Notes under the pieces: model-generated
What the model saw: only the letters and a program-made list of their open reading frames with translations
Database searches by the model: none
What the model was told of the DNA's origin: nothing
Translations under genes and position numbers: made by a program
DNA from: Candidatus Brocadiia bacterium
GTDB taxonomy: Bacteria > Planctomycetota > Brocadiia > CAIUPP01
Direction: 5' to 3'
DNA: 64,000 nucleotides
Assembly: GCA_050015075.1 (NCBI GenBank)
Contig: JBEKCB010000022.1
Coordinates: 1-64,000 of the forward strand
In this document: piece by piece, positions 1-64,000 of the stretch
Numbering within the stretch: position 1 is the stretch's first letter
Layout: the number at the start of each line of letters is the position of its first letter

Positions 1-533
1 AAGAGCCGCCGGACGAATTCCGGGTGGCTGCGGCTGAGGACGACGCGCACGCGCGTGCCGACCGCCCGGACTTCGAGCACCAGCGCGCGCAGCCGCTCGC
101 CGACGTGGTAGGTCTCGCTGAAAATCTGCTCCGAGCGCGGCAGAAAGCCCTCGGTCTTGGAGAGATTGACGACGATATTCGGTCCCTCGAAACGCTGCAC
201 GGTGCCGCCGACGACGGTGTGCACGCGGTCGGAGAAATCATGCGAGATCGCATCGCGTTCCGCCTCGCGGATCTTCTGGATCATCACCTGCTTGGCGGTC
301 TGCGCGGCAATGCGGCCGAGATCCGACGGGTCAATCTCGCGGTCGCCGTCATTCGCGGTGATCTCGCCGGTCTGGCGGTCAATGGTCACGACGAGGTTGT
401 CCGACGCGCCCAGGTGCTTCCGGGCCGCGGAGAGCAGCGCCGACTCAATCCCCTTGAACACTGACTCGCTGTCAATGTCCTTTTCGCGGTGGAGACTGTC
501 CACCAGGCGCAGGAGTTCGCTCGGGTTCATCAT
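1..533 (-). CDS. nusA: Transcription termination/antitermination factor NusA (5' part; runs off window start)
   Basis: Not in the ORF track; read manually on the minus strand: MMNPSELLRLVDSLHREKDIDSESVFKGIESALLSAARK...DLGRIAAQTAKQVMIQKIREAERD...VVLSRSHPEFVRRL, matching NusA N-terminal and S1 motifs. Confidence 0.95.
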   Translation of the reverse strand, partial: MMNPSELLRLVDSLHREKDIDSESVFKGIESALLSAARKHLGASDNLVVTIDRQTGEITANDGDREIDPSDLGRIAAQTAKQVMIQKIREAERDAISHDFSDRVHTVVGGTVQRFEGPNIVVNLSKTEGFLPRSEQIFSETYHVGERLRALVLEVRAVGTRVRVVLSRSHPEFVRRL

Positions 534-590
534 CCGCCTCAGCCTTACCGCCGGAAAGAGATCGTCCGGCTCCAGGTCGCCATTCGCGAC

Positions 591-617
591 AAAAAAGGTG
601 GGCGCATCCCCACCTTC
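591..617 (-). terminator. rimP/nusA-leader-type intrinsic terminator (attenuator) in the nusA 5' UTR
   Basis: Minus strand GAAGGTGGG-GATGCG-CCCACCTTTTTT: GGTGGG/CCCACC stem followed by a U tract, about 57 nt upstream of the nusA start. Confidence 0.75.
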
Positions 618-805
618 ACCTGCGCTTCGCGCGGCAGGGCCCGATGCGATCCGCACCCCCGCCCGTTCCGCGACGAAGCCGACATCCGCCCGCGAGAGCA
701 TAAAATGCGCCGTTGCTTGCTATTCCTCTGGCTTCCGCGCCATCGCGAAGCCACGTCAACATTGCGGTTACTAGACCCAGCGCTCGGACAACAGCCGAGA
801 GTGGC

Positions 806-834
806 ATTCTATCATCGAATCGAAAAGGTGTCAA
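806..834 (-). promoter_or_regulatory. sigma70-type promoter for nusA
   Basis: TTGACA-N17-TAGAAT on the minus strand. Confidence 0.75.
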
Positions 835-899
835 GGAGCGGTTGGATTCCGCCGCTTTCCGTGAGCCGGCGCGCGCATCGTCCGCCTGCCATCCTCCGC

Positions 900-928
900 T
901 TGCGCCTGCGCCGGGCCGGGGCTACAAT
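900..928 (+). promoter_or_regulatory. sigma70-type promoter for purD
   Basis: TTGCGC-N17-TACAAT upstream of the GGAG RBS and ATG 972. Confidence 0.55.
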
Positions 929-971
929 ACCCGCACGTTGGGATCGCCGCGCGGAACTGCCGGAGAATGGC

Positions 972-2243
972 ATGAAAATCCTCGTTGTGGGCGGCGGCGG
1001 CCGCGAACACGCGCTCGCCTGGAAAATCGCGCAGTCGCCGCTGGTGAAGAAACTCTATTGCGCGCCCGGCAACCCCGGAATCGCGCGGCACGCCGAGTGC
1101 GTCGCACTCCGCGCGGACGACCTCGTCGGCATCGTCCAGTTCGTCCGCGAGAAGGGCGTGGACCTCACCGTCGTCGGCCCCGAAGACCCGCTCTCGATGG
1201 GCATCGCCGACGAGCTGGCGCCGAAAGGGTTCAAGGTTTTCGGCCCGACGCGCGCCGCGGCCGAGCTGGAGAGCAGCAAGGTTTTCTCCAAGCGCATCAT
1301 GCAGAAGCACGGCATCCCCACGGCGGCGTTCCGCATCTTCCAGGACGCGCACGACGCGCACGACTACGTCGCCAAGGTCGCCGCGCCGCTGGTCGTCAAG
1401 GCCGACGGCCTGGCCAAGGGCAAGGGCGTGATCGTCTGCGGCAGCGCCGACGAGGCGCACGAGGCGATCCGCGACATCATGGAGCGAAAGGTTTTCGGCA
1501 AGGCCGGGGACCAGGTTGTCATCGAGGAATGCCTCCGCGGCCAGGAGGCTTCCATCCTGGCGATCAGCGACGGCCGGACGATTGTGCTGCTGGAGCCGGC
1601 GCAGGACCACAAGCGCATCGGCGACGGCGACGTCGGCCCGAACACCGGCGGCATGGGCGCCTATTCGCCGGTGCCGGTCGTCACGCCCGCGCTGCGCGAC
1701 GAAATCGAGCGCCGCGTCTTTATCCCAACGATCCACGGCATGCGCCGCGAAGGCCGCCGCTACCAGGGAATTCTCTACGCCGGAATCATGCTCACCGGCT
1801 CCGGCCCGCAGGTGCTCGAGTTCAACGTCCGCTGGGGCGATCCCGAGGCGCAGCCGATCCTGATGCGCATGAAGAGCGACCTGGCGCCCCTGCTCATGGC
1901 CGCCGCCGGCGGCACGCTCAAGGAATCGCAGCACATCGAGTGGGACGCGCGCCCCGCCGTCTGCGTGGTCATGGCCAGCGGCGGCTATCCGGGCGACTAC
2001 GAGAAGGGCAAGCCGATCAGCGGGCTCGACGAGGCGGCCAAGCTCAAGGACGTCATGATCTTCCACGCCGGCACGGCGATGAGCGAAGGCCAGGTCGTCA
2101 CCAGCGGAGGCCGGGTCCTCGGCGTGACCGCCCTGGGAAAAACCATCGCCGAAGCGCGCGAGCGCGCGTACGACGCCGTCGCCCGCATCCACTTCGACGG
2201 CGCGCAGTTCCGACGAGACATCGGGCACCGGGCGATTCGATAA
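972..2243 (+). CDS. purD: Phosphoribosylamine--glycine ligase
   Basis: MKILVVGGGGREHALAW, VVKADGLAKGKGV, QDHKRIGDGDVGPNTGGMGAYSP, EFNVRWGDPE; start trimmed to ATG 972. Confidence 0.97.
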   Translation: MKILVVGGGGREHALAWKIAQSPLVKKLYCAPGNPGIARHAECVALRADDLVGIVQFVREKGVDLTVVGPEDPLSMGIADELAPKGFKVFGPTRAAAELESSKVFSKRIMQKHGIPTAAFRIFQDAHDAHDYVAKVAAPLVVKADGLAKGKGVIVCGSADEAHEAIRDIMERKVFGKAGDQVVIEECLRGQEASILAISDGRTIVLLEPAQDHKRIGDGDVGPNTGGMGAYSPVPVVTPALRDEIERRVFIPTIHGMRREGRRYQGILYAGIMLTGSGPQVLEFNVRWGDPEAQPILMRMKSDLAPLLMAAAGGTLKESQHIEWDARPAVCVVMASGGYPGDYEKGKPISGLDEAAKLKDVMIFHAGTAMSEGQVVTSGGRVLGVTALGKTIAEARERAYDAVARIHFDGAQFRRDIGHRAIR

Positions 2244-2254
2244 CGGATCCTGGC

Positions 2255-3049
2255 ATGAAAACAACCGCCGCGACGGTTCTCATGGCGCTCTGCATTCCTG
2301 CCGCTTGCCACGCGGTGGACCTGCCGCAGACGATCCAGACGAAGGACGCTTTCACGATCAGCCTGCCCGCCGACTGGGTGGCCTTTCCGAAGGACGCCCT
2401 TGACAACTTCACCACGGCTCTCACCAAACTGGCGCCGAAGGCCGCAAGGCAAACCTACGACTACGGCTTCCAACTCCCGATGAAGAAGCACTGGTTCGAG
2501 TATCCGTACATCCTTGTCCAGGTCAAGCGCGCCGGACGTGTCTCCGACGCACAACTGAAGTCCATCAAGCGCGTTGAGCAGGACGTCAAACAGGGCGTGG
2601 ATCAAGCCCGGGATTCCTATTCATCAGTGGTCTCGAATGCGCAGGTTGGCGAGACGGTCTATGAACCGGCAACGCATATCCTGTGGATCCGAATCGCCAT
2701 GGACGTGCAGAAGGTCGGAACTATCAAAGGCGTTTCCGCTTCCGTGCTGACCGAGGAGGGCGTGATCATAATCAGCGGCTATGCCCTGGCCGCGGACTTC
2801 GACCAATACGCCCCGGTCTTCGAGGCTATCGCGCGCAGCACCGTCGTCGCCGACGACCTCAAGTACCGCCCGCATTTTACGGATTCGCTGCCGCTGAGCG
2901 GAAGGATTAACTGGGGCCTTGTCCTTCGGGCTGCCCTCATCGGCGCCATCGCCGGCTGTCTGCCGGCCGCGATCATCTTCCTATCCAAGTTGCGGCGAAA
3001 GAAGAAGACCGGCGCCGGGCCGGGGAATGGCTCAGGCTTCTCTTCCTGA
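2255..3049 (+). CDS. Hypothetical exported protein with C-terminal TM anchor
   Basis: 3' part of ORF 713..3049; signal-peptide-like MKTTAATVLMALCIPAACHA, C-terminal hydrophobic helix followed by RRKKK. Confidence 0.75.
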   Translation: MKTTAATVLMALCIPAACHAVDLPQTIQTKDAFTISLPADWVAFPKDALDNFTTALTKLAPKAARQTYDYGFQLPMKKHWFEYPYILVQVKRAGRVSDAQLKSIKRVEQDVKQGVDQARDSYSSVVSNAQVGETVYEPATHILWIRIAMDVQKVGTIKGVSASVLTEEGVIIISGYALAADFDQYAPVFEAIARSTVVADDLKYRPHFTDSLPLSGRINWGLVLRAALIGAIAGCLPAAIIFLSKLRRKKKTGAGPGNGSGFSS

Positions 3050-3856
3050 TCTCACTGAGGCCGCGCGACGAGGGACGATCCAGACGCGGCCGTCCTGGTG
3101 AACGACGCGCAGCGGCACATTGTACGCCCGCTCCAGATTCCGCTGGGTCAGCACCTTCTCCCGCCGGCCCTGCGCGATGACCTCGCCGGCTCGGAGCAGC
3201 AGCACGTGCGTGATCCCGGGGACGATCTCCTCGGGATGATGCGTGACGAGGATCTGCGGCGTGCCGGGATGCCGGTGGATTTCCTCGGTCAGCGTCCGCA
3301 GGACGATCTCGCGCGTCGCCAGGTCCAGCCCGGCGCATGGCTCGTCGAGGATCACCAGCCGGCTGCGCGTCATGTAGCAGCGCGCGATCAGGCAGATTTG
3401 CCGCTGCCCGGTGGACATCTTCGAGAACGGGACATCCGCCAGGTGCGACGCGCCCAACTCGGCAAGGATTCGCTTGGCATCGCGGATCGCCCGCGCCGAC
3501 GGCCGCTCGTACAGCCCCAGCGACGCATACCGGCCGGAGAGCGCCGTCTCGAGCCCCGTCACGCGCGGCCGGTGCTGCACCATGATGTCCGTCAACTGCG
3601 AACTCACGAACCCGATTTTCTTCCGCACGTCCGGCAGGACGATCTCGCCGATCTCACCTTCGATCAGGAACACATCACCCCGGCTCGCCGGTTCGTACCC
3701 GGTGGCGATCATCATCAGCGTGGTTTTCCCCGACCCATTCGCGCCGACCGCAGCCCAATGCTCCCCATCGCGCACCGTCCAGTCAATTCCTCTCAGAATG
3801 TGATGGTCGCCGCGACAGTAGTGGATGCCTTCAAGTTTCAGCCGAATTGCTTTCAA
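3032..3856 (-). CDS. ABC transporter ATP-binding protein (ModF/YlmA-like)
   Basis: Walker A GANGSGKT, signature MSTGQRQ, Walker B LVILDEP, H-loop VTHH; TTG start after GAGGAG. Confidence 0.88.
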   Translation of the reverse strand: MKAIRLKLEGIHYCRGDHHILRGIDWTVRDGEHWAAVGANGSGKTTLMMIATGYEPASRGDVFLIEGEIGEIVLPDVRKKIGFVSSQLTDIMVQHRPRVTGLETALSGRYASLGLYERPSARAIRDAKRILAELGASHLADVPFSKMSTGQRQICLIARCYMTRSRLVILDEPCAGLDLATREIVLRTLTEEIHRHPGTPQILVTHHPEEIVPGITHVLLLRAGEVIAQGRREKVLTQRNLERAYNVPLRVVHQDGRVWIVPRRAASVRSGREA

Positions 3857-4005
3857 CCTCTTCTCCTCATTGAAAGGCTGGCGGCCTAACACGGCCGTGC
3901 ATTGGGAGAACACATCCTGCGGTTGGGCATGGTCGCCGGACGAGCCTTGGTGGACTGGAAAAAATCCGAGCCGAAGGGCGGTTCTTTTTTGACTGGCGCT
4001 ATCTT

Positions 4006-4224
4006 TTATCTGGCGCCGTGGGTTTCTGCCTCATTGCCTTTCAGGCGTTCCGACTGCCCTTTGCGGGTGTTATTCAGCCCACGGTATACGCCGAAAAAGT
4101 CAACGCTTTTCGGCCAGAGACTCAATAAAATCAATATAACTAAAATCGTTACGGCAACGGCAATCATTAATCGGTCTTGCTCTTTCATGACCATGATCCT
4201 TAACGGCTTCTCCGGTGCCGACAT
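4006..4224 (-). CDS. Small single-TM hypothetical protein in an AT-rich insert
   Basis: 72 aa ORF with hydrophobic stretch LMIAVAVTILVILILLSLW; lower GC than flanks. Confidence 0.4.
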   Translation of the reverse strand: MSAPEKPLRIMVMKEQDRLMIAVAVTILVILILLSLWPKSVDFFGVYRGLNNTRKGQSERLKGNEAETHGAR

Positions 4225-4389
4225 GGCGGATTGTGACGACTGATGTCACCACTGTCAAGAAAGTCTTCGGCGGTCTGCTGGCCCTGGAGCGGGTTCAAAG
4301 GCGCGCCGTCTTTCTCAGAGAGCCAGGCCGCTGTGAAACGTTGCAAACCCGCGCCGGTTAGAGCTTGCCGAGAGATTGCAAATCTCGAT

Positions 4390-4521
4390 AGAGCCGTTCG
4401 GGCCGAGCACGCTCCAATGCTCGCCCGCCGCCACGCTCCACGAAATCCCCTTGAGGATATGCGCTTCGCCGCGCCGGTACTCGATGCCCTCCATGCCCAG
4501 CCGAATCGAACGCACCGGCAT
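4390..4521 (-). pseudogene. Truncated 5' fragment of an ABC ATPase paralogous to 3032..3856
   Basis: MPVRSIRLGMEGIEYRRGEAHILKGISWSVAAGEHWSVLGPNGS aligns with AIRLKLEGIHYCRGDHHILRGIDWTVRDGEHWAAVGANGS; homology stops inside Walker A. Confidence 0.8.
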
Positions 4522-4537
4522 CTCCGCCGGCGACTTT

Positions 4538-4688
4538 TCTCCACCAAGTTACCAAGAACGCCAATGGATATTGCAACCACGGAACACACGGAAGACGCTG
4601 AAGCTGTTTCGGAAAGGCATTCCGTGTGCTCAGTGTATACCGTGGTAGAAGCTGTTGTCTCTTTGTGCCTTGGTGTCTTGGTGGTAGA
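4538..4688. repeat. Nested periodic-arm palindromes from two families
   Basis: Outer arms CCACCAAGTTACCAAGAACGCCAA / CTTTGTGCCTTGGTGTCTTGGTGG; inner arms ACCACGGAACACACGGAA / TTCCGTGTGCTCAGTGTATACCGTGGT. Confidence 0.75.
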
Positions 4689-4712
4689 CGTTTACGCGTG
4701 TGAAAACCGGTT

Positions 4713-6008
4713 CTAGTGCTTGAACGCCCGCTGCCCCGTGAACACCATGGCGACTTTCGGGTTCGCCTCGTTGCACGCCTGGATGACCTCGAAATCGCGC
4801 TGCGAGCCGCCGGGCTGGACGACGGCGGTGACGCCTTCGCGGATGCCGACGTCCACGCCGTCGCGGAACGGGAAGAAGCCGTCGGACACCATCGCGCTTC
4901 CCGTCAGGCCGCCGTGCGCCGCGTTGGTCTCGTCGTCAATCGCCTCCTTCAGGTGCGCCGGGCTCTTGTGCCGCTCGACGTCCATCGCCAGCTCGTAGTA
5001 CGGCACGCCGTATTTCCGGTAGCAGAGTCCGTCCGCGTATTTCGTGTACGCCTTGTTCGCGGCGATCTGCGCGACGCCGACGCGGTCCTGCTCGCCCGTT
5101 CCGATGCCGACCGTCACGCCGTCCTTCACGTAAATCACCGAGTTGCTGCTGACGCCCTGCTCGACCTGCCAGCCAAAGAGCAGGTCCGCGAGTTCCCTCT
5201 CCGTCGGCTGCCGCTCGCAGCGGGATTCCCGGCCCTCGCGCTTCGCCGCCGCCGGAATGAAATCCGCCGCCGTCCGGATGCGGTTCAGCGGCGACTGCTG
5301 CACGATGATGCCGCCGTCCATGAGCGACTTGAAGTCCACGAAACGGACGTTGGCGTACTCGGCCAGTGCGTCCATGCGCGGCACCTGGATGATGCGCAGG
5401 TTCTTGTGTTGGGCGAGGACCTCGACGGCGCCCTTCTCGTACTCCGGCGCGGCGACCACCTCGACGTAGCTCTGGCTGATCAGTTCGGCGGTGGCCTTGT
5501 CCATCGGCCGGTTGCAGACCACCGCGCCGCCCATCGCGGCGAGCCGGTCGGCCCAGTAGGCGCGCTCGTAGGCCGCCGCGAGCGTCTCCGCCTGCGCCAC
5601 GCCGCAGGGGTTGTTGTGCTTCAGGATCGCCGCGCACGGGCGCTCCATCAGGAACTTGAGGATGTTCAACCCGTTGTCCACGTCCGTCAGGTTGATCTTG
5701 CCGGGATGCTTCCCGAACTGGAGCAGGTCCGATTCGGAGAGCGCCGAGACCAGCCCCTTGCCCGGCTCGACGAACCGGCATTGGCCGAGGACGAGGTTGC
5801 CGTTGACAAGCTCGTAGAGGGCCGCTTCCTGGCCGGGATTCTCGCCGTAACGCAGGCCCTTCTCGACGCGCTCGCCGGAATCCTCGTCGGTGATCTTCCA
5901 CGCGCGCTTGCGGTAGACGAGCGTCTGGTCGCCGAAGGAAATCTTCATCTCGGGCGGAAAATGGTCGTCCATGATCGTCCGGTACGCCGCCTTCATATCT
6001 TTAGCCAT
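4713..6008 (-). CDS. purH: AICAR transformylase (PurH family, lacking the canonical N-terminal MGS-like IMP cyclohydrolase domain)
   Basis: LRYGENPGQEAALY, ILKHNNPCGVA, SDGFFPFRDGV, VQPGGSQRD, MVFTGQRAFKH. Confidence 0.88.
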   Translation of the reverse strand: MAKDMKAAYRTIMDDHFPPEMKISFGDQTLVYRKRAWKITDEDSGERVEKGLRYGENPGQEAALYELVNGNLVLGQCRFVEPGKGLVSALSESDLLQFGKHPGKINLTDVDNGLNILKFLMERPCAAILKHNNPCGVAQAETLAAAYERAYWADRLAAMGGAVVCNRPMDKATAELISQSYVEVVAAPEYEKGAVEVLAQHKNLRIIQVPRMDALAEYANVRFVDFKSLMDGGIIVQQSPLNRIRTAADFIPAAAKREGRESRCERQPTERELADLLFGWQVEQGVSSNSVIYVKDGVTVGIGTGEQDRVGVAQIAANKAYTKYADGLCYRKYGVPYYELAMDVERHKSPAHLKEAIDDETNAAHGGLTGSAMVSDGFFPFRDGVDVGIREGVTAVVQPGGSQRDFEVIQACNEANPKVAMVFTGQRAFKH

Positions 6009-6180
6009 GGCGAAAATCTCCGAGCAGGTTATGGCGCGCGGCCGCGACTTCTTAACGAGCGGATTTTACCGTGTGCCTGCGGAATCCGCAATGATAATTC
6101 GCTCGTCACCCGTCGCCGCTTCTTTTTGCTATACTTCCTTCATCCGCGGCGCGACCTGGAGAATACGATAAGGACACCAC

Positions 6181-6726
6181 ATGCAAAGACCGGCCCTGGC
6201 GTGCTTTGCCGTTGCCTTGCTGCTTCTGATTCCGTCCTGCGCGAACCGCGCGTCCGACCGAAGCTCCGCGGACATGCAGGTCTACTTCTCTCCGCAGGGC
6301 GGATGCACGGCTGCCGTGGTCAATGCGGTGAACGGCGCAAAGGAAACCGTCCTGGTGCAAGCGTACTCTTTCAGTTCGGTCCCGATAGCCAAGGCGCTCG
6401 TGAGCGCGCACGAACGGGGCGTGAACGTCCAGGTGATCCTGGACAAGAGCGAGCGCACGGAGAAGTATTCGCGGGCGACCTTCTTCAAGAATGCCGGCGT
6501 TCCCACCTTCATTGACGACAAGCACGCCATTGCCCACAACAAGGTGATGGTCATTGACAGCCGCATTGTCATTACCGGATCGTTCAACTTCACGCGAGAG
6601 GCGGAAGAGTCCAACGCCGAGAACCTGCTGGTCATCCGGGACTCTTCAATGGCTCAGAAGTACGCCGATAACTGGCGCGAGCATCTCGCCCATTCCGTGC
6701 CGTACGATGGGCCGGCAGGCGAGTGA
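6181..6726 (+). CDS. Phospholipase D family nuclease (Nuc-like), exported, possibly a lipoprotein
   Basis: VYFSPQGG, single HKD motif HNKVMVID...ITGSFNFT...NAENLL; N-terminal signal with Cys. Confidence 0.9.
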   Translation: MQRPALACFAVALLLLIPSCANRASDRSSADMQVYFSPQGGCTAAVVNAVNGAKETVLVQAYSFSSVPIAKALVSAHERGVNVQVILDKSERTEKYSRATFFKNAGVPTFIDDKHAIAHNKVMVIDSRIVITGSFNFTREAEESNAENLLVIRDSSMAQKYADNWREHLAHSVPYDGPAGE

Positions 6727-6783
6727 GCAGTCGCCGGTCCTTTTTGATATACTCCCTTCGTTTATTGCCGCCGCAGTCGTTGC

Positions 6784-6820
6784 CGGCAATCCGTGTGATC
6801 CGTGCAATCCGTGGCAAGAA
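6784..6820. repeat. Solo arm of the 9-nt-period ATCCGTG repeat family
   Basis: CGGCAATCCGTGTGATCCGTGCAATCCGTGGCAAGAA, same family as 38140..38382. Confidence 0.75.
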
Positions 6821-6837
6821 AGAGGGAACTACGCACC

Positions 6838-8472
6838 ATGAAAGTTGCGTTGGCGCAGATCAATCCGACCGTGGGCGATTTCAGCGGGAACGCTGCGAAG
6901 ATTCTCGATGCCGCGCGGCGCGCGGCGGCGCTCGGGGCCGAACTCGCGGTCTTTCCGGAGATGTCCATCATGGGCTATCCGCCGCGCGACCTGGTCGAGC
7001 ATGCCGGGTTCGTCGCCGGCGGGCTCGACGCGCTCGACCGGCTCGCGCGCGAACTGCCGCTGCCGGCGGTCGTCGGCTTCGTCGCGCGGAACGAGACCGG
7101 CGAGGGCAAGCCGCTGCACAATTCCGCCGCGCTCATCCGCGACGGGCGCGTCGTCTCGGTGCACCACAAGTCGCTGCTCCCGACGTACGACGTGTTCGAC
7201 GAGGACCGCTACTTCGAGCCGGGCCGCCAGCCGCACGTCGCGCCGTTCGGCGGGCGCGCGCTCGGCATCACCATCTGCGAGGACTGCTGGCGGATCGAGA
7301 GCAGCCTGCGCGCGAGGTATCACTTCGACCCGGTCCCGGTGCTTCTGCGCGAAGGCGCGCAGGTCATCCTCAACCTCTCGGCCTCGCCTTTCACGCTCGG
7401 TAAGCAGGAGGTCCGGCGGAAACTGCTCGCCGACCAGGCGCGGCGGCTCAAGCTGCCGATCGTGTACGTCAATCAGGTCGGCGGAAACGACGAACTCGTC
7501 TTCGACGGCGGCAGCATGGTGGTGAACGCGCGCGGAGAACTCGTCGCGCTCGCGAAGCAGTTCGAGGAGGACCTGCTCGTCGTGGACCTAGACGCACTGC
7601 CGGCGGCGATCGCGATGCCTCCGGAGCAGCCCGCCGAGGCGGCGTTCCGCGCGCTGGCGCTCGGCACGCGCGACTACCTTCACAAATGCGGGTTCCGGTC
7701 GGCGGTGCTCGGGCTGAGCGGCGGGATTGACTCGGCACTGACCGCGGTGATCGCCGCCGAGGCGCTCGGGGCGCAGAACGTACTCGGCGTCTCGATGCCG
7801 TCGCGGTTCAGTTCCGCCGGCTCGCGCGACGACGCGAAGGCGCTCGCGGACAACCTGGGCATCCGCTACCAGACAATCCCGATCGAGCAGGTCCACCAGG
7901 CGTTCCTCGACACGCTGGCGCCCGCGTTCGCCGGCCGCCAGCCGGACATCACCGAGGAGAACGTGCAGGCGCGCATCCGCGGGACGATCCTCATGGCGCT
8001 GTCGAACAAGTTCGGCAGCATGCTGCTGACGACCGGGAACAAATCCGAACTGGCGACCGGCTACTGCACGCTCTACGGCGACATGTGCGGCGGCCTGGCG
8101 CCCATTGGCGACGTGCCGAAGATGATGGTGTACGAGATTTCGCGCTGGGTCAACCGCGAGAAGGTGATCATTCCGCTCGACAGCCTCACCAAGCCGCCGT
8201 CGGCGGAGCTGCGGCCGAACCAGACCGACCAGGACACGCTGCCGCCGTACGAGCTGGTGGATCGCGTGCTGCGCGCGTACGTCGAGGAGCAGAAGGACCC
8301 GCGCGAGGTGATCGCCTCCGGCGTGGACCGCGCCGTCGTCGAAGACGTCGTGCGGCGGATCGAAACGAGCGAATACAAGCGCCGCCAGGCCGTCCCGGTG
8401 CTGAAGATCACGTCGAAGGCTTTCGGCTACGGCCGCCAGGTCCCGATCGCCAAGCGCACGCCGAGGGCGTGA
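6838..8472 (+). CDS. nadE: Glutamine-dependent NAD+ synthetase
   Basis: Nitrilase domain (MKVALAQINPTVGD, FPEM, LLPTYDVFDEDRYF, TICED) plus synthetase domain (LGLSGGIDS, ENVQARIRG, TTGNKSE, PPSAELRPNQTD). Confidence 0.96.
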   Translation: MKVALAQINPTVGDFSGNAAKILDAARRAAALGAELAVFPEMSIMGYPPRDLVEHAGFVAGGLDALDRLARELPLPAVVGFVARNETGEGKPLHNSAALIRDGRVVSVHHKSLLPTYDVFDEDRYFEPGRQPHVAPFGGRALGITICEDCWRIESSLRARYHFDPVPVLLREGAQVILNLSASPFTLGKQEVRRKLLADQARRLKLPIVYVNQVGGNDELVFDGGSMVVNARGELVALAKQFEEDLLVVDLDALPAAIAMPPEQPAEAAFRALALGTRDYLHKCGFRSAVLGLSGGIDSALTAVIAAEALGAQNVLGVSMPSRFSSAGSRDDAKALADNLGIRYQTIPIEQVHQAFLDTLAPAFAGRQPDITEENVQARIRGTILMALSNKFGSMLLTTGNKSELATGYCTLYGDMCGGLAPIGDVPKMMVYEISRWVNREKVIIPLDSLTKPPSAELRPNQTDQDTLPPYELVDRVLRAYVEEQKDPREVIASGVDRAVVEDVVRRIETSEYKRRQAVPVLKITSKAFGYGRQVPIAKRTPRA

Positions 8473-8478
8473 ACGAAC

Positions 8479-8506
8479 TTGATTCGCCCCATCACCACGC
8501 TATACT
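8479..8506 (+). promoter_or_regulatory. sigma70-type promoter for the Nudix-nfo-lptB genes
   Basis: TTGATT-N16-TATACT. Confidence 0.55.
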
Positions 8507-8570
8507 GGATCGTTGAACTGACGTATTCTTGAATCACCAAGGCGCCAGGACACCTTCCCGAGAGGAGCAC

Positions 8571-9230
8571 ATGATGCCGAGCAAGAAGAAGCACTGCTAC
8601 GATTATCCGCGGCCGATGGTCACGGTGGATTGCGTGCTGCTGCGCGAGGCGGAGCGCGCGCTGCAGGTGCTGCTGGTCGAGCGCAAGTCGCCGCCTTATA
8701 AGGGACGCTGGGCGTTGCCGGGCGGATTCATCCGGATGAACGAATCGCTCGAGGCGGCCGTCCTCCGCGAACTGGCTGAGGAGACGGGCATCAAGGACCT
8801 GTCGTTCCTCATCCAGCTCGGCGCGTACGGCGCGCTGGGGCGGGACCCGCGCGGGCGCACCATCACCGTGGCGTACATCGGCATCATTCCCGGCGGCGCC
8901 CGGCCTCCGAAAGCCGGCAGCGACGCCGCCGCGGCGGTGTGGCTCCCGGTCGAAGAACTGCCCGAACAGATGGCCTTCGACCACGCGGTGATCCTCGGCG
9001 ACGCGCTCCGGCGGCTCGCCGCGGGCGGCCGGTCCAGCGGCGTGCTCTTCGCGTTCCTCCGCGACCCCTTCACTTCAGAACAACTCGGGAACGTGCTCCA
9101 CGCCGTGTACGGCGTTCCGCTGTCACCCGAGGATTACCTGAAGCCATTCCTCGAAATGAAGATCGTCAGCCGGCTCAAGCGCGGCCGGGACTACCGCTTC
9201 ACGGGCTGGCACGAAGGGAAACGGCGGTGA
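8571..9230 (+). CDS. Nudix hydrolase, NrtR-like
   Basis: YPRPMVTVD, WALPGGF...AVLRELAEETG Nudix box, RDPRGRTITVAY, AFDHAVIL; short wHTH-like C-terminus; GAGGAG RBS. Confidence 0.85.
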   Translation: MMPSKKKHCYDYPRPMVTVDCVLLREAERALQVLLVERKSPPYKGRWALPGGFIRMNESLEAAVLRELAEETGIKDLSFLIQLGAYGALGRDPRGRTITVAYIGIIPGGARPPKAGSDAAAAVWLPVEELPEQMAFDHAVILGDALRRLAAGGRSSGVLFAFLRDPFTSEQLGNVLHAVYGVPLSPEDYLKPFLEMKIVSRLKRGRDYRFTGWHEGKRR

Positions 9231-10189
9231 GCGCGCGAAAGGCTGCGGCCCCCGCAAAGACCGTGAGCCATGCCGAACGGCCCGCCGTGAGCAAGGTCGA
9301 ACGGCTGCTCATCGGCGCGCACATGTCCATCTCCGGCGGCGTCGAACTGGCCCCGCTGCGCGGGCGCGACGTCGGCTGCGCCTGCATCCAGATCTTCACG
9401 AAGAGCAACATGCAGTGGGCCGCGCGGCCGCTGGGCGAAAAGGAGATCGCCGCGTTCAAGCTCAACTGCGCCCAGGCCGGCATCGCCCCGGTCGTCGCGC
9501 ATAACAGCTACCTTATCAACCTCGGCGCGCCGGACACAGCGCCGCTCGCGAAAAAATCGCTCGACTCGTTCCTCCTGGAACTCGAGCGTTGCCGAGCGCT
9601 CGGGCTGCCGGCAATCATCGCGCACCCCGGCTCGCACACGGGCGCCGGCGAGGTTGAAGGACTCCGCCGCATCCGAAGCGCCGTGGACGAACTCCTCGAG
9701 CGCACCTCCGGCTCGCCGGTTCACATCCTGCTCGAGACCACCGCCGGGCAGGGATCGAACCTCGGCTATCGCTTCGAGCAGCTCGCGGAGATGATGGAAG
9801 GCGTCAAGCAAAAGTCGCGCGTCGGCGTCTGCCTCGACACCTGCCACGTCTTCGCCGCCGGGTACGACATCCGGACCGAGGACGGCTATCGCCGCACCCT
9901 GGAGGAGTTCGACAAAATCATCGGCCTGAAAAAGCTCCAGGCGTTCCACCTGAACGACTCGATGGGCGATCTCGGCTCGAAGCTCGACCGCCACGAGCAG
10001 ATCGGCCATGGCCGCCTCGGCCCGGAGCCGTTCCGCCTGCTCCTGCGCGACCCGCGCTTCGCCGCCATCCCCAAAGTCCTCGAGACCCCGAAAGGCAAGC
10101 GCGGCAAGACGGAGTGGGACGTCATCAACCTGCGGCTGCTGCGGCAGCTCAGCGGCAGTGAAACGTGTAAAGCGAAACGCAAACACTGA
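9227..10189 (+). CDS. nfo: Endonuclease IV
   Basis: IGAHMSISGG, HNSYLINL, LLETTAGQGSNLG, CLDTCHVFAAGYD, HLNDS, DRHEQIG, LETP; start codon uncertain. Confidence 0.95.
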   Translation: MSARKAAAPAKTVSHAERPAVSKVERLLIGAHMSISGGVELAPLRGRDVGCACIQIFTKSNMQWAARPLGEKEIAAFKLNCAQAGIAPVVAHNSYLINLGAPDTAPLAKKSLDSFLLELERCRALGLPAIIAHPGSHTGAGEVEGLRRIRSAVDELLERTSGSPVHILLETTAGQGSNLGYRFEQLAEMMEGVKQKSRVGVCLDTCHVFAAGYDIRTEDGYRRTLEEFDKIIGLKKLQAFHLNDSMGDLGSKLDRHEQIGHGRLGPEPFRLLLRDPRFAAIPKVLETPKGKRGKTEWDVINLRLLRQLSGSETCKAKRKH

Positions 10190-10245
10190 AGAAACTGATA
10201 TAATGCTCACGGCTTGGCCCCTCTGATAAAAGCAGGCTTGGTCAC

Positions 10246-11322
10246 ATGAGCCTTCTGGAAGTCAAAGATCTTCGCAAGACGTACGACCGCCGCGAGGTGG
10301 TCAAGGGCGTCACGTTCTCCGTCGAGAAGGGCGAAATCGTCGGGCTCCTCGGGCAGAACGGCGCAGGCAAGACGACCGCCTTCCGCATGACGATCGGGAT
10401 GATCCGTTGCAACAGCGGCCAGGTGATGTTCATGGGCCAGGACGTGAGCCGCCTGCCCATGTACCAGCGCGCCCGCCGCGGGATGGGCTACCTGTCGCAG
10501 GAACCTTCGATCTTCCAGCGGATGAGCGTCGCCGACAACGTGGACGCGGTGCTCGAAACGCTCCGCATCAGCCGCGCCGAACGCAGGAAGCGCCTCGAAC
10601 AACTGCTCGAACAACTCTCCCTGGTCCACCTGCGCAACGCGACCGCGATGACGCTCTCCGGCGGCGAGCGGCGCCGCCTGGAGATCACCCGCGCGCTCGC
10701 GACCGAACCGCGCCTGATCCTCCTCGACGAGCCGTTCAGCGGCGTGGACCCGAAGGTCGTGAACGAGATACAGGAGATCGTCCTCAAACTCCGCGACACC
10801 GGCATCGGCGTGCTGCTCACCGACCACAATGTGCACGACACGCTCAGCGTGACGGACCGCTCGTACATTATCAGCGAGGGCCGCATCGAGGCAAGCGGGA
10901 CTCCCGAGGAACTGCTGGCGAACCCGCGCGCGCGCGATCTTTATTTCGGCGAGCGCCTCCAGATCGAACATATCGTCCGGTCTCGCGACCACGGAAAACC
11001 CGACGACGCGAATTCCGCAATCATGTCCGAGGGCGTGAAGGGTACAGGCACGATCCGAGCCGCGTTGCGGATCTATTACTCGCAGAAAAACACCTACGTC
11101 GGCGCCACGCTTCCCACCGCCTCTGCGCCGGGCACACTGCAGGTGGTTTGGGGCGACTTGCACGGAAAGTACTTCGCCCAGGGCGACTACTCGATAAGCG
11201 ATCTGACCGCTTCGACCTATACGATCAAGGCCGGCCCGCCTTCGCTGACGAAAAGCTCACAGTTGACTTATATCATCAACGAGACAGGCGCGGAGTCCGG
11301 AACGTACATGACCGGTCAGTAA
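10246..11322 (+). CDS. lptB: LPS export ABC ATPase LptB with an unusual ~115 aa C-terminal pilin-like extension
   Basis: GLLGQNGAGKTT, LPMYQRARRGMGYLSQEPSIF, LSGGERRRLEI, LLDEPFSGVDP, LLTDHNV, YFGE; the frame continues past the normal ~240 aa end. Confidence 0.88.
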   Translation: MSLLEVKDLRKTYDRREVVKGVTFSVEKGEIVGLLGQNGAGKTTAFRMTIGMIRCNSGQVMFMGQDVSRLPMYQRARRGMGYLSQEPSIFQRMSVADNVDAVLETLRISRAERRKRLEQLLEQLSLVHLRNATAMTLSGGERRRLEITRALATEPRLILLDEPFSGVDPKVVNEIQEIVLKLRDTGIGVLLTDHNVHDTLSVTDRSYIISEGRIEASGTPEELLANPRARDLYFGERLQIEHIVRSRDHGKPDDANSAIMSEGVKGTGTIRAALRIYYSQKNTYVGATLPTASAPGTLQVVWGDLHGKYFAQGDYSISDLTASTYTIKAGPPSLTKSSQLTYIINETGAESGTYMTGQ

Positions 11323-11464
11323 AGCCATCCGCCGCGGCAGACCAGTGATCGGACGGTTCTGAACAGGCTTCGAAGAACGGCGGCGCAGCCCACGAAAGCG
11401 GCGGCTCAGCCGGGCCGCCGGCCGCCTGACGCCCGCCCCATTGCGAGAAGGACGTTGCCGCGAT

Positions 11465-12562
11465 ATGAGCGATGGCCCTTCTGAAAACGCGCGCCGCGTC
11501 CTGCTCGTCTCCGTGAACCATCTCGGCGACTGCATCGCATTCCTGCCGGTGGCGGCGGCCGTCCGCAAATATCTTCCCGATGCGCGAATCACGATGCTGA
11601 CGCGCCGCATCGGCCAGGAGGCGGCGCGCCTGACCGGGTGCGTGGACGACTTCATCGTCGTCCCGACAGCGCGATCGAACGTCGCCCTCGGACTGGGTTT
11701 CCTGAACCGGGCCGACGCACTCCGCCGCGAGCGGTTCGACCTGGCGTTCATGGCCTCCGGTGAAAGTTCCGCGACCGCCGCGCTGCTGTTCCTGGGCCGG
11801 GCGCGGAAGCGGATCGGCTTCGCGGACTGCCGTCTGCGACGGCTGCTCTCCATCCGCGTCGAGGCGCGCGAGATGGAGCTGGAGGCGCTGCGGAATCTCC
11901 GCCTGCTGCGCGCGGCCGGGCTGCCGGACGCGCTGGAACGCCCGCCCTGCCGGGTTCCCGAGGAGCGGCTCGCGGAGGCGCCGGCGCTCATCGCGAAGTC
12001 CGGCGCGCGCGCCGGCCGGCGCGTGCTGATCCATCCGGGATCGTCGCAGCCGACCCGCCGATGGCCCGCGGCGAAGTTCGCGGACCTGTGCTCGCGCCTC
12101 ATCCGCACCGGCCTTGCGCAGCCGATCCTCGTCGAGGGGCCGGCCGAGCCGGGCCTCAGCGCGGAGATCCATCGCATGTCCCTCCACCCGCTGCCGGTGC
12201 TCCAGCCGCTCGACGGAATTGACCTCCTTGCCGCCGTGATGACGCAATGCGATCTGTTCGTCGGTCACAGCAGCGGTCCGTTCCACCTGGCGGTCCTGCT
12301 CGGACGGCCGACCGTCTCGCTCTGGGGCGACACCGATCCGCGCCTCTGGGGCCCGGCGTGGGAATCGGATCGGCACGTCCTCGTCCGCAGCCCGCTCCCG
12401 TGCGCCGGCTGCGAACACTGGGACCCGGAACGGCACGCGGTCGTCCGCGGGCCGGAAGGCGGCGCGAACGGCGCTCAGCCGCCTTGCGAGCGATGTTTCG
12501 ACGCCATCACAGTGGACGCCGTGTTCGAGGCCATCCGCGGCCAACTCGCGCCGCACAGGTGA
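11465..12562 (+). CDS. Glycosyltransferase family 9 (heptosyltransferase-like)
   Basis: HLGDCI, IHPGSSQPTRRWP, FVGHSSGPFHLAVLLGRPTVSLWGDT. Confidence 0.88.
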   Translation: MSDGPSENARRVLLVSVNHLGDCIAFLPVAAAVRKYLPDARITMLTRRIGQEAARLTGCVDDFIVVPTARSNVALGLGFLNRADALRRERFDLAFMASGESSATAALLFLGRARKRIGFADCRLRRLLSIRVEAREMELEALRNLRLLRAAGLPDALERPPCRVPEERLAEAPALIAKSGARAGRRVLIHPGSSQPTRRWPAAKFADLCSRLIRTGLAQPILVEGPAEPGLSAEIHRMSLHPLPVLQPLDGIDLLAAVMTQCDLFVGHSSGPFHLAVLLGRPTVSLWGDTDPRLWGPAWESDRHVLVRSPLPCAGCEHWDPERHAVVRGPEGGANGAQPPCERCFDAITVDAVFEAIRGQLAPHR

Positions 12563-12568
12563 ACGACG

Positions 12569-13798
12569 GTGAAAATCCTTCTCATCAACAAGTTCTACTA
12601 TCTCGCGGGCGGCACCGAGCGCTACCTGTTCGAATGGGAGGCGCTGCTCCGGTCGCGCGGGCACGAGGTCATGGTCTTCTCCATGCGCCATCCGGAGAAT
12701 CTTCCCAGCCGGCAGGAGCGTTTCTTCATGGAGCGCGTCCGCTTCGACGCGGACCAGCCGCCCGAGGCGCGGTTGCGCGCGGCGGCGCACTCGATCTGGA
12801 GCCGCGAGGCGGCGGACCGGCTGTCGGAGCTGCTCAAAGCCGAGGGCACGCCCGACATCGCGCACCTGCATTCCTTCATGTACCAGCTCACGCCGGCCAT
12901 CCTCGAGCCGCTGGTCGCGCGCCGCGTGCCGATCGTCCAGACCTGCCACGACTACGCGCACATCTGCGTCAACCAGCACCTGTACAACCATCGCGTGAAC
13001 CGCCTCTGCGAGGAATGCCTTCGCCGCGGGCGGCTGGCGCCGCTCTGGACCCGCTGCATCAAAGGCTCCTTCGCGCAGAGCGCCGCCGGGTGCGCCGCCG
13101 GTTGCGCGGACGCGCTCATCGGCCGCAGCCGCAGCAAGGTCCGGCGATTCCTCACGCCGAGCGATTTCATGCGGCGGAAGGTGATCGAGGGCGGCCTGCC
13201 GGCGCGGCGCGTCTTCCACGAGCGGCACTTCATCCGCCCGGACTGGATCGCGCCTTCGCAATCGCCGGGCGACTACATCCTTTTCATGGGCCGGCTGGTG
13301 CCGCAGAAAGGGCTCGGCACATTCCTCGATGCCGCGGCGCTCGCGCCCGAAGTGCCGTGCAAAGTGGCCGGGACCGGGGCGCTGGAATCGGCCGCGCGGG
13401 CGCGCGTGCGCGAGCAGAATTTCAGCCACGTCGAGATGCTCGGCCACCGCGACGGCCCGCAACTCCTCGAGATCGTGCGCGGCGCGCGCGCCGTGGTGGT
13501 GCCTTCGGAGTGGTACGAACCGTTCTCGCTTGTTATCCTTGAGGCAATGGCGGCGGCGCGGCCGGTGATCGCCTCGCGCATCGCCGGCCCGGCGGAGATT
13601 CTTTCGCACGGCGAGGACGGCCTGCTCGTGCCGCCCGGCGGCGCGGAGGAACTCGCCGCCGCGTTCCGGACGCTCTGGCGCGACCCGGCGCGCGCCGTCG
13701 AGATGGGCCGGCGCGGCCTGGAGAAAACCCGCGTGCTCTACGCGCCGGACGGACATTACCGGCGATTGATGACGCATTTCGAGGAAGTCATGCAATGA
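12569..13798 (+). CDS. Glycosyltransferase family 4
   Basis: MKILLINKFYYLAGGTERY, FMGRLVPQKG, PSEWYEPFSLVILEAMA. Confidence 0.9.
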   Translation: MKILLINKFYYLAGGTERYLFEWEALLRSRGHEVMVFSMRHPENLPSRQERFFMERVRFDADQPPEARLRAAAHSIWSREAADRLSELLKAEGTPDIAHLHSFMYQLTPAILEPLVARRVPIVQTCHDYAHICVNQHLYNHRVNRLCEECLRRGRLAPLWTRCIKGSFAQSAAGCAAGCADALIGRSRSKVRRFLTPSDFMRRKVIEGGLPARRVFHERHFIRPDWIAPSQSPGDYILFMGRLVPQKGLGTFLDAAALAPEVPCKVAGTGALESAARARVREQNFSHVEMLGHRDGPQLLEIVRGARAVVVPSEWYEPFSLVILEAMAAARPVIASRIAGPAEILSHGEDGLLVPPGGAEELAAAFRTLWRDPARAVEMGRRGLEKTRVLYAPDGHYRRLMTHFEEVMQ

Positions 13799-14760
13799 TG
13801 CCCATGGATGCGGTCCTGGCGGTCACCTATCGCTGCAACGCCCGCTGCACGATGTGCGGCATCTGGAGCTCGAACCCGGTCGCCGAACTGCCGCCGGCGG
13901 CTTATGCCCGGCTGCCCTCGAGCCTGCGCGACGTCAACCTCACCGGCGGCGAGCCGTTCCTGCGCGACGACCTGCCCGAAATCCACGCCGCGGTCCGGTC
14001 CGCGTGCCGGCGCGCGCGCACGATCGTCAGCACCAACGGCCTGCTGACCGACCGGATCATCGCTGCGGTGCGGGCGATGGCGAGCGTCGAACCGGGCATC
14101 GGCGTCGCGGTCTCGGTGGACGGCCCGCCGGAAATCCACGACCGCATGCGCGGAGTCCCGGGCGCGTACGAGCGCGCACTGGCCACCGTCCGCGGGCTTC
14201 AGCTGGCCGGGTTCCGAAACCTGCGGCTGGCGTTCACGCTGACGGACGGGAACCCGAACTGCCTGGGGCAGGTCTACGCGCTCGCGCGAGAGCTCGGCGT
14301 CGAGTTCACCTGCGCATTGCAGCACGGCTCCGAGCACTACTTCCGCATGCAAGCACCCCAGGCGCGTTCGATCCAGGCGGAGATCGCGCCGGCCATCCGC
14401 GGCGAGCTGCGTTCTCTCTCGCCGAAGCGATGGGCGCGCGCCTATTTCATGAACGGGCTGTCCCGGTACGCCGCCGGTCGCGGCCGACCGCTCCCGTGTC
14501 AGGCGGGACGCGATTTCTTCTTCATGAGCCCGTCCGGCGACGTCTTTACCTGCAACGGCGAGTCCTTCCGCATGGGCAACCTGAACCGGCAGACCTTCGA
14601 CCAGGTCTGGAAGTCGCTCGAGGCCTCCAACGCGCGGGCGTGCGCCCACTTCTGCCGGGCCGGTTGCTGGATGGTCTGCACGGCGCGAACGGCGGTGCGC
14701 CGCGCCTGGCCGCGAGTGCTGCTCTGGGCGCTCGTCCACTCCGTCGTCGGCGTCCGTTGA
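13795..14760 (+). CDS. Radical SAM/SPASM domain protein
   Basis: CNARCTMC (CxxxCxxC), LTGGEPFLR, C-terminal Cys cluster CQAG...C...CRAGCWMVC. Confidence 0.9.
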   Translation: MMPMDAVLAVTYRCNARCTMCGIWSSNPVAELPPAAYARLPSSLRDVNLTGGEPFLRDDLPEIHAAVRSACRRARTIVSTNGLLTDRIIAAVRAMASVEPGIGVAVSVDGPPEIHDRMRGVPGAYERALATVRGLQLAGFRNLRLAFTLTDGNPNCLGQVYALARELGVEFTCALQHGSEHYFRMQAPQARSIQAEIAPAIRGELRSLSPKRWARAYFMNGLSRYAAGRGRPLPCQAGRDFFFMSPSGDVFTCNGESFRMGNLNRQTFDQVWKSLEASNARACAHFCRAGCWMVCTARTAVRRAWPRVLLWALVHSVVGVR

Positions 14761-14775
14761 AAACCGAATTCGATT

Positions 14776-14807
14776 TCACCGCAGAGGCGCAGAGGACGCG
14801 GAGAACG
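14776..14807. repeat. Left inverted arm flanking GxxExxY
   Basis: TCACCGCAGAGGCGCAGAGGACGCGGAGAACG, complementary to the downstream arms. Confidence 0.85.
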
Positions 14808-14825
14808 ACGAAACAAGGATGACCC

Positions 14826-15203
14826 ATGGAACTGAATCAATTGACCGAGAAGATCATAGGCGCGGCGATTGAGGTGCACCGGACGCTTGGGCCGGGGCTG
14901 ATGGAGTCGGCCTATGCAGAATGCCTCTGCCGGGAACTGTCGCTTCAGGGAATCCCGTTTGAGCGTGAAAAAGCGCTGCCGGTCGAATACAAGGGCGTCA
15001 GGCTCGATTGCGGCTACAGGCTCGACCTGCTTGTCGCCGGTTCTGTGGTCGTTGAACTCAAGGCGGTTGAAGAATTACTGCCAATCCACGAAGCCCAATT
15101 GCTGACCTACTTGCGCCTCGGCGGCTGGAAGGTCGGCCTGCTCATCAATTTCAACGTCCCGGTCTTGACGAAGGGCGTGAAACGCATGGTCAATAACTTG
15201 TGA
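14826..15203 (+). CDS. GxxExxY protein (PD-(D/E)XK nuclease-like fold)
   Basis: [54 protein letters not shown]. Confidence 0.95.
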
Positions 15204-15207
15204 CTTA

Positions 15208-15324
15208 TAGAAATCCGTTCTCTGCGTTCTCTGTGTCTCTGCGGTGAGCCTTTAACTGAAGGCGTCTAGAAATCCGTTCTCTGCGTTCTCTGTGTCTCTG
15301 CGGTGAGCCTTTAACTGAAGGCGT
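15208..15324. repeat. Tandem 58-bp identical duplication containing the right inverted arm of the GxxExxY element
   Basis: TAGAAATCCGTTCTCTGCGTTCTCTGTGTCTCTGCGGTGAGCCTTTAACTGAAGGCGT at 15208 and again at 15267. Confidence 0.92.
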
Positions 15325-15330
15325 AGAGCG

Positions 15331-16476
15331 TTGAGAATCGCGATGCTCGGGCTCAAGGGAATCCCGGCCACGTTCGGCGGCGTCGAGCGGCACGTCGAGG
15401 AACTTTCGGCGCGGCTCGCCGGGCGCGGTCACGAGGTCACGGTCTATTGCCGTCGGAACTACACGCCGGGCGGCTCGCTTCATCGCGGCGTGCGGCTGAG
15501 GATTCTGCCGAGCATCCCGACGAAGCATCTCGACGCTTTCTCGCACACCGCCCTGGCGGCGGCCGACATCGCCGCGCGGCCGTTCGACGTCGTCCATTTC
15601 CATTCCGCCGGCCCGGCGCTGCTTTCGTTCCTGCCGCGGATCGCCTCGCGCCGGCCGTGCGCGGTCGTCGCGACCGTTCACGCGATGGACTGGCGCCGCC
15701 GCAAATGGGGCCCGCTCGCGCGCTGGTGCCTGCGGCGCGGCGCGTGGGCTGCCGTCACGTTCCCGCAGCGGACGATCGTCGTGTCGCGGCGGATGCAGGA
15801 TTATTTCGCCCGGCGCGGGAAGCGCGTTGTTCATATTCCGAACGGCGTCGAAGCGCCCTGCCCCGCGCCGCTCGCGGAGTTGCGAGGGCAGGGCATCGAG
15901 AAGGACCGCTACGTCCTGTGGATGGGCCGTTTCGTGCCGGAGAAGCGCGTCGAGGACTTGATCGCCGCGTTCCGGCCGCTGGGCGGCGAGACGAAGCTGC
16001 TCCTCGCGGGCGAAGTGGACGAAGCCGATCCGTATTTCCAATCGCTGCGCGCGGCCGCGGGCGGCGACCCGCGGATCATTTTCCCGGGTGGCCTTTACGG
16101 CCGCGCGAAAGCCGAAGCGCTGACGAACGCCGCGCTCGTCGCGCTGACTTCCGACCTCGAAGGATTCCCCATCGCGCTGCTCGAAGGCATGCGCTACGGC
16201 CGCCCGGTCCTCGCCAGCGACATTCCCGAGAACCTGGAGGCGCTCTGGCCGCAGGTGAACGGCTACGCCTTCCGGACGGGCGACCCGGCTTCGCTCCACG
16301 AGCGCATGGCCTGGATTCTGGCGCATCCGGCCGAGGCGGCCTCAGCCGCCCGGCGGGCCGAGCAGGATTCGCAGCAATATGACTGGGACGTGATCGCCGG
16401 CCAAGTGGAGTCCGTCTATCGCGGCGCGCTCAGAGCGACGCGGAACGACGAACGCGGACCAGCTTCGTCATACTGA
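15331..16476 (+). CDS. Glycosyltransferase family 4
   Basis: RIAMLGLKGIPATFGGVERHVEEL, MGRFVPEKR, SDLEGFPIALLEGM, ASDIPEN. Confidence 0.9.
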   Translation: MRIAMLGLKGIPATFGGVERHVEELSARLAGRGHEVTVYCRRNYTPGGSLHRGVRLRILPSIPTKHLDAFSHTALAAADIAARPFDVVHFHSAGPALLSFLPRIASRRPCAVVATVHAMDWRRRKWGPLARWCLRRGAWAAVTFPQRTIVVSRRMQDYFARRGKRVVHIPNGVEAPCPAPLAELRGQGIEKDRYVLWMGRFVPEKRVEDLIAAFRPLGGETKLLLAGEVDEADPYFQSLRAAAGGDPRIIFPGGLYGRAKAEALTNAALVALTSDLEGFPIALLEGMRYGRPVLASDIPENLEALWPQVNGYAFRTGDPASLHERMAWILAHPAEAASAARRAEQDSQQYDWDVIAGQVESVYRGALRATRNDERGPASSY

Positions 16477-16663
16477 GCGCAGCCCATCTTCCGTGAACAC
16501 AGGACCGAACGGCGCAGCCTCTTAGCCGCAACGAGGGATAAGTCGCGGGTCGCCGGCAGCGCAGTATCGAGCCGTGAATGCTCGGCGATCCGGCGAGCCA
16601 ACAGCGGTCCAATGTGCAAGGGAATAACGGGTATCGAGTCCCAGCGATACGCCTCACGGTAAA

Positions 16664-16987
16664 TTATTCAGTTCTGCGCAACCAAAGATATTGATGAGCC
16701 CGAAAAATTATGTAGTAGAGCGCCAAGAGAAAGCGCCAGCCGGTCAGACTACTACCGCACTCAAAGACAATATGGTCGCCCTGCAGCGACTCGAAATCAA
16801 TCTGCCCGCTGCTACACCAATCAATCCGAAGCACAAGAGAGTGCCTCCCTGGTGAAATGGGAATCGTGACAGATTTACGGGCCCGAACTGAACCAACAAC
16901 CACACCGTCAACTTTGATTTTGTAAGCTCGCAGACGGTCGCCGTAGCTCGTCGTCCGTCGAACCGTGATGTGTGTTTGCTCGCTCAT
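16664..16987 (-). CDS. Hypothetical small protein in an AT-rich islet
   Basis: 107 aa ORF (DRLRAYKIKVDG...PGRHSLVLRIDWCSS) with a hydrophobic C-terminus; low GC. Confidence 0.7.
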   Translation of the reverse strand: MSEQTHITVRRTTSYGDRLRAYKIKVDGVVVGSVRARKSVTIPISPGRHSLVLRIDWCSSGQIDFESLQGDHIVFECGSSLTGWRFLLALYYIIFRAHQYLWLRRTE

Positions 16988-17301
16988 AATTTCGATGATG
17001 CCCGATAGCCGCCTAACTTCTTATTCTACACAGAACAATTGCTGGAGTTCCGGTGAGCCATAAGTAACCGGGATTTCTCATTTGACGGTCTCTCAGGGTA
17101 CGGTCCGCATTCGAACATAAGATTCTACCCTCAAAGTGCCCGCTGCCAAGTGGTTTCTCGCATGCTCTGCAATGCCGTTGTTCTGTATGAAGATACGCCC
17201 ACGCGCGCCTCTCGCCCTTCTGATTGGGGCGGGAATCTGGAGCGGTTCGCCTAAGGACCTAGTTGGCCAACCATCATGCGAGTTATATCCGGGAGGCCGC
17301 C

Positions 17302-18666
17302 CTACGAAACGCGCACTGAGGCGGGTGCGGCCTGCCGGTCGCCGAGTGCGATGGCGGCGCAGGCCAGGAGCAGCGCCACGGTGGCCGGGAGCAGCGGTGT
17401 GTACGGCTTGAGCGGCTGGATCGCCACTCCGAGCAGCGCGAGCAGATAGACGACGAGCACCCAGCTCCATCGCACGGCCGCCGCGTCTTCCAGGACCATG
17501 ATCCGCATGAGGATGGCTGCGACCGGCAGGATGAGCAGGACGTGATGGCTGGTGAGCGAGACCTCGCTCAGGAGCATGATTCCCGGCGCGACGGCGGCCA
17601 TCAGGATCGCGGCGGACTTCGCGTCTCGCCCTCTTCCACACAGCGCCCACAGCAGCGCCAGCCCGAGCGCGACGAGCCCTTGCAGCGCCTTGACCAGCGC
17701 CGACACCGTGCCCGGCGAAAGCGAAACCAGGTTGATGTTCCGCTCGCCATTCGACTTGTCCACCGGAACAGGCCAAAGGAGCCGGTTGAACGCGGCCGTC
17801 AGCGACTGGTTCGACGGGCGATACGGGTTGCTGATGAATTCCGTCGTCCGGCCGGACTGATACGGCGCGACGACTTTTTCATACCACGAGAGGTGCAAGC
17901 TCCATGCCCGCTCCGGTCCCCAGAGCAGCACGGGCAGCACGGCGGTGCAGACGACGCCGGCGAAGATCATCCCGGCGAGCGCGCGCCACTGCCGCGTGAA
18001 GAGGAGGTACACGCCGAAAAGTCCCGGCAGCACCTTGAAGGCCGCGGCGAACCCCAGGAGCGCCCCGGCGCGGAATTTTTTCTCGCCGCGCGCCAGCCAG
18101 CAGAACGCCGCCGCGACCGGGAAGAGCACCAGCATGTCCGACTCGCACCGCGCCATCACGTCCAGCGCCAGCGGCGCGAGCAGGAGGAACACGAGCGCGA
18201 ACGCGCCGAACCGCAGCCGGCCTTTATCGGCCCATGCGCCGCAGCACCACGCCGCCGCGAGCGCGAAGGCGAAGCTCACCGCGAAGAACAGCGCGCTGCC
18301 CGCGAACGGAATCCGCCACAGCGCCGCGAACGGGAAGAACGCGATGCCGAAGAACGGCGGATACGCGCGGACGTGCTGCAAGTCCCGATACGGGTCCATG
18401 CCTTCCATCACCTCGCCCCAGGCGATGGTGCGGAAGCCGCGGAATTCGGAGGAGGCCCATTCCGCCTGCGAATCCCGGTGCTCGGAGATCATAGTCGGGC
18501 TGGCGTACTGCGGGCGCGGGACGAACGTCTTCTGCGGGAGTTCGGCGCGGATGACGGCGTCGGCGCCTATCCCGAGGAAGGCTGCCGCCACCGCGATCCA
18601 GAACATCCATCGCCCCGCCCGCGTTTCGAGCGCCTTCGCCGCCGCGCTGAGAGTGGCGCGCATCAT
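17302..18666 (-). CDS. GT87/DUF2029 family multi-TM glycosyltransferase
   Basis: AYPPFF, AGALLGFAAAFKVLPG, NQSL, HHVLL; many TM segments. Confidence 0.8.
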   Translation of the reverse strand: MMRATLSAAAKALETRAGRWMFWIAVAAAFLGIGADAVIRAELPQKTFVPRPQYASPTMISEHRDSQAEWASSEFRGFRTIAWGEVMEGMDPYRDLQHVRAYPPFFGIAFFPFAALWRIPFAGSALFFAVSFAFALAAAWCCGAWADKGRLRFGAFALVFLLLAPLALDVMARCESDMLVLFPVAAAFCWLARGEKKFRAGALLGFAAAFKVLPGLFGVYLLFTRQWRALAGMIFAGVVCTAVLPVLLWGPERAWSLHLSWYEKVVAPYQSGRTTEFISNPYRPSNQSLTAAFNRLLWPVPVDKSNGERNINLVSLSPGTVSALVKALQGLVALGLALLWALCGRGRDAKSAAILMAAVAPGIMLLSEVSLTSHHVLLILPVAAILMRIMVLEDAAAVRWSWVLVVYLLALLGVAIQPLKPYTPLLPATVALLLACAAIALGDRQAAPASVRVS

Positions 18667-18727
18667 GTCGCGTCCGCTCGTTCCGAATGAAGGCCGTTTT
18701 CAACACGGAGAAAAACGAACCGGTCGC

Positions 18728-20146
18728 TCAGGATTCCGCGTATTCCTGTGCCGCGCCTGCGGCCATCAGGTCGTGGTGCTCGCCGAGCAGATTCTCCGCG
18801 GCCTTGATGCCCATGTCAATATACCAGTCGCCGCTGGTGTAACGGAAGAGGCCGTTGCGGCCGGCGGATTGGAGATTGCCGAACTGCCGCAGGAAATCGA
18901 GGATCGTGTGCATCCGCCGCGCGTAATCGTTGACGTAGAGCGGATAAGCCTTGGGCAGCCGCACGATGCAGCCGCCCGAGACCTGTTTCTCCTCGATCAG
19001 CTTCAGCTCGGCCAGCCGCTTGGCGACTCGCTTGAGCACCGACTCTTCCGGCTCAGTCCAGACCGGGTCGGTCTCGAAGCAGAACACCTCGACCACCAGG
19101 CTCGTCCGGCCGGCGGGCGCCATGGCCGCGCTCCAGTTCTTCGGCTCGTGCATCCGGCCGAAGAACACGTCGCCGGAGGAAAAGTAAATCCAGTGGTCGG
19201 GCGTCACCTGCTCCCGGTCCAGCGTCAGGAAGGCGATGACGATGGCGCGATATCGCAGGCCGTCGGCGGCTTCGAGGACGACCGGCGGCGGCGCCGGCGA
19301 AAGGGCGTGGAGGAATTCGTTGACCGGGATCGTGTTGATGAAATTCTCCGCCGTGAAGCGAACCTCGCGGCCTTCAGTCCGGCAGATCGCCGCCGTCACG
19401 CGCCGGCCGTCGTGCTCGACGCGGACGACCGGCGAATTCAGGCGTAGCGCGCCGGCCGGGAGCGCCGCCGCCATCTGCTCCGGGATCCGGCCGAAGCCCA
19501 GGCGCGGGTAGATAAACCGGCTGGCGAGCGTCGCGGGCGCATCCTTTGACGGCAGGAGCATGCTGCGCAGCGCGGCGCGGAAGGACATCCCCTTGATCCG
19601 CTGCGCGGCGAAATCCGCGCCGAGTTGCGAACACGGGATGCCCCAGACTTTCTCGCTGTACGGCTTGAAGTAGATCTCGTACAGGCGGCGGCCGAAACGG
19701 TTCACGACCCATTGCTCGAAGGTGCGCTCTGGGGTCCGGTGATGGAGGATCGGGGCGCGCAGTATCTTCTGCGCGGCGTAGCTGCCTGCGACGGCGAGCG
19801 AACGGCTCGCGCCGAGCCCCGTCAGCGCGTTGAAGAAACTCAGCGGGTAATCCACGAACTTTCCGTCGAGGTAAATACGGCTCACGCGGTCCACGGTGAT
19901 CAGCTCGTCGCCCAGCAATTCGCGCACGAGGTCGAGCACGCGCTGGTTCTTCGTATAGAAGCGGTGCCCGCCCAGGTCGAAGCGGAAGCCGTCGTAGGGC
20001 ACGGTGCGCGAGGCGCCGCCGAGGACGCGGTCCGCCTCGAGGACCTGCACCGGCACGCCGTTGCGCCGAAGGACGTACGCCGCCGTCAGCCCGGTCAGGC
20101 CGGCGCCGAGAATCGCCGCCGGTTTGGGAAGTTCCTTCGCGCTCAT
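18728..20146 (-). CDS. FAD-dependent oxidoreductase (protoporphyrinogen oxidase/UDP-galactopyranose mutase-like family)
   Basis: ILGAGLTGLTAA, GGASRT...FDLGGHRFYTK, YSEKVWG, KAYPLY, AGRNGLFRY; start ATG 20146 after GGAGG. Confidence 0.85.
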   Translation of the reverse strand: MSAKELPKPAAILGAGLTGLTAAYVLRRNGVPVQVLEADRVLGGASRTVPYDGFRFDLGGHRFYTKNQRVLDLVRELLGDELITVDRVSRIYLDGKFVDYPLSFFNALTGLGASRSLAVAGSYAAQKILRAPILHHRTPERTFEQWVVNRFGRRLYEIYFKPYSEKVWGIPCSQLGADFAAQRIKGMSFRAALRSMLLPSKDAPATLASRFIYPRLGFGRIPEQMAAALPAGALRLNSPVVRVEHDGRRVTAAICRTEGREVRFTAENFINTIPVNEFLHALSPAPPPVVLEAADGLRYRAIVIAFLTLDREQVTPDHWIYFSSGDVFFGRMHEPKNWSAAMAPAGRTSLVVEVFCFETDPVWTEPEESVLKRVAKRLAELKLIEEKQVSGGCIVRLPKAYPLYVNDYARRMHTILDFLRQFGNLQSAGRNGLFRYTSGDWYIDMGIKAAENLLGEHHDLMAAGAAQEYAES

Positions 20147-20967
20147 CCGTCCTCCGATTGCGAACCGCCGAGTGCCAGGAATTGGCTGCATGTCACCGAG
20201 CGGCCGGCGCATCGCGCCAGCGTCCGGTCGAGGATCGGCCACGCCGCCGCGCCGGAATTGCGCCGGAGCGGCAACCGCAGATGCCACGGGAGCATCCGCG
20301 CGAGCGACGGATCAGCCAGTTCGTGCAGATGGAAATAGATCATCGGCGCGCGCGGCGAGACCAGCCGCTCGCCCAGCGGCGCCAGCAGCCGCAGATACGT
20401 CAGGCTGAACGGAATCCAGCCTATCCGCAGCGCCACGGCCGGAATCTCCGCAATTCCGTCCTCGCGCGTCACTCGCCAGGACTTCGGGCGCGCGTTCCGC
20501 GGCGAAGGCGACACCGCGCCGCGCGACGAATCGTACTCGTAGCCGGCCGCCTTGAGCAGCCGAAACCATTCCGGCGGCGTCCTGAGAAACGGCGCGCGGA
20601 ACCCGACCACCGGATGCGCGAACGCCGCCTCCAGCCGGCGCCGCGACTCCGCCAGTTCGAAGGCGACTTCTTTCTCGCCCAGGCCCGCCAGGACGCGGTG
20701 CGTCAGCCCGTGCGAGGCGACCTCGTGTCCGGAAAAAGTCTCGCGGAACAGGTCGGCGCAGCTTTCCAGCAGGTCCGCCACGACGAAGAACGTCGCGCGC
20801 ACGTTGCGGCGGCGGAACAGATCGCCGAGTCGCGGGAGCACCTCGCGGATCGCCTGGCAGCCGCGAATGCCCCAGTCCGGCTCCACGTCCACCGTCACCA
20901 TGAACGGAGCATCGCGCCGCACGGCGTATCTTCCGGGGCTCTGAAGGGAAAGCCGGCGAAGCGCCAT
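20143..20967 (-). CDS. Polysaccharide deacetylase family protein
   Basis: VTVDVEPDW, ATFFVV, HEVASHGLTH, GFRAP, YDSS, YFHLHE. Confidence 0.85.
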   Translation of the reverse strand: MALRRLSLQSPGRYAVRRDAPFMVTVDVEPDWGIRGCQAIREVLPRLGDLFRRRNVRATFFVVADLLESCADLFRETFSGHEVASHGLTHRVLAGLGEKEVAFELAESRRRLEAAFAHPVVGFRAPFLRTPPEWFRLLKAAGYEYDSSRGAVSPSPRNARPKSWRVTREDGIAEIPAVALRIGWIPFSLTYLRLLAPLGERLVSPRAPMIYFHLHELADPSLARMLPWHLRLPLRRNSGAAAWPILDRTLARCAGRSVTCSQFLALGGSQSEDG

Positions 20968-21057
20968 GACCCGGGCGCACCCTGCATCCCGCCGCACTCG
21001 GCCGCAGTCTATCAAGTCGCGCGGAGCTTCGCAACTGAGCGTCGTTTGAACCTGTCC

Positions 21058-21086
21058 TTGAAATCTCCGTTACCGCGTGGTAACCT
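21058..21086 (+). promoter_or_regulatory. TA promoter with overlapping palindrome
   Basis: TTGAAA-N17-TAACCT; inverted repeat GTTACC-GCGT-GGTAAC (21069-21084) overlaps the -10. Confidence 0.55.
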
Positions 21087-21103
21087 GCACTCGGAGGTGG
21101 ATC

Positions 21104-21319
21104 ATGACGAAGATGCTCGAAAGGGCGTTCAAAAAGGCCGCATCGCTCCCGAAACCTGACCAGGATGCGCTGGCCGAATGGCTCTTGCAGGAACTGGAGT
21201 CCGAGACGCGGTGGCAGGACCTCTTCACCAAGTCGCAAGACGGCCTGAGCAGGCTGGCCGCAGAGGCGCTGGAGGAGCACCGCCTGGGCAAAACGAAGCG
21301 GCTTGATCCCGGCAAGTGA
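21104..21319 (+). CDS. Putative type II antitoxin
   Basis: MTKMLERAFKKAASLPKPDQDALAEWLLQELESETRW...LAAEALEEHRLGKT; GGAGG RBS; overlaps the downstream toxin start. Confidence 0.8.
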   Translation: MTKMLERAFKKAASLPKPDQDALAEWLLQELESETRWQDLFTKSQDGLSRLAAEALEEHRLGKTKRLDPGK

Positions 21320-21587
21320 TGACATCGCGCACCACGAAGCGCTTCCGCAATAACCTCCGCGTTCTGCCGGCTGAAGTGCGGAAGCAAGCCGCGGTGGCTT
21401 ATCAACTCTACCACCACAATCGCCGGCATCCCGCCTGCAGTTCAAACAAGTCCACGCGACCGAGCCTGTCTATTCCGTTCGCATCAGCCGCAACTACCGA
21501 GCCGTTGGCGTCCTTCTCGGCCAGGAGATGCTCTGGTTCTGGATCGGTGCGCACGGTGACTACGAGAAACTGCTAAGGGGTCTGTAG
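21316..21587 (+). pseudogene. RelE/ParE-like toxin, frameshifted near 21433
   Basis: SRTTKRFR..LPAEVRKQA..AYQL...HP, then in a shifted frame LQFKQVHATEPVYSVRISRNYRAVGV...WFWIGAHGDYEKLL; one base appears missing. Confidence 0.8.
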
Positions 21588-21801
21588 ATGACTTCGCCCG
21601 CCAGCTTGTGAGCGAGTCCGGCAAGGTCGTCAACAATGCTCATTAGCGCGCCTCCGGCTCCGTGCTCGATCCCGTCTCCGTGAGCGAAGCGGGCGCGACC
21701 GTTGATCGTCCGCCTTCCCGCCGCCTTCGATTGACTGGCATTGCATCGGCCCGTTTGCGATAATACGCGCGGGGTGTAACGATCCTTTGGAGGTTGGAAC
21801 C

Positions 21802-22029
21802 ATGGCCTTGTCTAAGAAGAACGAGCCGGTCTGCCCGTTCCATCGCGCGGAGATGGTGATGGACGATCTGAGCAAGCAGTGGCGCGTCAAGGCGAAGGAG
21901 CTGACGCCGCAAGCCGCCGGCGCGCTCGCGCAGTCTCTCCGATCGCTTCGGAAGATCCTCGACCGCCGGATTCACGACATCGAGAAGAACGAGCGCCCCG
22001 AGAAGGAAAAACGGTCCCCGTCCGAGTGA
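21802..22029 (+). CDS. Hypothetical small protein
   Basis: GGAGG RBS; 75 aa helical ORF with host-like codon usage, upstream of the glycogen genes. Confidence 0.6.
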   Translation: MALSKKNEPVCPFHRAEMVMDDLSKQWRVKAKELTPQAAGALAQSLRSLRKILDRRIHDIEKNERPEKEKRSPSE

Positions 22030-22100
22030 AGCTGTGCGCGGGCGCATGAACGCTCTGCCTCAGGCAAGCCGGCATCCATTGACGCCACCCGGGGATTGAC

Positions 22101-24182
22101 ATGCAACCGATTCACCTCGCGTTCCTTTTTCACCAGCACCAGCCGTTCTACAAAGACATTCTCCGCAACCGCTACGTGCTGCCGTGGGTGCGGCTGCACT
22201 CGATCAAGAGTTACACCGGGCTGCTCCTGGTGCTGAAAGAATTCCCGGAGATCCGCGCGACGATCAACGTCGTGCCGTCGCTGATCGCGCAGATCGAGGA
22301 ATACGCCGCCGGCCGAGCCGTGGATGAGGCGCTGCGCCTCACGCGCAAGCCGGCCGACAGCCTGACCGAGTCGGACTGCCTGCATATGCTCGACAACTTT
22401 TTCGTCGGGTATGCGCCGAAGGTCGTTGATATCTTCCCGCGGTACCGCGAGCTGATGGAGTTGCGCAACGCTCGCGGCCGGACGGCGGCGCAGGCGCTCC
22501 CGGATTTCCCGGCGGCGGTGCTGCGCGACCTGCAGGTCTGGGCGACGCTGGCCTGGTTCCATCCGCTGCTCGTCGCGCGCGACCCGGTGCTTCAGCAACT
22601 GCGCCGCAAAGGGCGCGATTTCACCGAGACGGATAAGGAGACGATGCTCCGACGGCAGGACGAAGTCCTCCGCGGCGTGCTGCCGCTCCACCGGCAGATG
22701 GCGGAATCCGGCCAGATCGAACTCTCCACGACGCCCTTCTATCACCCGATCCTTCCGCTGCTCATCAACCCCGAGTGCGCGCGCGAGGCGATGCCGGACG
22801 TGCCGATGCCCGACGTGCGCGCCGACTTCGCGCCGGACGCCGCGGTGCACGTGCAACGAGCGCTCGACCTCGCCACGCGCACGTTCGGCCGCAAGCCCTG
22901 CGGCCTGTGGCCGGCCGAAGGTTCCGTGAGCATGGACATTCTGCCGCTGCTGCGCGAGCACGGCATCCGCTGGATCGCGACCGATGAGCAAATCCTCGCC
23001 CGCGCCGCCGGGATTGACCTCTCGCGCGACCACTCGGCCAGCCTGATTCATCCGGACGCGCTCTACCAGCCTTACGCGTTGCCCGGCGACGGATCGCCGG
23101 CCATCGTCTTCCGCGACCGCGGGATCTCCGACGCGATCGGGTTCGAGTATCACCACGGCGACGCGGCGCCCTGCGCGGAGAATCTCGTCTGGCGCGTCTC
23201 CGAAGGCGCGCGCCGGTGCAGCGGCTCGCCGCGGCTCGTCTCGGTGATCCTCGACGGCGAGAATCCGTGGGACCATTACGAGGAGGCCGGCGTGCCGTTC
23301 CTGCGCGAGGTGTTCTCGCGGCTCCTGCGCAGCCCGGATATCCGCACGACGCGCCTGTGCGATTACATCCATGAGCACCCGCCCGAGAAGAAACTCGAGC
23401 GGCTGCCCGCCGGCTCGTGGATTGATGCGAATTTCGCAGTCTGGATCGGCAGCCCGGACGACCGCGCCGCATGGAGCCTGGGGGCCGAGGCGCGCAATGC
23501 GCTGACGCGCCGCATCGCCGCCGGCCCGCCCCTCGACCCGAACGCGCTGCGGATGGCGTGGGAGGAAATCTATATCGCCGAGGGCAGCGACTGGTGCTGG
23601 TGGCTCGGCGGCGATCGCACCTCGGACCAGGACTACCTGTTCGACGAACTGTTCCGCAATCACCTGTCGAACATGTACCGGTTCATCGGCCTGGAGCCGC
23701 CGCCGTCGCTGGCGCAGCCGATCGGCAAGCCGCTGAAGTCGGCGCAGGAAGGCGGACTCGACATGGACCTGGCGACCGACGGGCTGCCGGGCGTCCGCGC
23801 GGGCTGGAAGCCGGCCGGGTATCGGCGCTTCGGCGCGGAGAGTTCCGCGATGCGCCGCTCGGGTGAAATCGCCGGGGCCCTGGTCTATTGGTTCGCCGAC
23901 AAACAGTTCTTCCTGAACCTGAAGGCGGGCGGATACGGCGAGGCGGTCCAGTTCGACATCGTCTTCGCGAACTCCGGCATGAAACGAGTCTCCGTCGCGC
24001 CCGCGCGCGCCACGCAGCAGGAGTCCGGCGCGGCCCGCTTCAGCGCGCCGGTCTCGGCGCTTGTCGGGCAGACTGAAGATCAGATACAATTCTACGTCGA
24101 GGTCCGGCATGGCAATAAGACGGTGCTAAGAGTTCCCGAGAGCGGGGTCATTCCAGCAGCCGTTCCGGCCGAAGCCCGCTAG
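22101..24182 (+). CDS. Glycoside hydrolase family 57 (amylopullulanase-like)
   Basis: HQHQPFY, PWVRLH, TPFYHPILPLL, GLWPAEGSVS, ILDGENPW, AEGSDWCWW. Confidence 0.92.
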   Translation: MQPIHLAFLFHQHQPFYKDILRNRYVLPWVRLHSIKSYTGLLLVLKEFPEIRATINVVPSLIAQIEEYAAGRAVDEALRLTRKPADSLTESDCLHMLDNFFVGYAPKVVDIFPRYRELMELRNARGRTAAQALPDFPAAVLRDLQVWATLAWFHPLLVARDPVLQQLRRKGRDFTETDKETMLRRQDEVLRGVLPLHRQMAESGQIELSTTPFYHPILPLLINPECAREAMPDVPMPDVRADFAPDAAVHVQRALDLATRTFGRKPCGLWPAEGSVSMDILPLLREHGIRWIATDEQILARAAGIDLSRDHSASLIHPDALYQPYALPGDGSPAIVFRDRGISDAIGFEYHHGDAAPCAENLVWRVSEGARRCSGSPRLVSVILDGENPWDHYEEAGVPFLREVFSRLLRSPDIRTTRLCDYIHEHPPEKKLERLPAGSWIDANFAVWIGSPDDRAAWSLGAEARNALTRRIAAGPPLDPNALRMAWEEIYIAEGSDWCWWLGGDRTSDQDYLFDELFRNHLSNMYRFIGLEPPPSLAQPIGKPLKSAQEGGLDMDLATDGLPGVRAGWKPAGYRRFGAESSAMRRSGEIAGALVYWFADKQFFLNLKAGGYGEAVQFDIVFANSGMKRVSVAPARATQQESGAARFSAPVSALVGQTEDQIQFYVEVRHGNKTVLRVPESGVIPAAVPAEAR

Positions 24183-24233
24183 CGCCGGAGCGCGCACACT
24201 CTTCTGCGGCGAAGAACCAGCGAGAAATCCAGC

Positions 24234-25715
24234 ATGAAAATCGCCATCGTGGCGTCCGAGGCGGTGCCGTTCGCGAAAACGGGCGGGCTTGCCGACGTGA
24301 CGGGCGCATTGCCGAAGGCGCTGTTCCGGCTCGGACATGAGCCGATCCTGATCCTGCCGCTCCACCGCGCGGTGCGGCGCTCCGGCGCGGCCCTCTCCGA
24401 GGCGGGAAGCATCGTCGTGCCCGTCGGCAAACGCTGGATCGAATCGCGGCTCTGGCGCGGCGAGGTCCCCGGCATTGACGCCGCCGCCTATTTTCTGGAG
24501 CAGGACTCGTATTTCGACCGCGACGGGCTCTACGGTTATAACGATGATTACACGGACAACTGCGAGCGGTTCTCGTTCCTCTCGCGCGGCGCGCTGGAGG
24601 CGGTCCGAAGCCTCGGCTTCGACGCGGACGTGTTCCACCTCCACGATTGGCAAAGCTCGCTCGTCGCGCCTTACCTGCGCATCCTGTACTCGGCGGACCC
24701 GCTCCTCCGCGGCGCCGCCGCACTTCTGACGATCCACAACATCGCCTACCAGGGAGTTTTCTGGCATTGGGACATGGACCTGCTCGGGCTCGACTGGTCG
24801 CACTTCAATGTCCGCGAGTTCGAGTTCTGGGGCAAGATCAACCTGCTCAAGGCCGGGATAATGTACTCCGACGTCGTGAACACCGTCAGCCCGACTTACG
24901 CGCGCGAGATTCAAACGCTGGAACAGGGCTGGGGCCTGGACGGCGTCCTGCGCGACCGGCACGACGTGGTGCACGGCGTGGTCAACGGAATTGACGATGC
25001 GGTTTGGAATCCCGCCGCCGACCCGCACCTGACGGCGCGCTTCGGCCCCGAGGACCTGCGCGGCAAGGCCGCCTGCAAGGCCGCGTTACAGCGACAATGC
25101 GGGCTGCCGCAACGCAAGGTCCCGCTGATCGGCATCGTCAGCCGCTTCGCCGAGCAGAAAGGGCTGGACCTCGTCGCCCAGGCGCTGCCGGACCTGTTCG
25201 ACCGCGGGCCGCTCCAATGCGTCATCCTCGGCGACGGCGGCAATGGAGTCCAACTCCTGATCGAGAGCGTGGCCAAGCAGTTCCCGGACCGCCTGCGCAG
25301 CTTCGCGCAGATGGATGAGCGCCTGGCGCATCGCATCATCGCCGGCGCGGACATGATACTGGTCCCCTCGCGCTTTGAGCCGTGCGGCCTGACGCAGTTG
25401 TACGGGCTCAAATACGGCAGCGTGCCGATCGTCCGGCGGACCGGCGGGTTGGTGGACACGGTGGCCGACTGCACGCCGGAGACGCTCGCGGCGGGGACGG
25501 CGACCGGGTTCCTGTTCGACGACCCGACGCCGGAAGCGCTCGGCGAATGCGTCCAGCGGGCGCTGAATCTCTATCGCGACGCGGCCTCCTGGAAACGCCT
25601 GATGGCCGCCGGCATGTCGCAGGACTGGTCCTGGGAATCGAGCGCGAAACGCTATCTCGATCTCTACGCGGAGGCGCGGGCGCTTCATCAATCAGGAGGC
25701 CGGATCCCGCACTGA
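24234..25715 (+). CDS. glgA: Glycogen synthase
   Basis: SEAVPFAKTGGLADV, HLHDWQ, TIHNIAYQG, NTVSPTYAREI, PSRFEPCGLTQL. Confidence 0.95.
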   Translation: MKIAIVASEAVPFAKTGGLADVTGALPKALFRLGHEPILILPLHRAVRRSGAALSEAGSIVVPVGKRWIESRLWRGEVPGIDAAAYFLEQDSYFDRDGLYGYNDDYTDNCERFSFLSRGALEAVRSLGFDADVFHLHDWQSSLVAPYLRILYSADPLLRGAAALLTIHNIAYQGVFWHWDMDLLGLDWSHFNVREFEFWGKINLLKAGIMYSDVVNTVSPTYAREIQTLEQGWGLDGVLRDRHDVVHGVVNGIDDAVWNPAADPHLTARFGPEDLRGKAACKAALQRQCGLPQRKVPLIGIVSRFAEQKGLDLVAQALPDLFDRGPLQCVILGDGGNGVQLLIESVAKQFPDRLRSFAQMDERLAHRIIAGADMILVPSRFEPCGLTQLYGLKYGSVPIVRRTGGLVDTVADCTPETLAAGTATGFLFDDPTPEALGECVQRALNLYRDAASWKRLMAAGMSQDWSWESSAKRYLDLYAEARALHQSGGRIPH

Positions 25716-25730
25716 TACTGGCAGGGGCAA

Positions 25731-27860
25731 ATGATGAAAACCGTCCGATTCGTGATGGCGCTGCACAACCATCAGCCGGTGGGCAATTTCGAGGACGTGG
25801 TCGAGAAGGCCTGCCGCATGGCCTACCATCCGTTCCTCGACGTGGCCGAAGAATTCCCCGAGATCCGCCTGACGCTCCACTACTCCGGGCCGCTCTTCGA
25901 GTGGGCGGAGGAGCACGATCCGCGGCTGATCGAGCGCGCCGTCGCCGGCGTCCGCGCCGGCCGGTTCGAGCTGATGGGCGGCGGTTTCGGCGAGCCGATC
26001 CTCACCATGCTCTCCTCCGACGACGCCATCGGCCAAATCCGCCTTTTCTGTGAGCGCCTTCGCCGCCGGTACAACGTGCCCGTGCGCGGCCTGTGGCTGA
26101 CGGAACGCATCTGGGAAGCGCAACTCGCCGGCGTCCTCGCGAAGGCCGGCATCGAGTACTCCGTCGTGGACGACTTCCATTTCCGCGCCGTCGGCCTGCG
26201 CGAGGAAGACCTTACCGGCTACTATATCACCGAGGACCAGGGAAAGCTGCTGCGCATGTTCAGCGGCAGCGAATTCCTCCGCTACGCCATCCCCTTCCGC
26301 GACCCGCAGGACACCCTGGCCTACCTGCGCCGGTTCGCGACCGAGGACGGGCGCAACGTGGTGGTCTACGCCGACGACGGCGAGAAGTTCGGCATGTGGC
26401 CGGAGACGTACAAGCACGTCTACGAGCGCGGCTGGCTCCGGAGTTTCCTGAAGCTCTTGAACGAGAACCGCGACTGGATCCGCTTCTCGACGTTCGCCGA
26501 GACCCTCGACGCTCTGCCGCCGCGCGGCCGGATTTACCTCGCCGACGCGTCGTACCGCGAGATGACCGAATGGGCGCTGCCGGTCAAGGCCCAGCTCGAG
26601 CTGGAATCCCTCCTCGACCGGCTGAAGGCGGCGCAACTGCTCGACCCGGCGCGCCCGTTCATGCGCGGCGGAACGTGGCGCAACTTCAAGGCGAAGTACG
26701 TCGAGGCCGCACAGATGTACGCGCGGATGACCGAGGTCAGCCGGCTCGTCGCCGACCGCCAGGCCGCCCGGAACTATGAAGAGGCGCGCCGCGCGCTCTA
26801 TCGCGGCCAATGCAACTGCGCCTACTGGCACGGCGTCTTCGGCGGCCTGTACATGCCGTTCCTCCGCTTCGCGATTTATGAGCAATTGCTGAAGGCCGAG
26901 AATCTCCTCGCCGACCGCCGCGAACATCCCGGTCGGCACGTCGGCGACCTGGACCTCGACGGCCGCCCGGAGGTGAAGCTCCACAACCGGGCGCTGAATT
27001 GCTATCTGAAGCCGGACCGCGGCGGCGCGCTCTACGAGCTCGACGACCGCGAGCGCGGCTGGAACCTGACCGCGGTGATGACGCGCCGGCGCGAGGCCGC
27101 CCACCGGCGGTTGGTCGAAGCCGTGCGGTCCGGCAAGGCCTTCCTCGTGCAGCCCGGCGGGCCCGCGCAGAGCATTCACGACCTGGTGCGCTGCAAGGAA
27201 CCGGGCCTCGAGAAACTGCTGCAGTACGATTCGCACGTGCGGGAGTCGCTGCTCGATCATTTCTACCCGGCCGATGCCGCCGTCCCGGCGCTCAAGCGCA
27301 ACGAGGTCGCCGAATGGGGCGATTTCATCGGCGCCGAATACGATCTGAAAGCGCCGCCTTCGCACGGCAGCGCCGTCACGCTCAGCCGCAGCGGACTGGC
27401 CGGCCCGCCGGGGCGCAAGGCGCCGGTGCAGATTTCCAAGCGCATCACGCTCGGCAAAGGCGGCACGCTCGAAGCGCGTTACGCGCTCGGCTTCCCCGAA
27501 GGCGCCCCGCCGGACACCGTCTTCGGCGTCGAGTTCAACTTCGGCCTGATGGCCGGGAATGCGCCGGACCGGAATTACTTCTCCCACGCGCGCGAGAACC
27601 TCAACAACCTGAGCACGCTGATTTCGCGCCCCGCCGAGCCGGCGCTGGGCCTGGTGGACGAATGGCTCAAAGTCGCCCTCTGGCTGCACGCCGAGCCGGG
27701 CGCCGCGTTCTGGGCGTACCCGGTCGAGACCGTAAGCGATTCGGAAGGCGGGTTTGAGCGCGTGTACCAGGGCTCCGCCGTCATCCCGCACTGGCCGCTG
27801 AACGCCCTGCCCGGCGAAGAGATGGTTTTCACGCTGCGGCTTGAAGTGGCTGAAAAGTGA
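25731..27860 (+). CDS. GH57 4-alpha-glucanotransferase/alpha-amylase (DUF1925/DUF1926 type)
   Basis: HNHQPVGNF, LHYSGPL, GLWLTERIWE, DDGEKFGMWP, SYREMTEWAL, YWHGVFGGLY, SEGGFERVYQGS. Confidence 0.92.
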   Translation: MMKTVRFVMALHNHQPVGNFEDVVEKACRMAYHPFLDVAEEFPEIRLTLHYSGPLFEWAEEHDPRLIERAVAGVRAGRFELMGGGFGEPILTMLSSDDAIGQIRLFCERLRRRYNVPVRGLWLTERIWEAQLAGVLAKAGIEYSVVDDFHFRAVGLREEDLTGYYITEDQGKLLRMFSGSEFLRYAIPFRDPQDTLAYLRRFATEDGRNVVVYADDGEKFGMWPETYKHVYERGWLRSFLKLLNENRDWIRFSTFAETLDALPPRGRIYLADASYREMTEWALPVKAQLELESLLDRLKAAQLLDPARPFMRGGTWRNFKAKYVEAAQMYARMTEVSRLVADRQAARNYEEARRALYRGQCNCAYWHGVFGGLYMPFLRFAIYEQLLKAENLLADRREHPGRHVGDLDLDGRPEVKLHNRALNCYLKPDRGGALYELDDRERGWNLTAVMTRRREAAHRRLVEAVRSGKAFLVQPGGPAQSIHDLVRCKEPGLEKLLQYDSHVRESLLDHFYPADAAVPALKRNEVAEWGDFIGAEYDLKAPPSHGSAVTLSRSGLAGPPGRKAPVQISKRITLGKGGTLEARYALGFPEGAPPDTVFGVEFNFGLMAGNAPDRNYFSHARENLNNLSTLISRPAEPALGLVDEWLKVALWLHAEPGAAFWAYPVETVSDSEGGFERVYQGSAVIPHWPLNALPGEEMVFTLRLEVAEK

Positions 27861-27868
27861 ATGGCGAC

Positions 27869-27941
27869 GGGCAGTATAGGCATGATGGGCGCCATGCGCC
27901 CCCGTGCGGCTCATGACTCCCATTTTTACCATAATCCCCAT
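27869..27941. repeat. Degenerate 9-nt-period palindromic element
   Basis: GGGCAGTATAGGCATGATGGGCGCCATG ... CATGACTCCCATTTTTACCATAATCCCCAT; imperfect complementarity. Confidence 0.45.
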
Positions 27942-27992
27942 AAAGCCAAATGCAGCCTTGCATGTTAGGCCCGATAAGGTAGAATCGTGCTC

Positions 27993-30662
27993 ATGGGCGA
28001 CAAACCGACACAGAATCCGTCATCTCCGGCCGATGCGACTCAGCCGCAACGCGACCCGAAGTCGGTCGTCCACCTCAACCTGATCTTCGAGGTCGGCCGC
28101 GCCTCGCTCTCGAAGCTCGACATGGGCGACCTGCTCGCCACCGCCGCCCAGGCCATCCAGCGCCATTTCGGCTACTACGACGTGAGCATCTTCCTGCTCG
28201 ACCCCGATGCGCAGGAGTGCGTCCTCGTCGCGCACGCCGGCGACTACTACACCGAGGGCATCAAAGGGTATCGGCAGAAACTCAGCGTCGGCATCGTCGG
28301 CTGGGTCGCCAGCCACGGGCAGACCGTCCTCGCCAACGACGTCCGCAACGACTCGCGACACGTCGTCGCGTTCCAGGGCGAGGCCGCGCTCCTCTCCGAG
28401 TTGACCGTGCCGATCCGGCTGCACGGCAAGACGCTCGGCGTCATCAACGTCGAGCGGCGCGAGGTCAACGCCTTCGACGACAGCGACGTGATGACGATGG
28501 AGACGCTCTCCGACCAGCTCGCGCAGGCCATCGCCAACGCGCAGCTCTTCGAACAGACGAGCCTGCTCCTCGACCTGAACCGCAGCGTTCTCGATGCCGT
28601 CCCCTCGAGCCTGTGCGTGCTCGATTCGCAGATGCGCATCCTTTTCACGAACCCGCGTTTCTGCCGCTTCTTCGGCCGCACGGCCGAAGAGGCCCACGGC
28701 ATGGACATCCGCCAGCTCCTGCCGCCCACGCTCTTCCAGCAAGGCGGCCTCGAGTCGGCCATCCACCGCGCCGCCGCGGAGAGCGAGCCGCTTCTCTGCC
28801 CCGACCTCTCCGTCCAGGCCCCCGACCAGCCGCAGCGTTATTTCAACGTGCACGTCGCCGCGACCCAGGTCCCCGAAGGCGGCGGAGTGCTGCTGCTGTT
28901 CGAGGACATCACCGACCGACGCCGCTCCAGCGACGAACTCCTGCGCGAGAAACAGAAGCTTGAGCAGGTCGTGGACCTGATCGGCGCCGGCCTGGCGCTC
29001 ATCGGCAGGGACCACCGGATCCTTTGGGCCAACCGCACGATCAGCGAATGGTTCGGCCGGGGCGCTCCCGTCGTGGGCCGCCGCTGCCACGAGGTCTATT
29101 GCCGGCGCGATACGAAGTGCGTCTCCTGCCCGTCCGAGCAATGTTTCGCCACCGCCGTCAACGGCGAGGCGGAAGTCATCCTCACTCGTTCCGACGGCGC
29201 CCTGCGCGAGTACCATCATGCCGTTACGCCCGTGCTCGACGAGAACGCGCAGGTGGACCAGGTCCTCAAGCTCACGCTCGACGTGACCGACGAGACGAAG
29301 AAGCTCTATCAGCTCGCGCGGCTGCGCCAGATCGGCGAGTTGATGCAGGGCGTGCTCGACCTCGACCGGCTGCTGCATTTCGTGCTGACCTGCGTCACGG
29401 CCGGCCAGGCGCTGGGATTCAACCGCGCATTGCTCTTCCTGGTGGACAAGGACCGGGACGTCCTCGAAGGGAAAATGGGCGTCGGCCCGGCGAGCGCCGA
29501 GGAGGCCGGGCGCATCTGGAGCCAGATCACGCGCGACGCCCCGACACTCGAAGACCTGCTCGCGCGGTACGACCGTGCCGTCCCTCAAACGCCGTCCCTG
29601 CTCGATCAGCTCGCGCGCGGCATCTGCGTCCCGCTCAGCGACAGCTCGCACATCGCCGTCGCCTGCGCGTTCGGACGCCGCCCGATTGTCGTCTCGCGCC
29701 CGCTCGACGACCGGCGCGTGAGCGAGGATTTCCGGCGCCTGCTCGGCTCGCGCGAATTCGTCCTCGCCCCGCTCATCGCGCATGGTGAGCCGGTCGGCGT
29801 CATCCTGGCCGACAACCTCTTCAGCGGCCAGCCGATCAGCGAGGACCACGTCGAGCTCCTCAGCATGTTCGCCAACCAGGCCGCCATCGCGATCGAGAAC
29901 GCGGGCAATTACCGCCGGCTCCAGGAGGAGAAGATGCACCTCGAGGCCGCGTACCGCGACCTGGGCGAGGCGGAGGACAAGCTCGTCCGGTCCGAGCGGC
30001 TCGGCGCGGTCGGCCGCATGGCCGCGCACGTCGCGCACGAAATCCGCAACCCCCTTGTCACCATCGGCGGGTTCGCCAACACGCTGCTGGAGCATCCCGA
30101 CTCGCCCAGGGAAGACCTCCTCCGCTATCTCAAGATCATCGTCAGCGAGGTGCGCCGCCTGGAGGAGATCCTCGCGCGAGTCATGGATTTCACGCGCCCA
30201 CCCAAGGCGCTGCTCCGCGAGGGCGCCATCGAGCCGGTGATCCGCGAGACGATCGAACCGCTGCGCCAGCGCGCGCAGGATCAGCGCGTCGAAATCCGCC
30301 TCGACCTGCCGCCGGATGAGGCGCGACTGCAGATAGACGCCGACCAGATGAAGCAGGTCTTCATCAACCTCTTCAGGAACGCCCTCGACGCCATGCGCGA
30401 CGGCGGCCGCCTTACCGTGCAGGTCGCGCACGAGCCGGGCGCCGTGAAGATCACCATCGCGAACAACGGCGACCCGATCCGCCCCGAGGACCTGCCGAAG
30501 CTCTTCGAGCCGTTCTTCACCACCAAGCCGGGCGGCACCGGGCTGGGCCTCTCCGTCAGCCAGCGCATCGTCCAGGACCACGGCGGTAGCATCCGCGTCG
30601 TCAGCAGCCTCGAACGCGGCACGGAATTCGTCATTGCCCTGCCGCGGAAGGACAGGCCGTAG
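27993..30662 (+). CDS. Cytoplasmic sensor histidine kinase (GAF-PAS-PAS-GAF-HisKA-HATPase)
   Basis: VAHEIRNPL, QVFINLFRNALDAM, FEPFFTTKPGGTGLGL; two GAF and two PAS regions; no TM segments. Confidence 0.92.
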   Translation: MGDKPTQNPSSPADATQPQRDPKSVVHLNLIFEVGRASLSKLDMGDLLATAAQAIQRHFGYYDVSIFLLDPDAQECVLVAHAGDYYTEGIKGYRQKLSVGIVGWVASHGQTVLANDVRNDSRHVVAFQGEAALLSELTVPIRLHGKTLGVINVERREVNAFDDSDVMTMETLSDQLAQAIANAQLFEQTSLLLDLNRSVLDAVPSSLCVLDSQMRILFTNPRFCRFFGRTAEEAHGMDIRQLLPPTLFQQGGLESAIHRAAAESEPLLCPDLSVQAPDQPQRYFNVHVAATQVPEGGGVLLLFEDITDRRRSSDELLREKQKLEQVVDLIGAGLALIGRDHRILWANRTISEWFGRGAPVVGRRCHEVYCRRDTKCVSCPSEQCFATAVNGEAEVILTRSDGALREYHHAVTPVLDENAQVDQVLKLTLDVTDETKKLYQLARLRQIGELMQGVLDLDRLLHFVLTCVTAGQALGFNRALLFLVDKDRDVLEGKMGVGPASAEEAGRIWSQITRDAPTLEDLLARYDRAVPQTPSLLDQLARGICVPLSDSSHIAVACAFGRRPIVVSRPLDDRRVSEDFRRLLGSREFVLAPLIAHGEPVGVILADNLFSGQPISEDHVELLSMFANQAAIAIENAGNYRRLQEEKMHLEAAYRDLGEAEDKLVRSERLGAVGRMAAHVAHEIRNPLVTIGGFANTLLEHPDSPREDLLRYLKIIVSEVRRLEEILARVMDFTRPPKALLREGAIEPVIRETIEPLRQRAQDQRVEIRLDLPPDEARLQIDADQMKQVFINLFRNALDAMRDGGRLTVQVAHEPGAVKITIANNGDPIRPEDLPKLFEPFFTTKPGGTGLGLSVSQRIVQDHGGSIRVVSSLERGTEFVIALPRKDRP

Positions 30663-30686
30663 CGCCGCAGGCGCGCAAAGTTGGCA

Positions 30687-30715
30687 TTGACGCCGCTCGC
30701 TCCGCAAAGTACCAT
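30687..30715 (+). promoter_or_regulatory. sigma70-type promoter for purB
   Basis: TTGACG-N17-TACCAT, then GGAGGA RBS. Confidence 0.6.
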
Positions 30716-30755
30716 CCACAGGCTGAACACGTCATATTGAACCTGGAGGAGAACG

Positions 30756-32216
30756 ATGTCCGAGTCTCCGTCGCCCGAGATTTATTCCTCTCCGCTCGCC
30801 CAGCGATTCGCCAGCCGGGAGATGCTGGAGAATTTCTCCGAGCTGAAGAAGTTCCGCACCTGGCGCAAAGTCTGGGTGGCGCTCGCCGAGGCGGAGCATG
30901 AACTCGGTGTCAAAGCCGTCACCGCAAAGCAGATCCGCGAACTGCGCGCGCACCAGGACGATATCAACCTCGACGTCGCGCGCGAGTTCGAGGCGAAGCT
31001 CCGCCACGACGTCATGGCGCACATCCACGCCTTCGGAAAGCAATGCCCCAACGCGGCGAAGATCATCCACCTCGGCGCGACAAGCTGCGACATCACCGAC
31101 AACGCCGACATCATCATCATGCGCGACGGCCTGCTGATCCTGCGGCGGAAACTGGTCAACCTCATTGACCGGCTGGGAACGTTCGCCGAAAAGTACAAGG
31201 ACTTGCCCACGCTCGGCTGGACGCATTTCCAGCCGGCGCAATTGACGACCGTCGGCAAGCGCGCGTGCCTGTGGGCGCAGGATTTTCTGCTCGACCTGAA
31301 TGAGATCGAGTCAAGGCTCGAAACCCTTCAACTGCGCGGCATCAAGGGCGCGACCGGGACGCAGATGAGCTTCCTCGAACTCTTCGCCGACGAACCTGAA
31401 AAGGTCGAACTGCTGGAACAGCTCGTCGTGAAGAAACTCGGGTTCGAGACGAAACCCTTCGCGGTCACCGGCCAGACGTACCCGCGCAAGCTCGACGCGC
31501 TGATCCTGAATGCCGTGTGCGGCATCGCGCAGTCCGCGCACAAGTTCGCCAACGACATCCGCCTCCTGCAGCACCTGCGCGAGGTGGAGGAGCCATTCGA
31601 GGCGGAGAGCCAGGTCGGCTCGTCGGCGATGGCGTACAAGCGCAACCCGATGCGCTGCGAACGGATCACCGGGCTGGCGCGGTTCCTGATCTGCCTGGAG
31701 CCGAACGCGGCACTCAACGCCGCCGAGCAGTGGCTTGAGCGCACGCTGGACGATTCGTCCAACCGCCGACTCAGCCTGTCGGAGGCGTTCCTGACCGCGG
31801 ACGCAATCCTCCACATCGCGATCAACGTGGCCTCCGGACTCGTCGTCCGGCCGGAGATGATCAAGCGAAACACTGACCGCGAAATTCCCTTCATGGTGAC
31901 GGAATTGATAATCATGATAGGCGTCAAGGCAGGAGCGGACAGGCAGGAACTGCACGAACTTATCCGCAAGCACTCGGTCGCGACCGCCGAAGCGATTCGC
32001 TCAGGCGCGGAAAAGAACGACCTCTTGGAACGGTTGGCAGGAGACCCGCTCCTTCTGAAATCGAGGGAGAATATTCGCTCAATAGCGATAAATTCCGCAG
32101 TTTTCACGGGCCTTGCCGGCCCTCAGGTGTCATCATTCCTGAACGAGCATGTCGCGCCGATCCGCAAGCGCTATGCGCGCGACCTGGACCGCAAGAAAGC
32201 CGACCTGCGCGTGTAA
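30756..32216 (+). CDS. purB: Adenylosuccinate lyase
   Basis: RHDVMAH, IHLGATSC, THFQPAQLTTVGKR, GSSAMAYKRNPMRCE, QWLERTLDDS. Confidence 0.96.
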   Translation: MSESPSPEIYSSPLAQRFASREMLENFSELKKFRTWRKVWVALAEAEHELGVKAVTAKQIRELRAHQDDINLDVAREFEAKLRHDVMAHIHAFGKQCPNAAKIIHLGATSCDITDNADIIIMRDGLLILRRKLVNLIDRLGTFAEKYKDLPTLGWTHFQPAQLTTVGKRACLWAQDFLLDLNEIESRLETLQLRGIKGATGTQMSFLELFADEPEKVELLEQLVVKKLGFETKPFAVTGQTYPRKLDALILNAVCGIAQSAHKFANDIRLLQHLREVEEPFEAESQVGSSAMAYKRNPMRCERITGLARFLICLEPNAALNAAEQWLERTLDDSSNRRLSLSEAFLTADAILHIAINVASGLVVRPEMIKRNTDREIPFMVTELIIMIGVKAGADRQELHELIRKHSVATAEAIRSGAEKNDLLERLAGDPLLLKSRENIRSIAINSAVFTGLAGPQVSSFLNEHVAPIRKRYARDLDRKKADLRV

Positions 32217-32235
32217 TTGACGTAAGAGAACGCTG

Positions 32236-33222
32236 ATGGCCGAACTGCCGAAAAAATGGTCGCGGCGCATCTTCGCCGTGTACATGATCACCACGATTTT
32301 CGGCGGCGTCATTCTCTTTCTCTTCCTCTTTCTCCTCGGCCTCCTGTACGCGATGAACGTGCGCGTGCCGCTGCCCGATCACCACGCGCTCCTTCGCGAG
32401 AACAGCGACAAACCCTGGCTGTACGTACTGGCCCCTGGCTTGGATAAGCTTCCGCCGGGAACCCTCCAGTTCCTGACCGCCGGCGCGCCTTCGCAGGTGC
32501 AGCGGCTCCTGGACGTCCGCAACGCAACTCGCGAGTGCCCTGTGCAAATAGTCATATCCGCAGCCCCGACGAGCGACGGCCGACGCGGCGAGACCAGCCT
32601 CGTCGCGAGCCTCGGCAGGTATCCGGGCCGGTTTTGGCTGGTGGGCCGCGACCTGGAGAAGCGCGTCCAAAAGCAGTTATTGCCGCTCTCCCTCCGGCGT
32701 CACGACGGGAAAGCCATTTTCGTGGAGAATGACACGTCAAAGCCCTTTGGCGCTTTCTGCCTGTCCGCATGCACCCTCGTGCGAAGCTCTACCGCCGACG
32801 GGGCAGAGGCGCTCGCGGGACGCCTGGCAAGAGCCTCGGAAGTTGCCCGCCAAGAAGGAAAAGCATATCCGAGATACCCCGAGTTTTCAGGTATGGTCAC
32901 AGACTGGCGGGACCCTCCGGTTGAAGCGATGGTCCCGCCCGCGTCCATCAAGCGGTGGCAGGATTTCTGCGGAAAGCTCCTCTCGAATTTCCCGGAGCTT
33001 GCGGGCATCAAGAGCGTGGAATTCCGCGGCAGCTTGCCCGACCCCAACCACGCGACCTTGACGCTCGATTCCGGAACACTCAGGGATGTCATTTCTCAGC
33101 CCCTTGCCGAAAAGCTCATCGAATGGCTGAGGCGGAACGGCGCGGAAATCGGCATCACTTCGGCCGACTTGCCTGGGACGCTGAAAGACGGCGCGGGAGT
33201 CACGGTCAACGTTGAGTTTTGA
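32236..33222 (+). CDS. Hypothetical membrane-anchored protein
   Basis: 328 aa ORF with an N-terminal TM helix, between purB and thiE. Confidence 0.7.
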   Translation: MAELPKKWSRRIFAVYMITTIFGGVILFLFLFLLGLLYAMNVRVPLPDHHALLRENSDKPWLYVLAPGLDKLPPGTLQFLTAGAPSQVQRLLDVRNATRECPVQIVISAAPTSDGRRGETSLVASLGRYPGRFWLVGRDLEKRVQKQLLPLSLRRHDGKAIFVENDTSKPFGAFCLSACTLVRSSTADGAEALAGRLARASEVARQEGKAYPRYPEFSGMVTDWRDPPVEAMVPPASIKRWQDFCGKLLSNFPELAGIKSVEFRGSLPDPNHATLTLDSGTLRDVISQPLAEKLIEWLRRNGAEIGITSADLPGTLKDGAGVTVNVEF

Positions 33223-33232
33223 GGGTTCAGCA

Positions 33233-33841
33233 ATGTTCAAGCTCATGCTGGTCACGGATCGCCGGCGTTCGAAGCGGCCGCTGGCGGAGACGGTGCGAAT
33301 GGCGCTGGCGGGCGGCGTGGACGCGGTGCAGTTGCGGGAGCGCGATCTCAGTGCGCGCGAGCTCTACGACCTGGCGTTGAAGCTCCGCGCGATCACGCGC
33401 GCGGCGGGCGCGGCGCTGATCGTCAACCAGCGGCTCGACGTGGCGCTCGCCGCCGGCGCGGACGGCGTGCACCTCGGCTGGCGGTCCCTGAACCCGGCGG
33501 CCGTGCGCAAACTCGCCGGCGAGAAATTCCTGATCGGCCTCTCCTGTCACGACGGGCCGCAGCTTCATTCCGCCGAAGAATCCCGCGCGAACTACGCGCT
33601 GCTCGGACCGGTGTTTCACACGCCGTCGAAGGAAGGGCTGGTGTACCCGATCGGCCTCGGGCCTCTGAAGGACATGGTCTCCGCCGCGAAGATCCCCATC
33701 CTCGCCATCGGCGGCGTTACGCCGGAGAACGCCGCGCAGGTGATGGAGACCGGCGTCGCCGGCCTCGCCGTAATCTCCGCGCTGATTGACCCCGAAGACC
33801 CCGCCGCCGCCGCGCGCGCCTTCCGAAAGGAGTGCGAATGA
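33233..33841 (+). CDS. thiE: Thiamine-phosphate synthase
   Basis: LMLVTDR, VQLRERD, ADGVHLG, GPVFHTPSK, AIGGVTPEN. Confidence 0.88.
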   Translation: MFKLMLVTDRRRSKRPLAETVRMALAGGVDAVQLRERDLSARELYDLALKLRAITRAAGAALIVNQRLDVALAAGADGVHLGWRSLNPAAVRKLAGEKFLIGLSCHDGPQLHSAEESRANYALLGPVFHTPSKEGLVYPIGLGPLKDMVSAAKIPILAIGGVTPENAAQVMETGVAGLAVISALIDPEDPAAAARAFRKECE

Positions 33842-33888
33842 TGAATCTTGAGTGATGAAGCGCTTCATCACTCATCCTTCATACTTCT
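33837..33888. repeat. TGAGTGATG-family palindrome between convergent genes (possible bidirectional terminator)
   Basis: Perfect core TGAGTGATGAAGC/GCTTCATCACTCA (33849-33874) with heptamer-periodic flanks. Confidence 0.75.
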
Positions 33889-33895
33889 TACTTCC

Positions 33896-34861
33896 CTACA
33901 GGCTGATCACTTTCCCCGTCTGCGCCGATTCGTTCGCCGCGACGGCGACCGCCAGGCTCTGCACCGCGTCCGCATACGACGAGCGCGCGAGCTTCGGATC
34001 GCCCGATTTCACCGCCTCGACGAACGCCCGCTGGCATGCCGCCAGGCCCGGTTCGGCGTGCTGGACCACGGCGCGCGTGCCCGCCTGGATCGTTTCGAGC
34101 GCTTCCGCGGTCAGCCGAATCTCCAGGTCGCCGGCGATGACGGAAAGCAATGTCTCCTCGCGCGGCGCCACGTCCGCTGCCGTCACCTCGCCGACCGCGC
34201 CGCTGCGGAACCGGAGCGCGGCGACCGACACGTCCTCGATGTCGTAGTTCGGCACGCGCGCCGCGACCATGCCCTGGAACTGTATCCCGTACACCGAAGC
34301 GACGTCGCCGCCGAAGCAGCGCGCCAGGTCAATCAGGTGCGTCGCCTCGAGCAGCAACTGCCCGCCGCACGACTCCCGCTTCGTGCGCCAGCCCGGCGCC
34401 GGCGCCGGGACCAGCCGCCATCCGCGCACGAGCGCCACCCGCCGGTCCTTGAGCAACTCGCGCGCGACGTCGGTCCCCGAAAGATAGCGCCACGGGTGCG
34501 CGACCGACGCGACGACGCCGGACTTCTCGATGTCCTTCTGAATCTGCCGCGCCCTCTCGACACTGAGCGCCACCGGCGGCTCCAGCAGCAGGTGAATCCC
34601 CGCGCGCGCGGCCGCGCTCTCCGGCTCGCCCCGCGCGAAGGGCGGCAGGCAGACCGCCAGCGCGTCGAGCCGCTCCGATTCGAGCAGCGTCCTGTAATGC
34701 AGGTGGACGCTCGCGCCGAACGGCTTCGCCGCCGCCTCCGCGCGCGCCCGGTCATTGTCGCAGACCGCCACGACCTGCACGTCCGCAGCGGAGGCCGAAA
34801 AATTCTGCAGGTACGCGCGGCCGACGCGCCCCGCCCCGATCAGGCCCATGCGAATCGGCAT
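33896..34861 (-). CDS. Gfo/Idh/MocA family oxidoreductase
   Basis: IRMGLIGAGRVG, VAVCD, LLLEPPVA, GGQLLLEATHLIDL. Confidence 0.85.
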   Translation of the reverse strand: MPIRMGLIGAGRVGRAYLQNFSASAADVQVVAVCDNDRARAEAAAKPFGASVHLHYRTLLESERLDALAVCLPPFARGEPESAAARAGIHLLLEPPVALSVERARQIQKDIEKSGVVASVAHPWRYLSGTDVARELLKDRRVALVRGWRLVPAPAPGWRTKRESCGGQLLLEATHLIDLARCFGGDVASVYGIQFQGMVAARVPNYDIEDVSVAALRFRSGAVGEVTAADVAPREETLLSVIAGDLEIRLTAEALETIQAGTRAVVQHAEPGLAACQRAFVEAVKSGDPKLARSSYADAVQSLAVAVAANESAQTGKVISL

Positions 34862-34878
34862 CTGTAACCCTCCGTTTT

Positions 34879-34970
34879 TCGTCCTCGTCCTCGAACGCGC
34901 CCTCCTCGTCGTCATCGGCCTCGGCCAATCGAGACGTTCGTTCGAGGACGAGGACGACGACGAGGACGAT
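34879..34970. repeat. (TCGTCC)n/(GGACGA)n hexamer-arm palindrome
   Basis: TCGTCCTCGTCCTCGAACG ... CGTTCGAGGACGAGGACGACGACGAGGACGA. Confidence 0.8.
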
Positions 34971-34979
34971 TATACTCGA

Positions 34980-35588
34980 TCACGCCCCTTCGCGGCGCGA
35001 TCGTCGGATCTGCGAAACCGCGCCGACAACCCCCACGGTGTATTTTACCGCCGAGCCGACGCTGAAGAGCAGCACGGAGTAGAACGTCACCGTCGCCAGC
35101 ACCAGCCAGAGAAAGTCTTCGCGCTCCGCGACCCACGGCACCAGCACCAGCATCATCAGCGTGAACTGCAGGCCGGTCTTGGCCTTCCCGACCCAGTTCG
35201 CCGCCACCACGACGCCGTACGTCCATGCCGCCGGACGCATGACGAACGTCACCAGCGCCTCCCGCGCGATCAGGATGCCCAGCCCCCAGAGCGGCATATG
35301 AAAGACGAATTGCCCGCCGCCCTGGCTCGTGTGCGGCCGCGCGAAAACGTAAAACACGATCATGCAGAACAGCGCGTCGGCGAACGGGTCGAGCAATTTC
35401 CCAGCCGTCGAAATCGCGTTCCACCGCCGCGCCGCCGCGCCGTCGAGCCAGTCCGTCGCCATCGCCGCCCACACGAGCAGCAGCAGCCACTCCGCGCCGT
35501 ACTCCCTCCGGTCCACGATCAGGAATGCCGGCGCCATCAGGATCCGCAGTCCGGTCAGGAGCAGCGGCACCATGCGCAAGAATTTCAA
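34980..35588 (-). CDS. pgsA: CDP-alcohol phosphatidyltransferase (PgsA-like)
   Basis: LTGLRI, TDWLDGAAARR..STAGKLLDPFAD, ARE, GKAKTGLQ. Confidence 0.82.
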   Translation of the reverse strand: MKFLRMVPLLLTGLRILMAPAFLIVDRREYGAEWLLLLVWAAMATDWLDGAAARRWNAISTAGKLLDPFADALFCMIVFYVFARPHTSQGGGQFVFHMPLWGLGILIAREALVTFVMRPAAWTYGVVVAANWVGKAKTGLQFTLMMLVLVPWVAEREDFLWLVLATVTFYSVLLFSVGSAVKYTVGVVGAVSQIRRSRREGA

Positions 35589-35722
35589 TCCAGTCTCCTG
35601 TCCGCCGTTCGCGGTTCGGCGCGTTCCTCGTTCGCCCGCATTATACCGAACCGTTTGCGCCGAGAAAAATCGTCCTTCTCAAAACAGGACTTGAAAAGCG
35701 CCCCCGGCTATCGCAAACTATG

Positions 35723-35757
35723 CCTGCCGCCCATTCGACGCAGCTCAGGGCGGCAGG
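35723..35757. repeat. TTCGAC..GCTCAGGGC REP-like element forming a hairpin upstream of the DUF2851 gene
   Basis: CCTGCCGCCC-ATTCGACGCAGCTCA-GGGCGGCAGG. Confidence 0.6.
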
Positions 35758-35787
35758 ACCGCTTCTCGAACCGGTGGAGAGCGCGAC

Positions 35788-37431
35788 ATGGCGAAAGCAG
35801 CGCAGCCGACGGAGGGACAGTTCTCGCGCCTCTACGCACAGATGACCGGCGGCGCCGGTTCGGTGGCTGAGCCGGCCCAGTCCGCGCAGGCCGAACCGGC
35901 GGAAGTCCGCGAGAAGATCGTCCGCTGCCTGTGGTTCGATCAATTCCTCGACAGCGCGAACCTCGCGACCGAGGACGGCCGCAGGATCGCGGTGTTTTCG
36001 CCCGGATACTGGAACGAAGGCGCGGGCCCGGATTTTCGCAACGCGGAGTTCGCCTTCGGCGACGAGCCCCGCGTGCGCGGCGACGTGGAGATTCACGTCG
36101 CCGCCTCCGACTGGGGCCGCCACGGACATGCCGACGACCCGATGTACGACCGGGTGCTGCTCCACGTCGTCCTGCATAACGATCTCGGCGAGCCGACCGT
36201 GGCGCAGCGCGGCCGGCGGATTCCGCAGCTTGCGCTCGCCGGCCGGCTCAGTTCGGACCTCGGCGAGATCCTCGGATCGCTCGACCCGGACGCCTATCCG
36301 CGCGTCGGCTGCGGACGCGAGGGCGCCTGCTGCCGCAGCGTGCGCGCTTGCGGACGCGACGCGCAATGGGTCGGCCGATTTCTCGATATCGCCGGCGACG
36401 AGCGGATGCTCCGCAAGGCTGAGCGGTTCGCCGGCTTGATCGAGAAATCCACGCCCGATGACGCACTCTACGAGGCGCTCATGGAAGTCATGGGCTACAG
36501 CGCCAACCGCCGCGCGTTCAGGCTCCTCGCGCGCGCCGTGCCGCTCCGCACCCTGCGCAAGCTCATCCCGGCCGACGGCGATTTCCGCGACACGCTGCTC
36601 GCCGTGCAGGCCCTGCTGTTCGGCGCGGCCGGTTTCCTGGACGCCGCCGAGCCGACCGCCGATCCGGAATCCGCGCGCTACCTGAAGTCGCTCCGCGCCA
36701 AATGGGACGCCGCCCGGCCGGACATCGCCGGCCGCCCATTCGACGTCACTCAGGGCGGCCCTGAGCATGGTCGAAGGGGCCACATGCTTGACCGCACGGC
36801 CTGGAGCCTGCGCCGGACGCGCCCCGCGAACCACCCCATCCGCCGCATCGCCGGAATCGCCGCGTTCCTCGCGGGCAGTCTTCACACCGGGCTATGCCGC
36901 GCGATGCTCCGCGCCATCGAGGATATCCCGACCGGCGGCGGCGAGGCGCGGCGTTGCGCCGAGACGCTCCGCCGCTTCCGCGCCATGTTCGAAGAGCCGC
37001 AGCCGTTCGACTCCGCTCGCGGCCATGAGCCTGTCGAATGGCAGACATACTGGCTCCGCCGGACCGGCTTCCGGCCCGAGTCGCTCAGGCAGCCGACCGC
37101 CCTGATCGGCCCGACGCGGACGACCGAGCTGATCGTCAACGCGGTCGTCCCGCTCCTGCTCGCTCTGCAGCGCGATGGCGACCGCGCGCGCGTCGAGCAG
37201 CGCCTGCACAACGTGTATTGCTCGCTGCGCCCGCTCTCGGACAACTCGGTCACACGATACATGAAGAGCCGCATTTTCCAGGAAGGCCCGGCCGCCGGCG
37301 AGGTCGTCCGCTCGATGCGCCGCCAGCAGGGCCTGATGCAGATCTTCCACGATTACTGCGAGAGCGACAGCACCACCTGCGAGGCGTGCGGCTTCCTCGC
37401 GGCGGTCGAAGCGCGCGGAGAGCGGGCATGA
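35788..37431 (+). CDS. DUF2851 family protein
   Basis: PGYWNEGAGPDFRNAE, GDVEIH...DWGRHGHADDPMYDRVLLHVV, MGYSAN, RPANHPIRRIAG, QQGLMQI..C..C..C. Confidence 0.85.
   Translation: MAKAAQPTEGQFSRLYAQMTGGAGSVAEPAQSAQAEPAEVREKIVRCLWFDQFLDSANLATEDGRRIAVFSPGYWNEGAGPDFRNAEFAFGDEPRVRGDVEIHVAASDWGRHGHADDPMYDRVLLHVVLHNDLGEPTVAQRGRRIPQLALAGRLSSDLGEILGSLDPDAYPRVGCGREGACCRSVRACGRDAQWVGRFLDIAGDERMLRKAERFAGLIEKSTPDDALYEALMEVMGYSANRRAFRLLARAVPLRTLRKLIPADGDFRDTLLAVQALLFGAAGFLDAAEPTADPESARYLKSLRAKWDAARPDIAGRPFDVTQGGPEHGRRGHMLDRTAWSLRRTRPANHPIRRIAGIAAFLAGSLHTGLCRAMLRAIEDIPTGGGEARRCAETLRRFRAMFEEPQPFDSARGHEPVEWQTYWLRRTGFRPESLRQPTALIGPTRTTELIVNAVVPLLLALQRDGDRARVEQRLHNVYCSLRPLSDNSVTRYMKSRIFQEGPAAGEVVRSMRRQQGLMQIFHDYCESDSTTCEACGFLAAVEARGERA
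36734..36780. repeat. REP-like palindrome inside the DUF2851 CDS (in frame)
   Basis: GCCCATTCGACGTCACTCAGGGC-G-GCCCTGAGCATGGTCGAAGGGGC, translated as PFDVTQGGPEHGRRG. Confidence 0.8.
37002..37042. repeat. Second REP-like palindrome inside the DUF2851 CDS (in frame)
   Basis: GCCGTTCGACTCCGCTCGCGGCCATGAGCCTGTCGAATGGC, translated as PFDSARGHEPVEW. Confidence 0.75.
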
Positions 37432-38138
37432 CGGCGGACCGCGGCGCCAGTCCCAGGCCGGCCTACGCGACCCGCGCGACGGCGCTGCATTGGGCCGCCG
37501 GCGCGATCGCCAAGTGGGTGCTCTTTCCCTATTACCTGACCGTCCGCATCGTGGAAGGCGGCGAGCTCCGGACCAAAATGCTGCGCCACCCTCGGCCGGC
37601 CGGCATCTATGCCTTCTGGCATTCGCACCAGCTCTCGGCGGTGTGGCATTTCCGCCGGGTCGCCGCCGGGATCCTGATCAGCGCGTCGAAAGACGGAGAA
37701 TACATCGCGCGCATCGCGCGGTCGGTCGGCTTCGTGCCGCTGCGCGGATCGTCCTCGCGGCTCGGCGCTCCGGGGCTCAAAGCGCTCATCGAGCTCGCGC
37801 GCAGCGGCCGGACGGTGGCGATCACGCCCGACGGCCCGCGCGGCCCGAGGTATTCCATCGGCCCGGGCGTCCTTGCCCTGGCGCAGAAGAGCGGCTATCC
37901 GATCGTCCCGTTCGCCATCGGCCTTTCGAGCTTCTGGGAATTGCCGAGCTGGGACCGGTTCCGAATCCCGAAACCGTTCTCCCGCGGCTATGCCTGCTGG
38001 GGCGAGCCGCTTTCGGTCCCGCCCGACGCGGATGACGCGGCGCTGGACCAGCTCGCCGCCGAACTTCGCCGCCGGATGATTGACCTCGAGCAATTCGCGG
38101 ACCGCATGGCCCGAACCCAGGGCTGGCGAAACGGCTGA
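37428..38138 (+). CDS. DUF374 / lysophospholipid acyltransferase family protein
   Basis: AFWHS, LISASKDGEYIA, RGSSSR, ITPDGPRGP, SWDRFRIPKPFS. Confidence 0.88.
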   Translation: MTADRGASPRPAYATRATALHWAAGAIAKWVLFPYYLTVRIVEGGELRTKMLRHPRPAGIYAFWHSHQLSAVWHFRRVAAGILISASKDGEYIARIARSVGFVPLRGSSSRLGAPGLKALIELARSGRTVAITPDGPRGPRYSIGPGVLALAQKSGYPIVPFAIGLSSFWELPSWDRFRIPKPFSRGYACWGEPLSVPPDADDAALDQLAAELRRRMIDLEQFADRMARTQGWRNG

Positions 38139-38139
38139 A

Positions 38140-38382
38140 CGTTTTTGCCACGGATTGCACGGATTTGCACGGATTACCGGCGACGAACTGAATACGACGA
38201 ACGTTCTTGCCACGGATTTCACGGATTCACACGGATTACCGGCGACAAACTGAACCGCTGAAGAATAGTCTTCGCCTTTGCCTCCGGTAATCCGTGGCCA
38301 TCCGTGAAATCCGTGGCAAAAATCCGTTTTGCCTTTTTGTCTTTAATCCGCGGTCATTCGTGCAATCCGCGGCAAGAACGTT
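38140..38382. repeat. Doubly nested palindrome of 9-nt-period CACGGAT arms (L1-L2-R2-R1)
   Basis: Two left arms GCCACGGATT(G/T)CACGGATT..CACGGATTACCGG and two right arms AATCCGTGGCCATCCGTGAAATCCGTGGC and AATCCGCGGTCATTCGTGCAATCCGCGGC. Confidence 0.88.
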
Positions 38383-38421
38383 AACTGGAAACCCGCGCGG
38401 CAAGCTGGTAAACTCCGCCGC

Positions 38422-39135
38422 ATGCTGATCATCCCCGCCATTGACCTGAAAGACGGCTGCGCCGTGCGCCTGGTGCGCGGCGAGGCGGCCCAGGCGACGG
38501 TCTTCTCCAACGATCCGGTCGAGGTCGCGCTCCGCTGGCGCAGCGAGGGCGCGGAGTACCTGCACGTCGTGGACCTCGACGGCGCGTTCGAGGGTGAGCC
38601 GGTCCAGTTCGGCATGGCTGTCCAGATCGCGCGCGAGAGCGGCCTGCCGGCCGAGGTCGGCGGCGGCATCCGCACGCGCGACACGGTGCTGCGCTACCTG
38701 AACGCGGGGCTGGACCGCGTGGTCATCGGCACGCGCGCGCTCGAGTCGCCCGAGTGGCTGGCGAAGCTGTGCGAGGAATTCCCCGGCCGCATCGCCGCCG
38801 GAGTGGACGCGCGCGGCGGCCGCGTCGCCGTCCGCGGCTGGGTGGAGACCTCCGAACTCACCGCCCTCGAACTCGCCCGCCGGCTGAGCGGCATCCCGTT
38901 GCGCGCCGTGATCTTCACCGACATCTCGGCGGACGGAACGATGGCCGGCCCGGCCATCGAGAGCACCCGCGCCTTCGCCGAAATGATCCGGCTGCCGGTG
39001 ATCGCCTCCGGCGGCGTCGGCAGCATCGAGCATTTGCGGCAGATCGCGCGCCTGCCGGTCGAGGCCGCCATCGTCGGCCGCGCGCTCTACACCGGCGCGG
39101 TGTCGCTGCCCGATGCCATCGCGGCCGCGCGCTGA
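38422..39135 (+). CDS. hisA: ProFAR isomerase
   Basis: IIPAIDLKDGCAVRL, LHVVDLDGA, EVGGGIR, FTDISADGTMAGP, IASGGV. Confidence 0.96.
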   Translation: MLIIPAIDLKDGCAVRLVRGEAAQATVFSNDPVEVALRWRSEGAEYLHVVDLDGAFEGEPVQFGMAVQIARESGLPAEVGGGIRTRDTVLRYLNAGLDRVVIGTRALESPEWLAKLCEEFPGRIAAGVDARGGRVAVRGWVETSELTALELARRLSGIPLRAVIFTDISADGTMAGPAIESTRAFAEMIRLPVIASGGVGSIEHLRQIARLPVEAAIVGRALYTGAVSLPDAIAAAR

Positions 39136-39149
39136 AGGAGTTTTGTGAA

Positions 39150-39228
39150 TCGTCCTCGTCGTCGTCCTCGGCCTCGTCCTCGGTCGTTCAAAACGGCCGT
39201 TCGAGGCCGAGGACGACGACGAGGACGA
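39150..39228. repeat. (TCGTCC)n/(GGACGA)n palindrome with perfect 27-bp arms
   Basis: TCGTCCTCGTCGTCGTCCTCGGCCTCG (39150-39176) / CGAGGCCGAGGACGACGACGAGGACGA (39202-39228). Confidence 0.88.
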
Positions 39229-39262
39229 GTACGATGAAAGTTCAGCCCTCGGACCATAACGC

Positions 39263-40966
39263 ATGAACTCATCCCGCCTGATCGTCCTCACGCTCGCCCT
39301 CTGCATCCTGACGGGCATTTGGGGCTACTGCCACGAGTGCTCGCGCGAGCCGGACGACACCGGCGACGAAAGCGCGTATCTTTCCGAATCCGCATGGATC
39401 GCCGAGCACGGCGGAATTTTCGGCTACCTCCGGCTCTGCGCTCAGGGACGCTATCAGCGGACGGGGACTTACCCGCTGCTGGCCGTCGCCGCTGCTCCGT
39501 TCGCGTCGCGCGACCTTGCCTTCATCCGCCCGGCCCGGCTGTTCAAGAGCGCCCTGACGGCGCTGGCGTTGATCGGCATTTTCCTTGTCACCGGACGATT
39601 GACGTCCTGGGACCACGGCGCATGGCTGATCGCCATGATCGCGCTCTCGCGGAACTGGCTCGGGAAGGCCGGCGTCTTCACGATTGACCCGATCATCTAC
39701 GCGCTCATTTTCCTGGCCTGGCTGCTGATCGCCGGCTTGTGGCGGCCGAAGGGCCGGTGGCTCTGGGCCGGCGCGGCGTTCGGGCTGGCCTGGATGGCCA
39801 AGGGAACCGCCCTGCTGCTCCTGGCGGGGCTGATCGGCGCGGTCGCGTGGCGGCTGGCATTCGGGCGCGACCGTCTTCGCCTGCTGACTTCGGCCCGCTT
39901 CTGGATGGCGGGCGTCCTGTTCGCGGCCGGCATGGCCGTCACCGCCGCCCCGCTGCTCATGCAGACCACGCTCGCCGCGCGCTCCGAAAGCGCCCTGACG
40001 CGCTACCTGCCGCCGGGGCTGTGGCTGGACAGTTGGAGCCAGCGGCTGGAGACCAATCCGGAGCGCGCCACGCAGGGGATGAGCGGCTATCTCCAGAGGC
40101 ACGGCCTGGCGGGCGCGGCTGAGCGCCTGGTCCAGGGCATGGCCGACCAGGCGCCGCGGTTCGTCGGCGTCTTCGCGATAGACAAGGAAGCGCCGAAGGC
40201 GCTCTGGGTGCTGACGCTGATCTGCTCGGCCGGCCTCTTCGCGCTGGCCGTCCGCGGGATGGTCCGCGAGCGCGACTCGTGGGCGCGGTCATACACGGTC
40301 CTGTTCGTCCTCGCGGGGTTCCTGCTTTACTCCTGGTTCTCCGCCATCACCTATGCCTCGCGCTTCGCCGCGACGTTCGGGCCGGTATTTGCATGGTACG
40401 CAGCGGCGGAGATTTCGCCGCTATTGCGCCGACTGGCCGAACGCCTTTGGGCGGCGCGGCCTGAATTGCGCGAGGCCGTCCCCAGGCGCGTCGTCGCGGG
40501 GATCATCGCCCTGCTGATTCTCTGCCTGGTCATCAGCAACGGGAAACGCCTGCCCGCCGATCCGCGCGAGCCGCTGCCGCTGAAGCCGGACTACGCGAAG
40601 CTCATGAACTGGTACGATCAAAACGTAGCGCGCACCGGCGCGGTCTGCGTCCACACGATGGACCTGGGCTGGCGATTCCGCTTCCTCTGGCTGCTGCCCC
40701 CGTCGCAAGCAATTGAAATGCCCATGGCACCGGACTTCGCCGCCTTCATGGCCTGGGCGGACAAAGCCGAAGCGGAATATCTCCTGCTCGCGCGCCCCGC
40801 GCCCGAATACGCCGACTTCCTCAAGCCGCCCCTGGGCGACTTCATCTGCAACGACCCCGCCGCCGGCCTGATCCAGAGCGCCCCAATTCCCGGCTGGCGC
40901 CTCGTTCTCGAAGACCGCGATGGCGTCTGCGACTACCTCGTCTACCGCCGCCAGCGAACGCGTTGA
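39263..40966 (+). CDS. ArnT/PMT-like (GT-C) membrane glycosyltransferase
   Basis: DESAY loop motif, YPLL, AGAAFGLAWMAKG, many TM helices. Confidence 0.7.
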   Translation: MNSSRLIVLTLALCILTGIWGYCHECSREPDDTGDESAYLSESAWIAEHGGIFGYLRLCAQGRYQRTGTYPLLAVAAAPFASRDLAFIRPARLFKSALTALALIGIFLVTGRLTSWDHGAWLIAMIALSRNWLGKAGVFTIDPIIYALIFLAWLLIAGLWRPKGRWLWAGAAFGLAWMAKGTALLLLAGLIGAVAWRLAFGRDRLRLLTSARFWMAGVLFAAGMAVTAAPLLMQTTLAARSESALTRYLPPGLWLDSWSQRLETNPERATQGMSGYLQRHGLAGAAERLVQGMADQAPRFVGVFAIDKEAPKALWVLTLICSAGLFALAVRGMVRERDSWARSYTVLFVLAGFLLYSWFSAITYASRFAATFGPVFAWYAAAEISPLLRRLAERLWAARPELREAVPRRVVAGIIALLILCLVISNGKRLPADPREPLPLKPDYAKLMNWYDQNVARTGAVCVHTMDLGWRFRFLWLLPPSQAIEMPMAPDFAAFMAWADKAEAEYLLLARPAPEYADFLKPPLGDFICNDPAAGLIQSAPIPGWRLVLEDRDGVCDYLVYRRQRTR

Positions 40967-40988
40967 GAGAAGAACTCGATCCAGCGTC

Positions 40989-42422
40989 CTATTCGGTTTC
41001 CTTCAGCTTTTCCGCCGGCGCCGGAAGGCTCTTCGGCTCTCCCCTGTGGCTCCGGTGCTCGGTGTTGGAGCGCACTTTATTGGTGAAGATGAAATCGGGG
41101 CCGAACCATCCCTTCTCGTCTGCGATGGATGCTTCGCCGCCGTCGTCCTTCAGGTCATAGCCGACGCGCCAGAGTTTCCAGCCACGCGCCGTGCGGGCAT
41201 AGCGCAGAGGCTTGCCGTCGAACGGATCGGAGGGAACTTCGGGCAGGATTCCTGGCACGAGTGCATCGAGGCGGTCAGGTGGCGTGCCATGCATCTTCTC
41301 ATAGAGGGCGATGGCCGCGCGGATCTGAAGCACGCGCATTGTGAGGTCATACTGCGCCCAGTATCGCGGCAGCGATTCCAACCAAACCGGCGCCAGTTCT
41401 GCCTGTAGCGGATGCCTGTCCTTGACCTCCTTGACCGCGGCTTCGGCGGATCGAAGCAGTTCGGGGAGCGGCTTGGAGAACATCTTTAGCAGGAAGGCGT
41501 TATACGCGTCGTAGTCCTTTCCGAACTCATTGGCCGTTTCAGGACACATGGCCATTGTGATCTTGACATATTCCGCCTCTCGCTTCACCGTGGCCAGCCG
41601 CATCTTTGGCGTTGTTTCCATTTCGCGGCAGCGCGCGATGATGCGCTTCAACTCAGCCTCATCCAGCGAACTGTTCGCAACAAGGGAATCCAAGTCGCTT
41701 GCTCCGAGAGCCTGAACCGCAAGCGCTACAAGTTGCGCGATCAGCACGGAATCTTCCTGAAGCTTATTGCCCATTTGCAAGCATTCGACGTACCGCTCAG
41801 CGGCAACGTCGGGCCGGCCCTCCAGTTCGGCGGCGAATCCGGCATCGGACAGGAACCGCGCCAGGTTGCGGATGTCTGCCATACCTGGCAATGCGGGGTA
41901 TGGAGAAGGGCATTCTACATTGCTGACCAGCCAAGGAAACTGGAGAGCGCGCTGGTTCAGCCCCTCCTTAAAGGTTGCAAGGACCGATGCGTTTTCCTTG
42001 ATGTAACGCGTAAACCCGGCAGAGTCGCCTGCATAAGATTCTTCCACCGAAACTGATCCGGGCGGTTCAGGCGACATCTTTTCGCAGCGCTCGGCCAAGT
42101 CCCTGGCGGCCTTGATAAAGTAACAGAAGGCGTTCTTCTCCGGCGGCACGTTCGGCCAGAGTGGGCCTAACGCCTTGATTTCCTCTTTCGTCGGCATCCG
42201 CGCGATCCCAGTTATAAGATTGGGATAAAGCTTGAACAGGACGGAATAGTCGTCCACGTCTTTTTCGGGCGCAGGCGTTGAAGTGGCAGGCGACGGATTG
42301 TTGGGCGTCGCGGCTTCCGCCTTGGCGGTACTGATCTTTCCTTTCTCTGTAAGTGGCGAAGCGCAGGAGATGACGCCGGAGATCAGGAGTGCCAGCAGCA
42401 TCGTCATTTTCCTGAACACCAT
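40989..42422 (-). CDS. Hypothetical lipoprotein with a GspG-like C-terminal motif
   Basis: Lipobox-like VISC; C-terminal LVPGILPEVPSDPFDGKPLRY...WRVGYDLKDDGG; lower GC. Confidence 0.75.
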   Translation of the reverse strand: MVFRKMTMLLALLISGVISCASPLTEKGKISTAKAEAATPNNPSPATSTPAPEKDVDDYSVLFKLYPNLITGIARMPTKEEIKALGPLWPNVPPEKNAFCYFIKAARDLAERCEKMSPEPPGSVSVEESYAGDSAGFTRYIKENASVLATFKEGLNQRALQFPWLVSNVECPSPYPALPGMADIRNLARFLSDAGFAAELEGRPDVAAERYVECLQMGNKLQEDSVLIAQLVALAVQALGASDLDSLVANSSLDEAELKRIIARCREMETTPKMRLATVKREAEYVKITMAMCPETANEFGKDYDAYNAFLLKMFSKPLPELLRSAEAAVKEVKDRHPLQAELAPVWLESLPRYWAQYDLTMRVLQIRAAIALYEKMHGTPPDRLDALVPGILPEVPSDPFDGKPLRYARTARGWKLWRVGYDLKDDGGEASIADEKGWFGPDFIFTNKVRSNTEHRSHRGEPKSLPAPAEKLKETE

Positions 42423-42435
42423 TTCCCGTCTCCTA

Positions 42436-43608
42436 TCACTTGGCCGCCAGGAACGTCTGCGCGCACTGGACGAGCATGGCGGCGCCGATCGGGAGGATTC
42501 GCTCGTCGAAGTCGAAGCGGTTGCTGTGATGCCCCTTCACCTTGCGGCCGCGGCGGGTTCCTATGCTGAAGAACGCGCCCGGCACGCGCTCGAGGAAGAA
42601 GGAGAAGTCCTCACTGCCCATCGTCATCTTGTCTTTCACGACGCGCCGGCCCAGGGCTGCGGCGGCGGCCTTGACGATGCCGACCGCGGCGGCGTCGTTC
42701 ACGAGCACGGGACAACTGATATCCCAGAAAATCCGGCCTTCGACGGAGTGCGCGGCGGCGGTCTGCCTTACGACGCGCTTCATGCGGGCCATCACGCGCC
42801 TGCGCATCTTCGGCTGGAAGGTCCGCAGCGTGCCGCGCAGCTCCACGTTGTGCGGGATCACATTGTAGGAAACGCCGCTCTCGAAGGAGCAGATGGAGAT
42901 GACGCAGGGCTGGAACGGATCGGCCATGCGGCGGACGCCGGCGAGTTGCTGGTAGATCTGGTTAGCCGGGACCAGCGGGTCGCGCGTGCGGTCCGGGTGG
43001 CTGGCGTGTCCGCCGCGGCCGGTGACGACGATGCGGAAGTGGTCCGCGCCGGCCATGCCGGGGCCTTCGCGCAGAGCGATGGTGCCGAACGGCCGGTCAG
43101 TGCTGACGTGCGCGGCAAAGATCGCGTCCACTTTCGGCGATGCGAGCGCGCCGTCCTTTACCATGAGCGGCGCGCCGCTGACGATCTCCTCCGCCGGCTG
43201 AAAAATAAACTTCACATTGCCGGGCAATTCCCTGCGCATCCGCGAGAGCATGAACGCCGCGCCGAGGAGCATCGCCGTGTGCCCGTCGTGGCCGCAGGCG
43301 TGCATCACGCCGGCGTTGCGCGAGCGGTACGGCACCTCATTGGCTTCCTGCAGCGGCAGCGCGTCCATGTCCGCGCGCAGCGCGACCGTCCTGCGCGCGC
43401 CTTTGACGCGCAGCAGGCCCACGACGCCCGTCTTGCCCACTCCCGTTCTCACCTCCACATCAGCCGCGCGGAGCATCTCCGCGACGCAGCGGGCGGTCCG
43501 CTTCTCGTTGAATGCGAGTTCCGGATGCGAGTGGATGTCGCGGCGGATGCGGGTGAGCCGCGCCCTCAGCGCGGAGGCCATTTCCAATATCTGCGTCGGA
43601 TTGCTCAT
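42436..43608 (-). CDS. M20D family amidohydrolase
   Basis: RRDIHSHPELAFNE, ALRADMDALP, MHACGHDGHT, FQPAEE, GRGGHAS, MGSEDF. Confidence 0.92.
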   Translation of the reverse strand: MSNPTQILEMASALRARLTRIRRDIHSHPELAFNEKRTARCVAEMLRAADVEVRTGVGKTGVVGLLRVKGARRTVALRADMDALPLQEANEVPYRSRNAGVMHACGHDGHTAMLLGAAFMLSRMRRELPGNVKFIFQPAEEIVSGAPLMVKDGALASPKVDAIFAAHVSTDRPFGTIALREGPGMAGADHFRIVVTGRGGHASHPDRTRDPLVPANQIYQQLAGVRRMADPFQPCVISICSFESGVSYNVIPHNVELRGTLRTFQPKMRRRVMARMKRVVRQTAAAHSVEGRIFWDISCPVLVNDAAAVGIVKAAAAALGRRVVKDKMTMGSEDFSFFLERVPGAFFSIGTRRGRKVKGHHSNRFDFDERILPIGAAMLVQCAQTFLAAK

Positions 43609-43697
43609 GGACGATTCTCCTGCTGAAATGCGCGCATCGGCGTGGACATGAGACATGAGATTATCACTGAAGCGGGCGGTTGACAACTCACATGGCA

Positions 43698-43792
43698 GGA
43701 GATTGGGAAATTAGGAGATTGGGAAATTGGGACTTCGGCCGACAGTTATCTCTCCTAATTTCCTAATCTCCCAGTCTCCCAATCGCCCAATC
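43698..43792. repeat. 8-nt-period GGAGATTG/CAATCTCC palindrome
   Basis: GGAGATTGGGAAATTAGGAGATTGGGAAATTGGGA ... TCCTAATTTCCTAATCTCCCAGTCTCCCAATCGCC. Confidence 0.85.
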
Positions 43793-43801
43793 GTCCTCAA
43801 G

Positions 43802-45475
43802 CTACCGCAGCTCCATGATGATGTGCGCCAGTTTGGCGGGGTCGTGGCGGAGGAGGTCCTGCTTTTCCCAGAGGACGCGCTCCTGGTCCACGTTTTCGAC
43901 GATGTCGGCTTCGATGATCTGCGGGCCGAGGGAACGGAGGTCGTCGTCGGCGCGGAGCAGTTGCGCGCCGGCGGCCTGGTATCGCTCGAGGACTTCCTTG
44001 GGCGGCATGGTGCTGTTGACGATGGCGTAGTCGGGCGCGCCGTCGCCGAGGTATCGCTGCACGGCGCGCACGTGATCGGCGGCGGTGTAGCCGTCGGTCT
44101 GGCCGGGCTGGGTGACGATGTTGCAGATGTAGATCACCCGCGCGTCGGAGCCGCGGATCGCGCGCGTGATGCCGCGGACGAGCAGGTTGGTGATGACGCT
44201 GGTGTAGAGGCTGCCCGGCCCGATGACGATGGTGTCCGCCTGGGCGATCTCCTGGATCGCCTCCTCGGTGGCGGCGGCGTCTTCGGGCTCGAGATAGACG
44301 TGCTCGATGGGCGCCTTGTTCTCGGCGCGGACGTTGTACTCCTCGCGGACGATTGTGCCGTCCTGGAGCAGCGCGCAGAGGTGCGTGTCGGCGAGCGTGG
44401 ACGGGATGACTTTGCCTTCGATGGCGAGGATTTCGCTCGCCGCGCGAAGCGCCTGCTCGAACGAGCCGGTGATCTTCTCGAGCGCGGCCAGGAAGAGGTT
44501 GCCGAAGCTCATCCCGGCCAGGCCGCCCTCCTCGAAACGATACTGGAAGAGGTCGTGCAACTGGCGGCCGGTCTTGTCGCTGCTCGAGAGGGCGATCAGG
44601 CAGTTGCGCGCGTCGCCGGGCGGCAGCACGCCGAGGTCGCGCCGGAGTTTGCCGGAGCTGCGGCCGGAATCGGTCACGGTCACGATGGCAGTCAGGTTGC
44701 GCGAGAACGCCTTGAGGCCCTGCAGCACCATCGGCAGGCCGGTGCCGCCGCCGATGGCCAGGATGCGCGCCTGCTCGCGATGGCGCCGCTTGTTGGCGGC
44801 GGCGAGCACGTCGTGCAGCTCGGTGAGGCGCGTGATGCGGAAGTCCGGCTGCTCGAACTGGTTCTTCGGCTGGAGCGATTTGAACCGGCCCTGCATGATC
44901 TGCACGGTGGTGATGCGCAGGTAGTTGGCGACGCGGATTTCCGCGTCCACGCGGTCGCCGACGATCAGGCACTCCTGCGGCGTCAGGCCGTGCCGCGTCA
45001 TGAGCGCGATGCAGCTCTCTTCGAGCCCGGTCCCGATCTCGGTGTCGGTGATGTCCACTTCGTCGAAGAGCGGGCCGAGGCCCAGGAGCTTGATCTTCTG
45101 CTCCTGCCGCCGGTGCACGCCGGTGGTGACGAGGAAGAGCATGTACCCCTGCGCGCGCAGGTTGCGCAGGACGGAGATGACGTCGGGGAACGGGCGGATG
45201 TCTTCCACCTCGGACTGGTTGTACGCGCGGAGGATGCTCTCGACGACGTCGCGGCCCTTTCCGTATCGCTCGGCGATATGGTCGAACACGCGGTAGCTCG
45301 GCCCGTGGCGCGCGGTGAGGTCGGCCTGCATGTGGAAGGCCTCCTCCTCGGTGCAGGGCAGGCCGGCCGCGACCATCGCCTTCGCGGCGCGCCGCCGGGC
45401 CGCGTCAACGAGCGAGCCGGAGCAGTCGTACAGAGTGTCGTCGAGATCGAACAGGATCGCTTTTATGCGGGCCAT
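43802..45475 (-). CDS. HAD-family hydrolase fused to a YvcK/GlmR (CofD-related) domain
   Basis: N-terminal FDLDDTL...VGDRVDAEI; C-terminal IGGGTGL, VTVTDSGRSSG.LR, PPGDARNC, GPGSLYTSV, RHDP. Confidence 0.88.
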   Translation of the reverse strand: MARIKAILFDLDDTLYDCSGSLVDAARRRAAKAMVAAGLPCTEEEAFHMQADLTARHGPSYRVFDHIAERYGKGRDVVESILRAYNQSEVEDIRPFPDVISVLRNLRAQGYMLFLVTTGVHRRQEQKIKLLGLGPLFDEVDITDTEIGTGLEESCIALMTRHGLTPQECLIVGDRVDAEIRVANYLRITTVQIMQGRFKSLQPKNQFEQPDFRITRLTELHDVLAAANKRRHREQARILAIGGGTGLPMVLQGLKAFSRNLTAIVTVTDSGRSSGKLRRDLGVLPPGDARNCLIALSSSDKTGRQLHDLFQYRFEEGGLAGMSFGNLFLAALEKITGSFEQALRAASEILAIEGKVIPSTLADTHLCALLQDGTIVREEYNVRAENKAPIEHVYLEPEDAAATEEAIQEIAQADTIVIGPGSLYTSVITNLLVRGITRAIRGSDARVIYICNIVTQPGQTDGYTAADHVRAVQRYLGDGAPDYAIVNSTMPPKEVLERYQAAGAQLLRADDDLRSLGPQIIEADIVENVDQERVLWEKQDLLRHDPAKLAHIIMELR

Positions 45476-45548
45476 GGCTCCGCCGGGACAAGATCGGGTG
45501 CAGGGGCGGCAAGAACGCGCTCGCCCGCTGCGGGTATCGGGCCGGAAG

Positions 45549-45800
45549 CTATTCCTTCAGGACGTCGTACAGGCCGGTTTCTTCCGGCGGGATGTCCGGC
45601 AGGCGGCGCGCCGGCCCGCCGCCGGAGAACATCTTCCGGATTTCTTCGATCTGCTTGCCGTAGAACATGACCAGCCCCGTTTGCGTACGGATGTCGCGGA
45701 TGATCTTCAACTGGACGAGAAAGACCACCAGAAAGCAAATCGGCGTCAACAGGTTCGCCATGAAGAAATCCACGACGGTCTTCAATTGCTCCAGGTTCAT
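45549..45800 (-). CDS. Small single-TM hypothetical protein
   Basis: GGAGG RBS, MNLEQLKTVVDFFMANLLTPICFLVVFLVQL. Confidence 0.6.
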   Translation of the reverse strand: MNLEQLKTVVDFFMANLLTPICFLVVFLVQLKIIRDIRTQTGLVMFYGKQIEEIRKMFSGGGPARRLPDIPPEETGLYDVLKE

Positions 45801-45921
45801 CTTTCCTCCGTTCCGCTCCTGCGGCCGGCGCCGGCTTGCCTGCAACGTCCGCGCGCCGTCGCAAAAGCCCCTGCGCCATGCTCCCCAAGGCCGCTGCCGC
45901 GGCCTGAGCTGGAGCCACGCG

Positions 45922-46605
45922 CTAGAATTGCAGCGTGATGTAAATGTCCTTCATCGCGTTCTGCGGGTCCGCGGCGTCATGGATGAGGTACCGCTGGCCC
46001 GGTTTCTCGATCGTGAACTCCTGCTTCACAATATTCCCGGCCGGCCCGAATCTCTCGATCGTGATGACGACCGGTTTCCTCTCCGCGGCTCTCGATCTCG
46101 GCTCCTCGTGCCCGAGGATGACGTGGTCCACCGCGAACGTCGTCGCGCCGCCGTCTCCGACAAAGACGCGCCGGCCGACGCGGCCCATGAGGAAGATCTC
46201 GGCGCCGCGAGGCGGGCCGGCCGCCTTCAACGCGGCGACGTCCGGATTGTCCAGCGGGACGAAACAGAGCAGGTCCGAGCCATCGGGCCGAGTGCGAAAC
46301 GCGTAGTACTTCGCCGGCGTGATTCCCGCATTCAGCGCGTCGTCCGGGAAGACCGTGACTTCCTGGTAGAAGACGTCCGCGACCTTGACGAAGGTGCCGA
46401 GCAACTGCTGCGCCGAGCTGGCGATGCCGAGCGTTTCGGCCGTGACCGGATTGTAAACCTGCGCCGCGGGCTGCTCGCTCGAAGTCGCCTGAGCGGGAAC
46501 GTTTGTCGCCGCCGACGGTTGGTAAACCTGCGCCAGGATCGTGCCAGTGACCAGCGCGCTGCCCAGGATCATGCCGCCGAGGACCCACGTCCGTGTCCGA
46601 ATCAT
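45922..46605 (-). CDS. Hypothetical exported protein
   Basis: GGAGG RBS, signal peptide MIRTRTWVLGGMILGSALVTGTILAQ. Confidence 0.7.
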   Translation of the reverse strand: MIRTRTWVLGGMILGSALVTGTILAQVYQPSAATNVPAQATSSEQPAAQVYNPVTAETLGIASSAQQLLGTFVKVADVFYQEVTVFPDDALNAGITPAKYYAFRTRPDGSDLLCFVPLDNPDVAALKAAGPPRGAEIFLMGRVGRRVFVGDGGATTFAVDHVILGHEEPRSRAAERKPVVITIERFGPAGNIVKQEFTIEKPGQRYLIHDAADPQNAMKDIYITLQF

Positions 46606-46673
46606 CTCGACCTCCCTCACAGGAAGAGCCTACCCGGCAAAACGGCGCAGGAAACGGCTTTGCTTCTGTGAAT

Positions 46674-46744
46674 ATATATATCACTATACAGCGCCCTGTC
46701 AAATAAATCTGGCATTTGACGTTGCTTTCGGAGCGGCATACAAT
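46674..46744. promoter_or_regulatory. Divergent sigma70-type promoters
   Basis: Plus strand TTGACG-N17-TACAAT (46716-46744); minus strand TTGACA-N16-TATATA starting at 46702. Confidence 0.6.
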
Positions 46745-46785
46745 GAGGCCGCTTTGTGGAATCCGCGTCACCGAAGGAGCCCATC

Positions 46786-47970
46786 ATGCCCGGACAAAAG
46801 TTGATCGAGGTCTTCGGTAAGGGGCCGGTCTCGATCGCCCGCGCGCCGGGGCGAGTCAACCTGATCGGCGATCACACCGATTACAACGGCGGCTACGTGC
46901 TGCCGGCGGCGGTGGATCGCGAGGTACGGATTGCGTTCCGCCCGTCGGGCGACGCGCGCGTGGAGATGGTCAGCGCCGACTTCGAAGAGCGCGCCGCCTT
47001 CGACCTCGGCGGGGTCGCGCGCGGCCAGGCGCAGGGCTGGGCCAAATACCCGGCCGGCGTCGCCGCGGCCCTCCAGGCCGAGAAATATCCCGTCGCAGGC
47101 CTGCGCGCCGTCATCCAGGGGAACGTGCCGGTCGGCGCGGGCCTCAGCTCATCGGCGGCGATCGAGGTCGCCTGCGCCCTGGCGTTCTGCAGCGTCTCCG
47201 GACTGAAGATTGATCGCGAGAAACTCGCCCACATCTGCCAGCGCGCCGAGAATGAGTTCGTGGGCATGCAGTGCGGCATCATGGACCAATACGCCTGCCT
47301 GCTCGGACGGAAGGATTGCGCCCTCTTCCTGGACTGCACCACGCTCCAGAGCGAGCTGGTGCCGCTGGATGAACGCGGCGCCAAGATCGTCATCTGCGAC
47401 ACCCGGCTCAAGCGCCAGCTCGTCAACAGCGCCTACAACCGCCGCCGCGGCGAATGCGAGGAGGCCTTCAGGATCCTCAAGCAGCATCTGCCCGATGCGA
47501 AGTCGTACAAGGACATCTCCATCCCCATGTTCCGCGCGTACGCGCACGACCTGCCGGACCCGCTCGGGAAGCGCGCGAAGCACGTGGTGACGGAGAACGC
47601 GCGCGTCGTGCAGGCCGCGCGCCTGCTGAAGAAAGGCGACCTGATCGGCTTCGGCGCCTTAATGGACGCCTCGCACGACAGTTTGCGGGATGATTTCGAG
47701 GTCAGTTGCAAGGAGCTCGACCTGCTGGTCGGCATCGCCCGCGAGTCGGAAGGCGTCTTCGGCAGCCGGATGACCGGGGCGGGATTCGGCGGCTGCACCG
47801 TTGCGCTCGTCCGGCCGGATTGCGTCGAGGCGTTCACCGCGAAAATCTCCGAGGGGTACCGGGCGGACACGGGCGCGGCACCGGGAATCTACATCGTCCG
47901 CGCTTCCGAAGGAGCGACGTATGAAAATGCCGAAGGGAGGTCGGCCATTGAGGAGAGCCCACGGCGATGA
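46786..47970 (+). CDS. galK: Galactokinase
   Basis: APGRVNLIGDHTDYNGGYVLP, PVGAGLSSSAA, CGIMDQ, GSRMTGAGFGGC. Confidence 0.96.
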   Translation: MPGQKLIEVFGKGPVSIARAPGRVNLIGDHTDYNGGYVLPAAVDREVRIAFRPSGDARVEMVSADFEERAAFDLGGVARGQAQGWAKYPAGVAAALQAEKYPVAGLRAVIQGNVPVGAGLSSSAAIEVACALAFCSVSGLKIDREKLAHICQRAENEFVGMQCGIMDQYACLLGRKDCALFLDCTTLQSELVPLDERGAKIVICDTRLKRQLVNSAYNRRRGECEEAFRILKQHLPDAKSYKDISIPMFRAYAHDLPDPLGKRAKHVVTENARVVQAARLLKKGDLIGFGALMDASHDSLRDDFEVSCKELDLLVGIARESEGVFGSRMTGAGFGGCTVALVRPDCVEAFTAKISEGYRADTGAAPGIYIVRASEGATYENAEGRSAIEESPRR

Positions 47971-48995
47971 TTAAAGAGGCGATCCGCAGGCTGACCGAAC
48001 GGCGCGACCTGACCTCCGAAGAGTGCGCGCAGGCGATGAACGAGGTGATGAGCGGCGAGGCGACGCCGGCGCAGGTCGCGGCCTTCATCGTCGCGCTGCG
48101 CATGAAGGGCGAGACGCCGGAGGAGATCGCCGGCTGCGCCCGCGTGATGCGCGCGAAGGCGCGCCGCATCGAGGCCGGCGCCGAGGTCGTGCTCGATACC
48201 TGCGGCACCGGCGGCGATGCGCGGAACACGTTCAACATCTCCACCGCGGCGGCGTTCGTCGCGGCCGGCGCGGGCGCGACCGTGGCCAAGCACGGCAACC
48301 GCGCCGTCAGCTCGCACAGCGGCTCGGCGGACGTCCTCCGGCAACTCGGCGTGAACATCGAAGCCGGGCCCGACGTGGTCGAGCGCTGCCTGCGCGAGGT
48401 CCGGATCGGGTTCCTCTACGCGCCGATGCTCCACGAGGCGATGAAGTTCGCCATCGGCCCGCGGCGCGAGATCGGCATCCGCACCGTCTTCAACCTGCTC
48501 GGTCCGCTGACCAACCCCGCCGGCGCGCGCCACCAGCTCATCGGCGTGTACGACCCCGCCCTGCCGCCGGTCCTCGCCGCGGTGCTCAAGACCCTCGGCA
48601 GCGAGCGATGCCTCGTCGTCCACGGCGACGACGGCCTCGACGAAATCACGACGACGGGCAAAACGCTCGTGGCGGAGCTGAAGGACGGCGAGGTGACGAC
48701 GCGCGAATGGGCGCCGGAGCAGTTCGGCTTGCCGCGCGCGAAGCTCTCGGACCTGGTCGTCCGGAGCGTTGAAGAGGCCGCCGAGGCGGTCCGCTCCGTC
48801 TTGAAGGGCGAGCGCGGCCCCCGGCGCGACATCGTCGCGCTGAACGCCGGGGCGGCGATCATGGTGGCCGGTCTCGCCGACGACCTTCCCTCGGGCATCC
48901 GCCGCGCGGAGCAGGCGATGGACACCGGCGCTGCGGAGCGCGCCTTGAAGGAACTGATCCGCATTACGAACGGGAGTCCGAACGGCGAGCGATGA
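47967..48995 (+). CDS. trpD: Anthranilate phosphoribosyltransferase
   Basis: DTCGTGGD..TFNIST, AKHGNRAVSSHSGSADVL, RTVFNLLGPLTNP, GLDEI. Confidence 0.96.
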   Translation: MIKEAIRRLTERRDLTSEECAQAMNEVMSGEATPAQVAAFIVALRMKGETPEEIAGCARVMRAKARRIEAGAEVVLDTCGTGGDARNTFNISTAAAFVAAGAGATVAKHGNRAVSSHSGSADVLRQLGVNIEAGPDVVERCLREVRIGFLYAPMLHEAMKFAIGPRREIGIRTVFNLLGPLTNPAGARHQLIGVYDPALPPVLAAVLKTLGSERCLVVHGDDGLDEITTTGKTLVAELKDGEVTTREWAPEQFGLPRAKLSDLVVRSVEEAAEAVRSVLKGERGPRRDIVALNAGAAIMVAGLADDLPSGIRRAEQAMDTGAAERALKELIRITNGSPNGER

Positions 48996-49024
48996 GTGAT
49001 GGAATACTCCATCACTCATCGCTC
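48987..49024. terminator. Perfect 17-bp hairpin (TGAGTGATG family) between convergent genes
   Basis: GAGCGATGAGTGATGGA-ATAC-TCCATCACTCATCGCTC, overlapping the trpD stop. Confidence 0.7.
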
Positions 49025-49044
49025 CCACTTCCTCGTCTCCAGCG

Positions 49045-50883
49045 TCACTTCTCCGGCGCAGGCGGCGTCAGTGGCGCAGACGGCGGCGGAACCGGCGCCT
49101 CAGGCGGCTGAGCGCCCGGAGCGGCGCCCGGCGGCGGCGCAGACAGGGACTTGATTCCGTCCGCAATCGCCTTGATCTCCGCGGCGGGGATGTGCACGTT
49201 GCAGGTCACCGAACTCCCGGCCGGCGCGGTGACGAAGATCGCCGTGACGCCCGGGCCGCGCTGGAAGGGTATATCCGGAATGGGCAGTTGCCCGACCGAG
49301 CGGGCCATCGAAATCCCGAATTCCACGAACCCCGTAAGGTGAACCAGGCAGAATCCGCAGGACTCGGGCGGGATCGAAGCCACCGTCTTCGCGAAGTCTT
49401 CCCGGTCGCCCAGTTTCTTCAGCTTGCCGTCAATGATCTGCTTGAGCGTGTCGAGCGCGTCGCTTCCCTGGGCCATCACCTCGTCCTTCCCCAGAACCAC
49501 CAGGTCCTGGGTCAGCGCGTCGCCGAACATGGCCTTGATCGTCTTCTGCTGCGCGTCGGCCGCCGCCGCCTGGTCCGGCGTGGCGCCGGCCGCCGGCTTG
49601 ATATCGAACGCCCATTTCATCTGCGTGATTTCCTGGTCATTGTACTTGACGACTTCCGACTGGAGCTGCATCGGCATGTTCATGTTCGCGTAGAAGCCGG
49701 CGAGCGCGCCGTAAAGTGTGGGCATTTTCTGAAGCAGCGCCTTGAAGATTTCGGGATCCTTGAGGGACATGGCGCCGACCATGCGGAATCCCGGGCCGGA
49801 ACGAACCGCGAAGACCGCATCGTCGCCGACCGCCTTGAACCAGGCGGAGAATTGGCTGAAGATCAGCGCGGACTGTGCCGGGTCCACTCCGCCCGTGGCC
49901 ATGATTTTCGTGGTGAGCGCGATGAGCGGGATTTCCAGCGGCGCCAGGTTGCCCACCTTGAACGCGCACACGGCGAAGGCGTCCTCCGGCACGTACTTCA
50001 GCGTCGCCGGGATGCCGGTCGGGACGGTGGCCAGATACGCGGCCAGCAGACCGCCCTGGACGGGCGCGAGCTTCGCCGACAGATTGATCTCCTGCGCGTC
50101 CGGAGTCAGCGACACGGTCGCTCGCTCCGCCTGCTTCACCGCCGTTTCGAGGGCGTCCACCTCGACGTCAATCGCGTCGCGGGCCTGCTGGCTCTTCGCC
50201 GGGTCCGTCTGCGCCATGGCGATCTTGCTCTTCAAGCTCTCCTTCAACTCGGTGAACACGCCGCCCTTTTCGTCGGCCAGGTGATTGAGCAGCGCCTTGA
50301 CCTCGATGCTGGCGACCACGTCGCCGCCTTGCAGCATGGCGTCCGCGGGGAGCGCGTTGCTGTTCACGAGCGCGAGCACCTGCCCGACGGCCGCCGCATT
50401 CTCGCCGATGCAGATCACCTTGCCGGCTTCGCCGACGGCCACCGTCTCCTGGTCCTGCGTGTAGGTCGTGACGCCGTCCTTCTCCTCGCCTTTCTTCAGG
50501 CCCGGCTCCAGCGTGGAGCGATAGACGGCGGGGTCCTTGACGGTGCACTGCAAGATCGCCACGACCTTGCGCGGGCCGGCTTTCACAAGGACGAAGCGCA
50601 CCGGTTGCGTCACGTCCATCTGGCTGGGATCGGTCGAGTGGAAGGCTTCATCGAAGACCTCGAGAATCGGGGGAATCTGTCCGGGCGGCAACGCCCCGGT
50701 CGCGTTCACGAAGTCGGTCACGTGCTTCTGGAGCGTCTCGACGCTGGCGAACTCCACGACCGCCAGCACCCCGGCGGGCAACCCGGCCGGCTTCACGGCC
50801 GGGACTTCGGCAGGGCCGGCCTGACCGAAGGCGACGCCCGACGCCAACAGCGCGGCTGCGACCATGCTCCATATGCGTTTCAT
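49045..50883 (-). CDS. Hypothetical exported protein with a Pro-rich tail
   Basis: AAGGAG RBS, signal peptide MKRIWSMVAAALLASGVAFG, host-like codon usage. Confidence 0.8.
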   Translation of the reverse strand: MKRIWSMVAAALLASGVAFGQAGPAEVPAVKPAGLPAGVLAVVEFASVETLQKHVTDFVNATGALPPGQIPPILEVFDEAFHSTDPSQMDVTQPVRFVLVKAGPRKVVAILQCTVKDPAVYRSTLEPGLKKGEEKDGVTTYTQDQETVAVGEAGKVICIGENAAAVGQVLALVNSNALPADAMLQGGDVVASIEVKALLNHLADEKGGVFTELKESLKSKIAMAQTDPAKSQQARDAIDVEVDALETAVKQAERATVSLTPDAQEINLSAKLAPVQGGLLAAYLATVPTGIPATLKYVPEDAFAVCAFKVGNLAPLEIPLIALTTKIMATGGVDPAQSALIFSQFSAWFKAVGDDAVFAVRSGPGFRMVGAMSLKDPEIFKALLQKMPTLYGALAGFYANMNMPMQLQSEVVKYNDQEITQMKWAFDIKPAAGATPDQAAAADAQQKTIKAMFGDALTQDLVVLGKDEVMAQGSDALDTLKQIIDGKLKKLGDREDFAKTVASIPPESCGFCLVHLTGFVEFGISMARSVGQLPIPDIPFQRGPGVTAIFVTAPAGSSVTCNVHIPAAEIKAIADGIKSLSAPPPGAAPGAQPPEAPVPPPSAPLTPPAPEK

Positions 50884-50923
50884 CCGGAACTCCTTCATAA
50901 AAAGAAATGCTCTCCGAATCCTC

Positions 50924-51700
50924 TCAATGCATCACCGCGCCGCCGGTGAGGTTGATCGCCTGGCCGGTGATGTACGAAGCGTCGTCGCCGGCGAGGAACA
51001 CGGCCACCCGGGCCACCTCGTCCGGTTCGCAAACCCGGCCGAGCGGAATCCGGCTGACCAGGTACGGGCGCACCTCTTCCGGCTTCATGTTGCGCTTGCG
51101 GGCGTAATCGGCCTCCTGGCTCTCCCACATCGGCGTCGGCACGATGCCCGGACAGAGCGCGTTGACGCGGATGCCGTGCGGGGCGAACTCGACGGCGAGC
51201 GACTGCGTCAGGCCGATGACGCCGAACTTGCTGGCGCAGTACGCGGCGAACTGCGTGTTGCCGACCTTGCCGGACTGCGAGGAGAGGTTGACGATCGCGC
51301 CTCGTTTGCGCGGCAGCATCCGCCGGATGGCCGCCTGGCAGCCGAAGAAAACGCCCTTGAGGTTCACGTCGAGAATCTGGTCCCAGGTCTGCTCGGTGCA
51401 GTCGAGGAACGGGACGATTTTCGAGACGCCGGCGGCATTGACCCACGTCTCGATGGCGCCGAGCTGCCGCTCGATGTCGTCCGAGATCCGCTCGACGCCG
51501 GCGCGATCGGTGACATCCATCTTCCAGGCCTGGCCGCGTCCGTTCTCGCTCTGGATGTCGAGCGCGGTGGTCTCCGCCGCGTCGAGGCGGGCGTCGCATA
51601 CGGCCACCGCGCAGCCGGCCTTCGCGAACGCGCGCGCGATGGCCGCGCCGATGCCGCCTCCGCCGCCCGCGACGACCACCGTCTGCTCGTTCATCTTCAC
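50924..51700 (-). CDS. SDR oxidoreductase (polyol/sorbitol-6-phosphate dehydrogenase-like)
   Basis: GGGGGIG, NAAG, SSQSGKVG, YCASKFG, GQAINLTGG. Confidence 0.9.
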   Translation of the reverse strand: MKMNEQTVVVAGGGGGIGAAIARAFAKAGCAVAVCDARLDAAETTALDIQSENGRGQAWKMDVTDRAGVERISDDIERQLGAIETWVNAAGVSKIVPFLDCTEQTWDQILDVNLKGVFFGCQAAIRRMLPRKRGAIVNLSSQSGKVGNTQFAAYCASKFGVIGLTQSLAVEFAPHGIRVNALCPGIVPTPMWESQEADYARKRNMKPEEVRPYLVSRIPLGRVCEPDEVARVAVFLAGDDASYITGQAINLTGGAVMH

Positions 51701-52743
51701 GTTTCACCCGGAATGATGACGACCTTGAACGATTCCTTCCGCTTCATCAGCTCGATGCCCTCCCAGATTTCCGAGAGCGGCAAGCGATGCGTCACCAGCG
51801 CCGCGGCATCCACCTTGCCTGCGGCGAGAAGATCCACGGCCTTCTGGACGTGCTCGGGCCGCGAATCGGAGCAGCCCACGACGCGGAGTTCGCCGTAGTG
51901 GATCGTGCGGCTGTCTAACAAAATGGCGGATTCGCCCTTGGGCAGGCTGCTGAAAAGGCTGACGGCGCCGCCCTTCCGCGCGAGATCGAGCGACTTCTCC
52001 TGCGCGTCTCGGTCCGGCGCGCATATCAAGACGACGTCCGCTCCGAGACCGTCAGTTTGCGCCAGCACGCGGGCCTTGACATCTTCGTGCGCGCCGTCAA
52101 TCACCGTCACGCCGCGCAGCTTGCGCAGGAGCGAAAGCCGAGGCTCCGAGCGCTGCACCACCATCACCACAGCGGCGCCGGCCGCCCGGGCCAGTTCCGC
52201 GTGAATCGCGCCCAGCGGACCGCCTCCGACGATCACAACGCGGTCCCCGGCTTTCAGGCCGGCCAACTCCTGCGCGTTGATCGCGCAGCTCATCGGCTCG
52301 CTCAGCGCCGCGGCTTCGTCGGGCACGTTTCCGGGCACCTTGATGATGTTGCCGCCCGCCAGCGCCAGCGGCGGAACGGCCATTCGGCTCGCGAAGGCCC
52401 CGTCGTGCACCATGCTGATCGGCTCGCACCTCGGGCAGAGGTTGCCGAGCCCGCGCGCGCAGATCGGGCAATGTCCGCAGGCGAGGGTCGTCGCCAGCGT
52501 GACGCGCTCGCCGACGGCGAATCCCTGCGTGCGGCTGCCCGCGTGGATGATCCGGCCGACGAGTTCATGCCCGATAATGACGGGCTTCGTCCAGCGCGGG
52601 TGGCCGATGGTCGCGAGCTTCACGTCGGTGCCGCAGATGGCGCAGCAGGCGATCTCGAGGAGCAAGTTGTCCTCGCGCGCCTGGGGCTCGGGCCGGTCGC
52701 AGACTTCAATGTGGCCCGGGCCGAAATAGACCGCAGCCTTCAC
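51697..52743 (-). CDS. Zn-dependent (MDR) sugar-alcohol dehydrogenase
   Basis: ICGTD, GHE, CGHCPICARGLGNLC, LSEPMSC, GGGPLG. Confidence 0.9.
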   Translation of the reverse strand: MKAAVYFGPGHIEVCDRPEPQAREDNLLLEIACCAICGTDVKLATIGHPRWTKPVIIGHELVGRIIHAGSRTQGFAVGERVTLATTLACGHCPICARGLGNLCPRCEPISMVHDGAFASRMAVPPLALAGGNIIKVPGNVPDEAAALSEPMSCAINAQELAGLKAGDRVVIVGGGPLGAIHAELARAAGAAVVMVVQRSEPRLSLLRKLRGVTVIDGAHEDVKARVLAQTDGLGADVVLICAPDRDAQEKSLDLARKGGAVSLFSSLPKGESAILLDSRTIHYGELRVVGCSDSRPEHVQKAVDLLAAGKVDAAALVTHRLPLSEIWEGIELMKRKESFKVVIIPGET

Positions 52744-52749
52744 AGCCGT

Positions 52750-53598
52750 TCACTCCTTGGCGCCATACTGTCGCAGTTGAACATCCGTCCGCGCGAGCCG
52801 CCCCGTCCGATCCCACCGGAAGGCGGCGTCCGCGAAGCGCGCCGACGCGCGGCTCAGCCGGATGTTCGGCCCGTCCGTGCGCCGGAAATGATTCTCGATC
52901 CATTCCGCGTCGCGGCCGGCGGCGGCGTGCCGGCGCGCCAGCCGCTCGCGCAGCACCGCGTCGTCCGCATCCAGGAAGATTTTCCGGTCGAACAGGCCCC
53001 GAATCTCCCGCCACGCGGGCTGGTCCAGGAACAGGTAATTCCCCTCTGCGAAAACCCACTTCACTTCCGGGCCGATGCGGATTCGGTCCGGGATCGGATC
53101 ATGCAGCACGCGGCTGTAACCGGGCAGCCGGCGCTCGCGACCCTCGGACTTCAGCGCGCGCAGATCGGCCAGCAGCCGCTCCGCATCGAAGGTCGCCGGC
53201 GCGCCCTTGAGCTTTCGCAGCGAGACCGGGTTGCCCTCCGGATCCAGGCCGATGCGGCGATCCAGCAGGTCATTCGGCAGATGGTAGCCGTCCAAGGCGA
53301 GAAAAGCAAATTCCTTCCATTCGAGCGCCCTGGCTGTGGCCGCCAGCCATGCCAGCAGCAGCGTTTTCCCGCCGCCGGGGGGCGCGGCAACACCCACAAG
53401 TCCGCGGCCGGGAGTGGTCGCCGTACGCTCCGCGCACCATTCCAGCAGGGGCAGCAGCGTCTCGCGGACGTCCTCCGCCGACGGCAGCGCGGTCACCGGC
53501 TTCTCGTCTGCCAGGATCTCGCCGGCACGCAGAATCTCCGCCGCTTTCGACGCGACCGGCGCGATTTCCGGCGGCGGATTCTTGGGCATCGGTCTCAC
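52750..53598 (-). CDS. P-loop kinase, YggC/FrcK-like (uridine/pantothenate kinase superfamily)
   Basis: GVAAPPGGGKT, LDGYHL, KGAPATFD, AEGNYL. Confidence 0.8.
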   Translation of the reverse strand: MRPMPKNPPPEIAPVASKAAEILRAGEILADEKPVTALPSAEDVRETLLPLLEWCAERTATTPGRGLVGVAAPPGGGKTLLLAWLAATARALEWKEFAFLALDGYHLPNDLLDRRIGLDPEGNPVSLRKLKGAPATFDAERLLADLRALKSEGRERRLPGYSRVLHDPIPDRIRIGPEVKWVFAEGNYLFLDQPAWREIRGLFDRKIFLDADDAVLRERLARRHAAAGRDAEWIENHFRRTDGPNIRLSRASARFADAAFRWDRTGRLARTDVQLRQYGAKE

Positions 53599-55157
53599 CG
53601 TGCCTCGGCGAACGGCTCCACGTGGCGCCTCATGTGCCGGGCCACGGTCTCGTAATGCACGTCCTCGTTCGACGCCAGCGCGTTGAGGAGCCGGTCGCGG
53701 AAGCGATAGTTCCCGGCGGGATCCTTGACGGTCAGTACCGAGCCGAACGTGACGTGCAGCACCTGACGGCCGTCATTGCCGCTCAGGACGGAGGCGAGCT
53801 GCCGGTCCGGGAGCTGATCCGGCGCCGGGACGGCGGCCGGGTTGGCCGAGACGTGATAGGAAGCCTTGTCCTCGCCGTATCGCTCGAGCGCGAAGGCCAG
53901 GATCTCCCGGAAGAGGTCCGGCTGAACCCCGGCGATGGCGCGGAGCGCTTCGAGGTAACTGGTGCCGGCGGTCTTGAGATGGATCAGCTCGCGCGCGTGT
54001 TTCGCGGCGATCGGGTAGATCGAGAACTTGTCGGAGCCGCTGTGGATGCTGATCTTGTAAGGGCCGAGGTGGCGGGCGATCTTGACGTGCTGCGCGAAGG
54101 CCGTCTCGAAGGCGGACAGGTCGCCCTTGTAATCAATTCCCTTCTCGAACGCGCCGATGAAGCGCGGCGCCAGGCTGACGACCGGAACGCCCAGGCGCTT
54201 CAGCTCGTGCGCGACGTAATAATGCTCGTGCGGCGTGGTCGGAGAATCGGTCTCGTCCACGGACATCTCGAGCTCGGTCTGCCGACCCGACGCGGCCTGC
54301 GCCAGGTGCCGATGCATGCGCCGGGTGTGCGCGACGGCCCGGCCGTACTTGACCACGGCGCGCAGGAGCGTTTCCTCGTCGAACGACAGGTCCATGTCGG
54401 GGCCGACGCGGTGCGCCCGGCCGAGGAACGCTCTGCGGCAGTCCGCTTCGGTCGTCTCCAGGTCCGTCCAGGGAATTCCCTTGAGCTTGCCGGCGAGGAC
54501 CTCGGCGCTTTCGCGGCCGGCGGCGTTATCCACGTGATCGCCCGGGTCAATCGTGAACATGCGGAACCCGGCCGCGAGGGTGACATCAATATCGGCGGTG
54601 GATTTGAGATGATCCGCGTCGGCGCCGAAACCGTCGCGGAAGCCTTCCTCGAACACGCCCCAGAGCGCGTCTTCCATCACCTGCTCCGCGGTGCGTTGAG
54701 TGCGCGTCATTTCGCGGATGGACTGCTGCGCGAACACCGGCCTGACGCCGCTCCCGCGCACCGCGCGGATATGGCCGGGCGTGGCCAGGCCGAGCCGGTC
54801 GCCCATCCCGATGCAGCGGCAAAGTCCCAGGCACTGCGGATTCAGGTAGGGAAGCGCCGCGGCGAGCGCGGAAGCGTTGGCGCGGTCCCGCACGCACAGC
54901 TTGAGCCGGGCGCCATGCGCCGTGTCGGCCGTCTCGCCGCGGAAACCGCCGGCGTCCTGCCGCGACAGAATGCAGAGGAGTTTCGCCGCCCCGCGACGGC
55001 CGACGAAATAGACGCGCCCGTCCCGGGCGACGATGGACCGCGGATAGACCGTCAGCCGTGAAATGCCCGCCAGCTCGCCGGCGGCGGTCTCCGCCTCATG
55101 CCCGGAAAACGGCGCCGCCAGTTCGCGCGCGTCCAGCAGGGGAAGCAGTGCGCTCAT
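53595..55157 (-). CDS. uxaE: Tagaturonate/fructuronate epimerase family protein
   Basis: GMGDRLGLATPGH, FAQQSIREMTRT, GADADHLK, EMSVDET, SLAPRFIGAFEKGIDY, SIHSGSDKFS, HLKTAGTSYLEAL, RQVLHVTFGS. Confidence 0.9.
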   Translation of the reverse strand: MSALLPLLDARELAAPFSGHEAETAAGELAGISRLTVYPRSIVARDGRVYFVGRRGAAKLLCILSRQDAGGFRGETADTAHGARLKLCVRDRANASALAAALPYLNPQCLGLCRCIGMGDRLGLATPGHIRAVRGSGVRPVFAQQSIREMTRTQRTAEQVMEDALWGVFEEGFRDGFGADADHLKSTADIDVTLAAGFRMFTIDPGDHVDNAAGRESAEVLAGKLKGIPWTDLETTEADCRRAFLGRAHRVGPDMDLSFDEETLLRAVVKYGRAVAHTRRMHRHLAQAASGRQTELEMSVDETDSPTTPHEHYYVAHELKRLGVPVVSLAPRFIGAFEKGIDYKGDLSAFETAFAQHVKIARHLGPYKISIHSGSDKFSIYPIAAKHARELIHLKTAGTSYLEALRAIAGVQPDLFREILAFALERYGEDKASYHVSANPAAVPAPDQLPDRQLASVLSGNDGRQVLHVTFGSVLTVKDPAGNYRFRDRLLNALASNEDVHYETVARHMRRHVEPFAEAR

Positions 55158-55190
55158 GACAAGGTCCCACTGACGACGGAGAATGCGCGG

Positions 55191-56117
55191 TCACTTCCCG
55201 TATACCGGCGTACACCACGCGGCGTATTTCGGCAGTTCCGCGCGCGCGGCCTTTATGAAGATGCCCTGAAGCTCCTTCGTAATCGGTCCGGGCCGGCCGT
55301 CGCCGACCTTGCGCCGGTCCACCTCGACCAGAGGAGCGATCTCCGCGCCGGTGCCGCAAAGGAACGCTTCATCGGCGGTGTAGAGTTCCGTGCGGCTGAC
55401 GCGGCGCTCGACCACCTCGCGGCCCATCTCGTTCCGGACGAGCTCGCTGATCACGCGCCGCGTGATGCCCTCCAGGTTGTCCTCCTGCGTGCTCGGCGTC
55501 ACGAGCGCGCCGCCGCGCACGATGAAGACGTGCTCCGCGCTCGCCTCGGAAACGTATCCGTCCTGCGTCAGAAGAATCGCCTCGTCATAACCGTTCATCT
55601 TCGCCTCATCGCGCGCCAGGGCGCTGTTGAGATAGGCGCCGGTGGGCTTCGCGCGCGCCGGGATCATGTTCTCCGAGACGCGCCGCCAGCTCGAGACGCA
55701 CGCCGTCACGCCCTTCGACGGGTCCAGGTAGTCCCGCAGCGGCAGCGTGTACATGGCGAATTCGATGCCGTCGGCCGTCAGCGTGGGCGAAAGCAGTTCG
55801 GAGCTGCTGAAGACGATGGGCCGGATATACACGTCCTCGCGATGCTCGTTCCGGCGCAGGAGCTCAATCGTGATCGCCAGAAGCTGCTCGACCGTCAAGG
55901 GCAGCGCCAGGCGGACGATCTTGCACGAATTGTGGAGCCGCTCGTAATGGTCGCGGGCGCGGAAGATATGGAGCTGGCTCGCGCGCGCATTCCAATACGC
56001 GCGGACGCCCTCGAAACAGCCGATGCCGTAGTTGAGCGCCTTGCAGCGGATGCTGACTTTGGCCTCGTCGAAACTGCGGTAATCACCTTTGAAGTATGCG
56101 AACTTCGGTTCTGGCAT
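55191..56117 (-). CDS. ilvE: Branched-chain amino acid aminotransferase
   Basis: LNYGIGCFEGVRAY, YIRP, AKPTGAYLNS, GYDEAI, LEGITR, ADEAFLCGTGAE. Confidence 0.92.
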   Translation of the reverse strand: MPEPKFAYFKGDYRSFDEAKVSIRCKALNYGIGCFEGVRAYWNARASQLHIFRARDHYERLHNSCKIVRLALPLTVEQLLAITIELLRRNEHREDVYIRPIVFSSSELLSPTLTADGIEFAMYTLPLRDYLDPSKGVTACVSSWRRVSENMIPARAKPTGAYLNSALARDEAKMNGYDEAILLTQDGYVSEASAEHVFIVRGGALVTPSTQEDNLEGITRRVISELVRNEMGREVVERRVSRTELYTADEAFLCGTGAEIAPLVEVDRRKVGDGRPGPITKELQGIFIKAARAELPKYAAWCTPVYGK

Positions 56118-56174
56118 GCATCACACTCCTGGGAACAACCCGGAAAAGGCCGCCACGGCGGTCAAAGCCCCTTC

Positions 56175-56291
56175 AGTATAGCTACTTGGCGCGCCGGGTC
56201 AAGTGCCGCAAGAAAGAAGATGCGCGCAGCCGTGAAACGGAGGCGATGCGGGAATGCGGTCTTGACTTGTCTTGCGACACACACCTATAAT
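56175..56291. promoter_or_regulatory. Divergent sigma70-type promoters for ilvE and the pilus operon
   Basis: Minus strand TTGACC-N16-TATACT (56202-56175); plus strand TTGACT-N18-TATAAT (56262-56291). Confidence 0.6.
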
Positions 56292-56406
56292 TGCGATGGA
56301 TAAAAGCTGCCGCAGTTGTCCCGATTCACGGGATAGCGGCGGATTGGCCGAGGTGGGGAGCGTTTGTGACTTTTCCGGCGGTTGCAGGAAAGCACAGGAG
56401 CGCAAG

Positions 56407-58137
56407 ATGGGTGAGAAAAAACAGAGAAGTATCGGCCAAATCCTGATCGAAAAAGGGATCGTGACGGAGGAGCAGATCGCCCAGGCGCTGGAGATGCAGC
56501 GCGCGAACCCCAAGATCAGGCTCGGCGAGGCGCTCGTCCAGATGCAGGCGGCCAACTGGGACCAGGTGTACGAGGCGCTGGCCGAACTGCTCGGATACCG
56601 CTTCGTGGATCTGCGCGCCACCCGTATCCCCGCCGAGGCGATCGAGGCCATGCCGAGGCCCATCGCCCGAAAGCACAACCTGGTCCCCGTCGGCGAGGAA
56701 GACGGCGTGCTCATCGTGGCCATCACCGATCCCTTCGACCTTTACGCGATGGACAGCCTGCGCTTCTACCTCAACCGCGAGGTCCGCTGCGTCCTCGCCG
56801 CGCCCGACGCGGTCGAAGAAGCCATCAGCAAGTATTACGGCATCGAGGAATCCACCGTGGACAACATGCTCGCGGAGTTCACGGAGAGCGACCTGGGCAT
56901 CCAGGCCGCCGTCGAGGCCACGGAGGACGACGGCGAGGATTCCGCCATGATCCGCCTGGTGACGCTGCTCATCAGCGAGGCGGTGAAGATGCGCGCGAGC
57001 GACATCCACATCGAGCCGATGAAGACCAAACTGCGCGTGCGGTACCGCGTGGACGGCAACTGCCAGGAAATGGATTCCCCGCCGAAGAAACTGCAAGGTC
57101 CGATCATCTCGCGCGTGAAGATCCTGGCGGGGATTGATATCGCCGAGAAGCGGCGGCCGACCGATGGACGCATCAGCATGCGCGTCGCCGGGCAGTCGTT
57201 CGATATCCGCGTGAGTTGCCTGCCCGCCACGCACGGCGAGTCGGTCGTCATGCGCCTGCTCATGAAGGAATCAGTGCTGATCAACCTGCAGGAACTGGGC
57301 TTCCACGAGAGCGACTACCGGCGGTTCGAGAGCATCATCAAGCGCCCCAACGGCATCTTCCTCGTCACGGGCCCCACCGGCAGCGGCAAGACCACCACGC
57401 TCTACGCCGCGCTCCACGAGCTGAACCGCCCCGACAAGAAAATCATCACCGCCGAAAACCCCGTCGAGTACAACCTCTCCGGCGTCAACCAGTGCGAGGT
57501 CCGCGAGCGCATCGGGCTGACCTTCATGGCGATCCTCCGCTCGATGCTGCGCCAGGCCCCCAACATCATTCTCATCGGCGAAATCCGCGACGCCGAAACC
57601 GCCGAGATCGCCGTCCAGGCCGCCCTCACAGGCCACCTGGTCTTCAGCACGCTGCACACCAACGACGCCCCGTCGGCCATCACGCGCCTGATTGATATGG
57701 GCGTCAAGCCGTTCCTCATCGCCTCGAGCGTACAGGCCATCCTGGCCCAGCGCCTCGTCCGCCGCATCTGCAGCGGCTGTAAGGAGCCGTTCCGGTACGA
57801 CCGCAAGAGCCTGATGTCCATCGGGCTGAAACCCGAAGAGGTGAAGAACGTCACCTTCTACCACGGCGCCGGTTGCCAGCGCTGCCGGAGCACCGGCTAC
57901 CGGGGCCGGACGGCGCTCTTCGAATTGATGGAGCTGGACAATACGCTGCGCGACATGACGTTCCGGCGCGAGCCGCTGGCCGAACTGCGCAAGCACGCGC
58001 ACGCGGCCGGCATGGTCACACTGCGCGAGGACGGCGTCCGCAAGGTGCTCGCCGGCGCCACGACCATCGCCGAGGTGCTCGAAGTCACCGCCAAGGACAC
58101 CGAGATCGCCGAAGCCGAGGCCGCGGCCGGGGCCTGA
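56407..58137 (+). CDS. PilB/GspE family assembly ATPase (paralog 1)
   Basis: MshEN-like IGQILIEKG/RLGEALV, ASDIHIEP, GPTGSGKTTTLY, GEIRD, GHLVFSTLHTND, CxxC..CxxC. Confidence 0.93.
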   Translation: MGEKKQRSIGQILIEKGIVTEEQIAQALEMQRANPKIRLGEALVQMQAANWDQVYEALAELLGYRFVDLRATRIPAEAIEAMPRPIARKHNLVPVGEEDGVLIVAITDPFDLYAMDSLRFYLNREVRCVLAAPDAVEEAISKYYGIEESTVDNMLAEFTESDLGIQAAVEATEDDGEDSAMIRLVTLLISEAVKMRASDIHIEPMKTKLRVRYRVDGNCQEMDSPPKKLQGPIISRVKILAGIDIAEKRRPTDGRISMRVAGQSFDIRVSCLPATHGESVVMRLLMKESVLINLQELGFHESDYRRFESIIKRPNGIFLVTGPTGSGKTTTLYAALHELNRPDKKIITAENPVEYNLSGVNQCEVRERIGLTFMAILRSMLRQAPNIILIGEIRDAETAEIAVQAALTGHLVFSTLHTNDAPSAITRLIDMGVKPFLIASSVQAILAQRLVRRICSGCKEPFRYDRKSLMSIGLKPEEVKNVTFYHGAGCQRCRSTGYRGRTALFELMELDNTLRDMTFRREPLAELRKHAHAAGMVTLREDGVRKVLAGATTIAEVLEVTAKDTEIAEAEAAAGA

Positions 58138-58164
58138 TCGCCGAGTCAAGGAGAAAGACGAGAG

Positions 58165-59358
58165 ATGCAGATCAACAAGCTGCTGCAGACGGTGGTGAGT
58201 CAGAACGCGTCGGACCTGATCCTGACCGTGGCCGCCAAGCCCATGCTGCGGCTCAACGGCCGCCTCGTGGCGCTCCAGACGAAGGTCCTCGAACCGGACG
58301 ATACCGTCGCACTGATGAGGAGCATCACCTCCGAGCGGTGCCAGCAGGAACTGCAGGAGGTCGGCTCCACGGACTTCGGTTTCTCCTACGGCGAGCAGGC
58401 CCGTTTCCGCGTCGCCGTCTTCAAGCAGCGCGGTTACACCGGCATCGTCCTCCGGCTGATCCCGAACAAGCTCCTGTCCTTTTCCGAGATCGGCCTGAGC
58501 GACGACATCCAGCGGCTGCTCTGGCGCCCGCGCGGGCTGGTCCTCGTCACCGGGCCCACCGGCTCGGGCAAGACGACCACGCTCGCGACGATGATTGATT
58601 ACATCAACATGAACCGCGACACGCACATCATCACCGTCGAGGACCCGATCGAATACTTCCATAGCCACAAGCGCTCCGTGGTGACGCAGCGCGAACTGGG
58701 CGTGGACGTGCCCTCCTTCGCGGAAGGCCTCCGGCGCGCCCTGCGGCAGAACCCCGACGTGATCCTCGTCGGCGAAATGCGCGACCTCGAGACGATGGAG
58801 ACCGCCATCAGCGCCGCCGAGACCGGGCACCTGGTCTTCGCCACGCTGCACACCAACTCGGCCGAGACCACGATCAACCGCATCGTGGACGCCTTCCCGC
58901 CGCAGCAGCAGGAGCAGGTGCGCGTCCAGCTCTCCAGCAACCTGATCGCGGTCATCTGCCAGGCGCTCATCCCGGACGTCACCGGCCACAAGCGCGTCGC
59001 CGCGTTCGAGATCATGATGCGCACCGACGCAATCAGCAACCTCATCCGCCAGCAGAAGGTCTACCAGATCCAGTCCGAAATCCAGACCGGCATGAAGCAC
59101 GGCATGATCCTGCTCGACGACTCGCTCGCCAAACTCTTCCATGCCGGGCGCATCAGCCGTGAAGAGGCGATGAACCGATGCCGCAACATCGAGGAAATGG
59201 CGCAAAAGCTCGCGGCGCCGCCGCGGGTAGGGCCTGGCGACGTGGCCGAAGCCGGTTCGGCCGCCGCAGCGCCCAAGGCCGGCAGGCCGCAAGTCATGAT
59301 CGGGCCCGCCGCAGCGGCGGCGGCAGCGGCCGCGAAGAGGTCGCCCGAGAAGAAATAG
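58165..59358 (+). CDS. pilT: Type IV pilus retraction ATPase
   Basis: GLVLVTGPTGSGKTTTLA, TVEDPIEY, ALRQNPDVILVGEMRD, AISNLIRQ. Confidence 0.92.
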   Translation: MQINKLLQTVVSQNASDLILTVAAKPMLRLNGRLVALQTKVLEPDDTVALMRSITSERCQQELQEVGSTDFGFSYGEQARFRVAVFKQRGYTGIVLRLIPNKLLSFSEIGLSDDIQRLLWRPRGLVLVTGPTGSGKTTTLATMIDYINMNRDTHIITVEDPIEYFHSHKRSVVTQRELGVDVPSFAEGLRRALRQNPDVILVGEMRDLETMETAISAAETGHLVFATLHTNSAETTINRIVDAFPPQQQEQVRVQLSSNLIAVICQALIPDVTGHKRVAAFEIMMRTDAISNLIRQQKVYQIQSEIQTGMKHGMILLDDSLAKLFHAGRISREEAMNRCRNIEEMAQKLAAPPRVGPGDVAEAGSAAAAPKAGRPQVMIGPAAAAAAAAAKRSPEKK

Positions 59359-59411
59359 TTGCGATGTCCCGTCCCGCGCGATGACAACCTGACTGAGAGG
59401 CGATGCGACTC

Positions 59412-61241
59412 ATGGCTGACGAACGGAAACAAACGCCGATGGATGCCGGCGGCGAACCCGCGCAGCGCCCGCCGTCCCCGCCCGCCGCGCCGCCCATCGG
59501 ACCGGGTGAAATTCCCGAGGCGCCCGAGGTCGGCGGCCGCAAGCTCATCGGCCAGATCCTCAAGGAGATGCGCCTCGTCACCGAGGCCCAGATCCAGGAA
59601 GCGCTCGCCACCCAGAAGCAGAGCGGCGGCGCCATCGGCGGCATCCTGATCAGCCTGAACTACGTGACCGAGCAGGAAGTGCTCACCGCCCTCGGCATCC
59701 AGGCCGGGATGGAGGTCGTGGACCTTGACGTGCTGGAAATCCCCGACGACGTGATCGCCCGCGTCTCGCCCTCGATCGCCTCGGTCTATCGCGTGGTCCC
59801 CACCAAGTTCGAGAACAACATCCTGACCGTGGCGATGGCCGACCCGCTCAACGTGAAGACGCTCGACGATCTGCGGTTCCTCCTCGACTGCGAGACCCAC
59901 GGAGCGGTGAGCAACGAGCCGTCCGTGGCGCGCGCGCTCGACCGCTACTACTCCGGAATCCAGGAGTCGGTCGAGAGCCTCCTCGCCGAGCTCGATGACG
60001 GCACCATGGCCAAGGCGATGCACAACACGAGCGAATCCATTGACCTGCAGACCCTCGAGGAGATGGCCGACGCCGCGCCCGTGCGGAAGCTGCTCAACTA
60101 CGTGCTCCTCGTCGCCATCCGCGACAAGGCCTCCGACATCCACTTCGAGCCGTTCGAGGACGAGTTCAAGATCCGCTACCGCATTGACGGGGTGCTCTAC
60201 GAGATGGTGCCGCCGCCGAAGCAACTGGCCATCGCGATCGCCTCGCGAATCAAGGTCATGTCCGAGCTCGACATCGCCGAGCGCCGCCTGCCTCAGGACG
60301 GCCGCATGGAGCTCAACATCAGCGGCAACCCGATCGAGCTGCGCATCGCCATCCTGCCGACGATGTTCGGCGAGAGCTGCGTCATGCGCGTGCTCGACCG
60401 CACCGTCGTCCAGCTCGACATCCAGAAACTCGGCCTGCGCGATGACGAGTTGCAGATCTTCGACGACCTCCTCAAGCTGCCCAACGGCATCATCCTCGTG
60501 ACCGGCCCCACCGGCGCCGGCAAGACCACCACGCTCTACGCCGCCCTCAACACCGTCAACACGATTGACGTGAAGATCATCACCACCGAGGACCCCGTCG
60601 AGTACGAGATTGACGGCATCATCCAGGTGCAGGTGAACCCGGACATCGGCGTCACCTTCGCCCACTGCCTGCGCAGCATCCTGCGGCAGGACCCCGACAA
60701 GATCCTCGTCGGCGAAATCCGCGACGTGGAGACCGCCCAGATCGCCATCCAGTCCTCGCTCACCGGCCACGTGGTCTTCAGCACGGTTCACACCAACGAC
60801 GCGCCGAGCACCGTCACGCGCCTGATTGATATGGGCCTCGAACCCTACATGATCACCGCCACGCTCGAAGCGGTGGTCGCCCAGCGCCTGGTGCGGCGCA
60901 TCTGCGCGCGCTGCCGCAAGGACTTCACGCCCACCGAAGACATGCTCATGGAGCTGAACCTGCGCCCCGCCGACGTCCGCGGCAAACGGTTCGCCTACGG
61001 CCCCGGCTGCGACTACTGCAACAACACCGGGTTCAAGGGACGCATGGCGATTTTCGAGATCTTCGTCATGGACGACGACATCCGCGAGATCATTATGAAC
61101 CAGGGCTCCACGCAGGCCCTCCGCGAAGCCGCCATGCGCAAGGGCATGCGCACCCTGCGCGACAGCGGACTGCTCGCAATTTACGATGGTGAGACGACCA
61201 TTGAAGAGGTCGTCCGCGAAACGATCCTCTCAGAGGTGTAA
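59412..61241 (+). CDS. pilB: PilB/GspE family assembly ATPase (paralog 2)
   Basis: LIGQILKE, AMADP, ASDIHFEP, LDIAERRLPQDGR, GPTGAGKTTTLY, LRQDPD. Confidence 0.9.
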   Translation: MADERKQTPMDAGGEPAQRPPSPPAAPPIGPGEIPEAPEVGGRKLIGQILKEMRLVTEAQIQEALATQKQSGGAIGGILISLNYVTEQEVLTALGIQAGMEVVDLDVLEIPDDVIARVSPSIASVYRVVPTKFENNILTVAMADPLNVKTLDDLRFLLDCETHGAVSNEPSVARALDRYYSGIQESVESLLAELDDGTMAKAMHNTSESIDLQTLEEMADAAPVRKLLNYVLLVAIRDKASDIHFEPFEDEFKIRYRIDGVLYEMVPPPKQLAIAIASRIKVMSELDIAERRLPQDGRMELNISGNPIELRIAILPTMFGESCVMRVLDRTVVQLDIQKLGLRDDELQIFDDLLKLPNGIILVTGPTGAGKTTTLYAALNTVNTIDVKIITTEDPVEYEIDGIIQVQVNPDIGVTFAHCLRSILRQDPDKILVGEIRDVETAQIAIQSSLTGHVVFSTVHTNDAPSTVTRLIDMGLEPYMITATLEAVVAQRLVRRICARCRKDFTPTEDMLMELNLRPADVRGKRFAYGPGCDYCNNTGFKGRMAIFEIFVMDDDIREIIMNQGSTQALREAAMRKGMRTLRDSGLLAIYDGETTIEEVVRETILSEV

Positions 61242-61253
61242 AGGAGGTCAACC

Positions 61254-62492
61254 ATGCCGACCTTTCGATTCGAGGCCATGAACTCGCAGGGCCAGACGAT
61301 CAAGAACGAGGTGGACGCCACATCCGAGGAAGAGGCGATTCAGAAGATCCGCGCGCAGAAGCTCTTCCCCACCAGCGTCAAGGCCAAGGTCGGCCGGCGC
61401 GGCCTGACGACCGGCGCGGGCAGAAAACGCAAGAAGAGCTTCGCCATCGGCGGCGTGAGCGCCAAGCAGCTCACGCTCTTCACCCGCCAGCTCTCCACGC
61501 TGCAGGACGCCGGACTTCCCATCGTCCGCAGCCTCAAAATCCTCGAGGGCCAGCTCAAGCCCGGCGTGTTGAAGAACACGCTCATCACCGTGACCGACGA
61601 CGTCGAAGGCGGCATGACCTTCAGTGAGGCCCTCGCCAAGCACCCCAAGGCGTTCGACAAGCTCTACACCAACATGGTCCGCGCCGGCGAGGTCGGCGGC
61701 GTCCTCGACGAAATTCTCCAGCGCCTCGCCGACTTCCGCGAGAAGGCCCGCCGCCTCAAGAAGCAGATCGTCGGCGCGATGGTTTACCCGATCGCCGTCA
61801 TCACCGTCGCCGGCGGCATCCTCTGGGGCATCATGACCTTCATCGTCCCCAAGTTCAAACAAATCTTCGTCGAGCTCGATGTCCAGTTGCCCACGATGAC
61901 GCTGATGCTCATCTCGTTCTCCGACTTCATCAAGAACAGTTGGTACTGGATCCCGACCGGCATCATCGGCTTCATCCTCCTCGTCAAGGGCGTCGGCGCC
62001 ACCAACCTGGGGCGCTACATCCTGGACAAGATCAAGCTGCGCATACCCTTGTTCGGCAGCATCCTCAACAAGGCCGTGATCGCGCGCTTCACCCGCACGC
62101 TCGGCACCCTCGTCGCCTCCGGCGTGCCCATCCTCGAAGCGCTGAACATCACCAAGGACACCGCCGGAAACATGGTCATCTCCAGGGCCATCGGCCACGT
62201 GCATGACAGCATTCGTGAGGGCGAAAGCATCGCCGAGCCGCTCGCCCAGAGCAAGATCTGCGACGACATGGTGGTCAACATGGTGGACGTCGGCGAGGAG
62301 ACCGGCGACCTCGACAAGATGCTTCTGAAGATCGCCGACCAGTATGACGAAGACGTGGACCTGGCCGTCGCCGGCCTGGCGCACTTGATCGAGCCGATCA
62401 TGATCGTCGTCCTCGGCGGCTGCGTCGGCTTCATTGTGATCTCGCTGTTCCTGCCCTTGATCAAGCTCATGAACAGCTTGGGCGGATCGTAA
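61254..62492 (+). CDS. pilC: Type IV pilus/T2SS platform protein (PilC/GspF)
   Basis: FTRQLSTLQDAGLPI, AGEVGG.L, AMVYP, GEETGDLD.ML, IEP. Confidence 0.93.
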   Translation: MPTFRFEAMNSQGQTIKNEVDATSEEEAIQKIRAQKLFPTSVKAKVGRRGLTTGAGRKRKKSFAIGGVSAKQLTLFTRQLSTLQDAGLPIVRSLKILEGQLKPGVLKNTLITVTDDVEGGMTFSEALAKHPKAFDKLYTNMVRAGEVGGVLDEILQRLADFREKARRLKKQIVGAMVYPIAVITVAGGILWGIMTFIVPKFKQIFVELDVQLPTMTLMLISFSDFIKNSWYWIPTGIIGFILLVKGVGATNLGRYILDKIKLRIPLFGSILNKAVIARFTRTLGTLVASGVPILEALNITKDTAGNMVISRAIGHVHDSIREGESIAEPLAQSKICDDMVVNMVDVGEETGDLDKMLLKIADQYDEDVDLAVAGLAHLIEPIMIVVLGGCVGFIVISLFLPLIKLMNSLGGS

Positions 62493-62494
62493 GC

Positions 62495-62668
62495 GAGTGC
62501 GGAGTGCGGAGTGTTGAGTGCGGAGTTCGCGAGCGGATGAGCGGATTGCCGCGGTCGTCTGATTACTGCTCACAAAGCCAGGAGGCGCTACCCGTGCCAA
62601 GCCAAAGAAATGGTTATTCTGTACTCCGCACTCTATACTCCGCACTCCGCACTCCGCGCTCCGCACTC
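62495..62668. repeat. 7-nt-period GAGTGCG/CGCACTC palindrome enclosing the prepilin RBS and start
   Basis: Left arm 62495-62526 pairs with right arm 62623-62654 (32 bp, 1 G-U pair, 1 mismatch); extra heptamers extend to 62668. Confidence 0.88.
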
Positions 62669-63898
62669 TGCGCTCGCGCGTTCACGCTCGTCGAGATGCT
62701 GACGGTCATCGCCATCATCGGCATCCTTGCCGCAATCCTCATCACCGCCGTGCCGACCGTCATGCGGAACGCGCGCATCGCCACCGCCAAAGCCGACATC
62801 AGTCATCTCTACCAGGCGGCGACGTCCTACCAGTTGGACTTCGGCGCCTTCCCGCCGGACTGCACCGCCTTCTGGACGAACGGACAAGTGCAGCAACCGG
62901 ACTGCCCGTTCCCCGGAGTTTGGAACAACCAGTCCGCCCCGTACAACGCCTCGCTCAGCCCGAACGAGTTGCTGATGTGGTACTTGACGATGCAGTACAG
63001 CACCGGGCAGCTTAACCCCGTTACGAACAGTTATCCGGCCTCGGGTTACCCGGCCGGTTACCCGGCCGACCCAACCCTGCAGGGAAACTGGCCGGGTAGC
63101 CCTTCCAGCCCTTCCGCCGCCACCGTTGTGTTCTCGCACGGCGTCAACGCCGGCCCCTACTACGACATGAAGGCGAAGCAGAAAACCGATGTCAACGCGA
63201 ACGGCTTCTGGGAGTTCATGGATCCGTGGGGCCGGCCGTACATGTACCGCGCCTATCCGCAGTTTGCCCAGGTCATAGGCGCCACCCCGCCTCCGAATTC
63301 GGCCCCCTACACGGTCATCCTGACGCTTGGCAACCTTGCTGGTCCCAGCCCTTACGGGCCCGAGGTCGGCACCGTTTGCAACACCTACACCTACTACGGC
63401 GGCTACAACTTTTACGCGAACTCGCCCCTGGCCGGCACGACCGGTTCCATCCAGCTCACCGGTTTCAGCAATCCCCTCTACAACGGCACCTTCGCGTTCC
63501 AGGGCGTGCCATACAATCAGGGCACGAACCCGAACAATAATCAGGTCGTTTTGACGTTCGCGGCGAATCCGGGGCCCGCCGGCACGCCCGGCTACTACAG
63601 CTTCCCGCTCCACAACAAGCAGACCTGCGACATCTATAGTCTGGGTCCCTACGGACTCACCCGCGCCGCTTCTTCAATGCCGAATGCCAATAACGCGCCC
63701 CAGGAGTGGAAGCCCACACACGGCGGCACTTCGGTCGCGGCCGACATGGCCCTCAAGAACTCGTCGCTCGACGCCACTTCGCTGGACGCATGGGCCCAGG
63801 TCTGGGGCACGCCCGGCGACGGAAACGATATTAACGTGACCAGCGGCAACATCATCGTCAACGTCCAGTACCAGGACAATATCTGTAACTGGAATTGA
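62594..63898 (+). CDS. Large prepilin/pseudopilin (type IV N-terminal methylation motif)
   Basis: RAFTLVEMLTVIAIIGILAAIL, DPWGRPYMY, HN...DIYSLGP; GTG start 8 nt after GGAGG. Confidence 0.88.
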   Translation: MPSQRNGYSVLRTLYSALRTPRSALCARAFTLVEMLTVIAIIGILAAILITAVPTVMRNARIATAKADISHLYQAATSYQLDFGAFPPDCTAFWTNGQVQQPDCPFPGVWNNQSAPYNASLSPNELLMWYLTMQYSTGQLNPVTNSYPASGYPAGYPADPTLQGNWPGSPSSPSAATVVFSHGVNAGPYYDMKAKQKTDVNANGFWEFMDPWGRPYMYRAYPQFAQVIGATPPPNSAPYTVILTLGNLAGPSPYGPEVGTVCNTYTYYGGYNFYANSPLAGTTGSIQLTGFSNPLYNGTFAFQGVPYNQGTNPNNNQVVLTFAANPGPAGTPGYYSFPLHNKQTCDIYSLGPYGLTRAASSMPNANNAPQEWKPTHGGTSVAADMALKNSSLDATSLDAWAQVWGTPGDGNDINVTSGNIIVNVQYQDNICNWN

Positions 63899-63941
63899 AG
63901 CGGCGCCTGAGTCCCGGAACGCCGCCAAGGAAAGCCCGCAC

Positions 63942-64000
63942 ATGAGCAACCCGATCGCGCGATCCCGCCTTGCCCCGCAGCGCGCGCGCGCCATGACGCT
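63942..64000 (+). CDS. Probable prepilin, 5' fragment running off the window
   Basis: AAGGA RBS, MSNPIARSRLAPQRARAMTL resembles a basic leader plus cleavage site. Confidence 0.55.
   Translation, partial: MSNPIARSRLAPQRARAMT

Follow-up and report, generated by a model that had tools for sequence, protein, structure and literature searches.

A GxxExxY nuclease-fold gene enclosed by long pairing arms in a glycan operon, and a family of similar units in operons of many bacterial phyla and archaea

The window analysed here, the whole 64,000-nt stretch of contig JBEKCB010000022.1 from a Candidatus Brocadiia bacterium, contains a small nuclease-fold gene that is enclosed by two long complementary arms and lies between two genes of a glycan pathway. 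The parts of this cassette and its two host genes are the following:

13795-14760, + strand: upstream host gene, radical SAM/SPASM (profile match)
14776-14807, + strand: left arm, purine-rich and periodic (inverted-repeat search)
14815-14819, + strand: Shine-Dalgarno-like AAGGA, 6 nt upstream of the ATG (read from the sequence)
14826-15203, + strand: GxxExxY nuclease-fold gene, 125 aa (PF13366 PDDEXK_3, TIGR04256)
15208-15324, + strand: exact tandem duplication of 59 nt (period 59, 2.0 copies, 100% match)
15216-15247, + strand: right arm, copy 1, pyrimidine-rich, ending in CTCTGCGGTGA (inverted-repeat search)
15275-15306, + strand: right arm, copy 2, identical to copy 1 (inverted-repeat search)
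15331-16476, + strand: downstream host gene, GT4 glycosyltransferase (profile match)

The left arm starts 15 nt after the radical-SAM stop codon and is built of TCACC followed by the units CGCAGAG, CGCAGAG and CGCGGAG with spacers of 1-2 nt. It is complementary to 15216-15247 (32 nt each, 88% complementary, 408 nt between them), giving a stem of 28 Watson-Crick and 4 G:T pairs on the sense strand. Each of the four mismatches, as read from the sequence, places a left-arm G against a right-arm T, so that the + strand RNA could form a helix without any unpaired position. The 59-nt duplication comprises the right arm, 8 nt on its inner side and 19 nt of outer flank, and it therefore supplies a second, identical right arm at 15275-15306, 24 nt before the start of the GT4 gene. 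In the orthologous locus L001 the left arm is identical and three of the four G:U pairs are shared, but the 59-nt duplication is missing, which indicates that the duplication is recent. The 570-nt RNA 14761-15330 was predicted to fold at -229.7 kcal/mol (z=-4.0) with the full 32-bp stem, the left arm pairing in the minimum-free-energy fold with the distal right arm (15275-15306) at all 32 positions, while the antisense strand of the same region gave a weaker predicted fold (-198.6 kcal/mol, z=-3.0). The arm motif occurs three times in the window, always within the arms, compared with 0.39 expected occurrences, and 0 of 100 shuffles reached three.

Only 18 nt, which include the AAGGA, separate the left arm from the ORF, a space too short for a promoter between them. 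A site scan of 14600-15450 found neither a sigma-70-like promoter nor any GC-rich hairpin followed by a T-run of the kind that forms an intrinsic terminator (0 sites). The GC content of the unit is 0.55-0.57 compared with about 0.70 in its surroundings, and the GC3 of the GxxExxY ORF is 0.73 compared with 0.85-0.90 in the neighbouring genes. Two further glycosyltransferase genes lie upstream of the cassette. Among the 44 other window ORFs scanned, none matched a transposase family or a second PF13366, and no Rfam family matched in the window. These results bear out what the sequence-only reading had described at the locus: 32-nt complementary arms whose four differences all put G opposite T on the sense strand, an enclosed gene of the GxxExxY type, a position between two glycan-pathway genes, and no transposase in the window.

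PF13366 PDDEXK_3 is the sole family matched by ORF 14826-15203 (E=1.2e-44, 151.8 bits, cut-off 22), and the TIGR04256 GxxExxY profile matched with 157.8 bits (cut-off 35). The signature motif lies at G24-x-x-E27-x-x-Y30 and the PD-(D/E)XK core residues D67, E77 and K79 are all present; in 68 diverse sequences G24, E27 and D67 never vary, while at least 90% retain Y30, E77 and K79. An AF2 model built on the 68-sequence alignment predicts an alpha-beta fold with a pLDDT of 95.8 and replaced an earlier model from a shallow 14-sequence alignment (pLDDT 58). A PDB sequence search with the protein returned 0 hits at E<=1, and a PDB fold search gave weak matches to Cas4, Hjc and lambda exonuclease at E about 5e-3 and above, none at E<=0.001. 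These matches are to the generic PD-(D/E)XK fold. The structure yields no specific functional lead. Besides the nuclease fold, no DNA-binding domain was seen in the 125-aa protein by profile or in the model, and it matched none of the 5027 defence models of PADLOC. Long relatives carry two PF13366 domains (5 of 5 checked), the second of which is without the D...ExK residues in all three inspected; two-domain relatives with a degenerate second domain would fit a dimeric enzyme. The accessible text of a 2012 survey of the PD-(D/E)XK superfamily lists the function of GxxExxY proteins as unknown (PMC3424549).

The protein family is large, with 23,885 clusters (50% identity) at E<=0.001 and at least 8000 relatives of the window protein, all 8000 scored candidates falling at E<=0.001. 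Proteins about 75-80% identical are named from Chloroflexi, Acidobacteria, Lentisphaerae and Acetothermia. In 7 of 16 family proteins the short extensions at the N or C terminus appear to be translated arm, which would be an annotation artefact.

For a view of the arms across the family, we scanned species-representative genomes for homologous loci; at least 600 stretches matched, 584 were confirmed, and the best 80 were kept with their flanks (referred to by L numbers). These 80 span many bacterial phyla and include Methanothrix and Methanophagales. The arm score was obtained by aligning 150 nt upstream of the gene with the reverse complement of 200 nt downstream, and 390 positions in the same loci, at least 1.5 kb from the gene, served as controls. 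A score of at least 24 was reached by 71 of the 80 loci and 13 of the 390 controls, and a score of at least 30 by 58 loci and 2 controls. Among the 64 standard-order stems the median length is 29 aligned pairs, Watson-Crick pairing amounts to 89%, and 57 stems have at least 22 pairs. Nine loci fell below the threshold (L017, L026, L028, L041, L045, L053, L059, L062 and L064), and all of these except L045 have at least one arm-like motif nearby. The arm order is reversed, with the pyrimidine-type arm upstream, in seven loci (L034, L038, L044, L050, L051, L074 and L075); in four of them a complete hairpin or unit lies upstream and contributes its 3' half as the upstream arm. Arms were also found in RefSeq isolates of Bacteroides, Bernardetia, Sphingomonas and Gemmatirosa and around 6 of 8 further members from a plasmid collection. 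Thus, the enrichment of arms around GxxExxY genes that the single locus had suggested holds throughout the family: the arms travel with the gene, and the cassette family is very large, covering many bacterial phyla and archaea. Additional arms of the same type, second or third ones, stand beside the gene in L035, L074, L005 and L009, and tandem duplications of arm plus flank recur (59 nt x2 in the window cassette, 62 nt at 38137-38254, 65 nt x10 in L059). The 14 shortest of the 80 loci gave no match in Rfam.

The design of the arms was examined in an alignment of 32 units, made up of the window cassette and 31 of the 34 compact standard-order loci scoring at least 30; L001, which nearly copies the window, was excluded, as were L009 and L037 on account of length. 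The arms consist of a TTCACC end followed by three CRCRGAG units, with the left-arm consensus TTCACC-ACAGAG-N-CACAGAG-NN-CACAGAG and its complement as the right arm, and the termini TTCACC...GGTGAA are conserved across phyla. In the 31-pair structure 90.1% of 955 cells are paired, compared with 34-63% when the partners are slid by 1-3 columns. Several columns split between A-U and G-C, such as column 22/567 with 17 AU, 14 GC and no unpaired members. Compensatory cells number 76, compared with 35.4±7.0 after shuffling, and 0 of 500 shuffles reach 76. The covariation check proposed for the arms thus came out positive, and the pairing of the arms is clearly selected or maintained through compensatory changes.

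Pairing alone leaves part of this design unexplained. Within the units the C, C, A and G positions (C.C..AG) are nearly fixed, which implies a constraint on sequence in addition to pairing and points to a sequence-specific reader. The purine at unit position 2, A or G, is uniform across all three units in 30 of the 32 elements. Its state changes at least six times on a gene tree of poor resolution (stars on 2 of its 29 inner branches), and A-type and G-type arms both occur within the same phyla. Such concerted change of units would not come from independent point mutation under selection for pairing and needs a process of arm exchange or copying, so that the concerted switching points to copying or exchange at the DNA level. 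Other dialects of the unit are CACGGAG, CACTGAG, CGCAAAG and CACCAAG, and one locus tends to share one dialect; CACGGAG units flank the GxxExxY gene in L036, L039 and L058.

The G-U bias that the window stem had suggested did not extend to the family. The mismatches in 63 standard stems (L001 excluded) comprise 73 sense-strand G:U, 54 A:C and 107 others (binomial p=0.11), and by locus G:U outnumbers A:C in 26, A:C outnumbers G:U in 12 and the two are tied in 26. As there is no significant excess of G:U, the four-out-of-four pattern of the window is not a family trait. The result weakens the case for a helix selected specifically as RNA and leaves the evidence for maintained pairing intact.

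The units occupy operon junctions in the sense direction. In the 47 loci with both neighbours within 400 nt, a simple gene caller placed the upstream and downstream neighbours, relative to the GxxExxY gene, as ++ in 40, -+ in 4, +- in 3 and -- in 0. Taken singly, 54 of 60 upstream neighbours and 53 of 57 downstream neighbours are co-directional with the gene. In the 40 co-directional loci a median of 9.5 nt separates the upstream stop from the arm, and one of 12.5 nt separates the arm from the start of the next gene. Sense placement in operons is also seen in all six annotated RefSeq examples that came from the plasmid collection; in Bacteroides finegoldii the unit lies between radA and a gene for an FAD protein, and in Sphingomonas parapaucimobilis the order is fabD-unit-fabG-acpP-fabF. 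With no room for a promoter, a sense orientation and a position in operon junctions, read-through is the simplest source of transcription, and under read-through both arms are necessarily in the transcript. The start codon follows the last purine-rich arm unit by 0-12 nt in 16 of 29 aligned units, so that in these compact copies the ribosome-binding purines lie within the arm; the remaining starts are farther away (10) or mis-called (3), and no start was found in another three units.

Horizontal movement of the cassette is indicated by base composition and by a junction with and without it. The GC content of the gene is below that of its flanks in 73 of 78 loci (slope 0.59). Between fabD and fabG, S. 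parapaucimobilis carries a unit of 437 nt with the ends TTCACG... and ...CGTGAA, whereas Sphingomonas paeninsulae has about 32 nt and no hairpin between the same genes, and Rhizobium indigoferae has 30 nt at this junction. An occupied/empty pair of orthologous junctions therefore exists for a member of the family. The empty site that had been anticipated at the window's own radical SAM-GT4 junction was not found, because L001, the sole relative found, carries the unit. Two Rhodocyclaceae loci (L064 and L073) encode proteins 81% identical at different junctions. L070 and L073 share a junction after trpE, with proteins 66% and upstream genes 71% identical, and the units at this junction come from two betaproteobacterial orders. 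No target-site duplication was detected, the 53 loci examined for it matching shuffled pairings. Plasmids yielded 8 hits in 72,556 records, all on non-mobilizable plasmids, and phages 0 hits in 50,697 records; it is unusual for a mobile gene to be nearly missing from the former and wholly missing from the latter. These plasmid and phage counts and the lack of a target-site duplication speak against a classic transposon. Defence-like islands hold some of the copies (L003, L006).

Arms of this kind are also found around other cargo. A gene for a YhcG/DUF1016 PD-(D/E)XK nuclease lies inside them in L003 (5711-6889), a second GxxExxY gene in L073, and gene (pseudogene) fragments in L028 and L020. 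A 154-aa ORF within such arms resembles Mrr-type endonucleases by language-model features only and is a lead. S23p-like four-helix-bundle genes outside rRNA may bear similar periodic arms; among the 80 loci, no gene of this type was found between arms. Y1 transposases were considered as drivers of the periodic arms and rejected, as the three nearby Y1_Tnp genes carry their own, different REP-like repeats.

Hairpins without a gene accompany the family as well. Those built on the arm motif number 37, in 24 of the 80 loci, compared with 0 in shuffles, and 26 of the 37 lie within 600 nt of the gene. In the 64-kb window, none of the gene-less hairpins is built on the motif of the cassette arms. Two of its gene-less hairpins are the following:

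38138-38382, no strand assigned: gene-less nested hairpin with periodic arms, unit CACGGATT, left arm first
62493-62677, no strand assigned: gene-less hairpin with 7-nt periodic arms, GAGTGCG / ACTCCGC

The hairpin at 38138-38382 has a tandem duplication of its left arm (62 nt, 38137-38254), and arms of the CACGGATT type also flank a GxxExxY gene in Treponema saccharophilum; this hairpin is possibly a relative of the arm family, though it has no sequence match to the arms at 14776. The hairpin at 62493-62677 directly follows a T2SS-F gene (end 62492) and has a cassette-like architecture with a different repeat unit. Another occupies 39146-39244, where one gene ends at 39135 and the next starts at 39263. 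The sequence-only reading had taken the gene-less palindromes of the window to be empty relatives of the cassette. That idea gains from the 37 hairpins of the same motif elsewhere in the family, but the hairpins of the window itself use other units. Overall, the interpretation offered by the sequence-only reading has partial support: the enrichment of arms and the empty site of another member speak for it, and the family-wide mismatch counts do not bear out a general G-U bias.

Among described objects, the closest are intervening sequences (IVS) of 23S rRNA that carry an ORF, as in Leptospira, Coxiella and others. According to the accessible text of a study of the Coxiella 23S IVS, its stem encloses an S23p ORF and is excised by RNase III, its GC content is unlike that of the genome, tandem heptamer repeats in variable number stand beside the ORF, and a mobile origin of IVS has long been suggested by authors (PMC4990558). 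The cassette resembles such IVS in the long stem of terminal inverted repeats that loops out a small ORF, its place within a highly transcribed unit without a promoter of its own, the variable-copy short tandem repeats next to the ORF, the patchy, horizontal-looking distribution and the deviant GC. It differs in location, being flanked by protein-coding genes in an mRNA operon rather than embedded in 23S rRNA, and in its cargo, a PD-(D/E)XK nuclease rather than an S23p four-helix bundle. A helix of 32 bp is long enough for RNase III.

At the DNA level, the nearest analogue is the REP/REPIN system with its RAYT gene, examples of which are present in L003, L020 and L073. There too a single gene stands between inverted hairpin-forming repeats. 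Gene-less hairpins of the same repeats occur in the genomes of that system, and for the cassette arms they were seen in 24 of the 80 related loci and not in the 64-kb window; however, the RAYT is an HUH Y1 (IS200-like) transposase and not a PD-(D/E)XK nuclease, and the cassette arms are internally periodic and of a different sequence family. MITEs and small TIR transposons share the terminal inverted repeats and the short gene-less derivatives, whereas the cassette has no target-site duplication or recognisable transposase and is strictly sense-oriented in operons. Integron cassettes likewise combine a promoter-less ORF with an imperfect palindrome (attC) and depend on outside transcription, and the attC palindrome is thought to be active as a folded single strand. 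Unlike them, the present units have arms on both sides of the ORF that pair with each other, and their copies are scattered in ordinary operons without an array beside an integrase.

A package of gene and stem inside operons of many phyla looks like a widespread selfish cassette, and we favour, with somewhat more confidence than doubt, the reading that it is one: a promoter-less, horizontally spreading unit that is transcribed by read-through, insulated by its stem and predicted to encode an active nuclease. Read-through from the host operon would be its sole source of transcription. The arm helix of about 30 bp in the operon RNA would loop the cassette out, so that the host's stop and start codons are brought together again, and by analogy with the ORF-bearing 23S IVS it would be an RNase III-type substrate; both the read-through and the RNase III cutting of the cassette transcript are inferred. 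In compact copies the helix would also cover the ribosome-binding purines of the nuclease gene and keep the nuclease low. With less support, the arms may double as DNA ends for spread: the GxxExxY nuclease or other PD-(D/E)XK cargo might cut hairpin or cruciform arms or empty hairpins, repair after the cut might copy the gene in, and the gene-less hairpins might be empty or decayed cassettes. The lack of a significant G:U excess counts against the RNA part of this reading, as G:U should be more clearly favoured if an RNA helix were under strong selection. Further points against the reading are the nearly fixed unit bases and the concerted unit types, the missing target-site duplication, the rarity on plasmids and absence from phages, the nine loci under the arm score, the seven loci with reversed arms and the failure to find an empty site for the window's own junction. 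A wider claim, which we put forward tentatively and regard as rather doubtful, would unite GxxExxY cassettes, those with other PD-(D/E)XK cargo, the gene-less hairpins and the 23S IVS in one undescribed, pan-prokaryotic class of selfish elements that fold out of RNA and are spread by a structure-specific, hairpin-cutting nuclease and repair, the repeat units acting as a recognition code; it would resemble REPIN/RAYT, with a PD-(D/E)XK nuclease as the driving enzyme.

Several rival explanations share parts of this evidence. The arms could act purely at the DNA level, as terminal inverted repeats for which the nuclease is the mobility enzyme, with gene-less hairpins comparable to MITEs or REPINs and the RNA stem a by-product. 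The conserved TTCACC...GGTGAA termini, the clean insertion compared with a hairpin-free empty junction, the gene-less copies, the fixed unit bases and concerted unit types, the lack of preference for G:U over A:C and the recurrent duplications of arm plus flank all suit such an element, and RAYT genes flanked by their own REP-like repeats (L003, L020, L073) show that the layout exists. We nevertheless consider it unlikely, given the missing target-site duplication, a 125-aa protein in which only the nuclease fold and no extra DNA-binding domain was seen, a family rare on plasmids and absent from phages, and a 40-to-0 sense bias in operon junctions that DNA insertion alone would not lead one to expect. 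It is also conceivable, at a distinctly low probability, that the hairpins belong to the host sites as REP-like stabilisers or processors of operon-junction mRNA and that the nuclease gene is a passenger in their loops. The window's gene-less periodic hairpins in equally tight junctions (39146-39244, 62493-62677), the decoupling of arm type from the gene tree, the local dialect common to the arms of one locus and the hairpin-gene-hairpin layouts in L044, L050 and Gemmatirosa would agree with this, but S. paeninsulae lacks a hairpin at its empty junction, genes from different phyla and from archaea come with the same arm ends, and the cassette's own motif is not among the gene-less hairpins of the window.

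Domestication, in which an immobile small nuclease serves, for example, as a defence or repair factor and the stem is a cis-regulatory control of translation or stability, appears improbable to us. Such a role could account for the catalytic residues kept in 68 diverse sequences, the trpE junction shared by two betaproteobacterial orders (protein 66% compared with neighbour 71%) and the copies in defence-like islands (L003, L006), yet none of the 5027 defence models matches, 73 of 78 loci have a deviant GC content, unrelated phyla and unrelated junctions share near-identical proteins, and pseudogene fragments lie within arms (L028, L020). A chance palindrome or an ordinary intrinsic terminator has nothing beyond the intergenic position to recommend it and retains practically no probability, being refuted by the shuffles (0/100), the control positions (71/80 compared with 13/390) and the compensatory-change statistics; no T-run terminator was found in 14600-15450, and a same-strand gene starts 24 nt downstream.

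In the full-text literature covered, which takes in neither subscription journals nor the family descriptions of databases, nothing ties GxxExxY or PF13366 to flanking repeats. If the reading as a selfish, read-through-transcribed cassette is true, it would explain why GxxExxY genes sit within housekeeping operons, as between fabD and fabG or beside trpE. The question posed by the 23S IVS would then gain much larger and more tractable relatives, and the cassette would offer a natural model for adding genes to operons while causing little polar damage.

The genome of the window contains several hairpin "dialects", that is, types of repeat unit, as seen from hairpins whose periodic inverted arms enclose no gene:

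34879-34969 and 39146-39244, a gene-less pair built of TCGTCC / GAGGACGA units, pyrimidine arm first
33831-33892 and 48980-49031, a gene-less pair built of GATGAGTGATG-like units

The first pair occupies tight junctions between co-directional genes, and the second is placed where genes end convergently. At a further hairpin (62493-62677), the right arm overlaps the beginning of the long frame that the ORF caller places next (62504-63898). Either the real start lies further downstream or the arm is partly translated. Directly 3' of the GT4 gene that follows the window cassette, the GC content falls to 0.50-0.57 (16450-16990), and this segment carries a small frame:

16664-16987, minus strand, ORF of 107 aa, with no match in Pfam

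Arm sequence also seems to have entered database proteins of the GxxExxY family. N- or C-terminal extensions, for example ...NSAPSAPLR or ...RRDAENTEGAQRE, were found on P0019, P0024, P0028, P0032, P0040, P0042 and P0118 and appear to be arm translations, and for this reason the extended proteins are probably products of mis-called starts or stops. P0121, P0122 and P0123 contain two domains, the second of which has lost the D...ExK residues, and the C-terminal ends of P0122 and P0123 look like translated arm sequence.

In L003, one of the loci collected around GxxExxY homologues, a DUF1156 gene (6939-9968) has a gene-less arm hairpin (9357-9436) within its long reading frame, and the hairpin may have been inserted in frame. 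This gene belongs to a defence-like island common to two MAGs, one from Planctomycetota and one from Desulfatibacillum, and the corresponding region of locus L006 lies at the same position. IS200-like Y1_Tnp genes with their own non-periodic inverted repeats (18-26 nt, 92-100% complementarity) were located less than 10 kb from the cassettes of three loci:

L003 4852-5549, Y1_Tnp gene unit, 21.5 bits, under the cut-off
L020 1329-1982, Y1_Tnp gene unit, 27.8 bits
L073 17448-18263, Y1_Tnp gene unit, 38.6 bits

These units are RAYT/REP-like. L004 and L006 carry an uninterrupted NOV_C-domain gene, which in L003 seems to be split by the unit.

In L070 and L073 (about 9970-10410), from one Burkholderiales MAG and one Rhodocyclaceae MAG, the cassette comes after a homologous upstream gene (71% identity between the two), which we take to be trpE, named from its sequence rather than by a family scan. 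The shared placement reflects either an old insertion kept vertically or a preferred site.

Tandem duplications that take in an arm and the flank outside it recur in the window and in other loci:

window 15208-15324, arm and flank of the cassette, 59 nt x2, exact
window 38137-38254, gene-less hairpin, 62 nt x1.9
L059 3033-3681, arm and flank, 65 nt x10
L035 9767-9958, three left arms at ~84 nt spacing

The 59-nt duplication of the window cassette is missing from its orthologue L001. Such recurrent duplication of an arm with its outer flank suggests that slippage or an abortive process acts at the arms.
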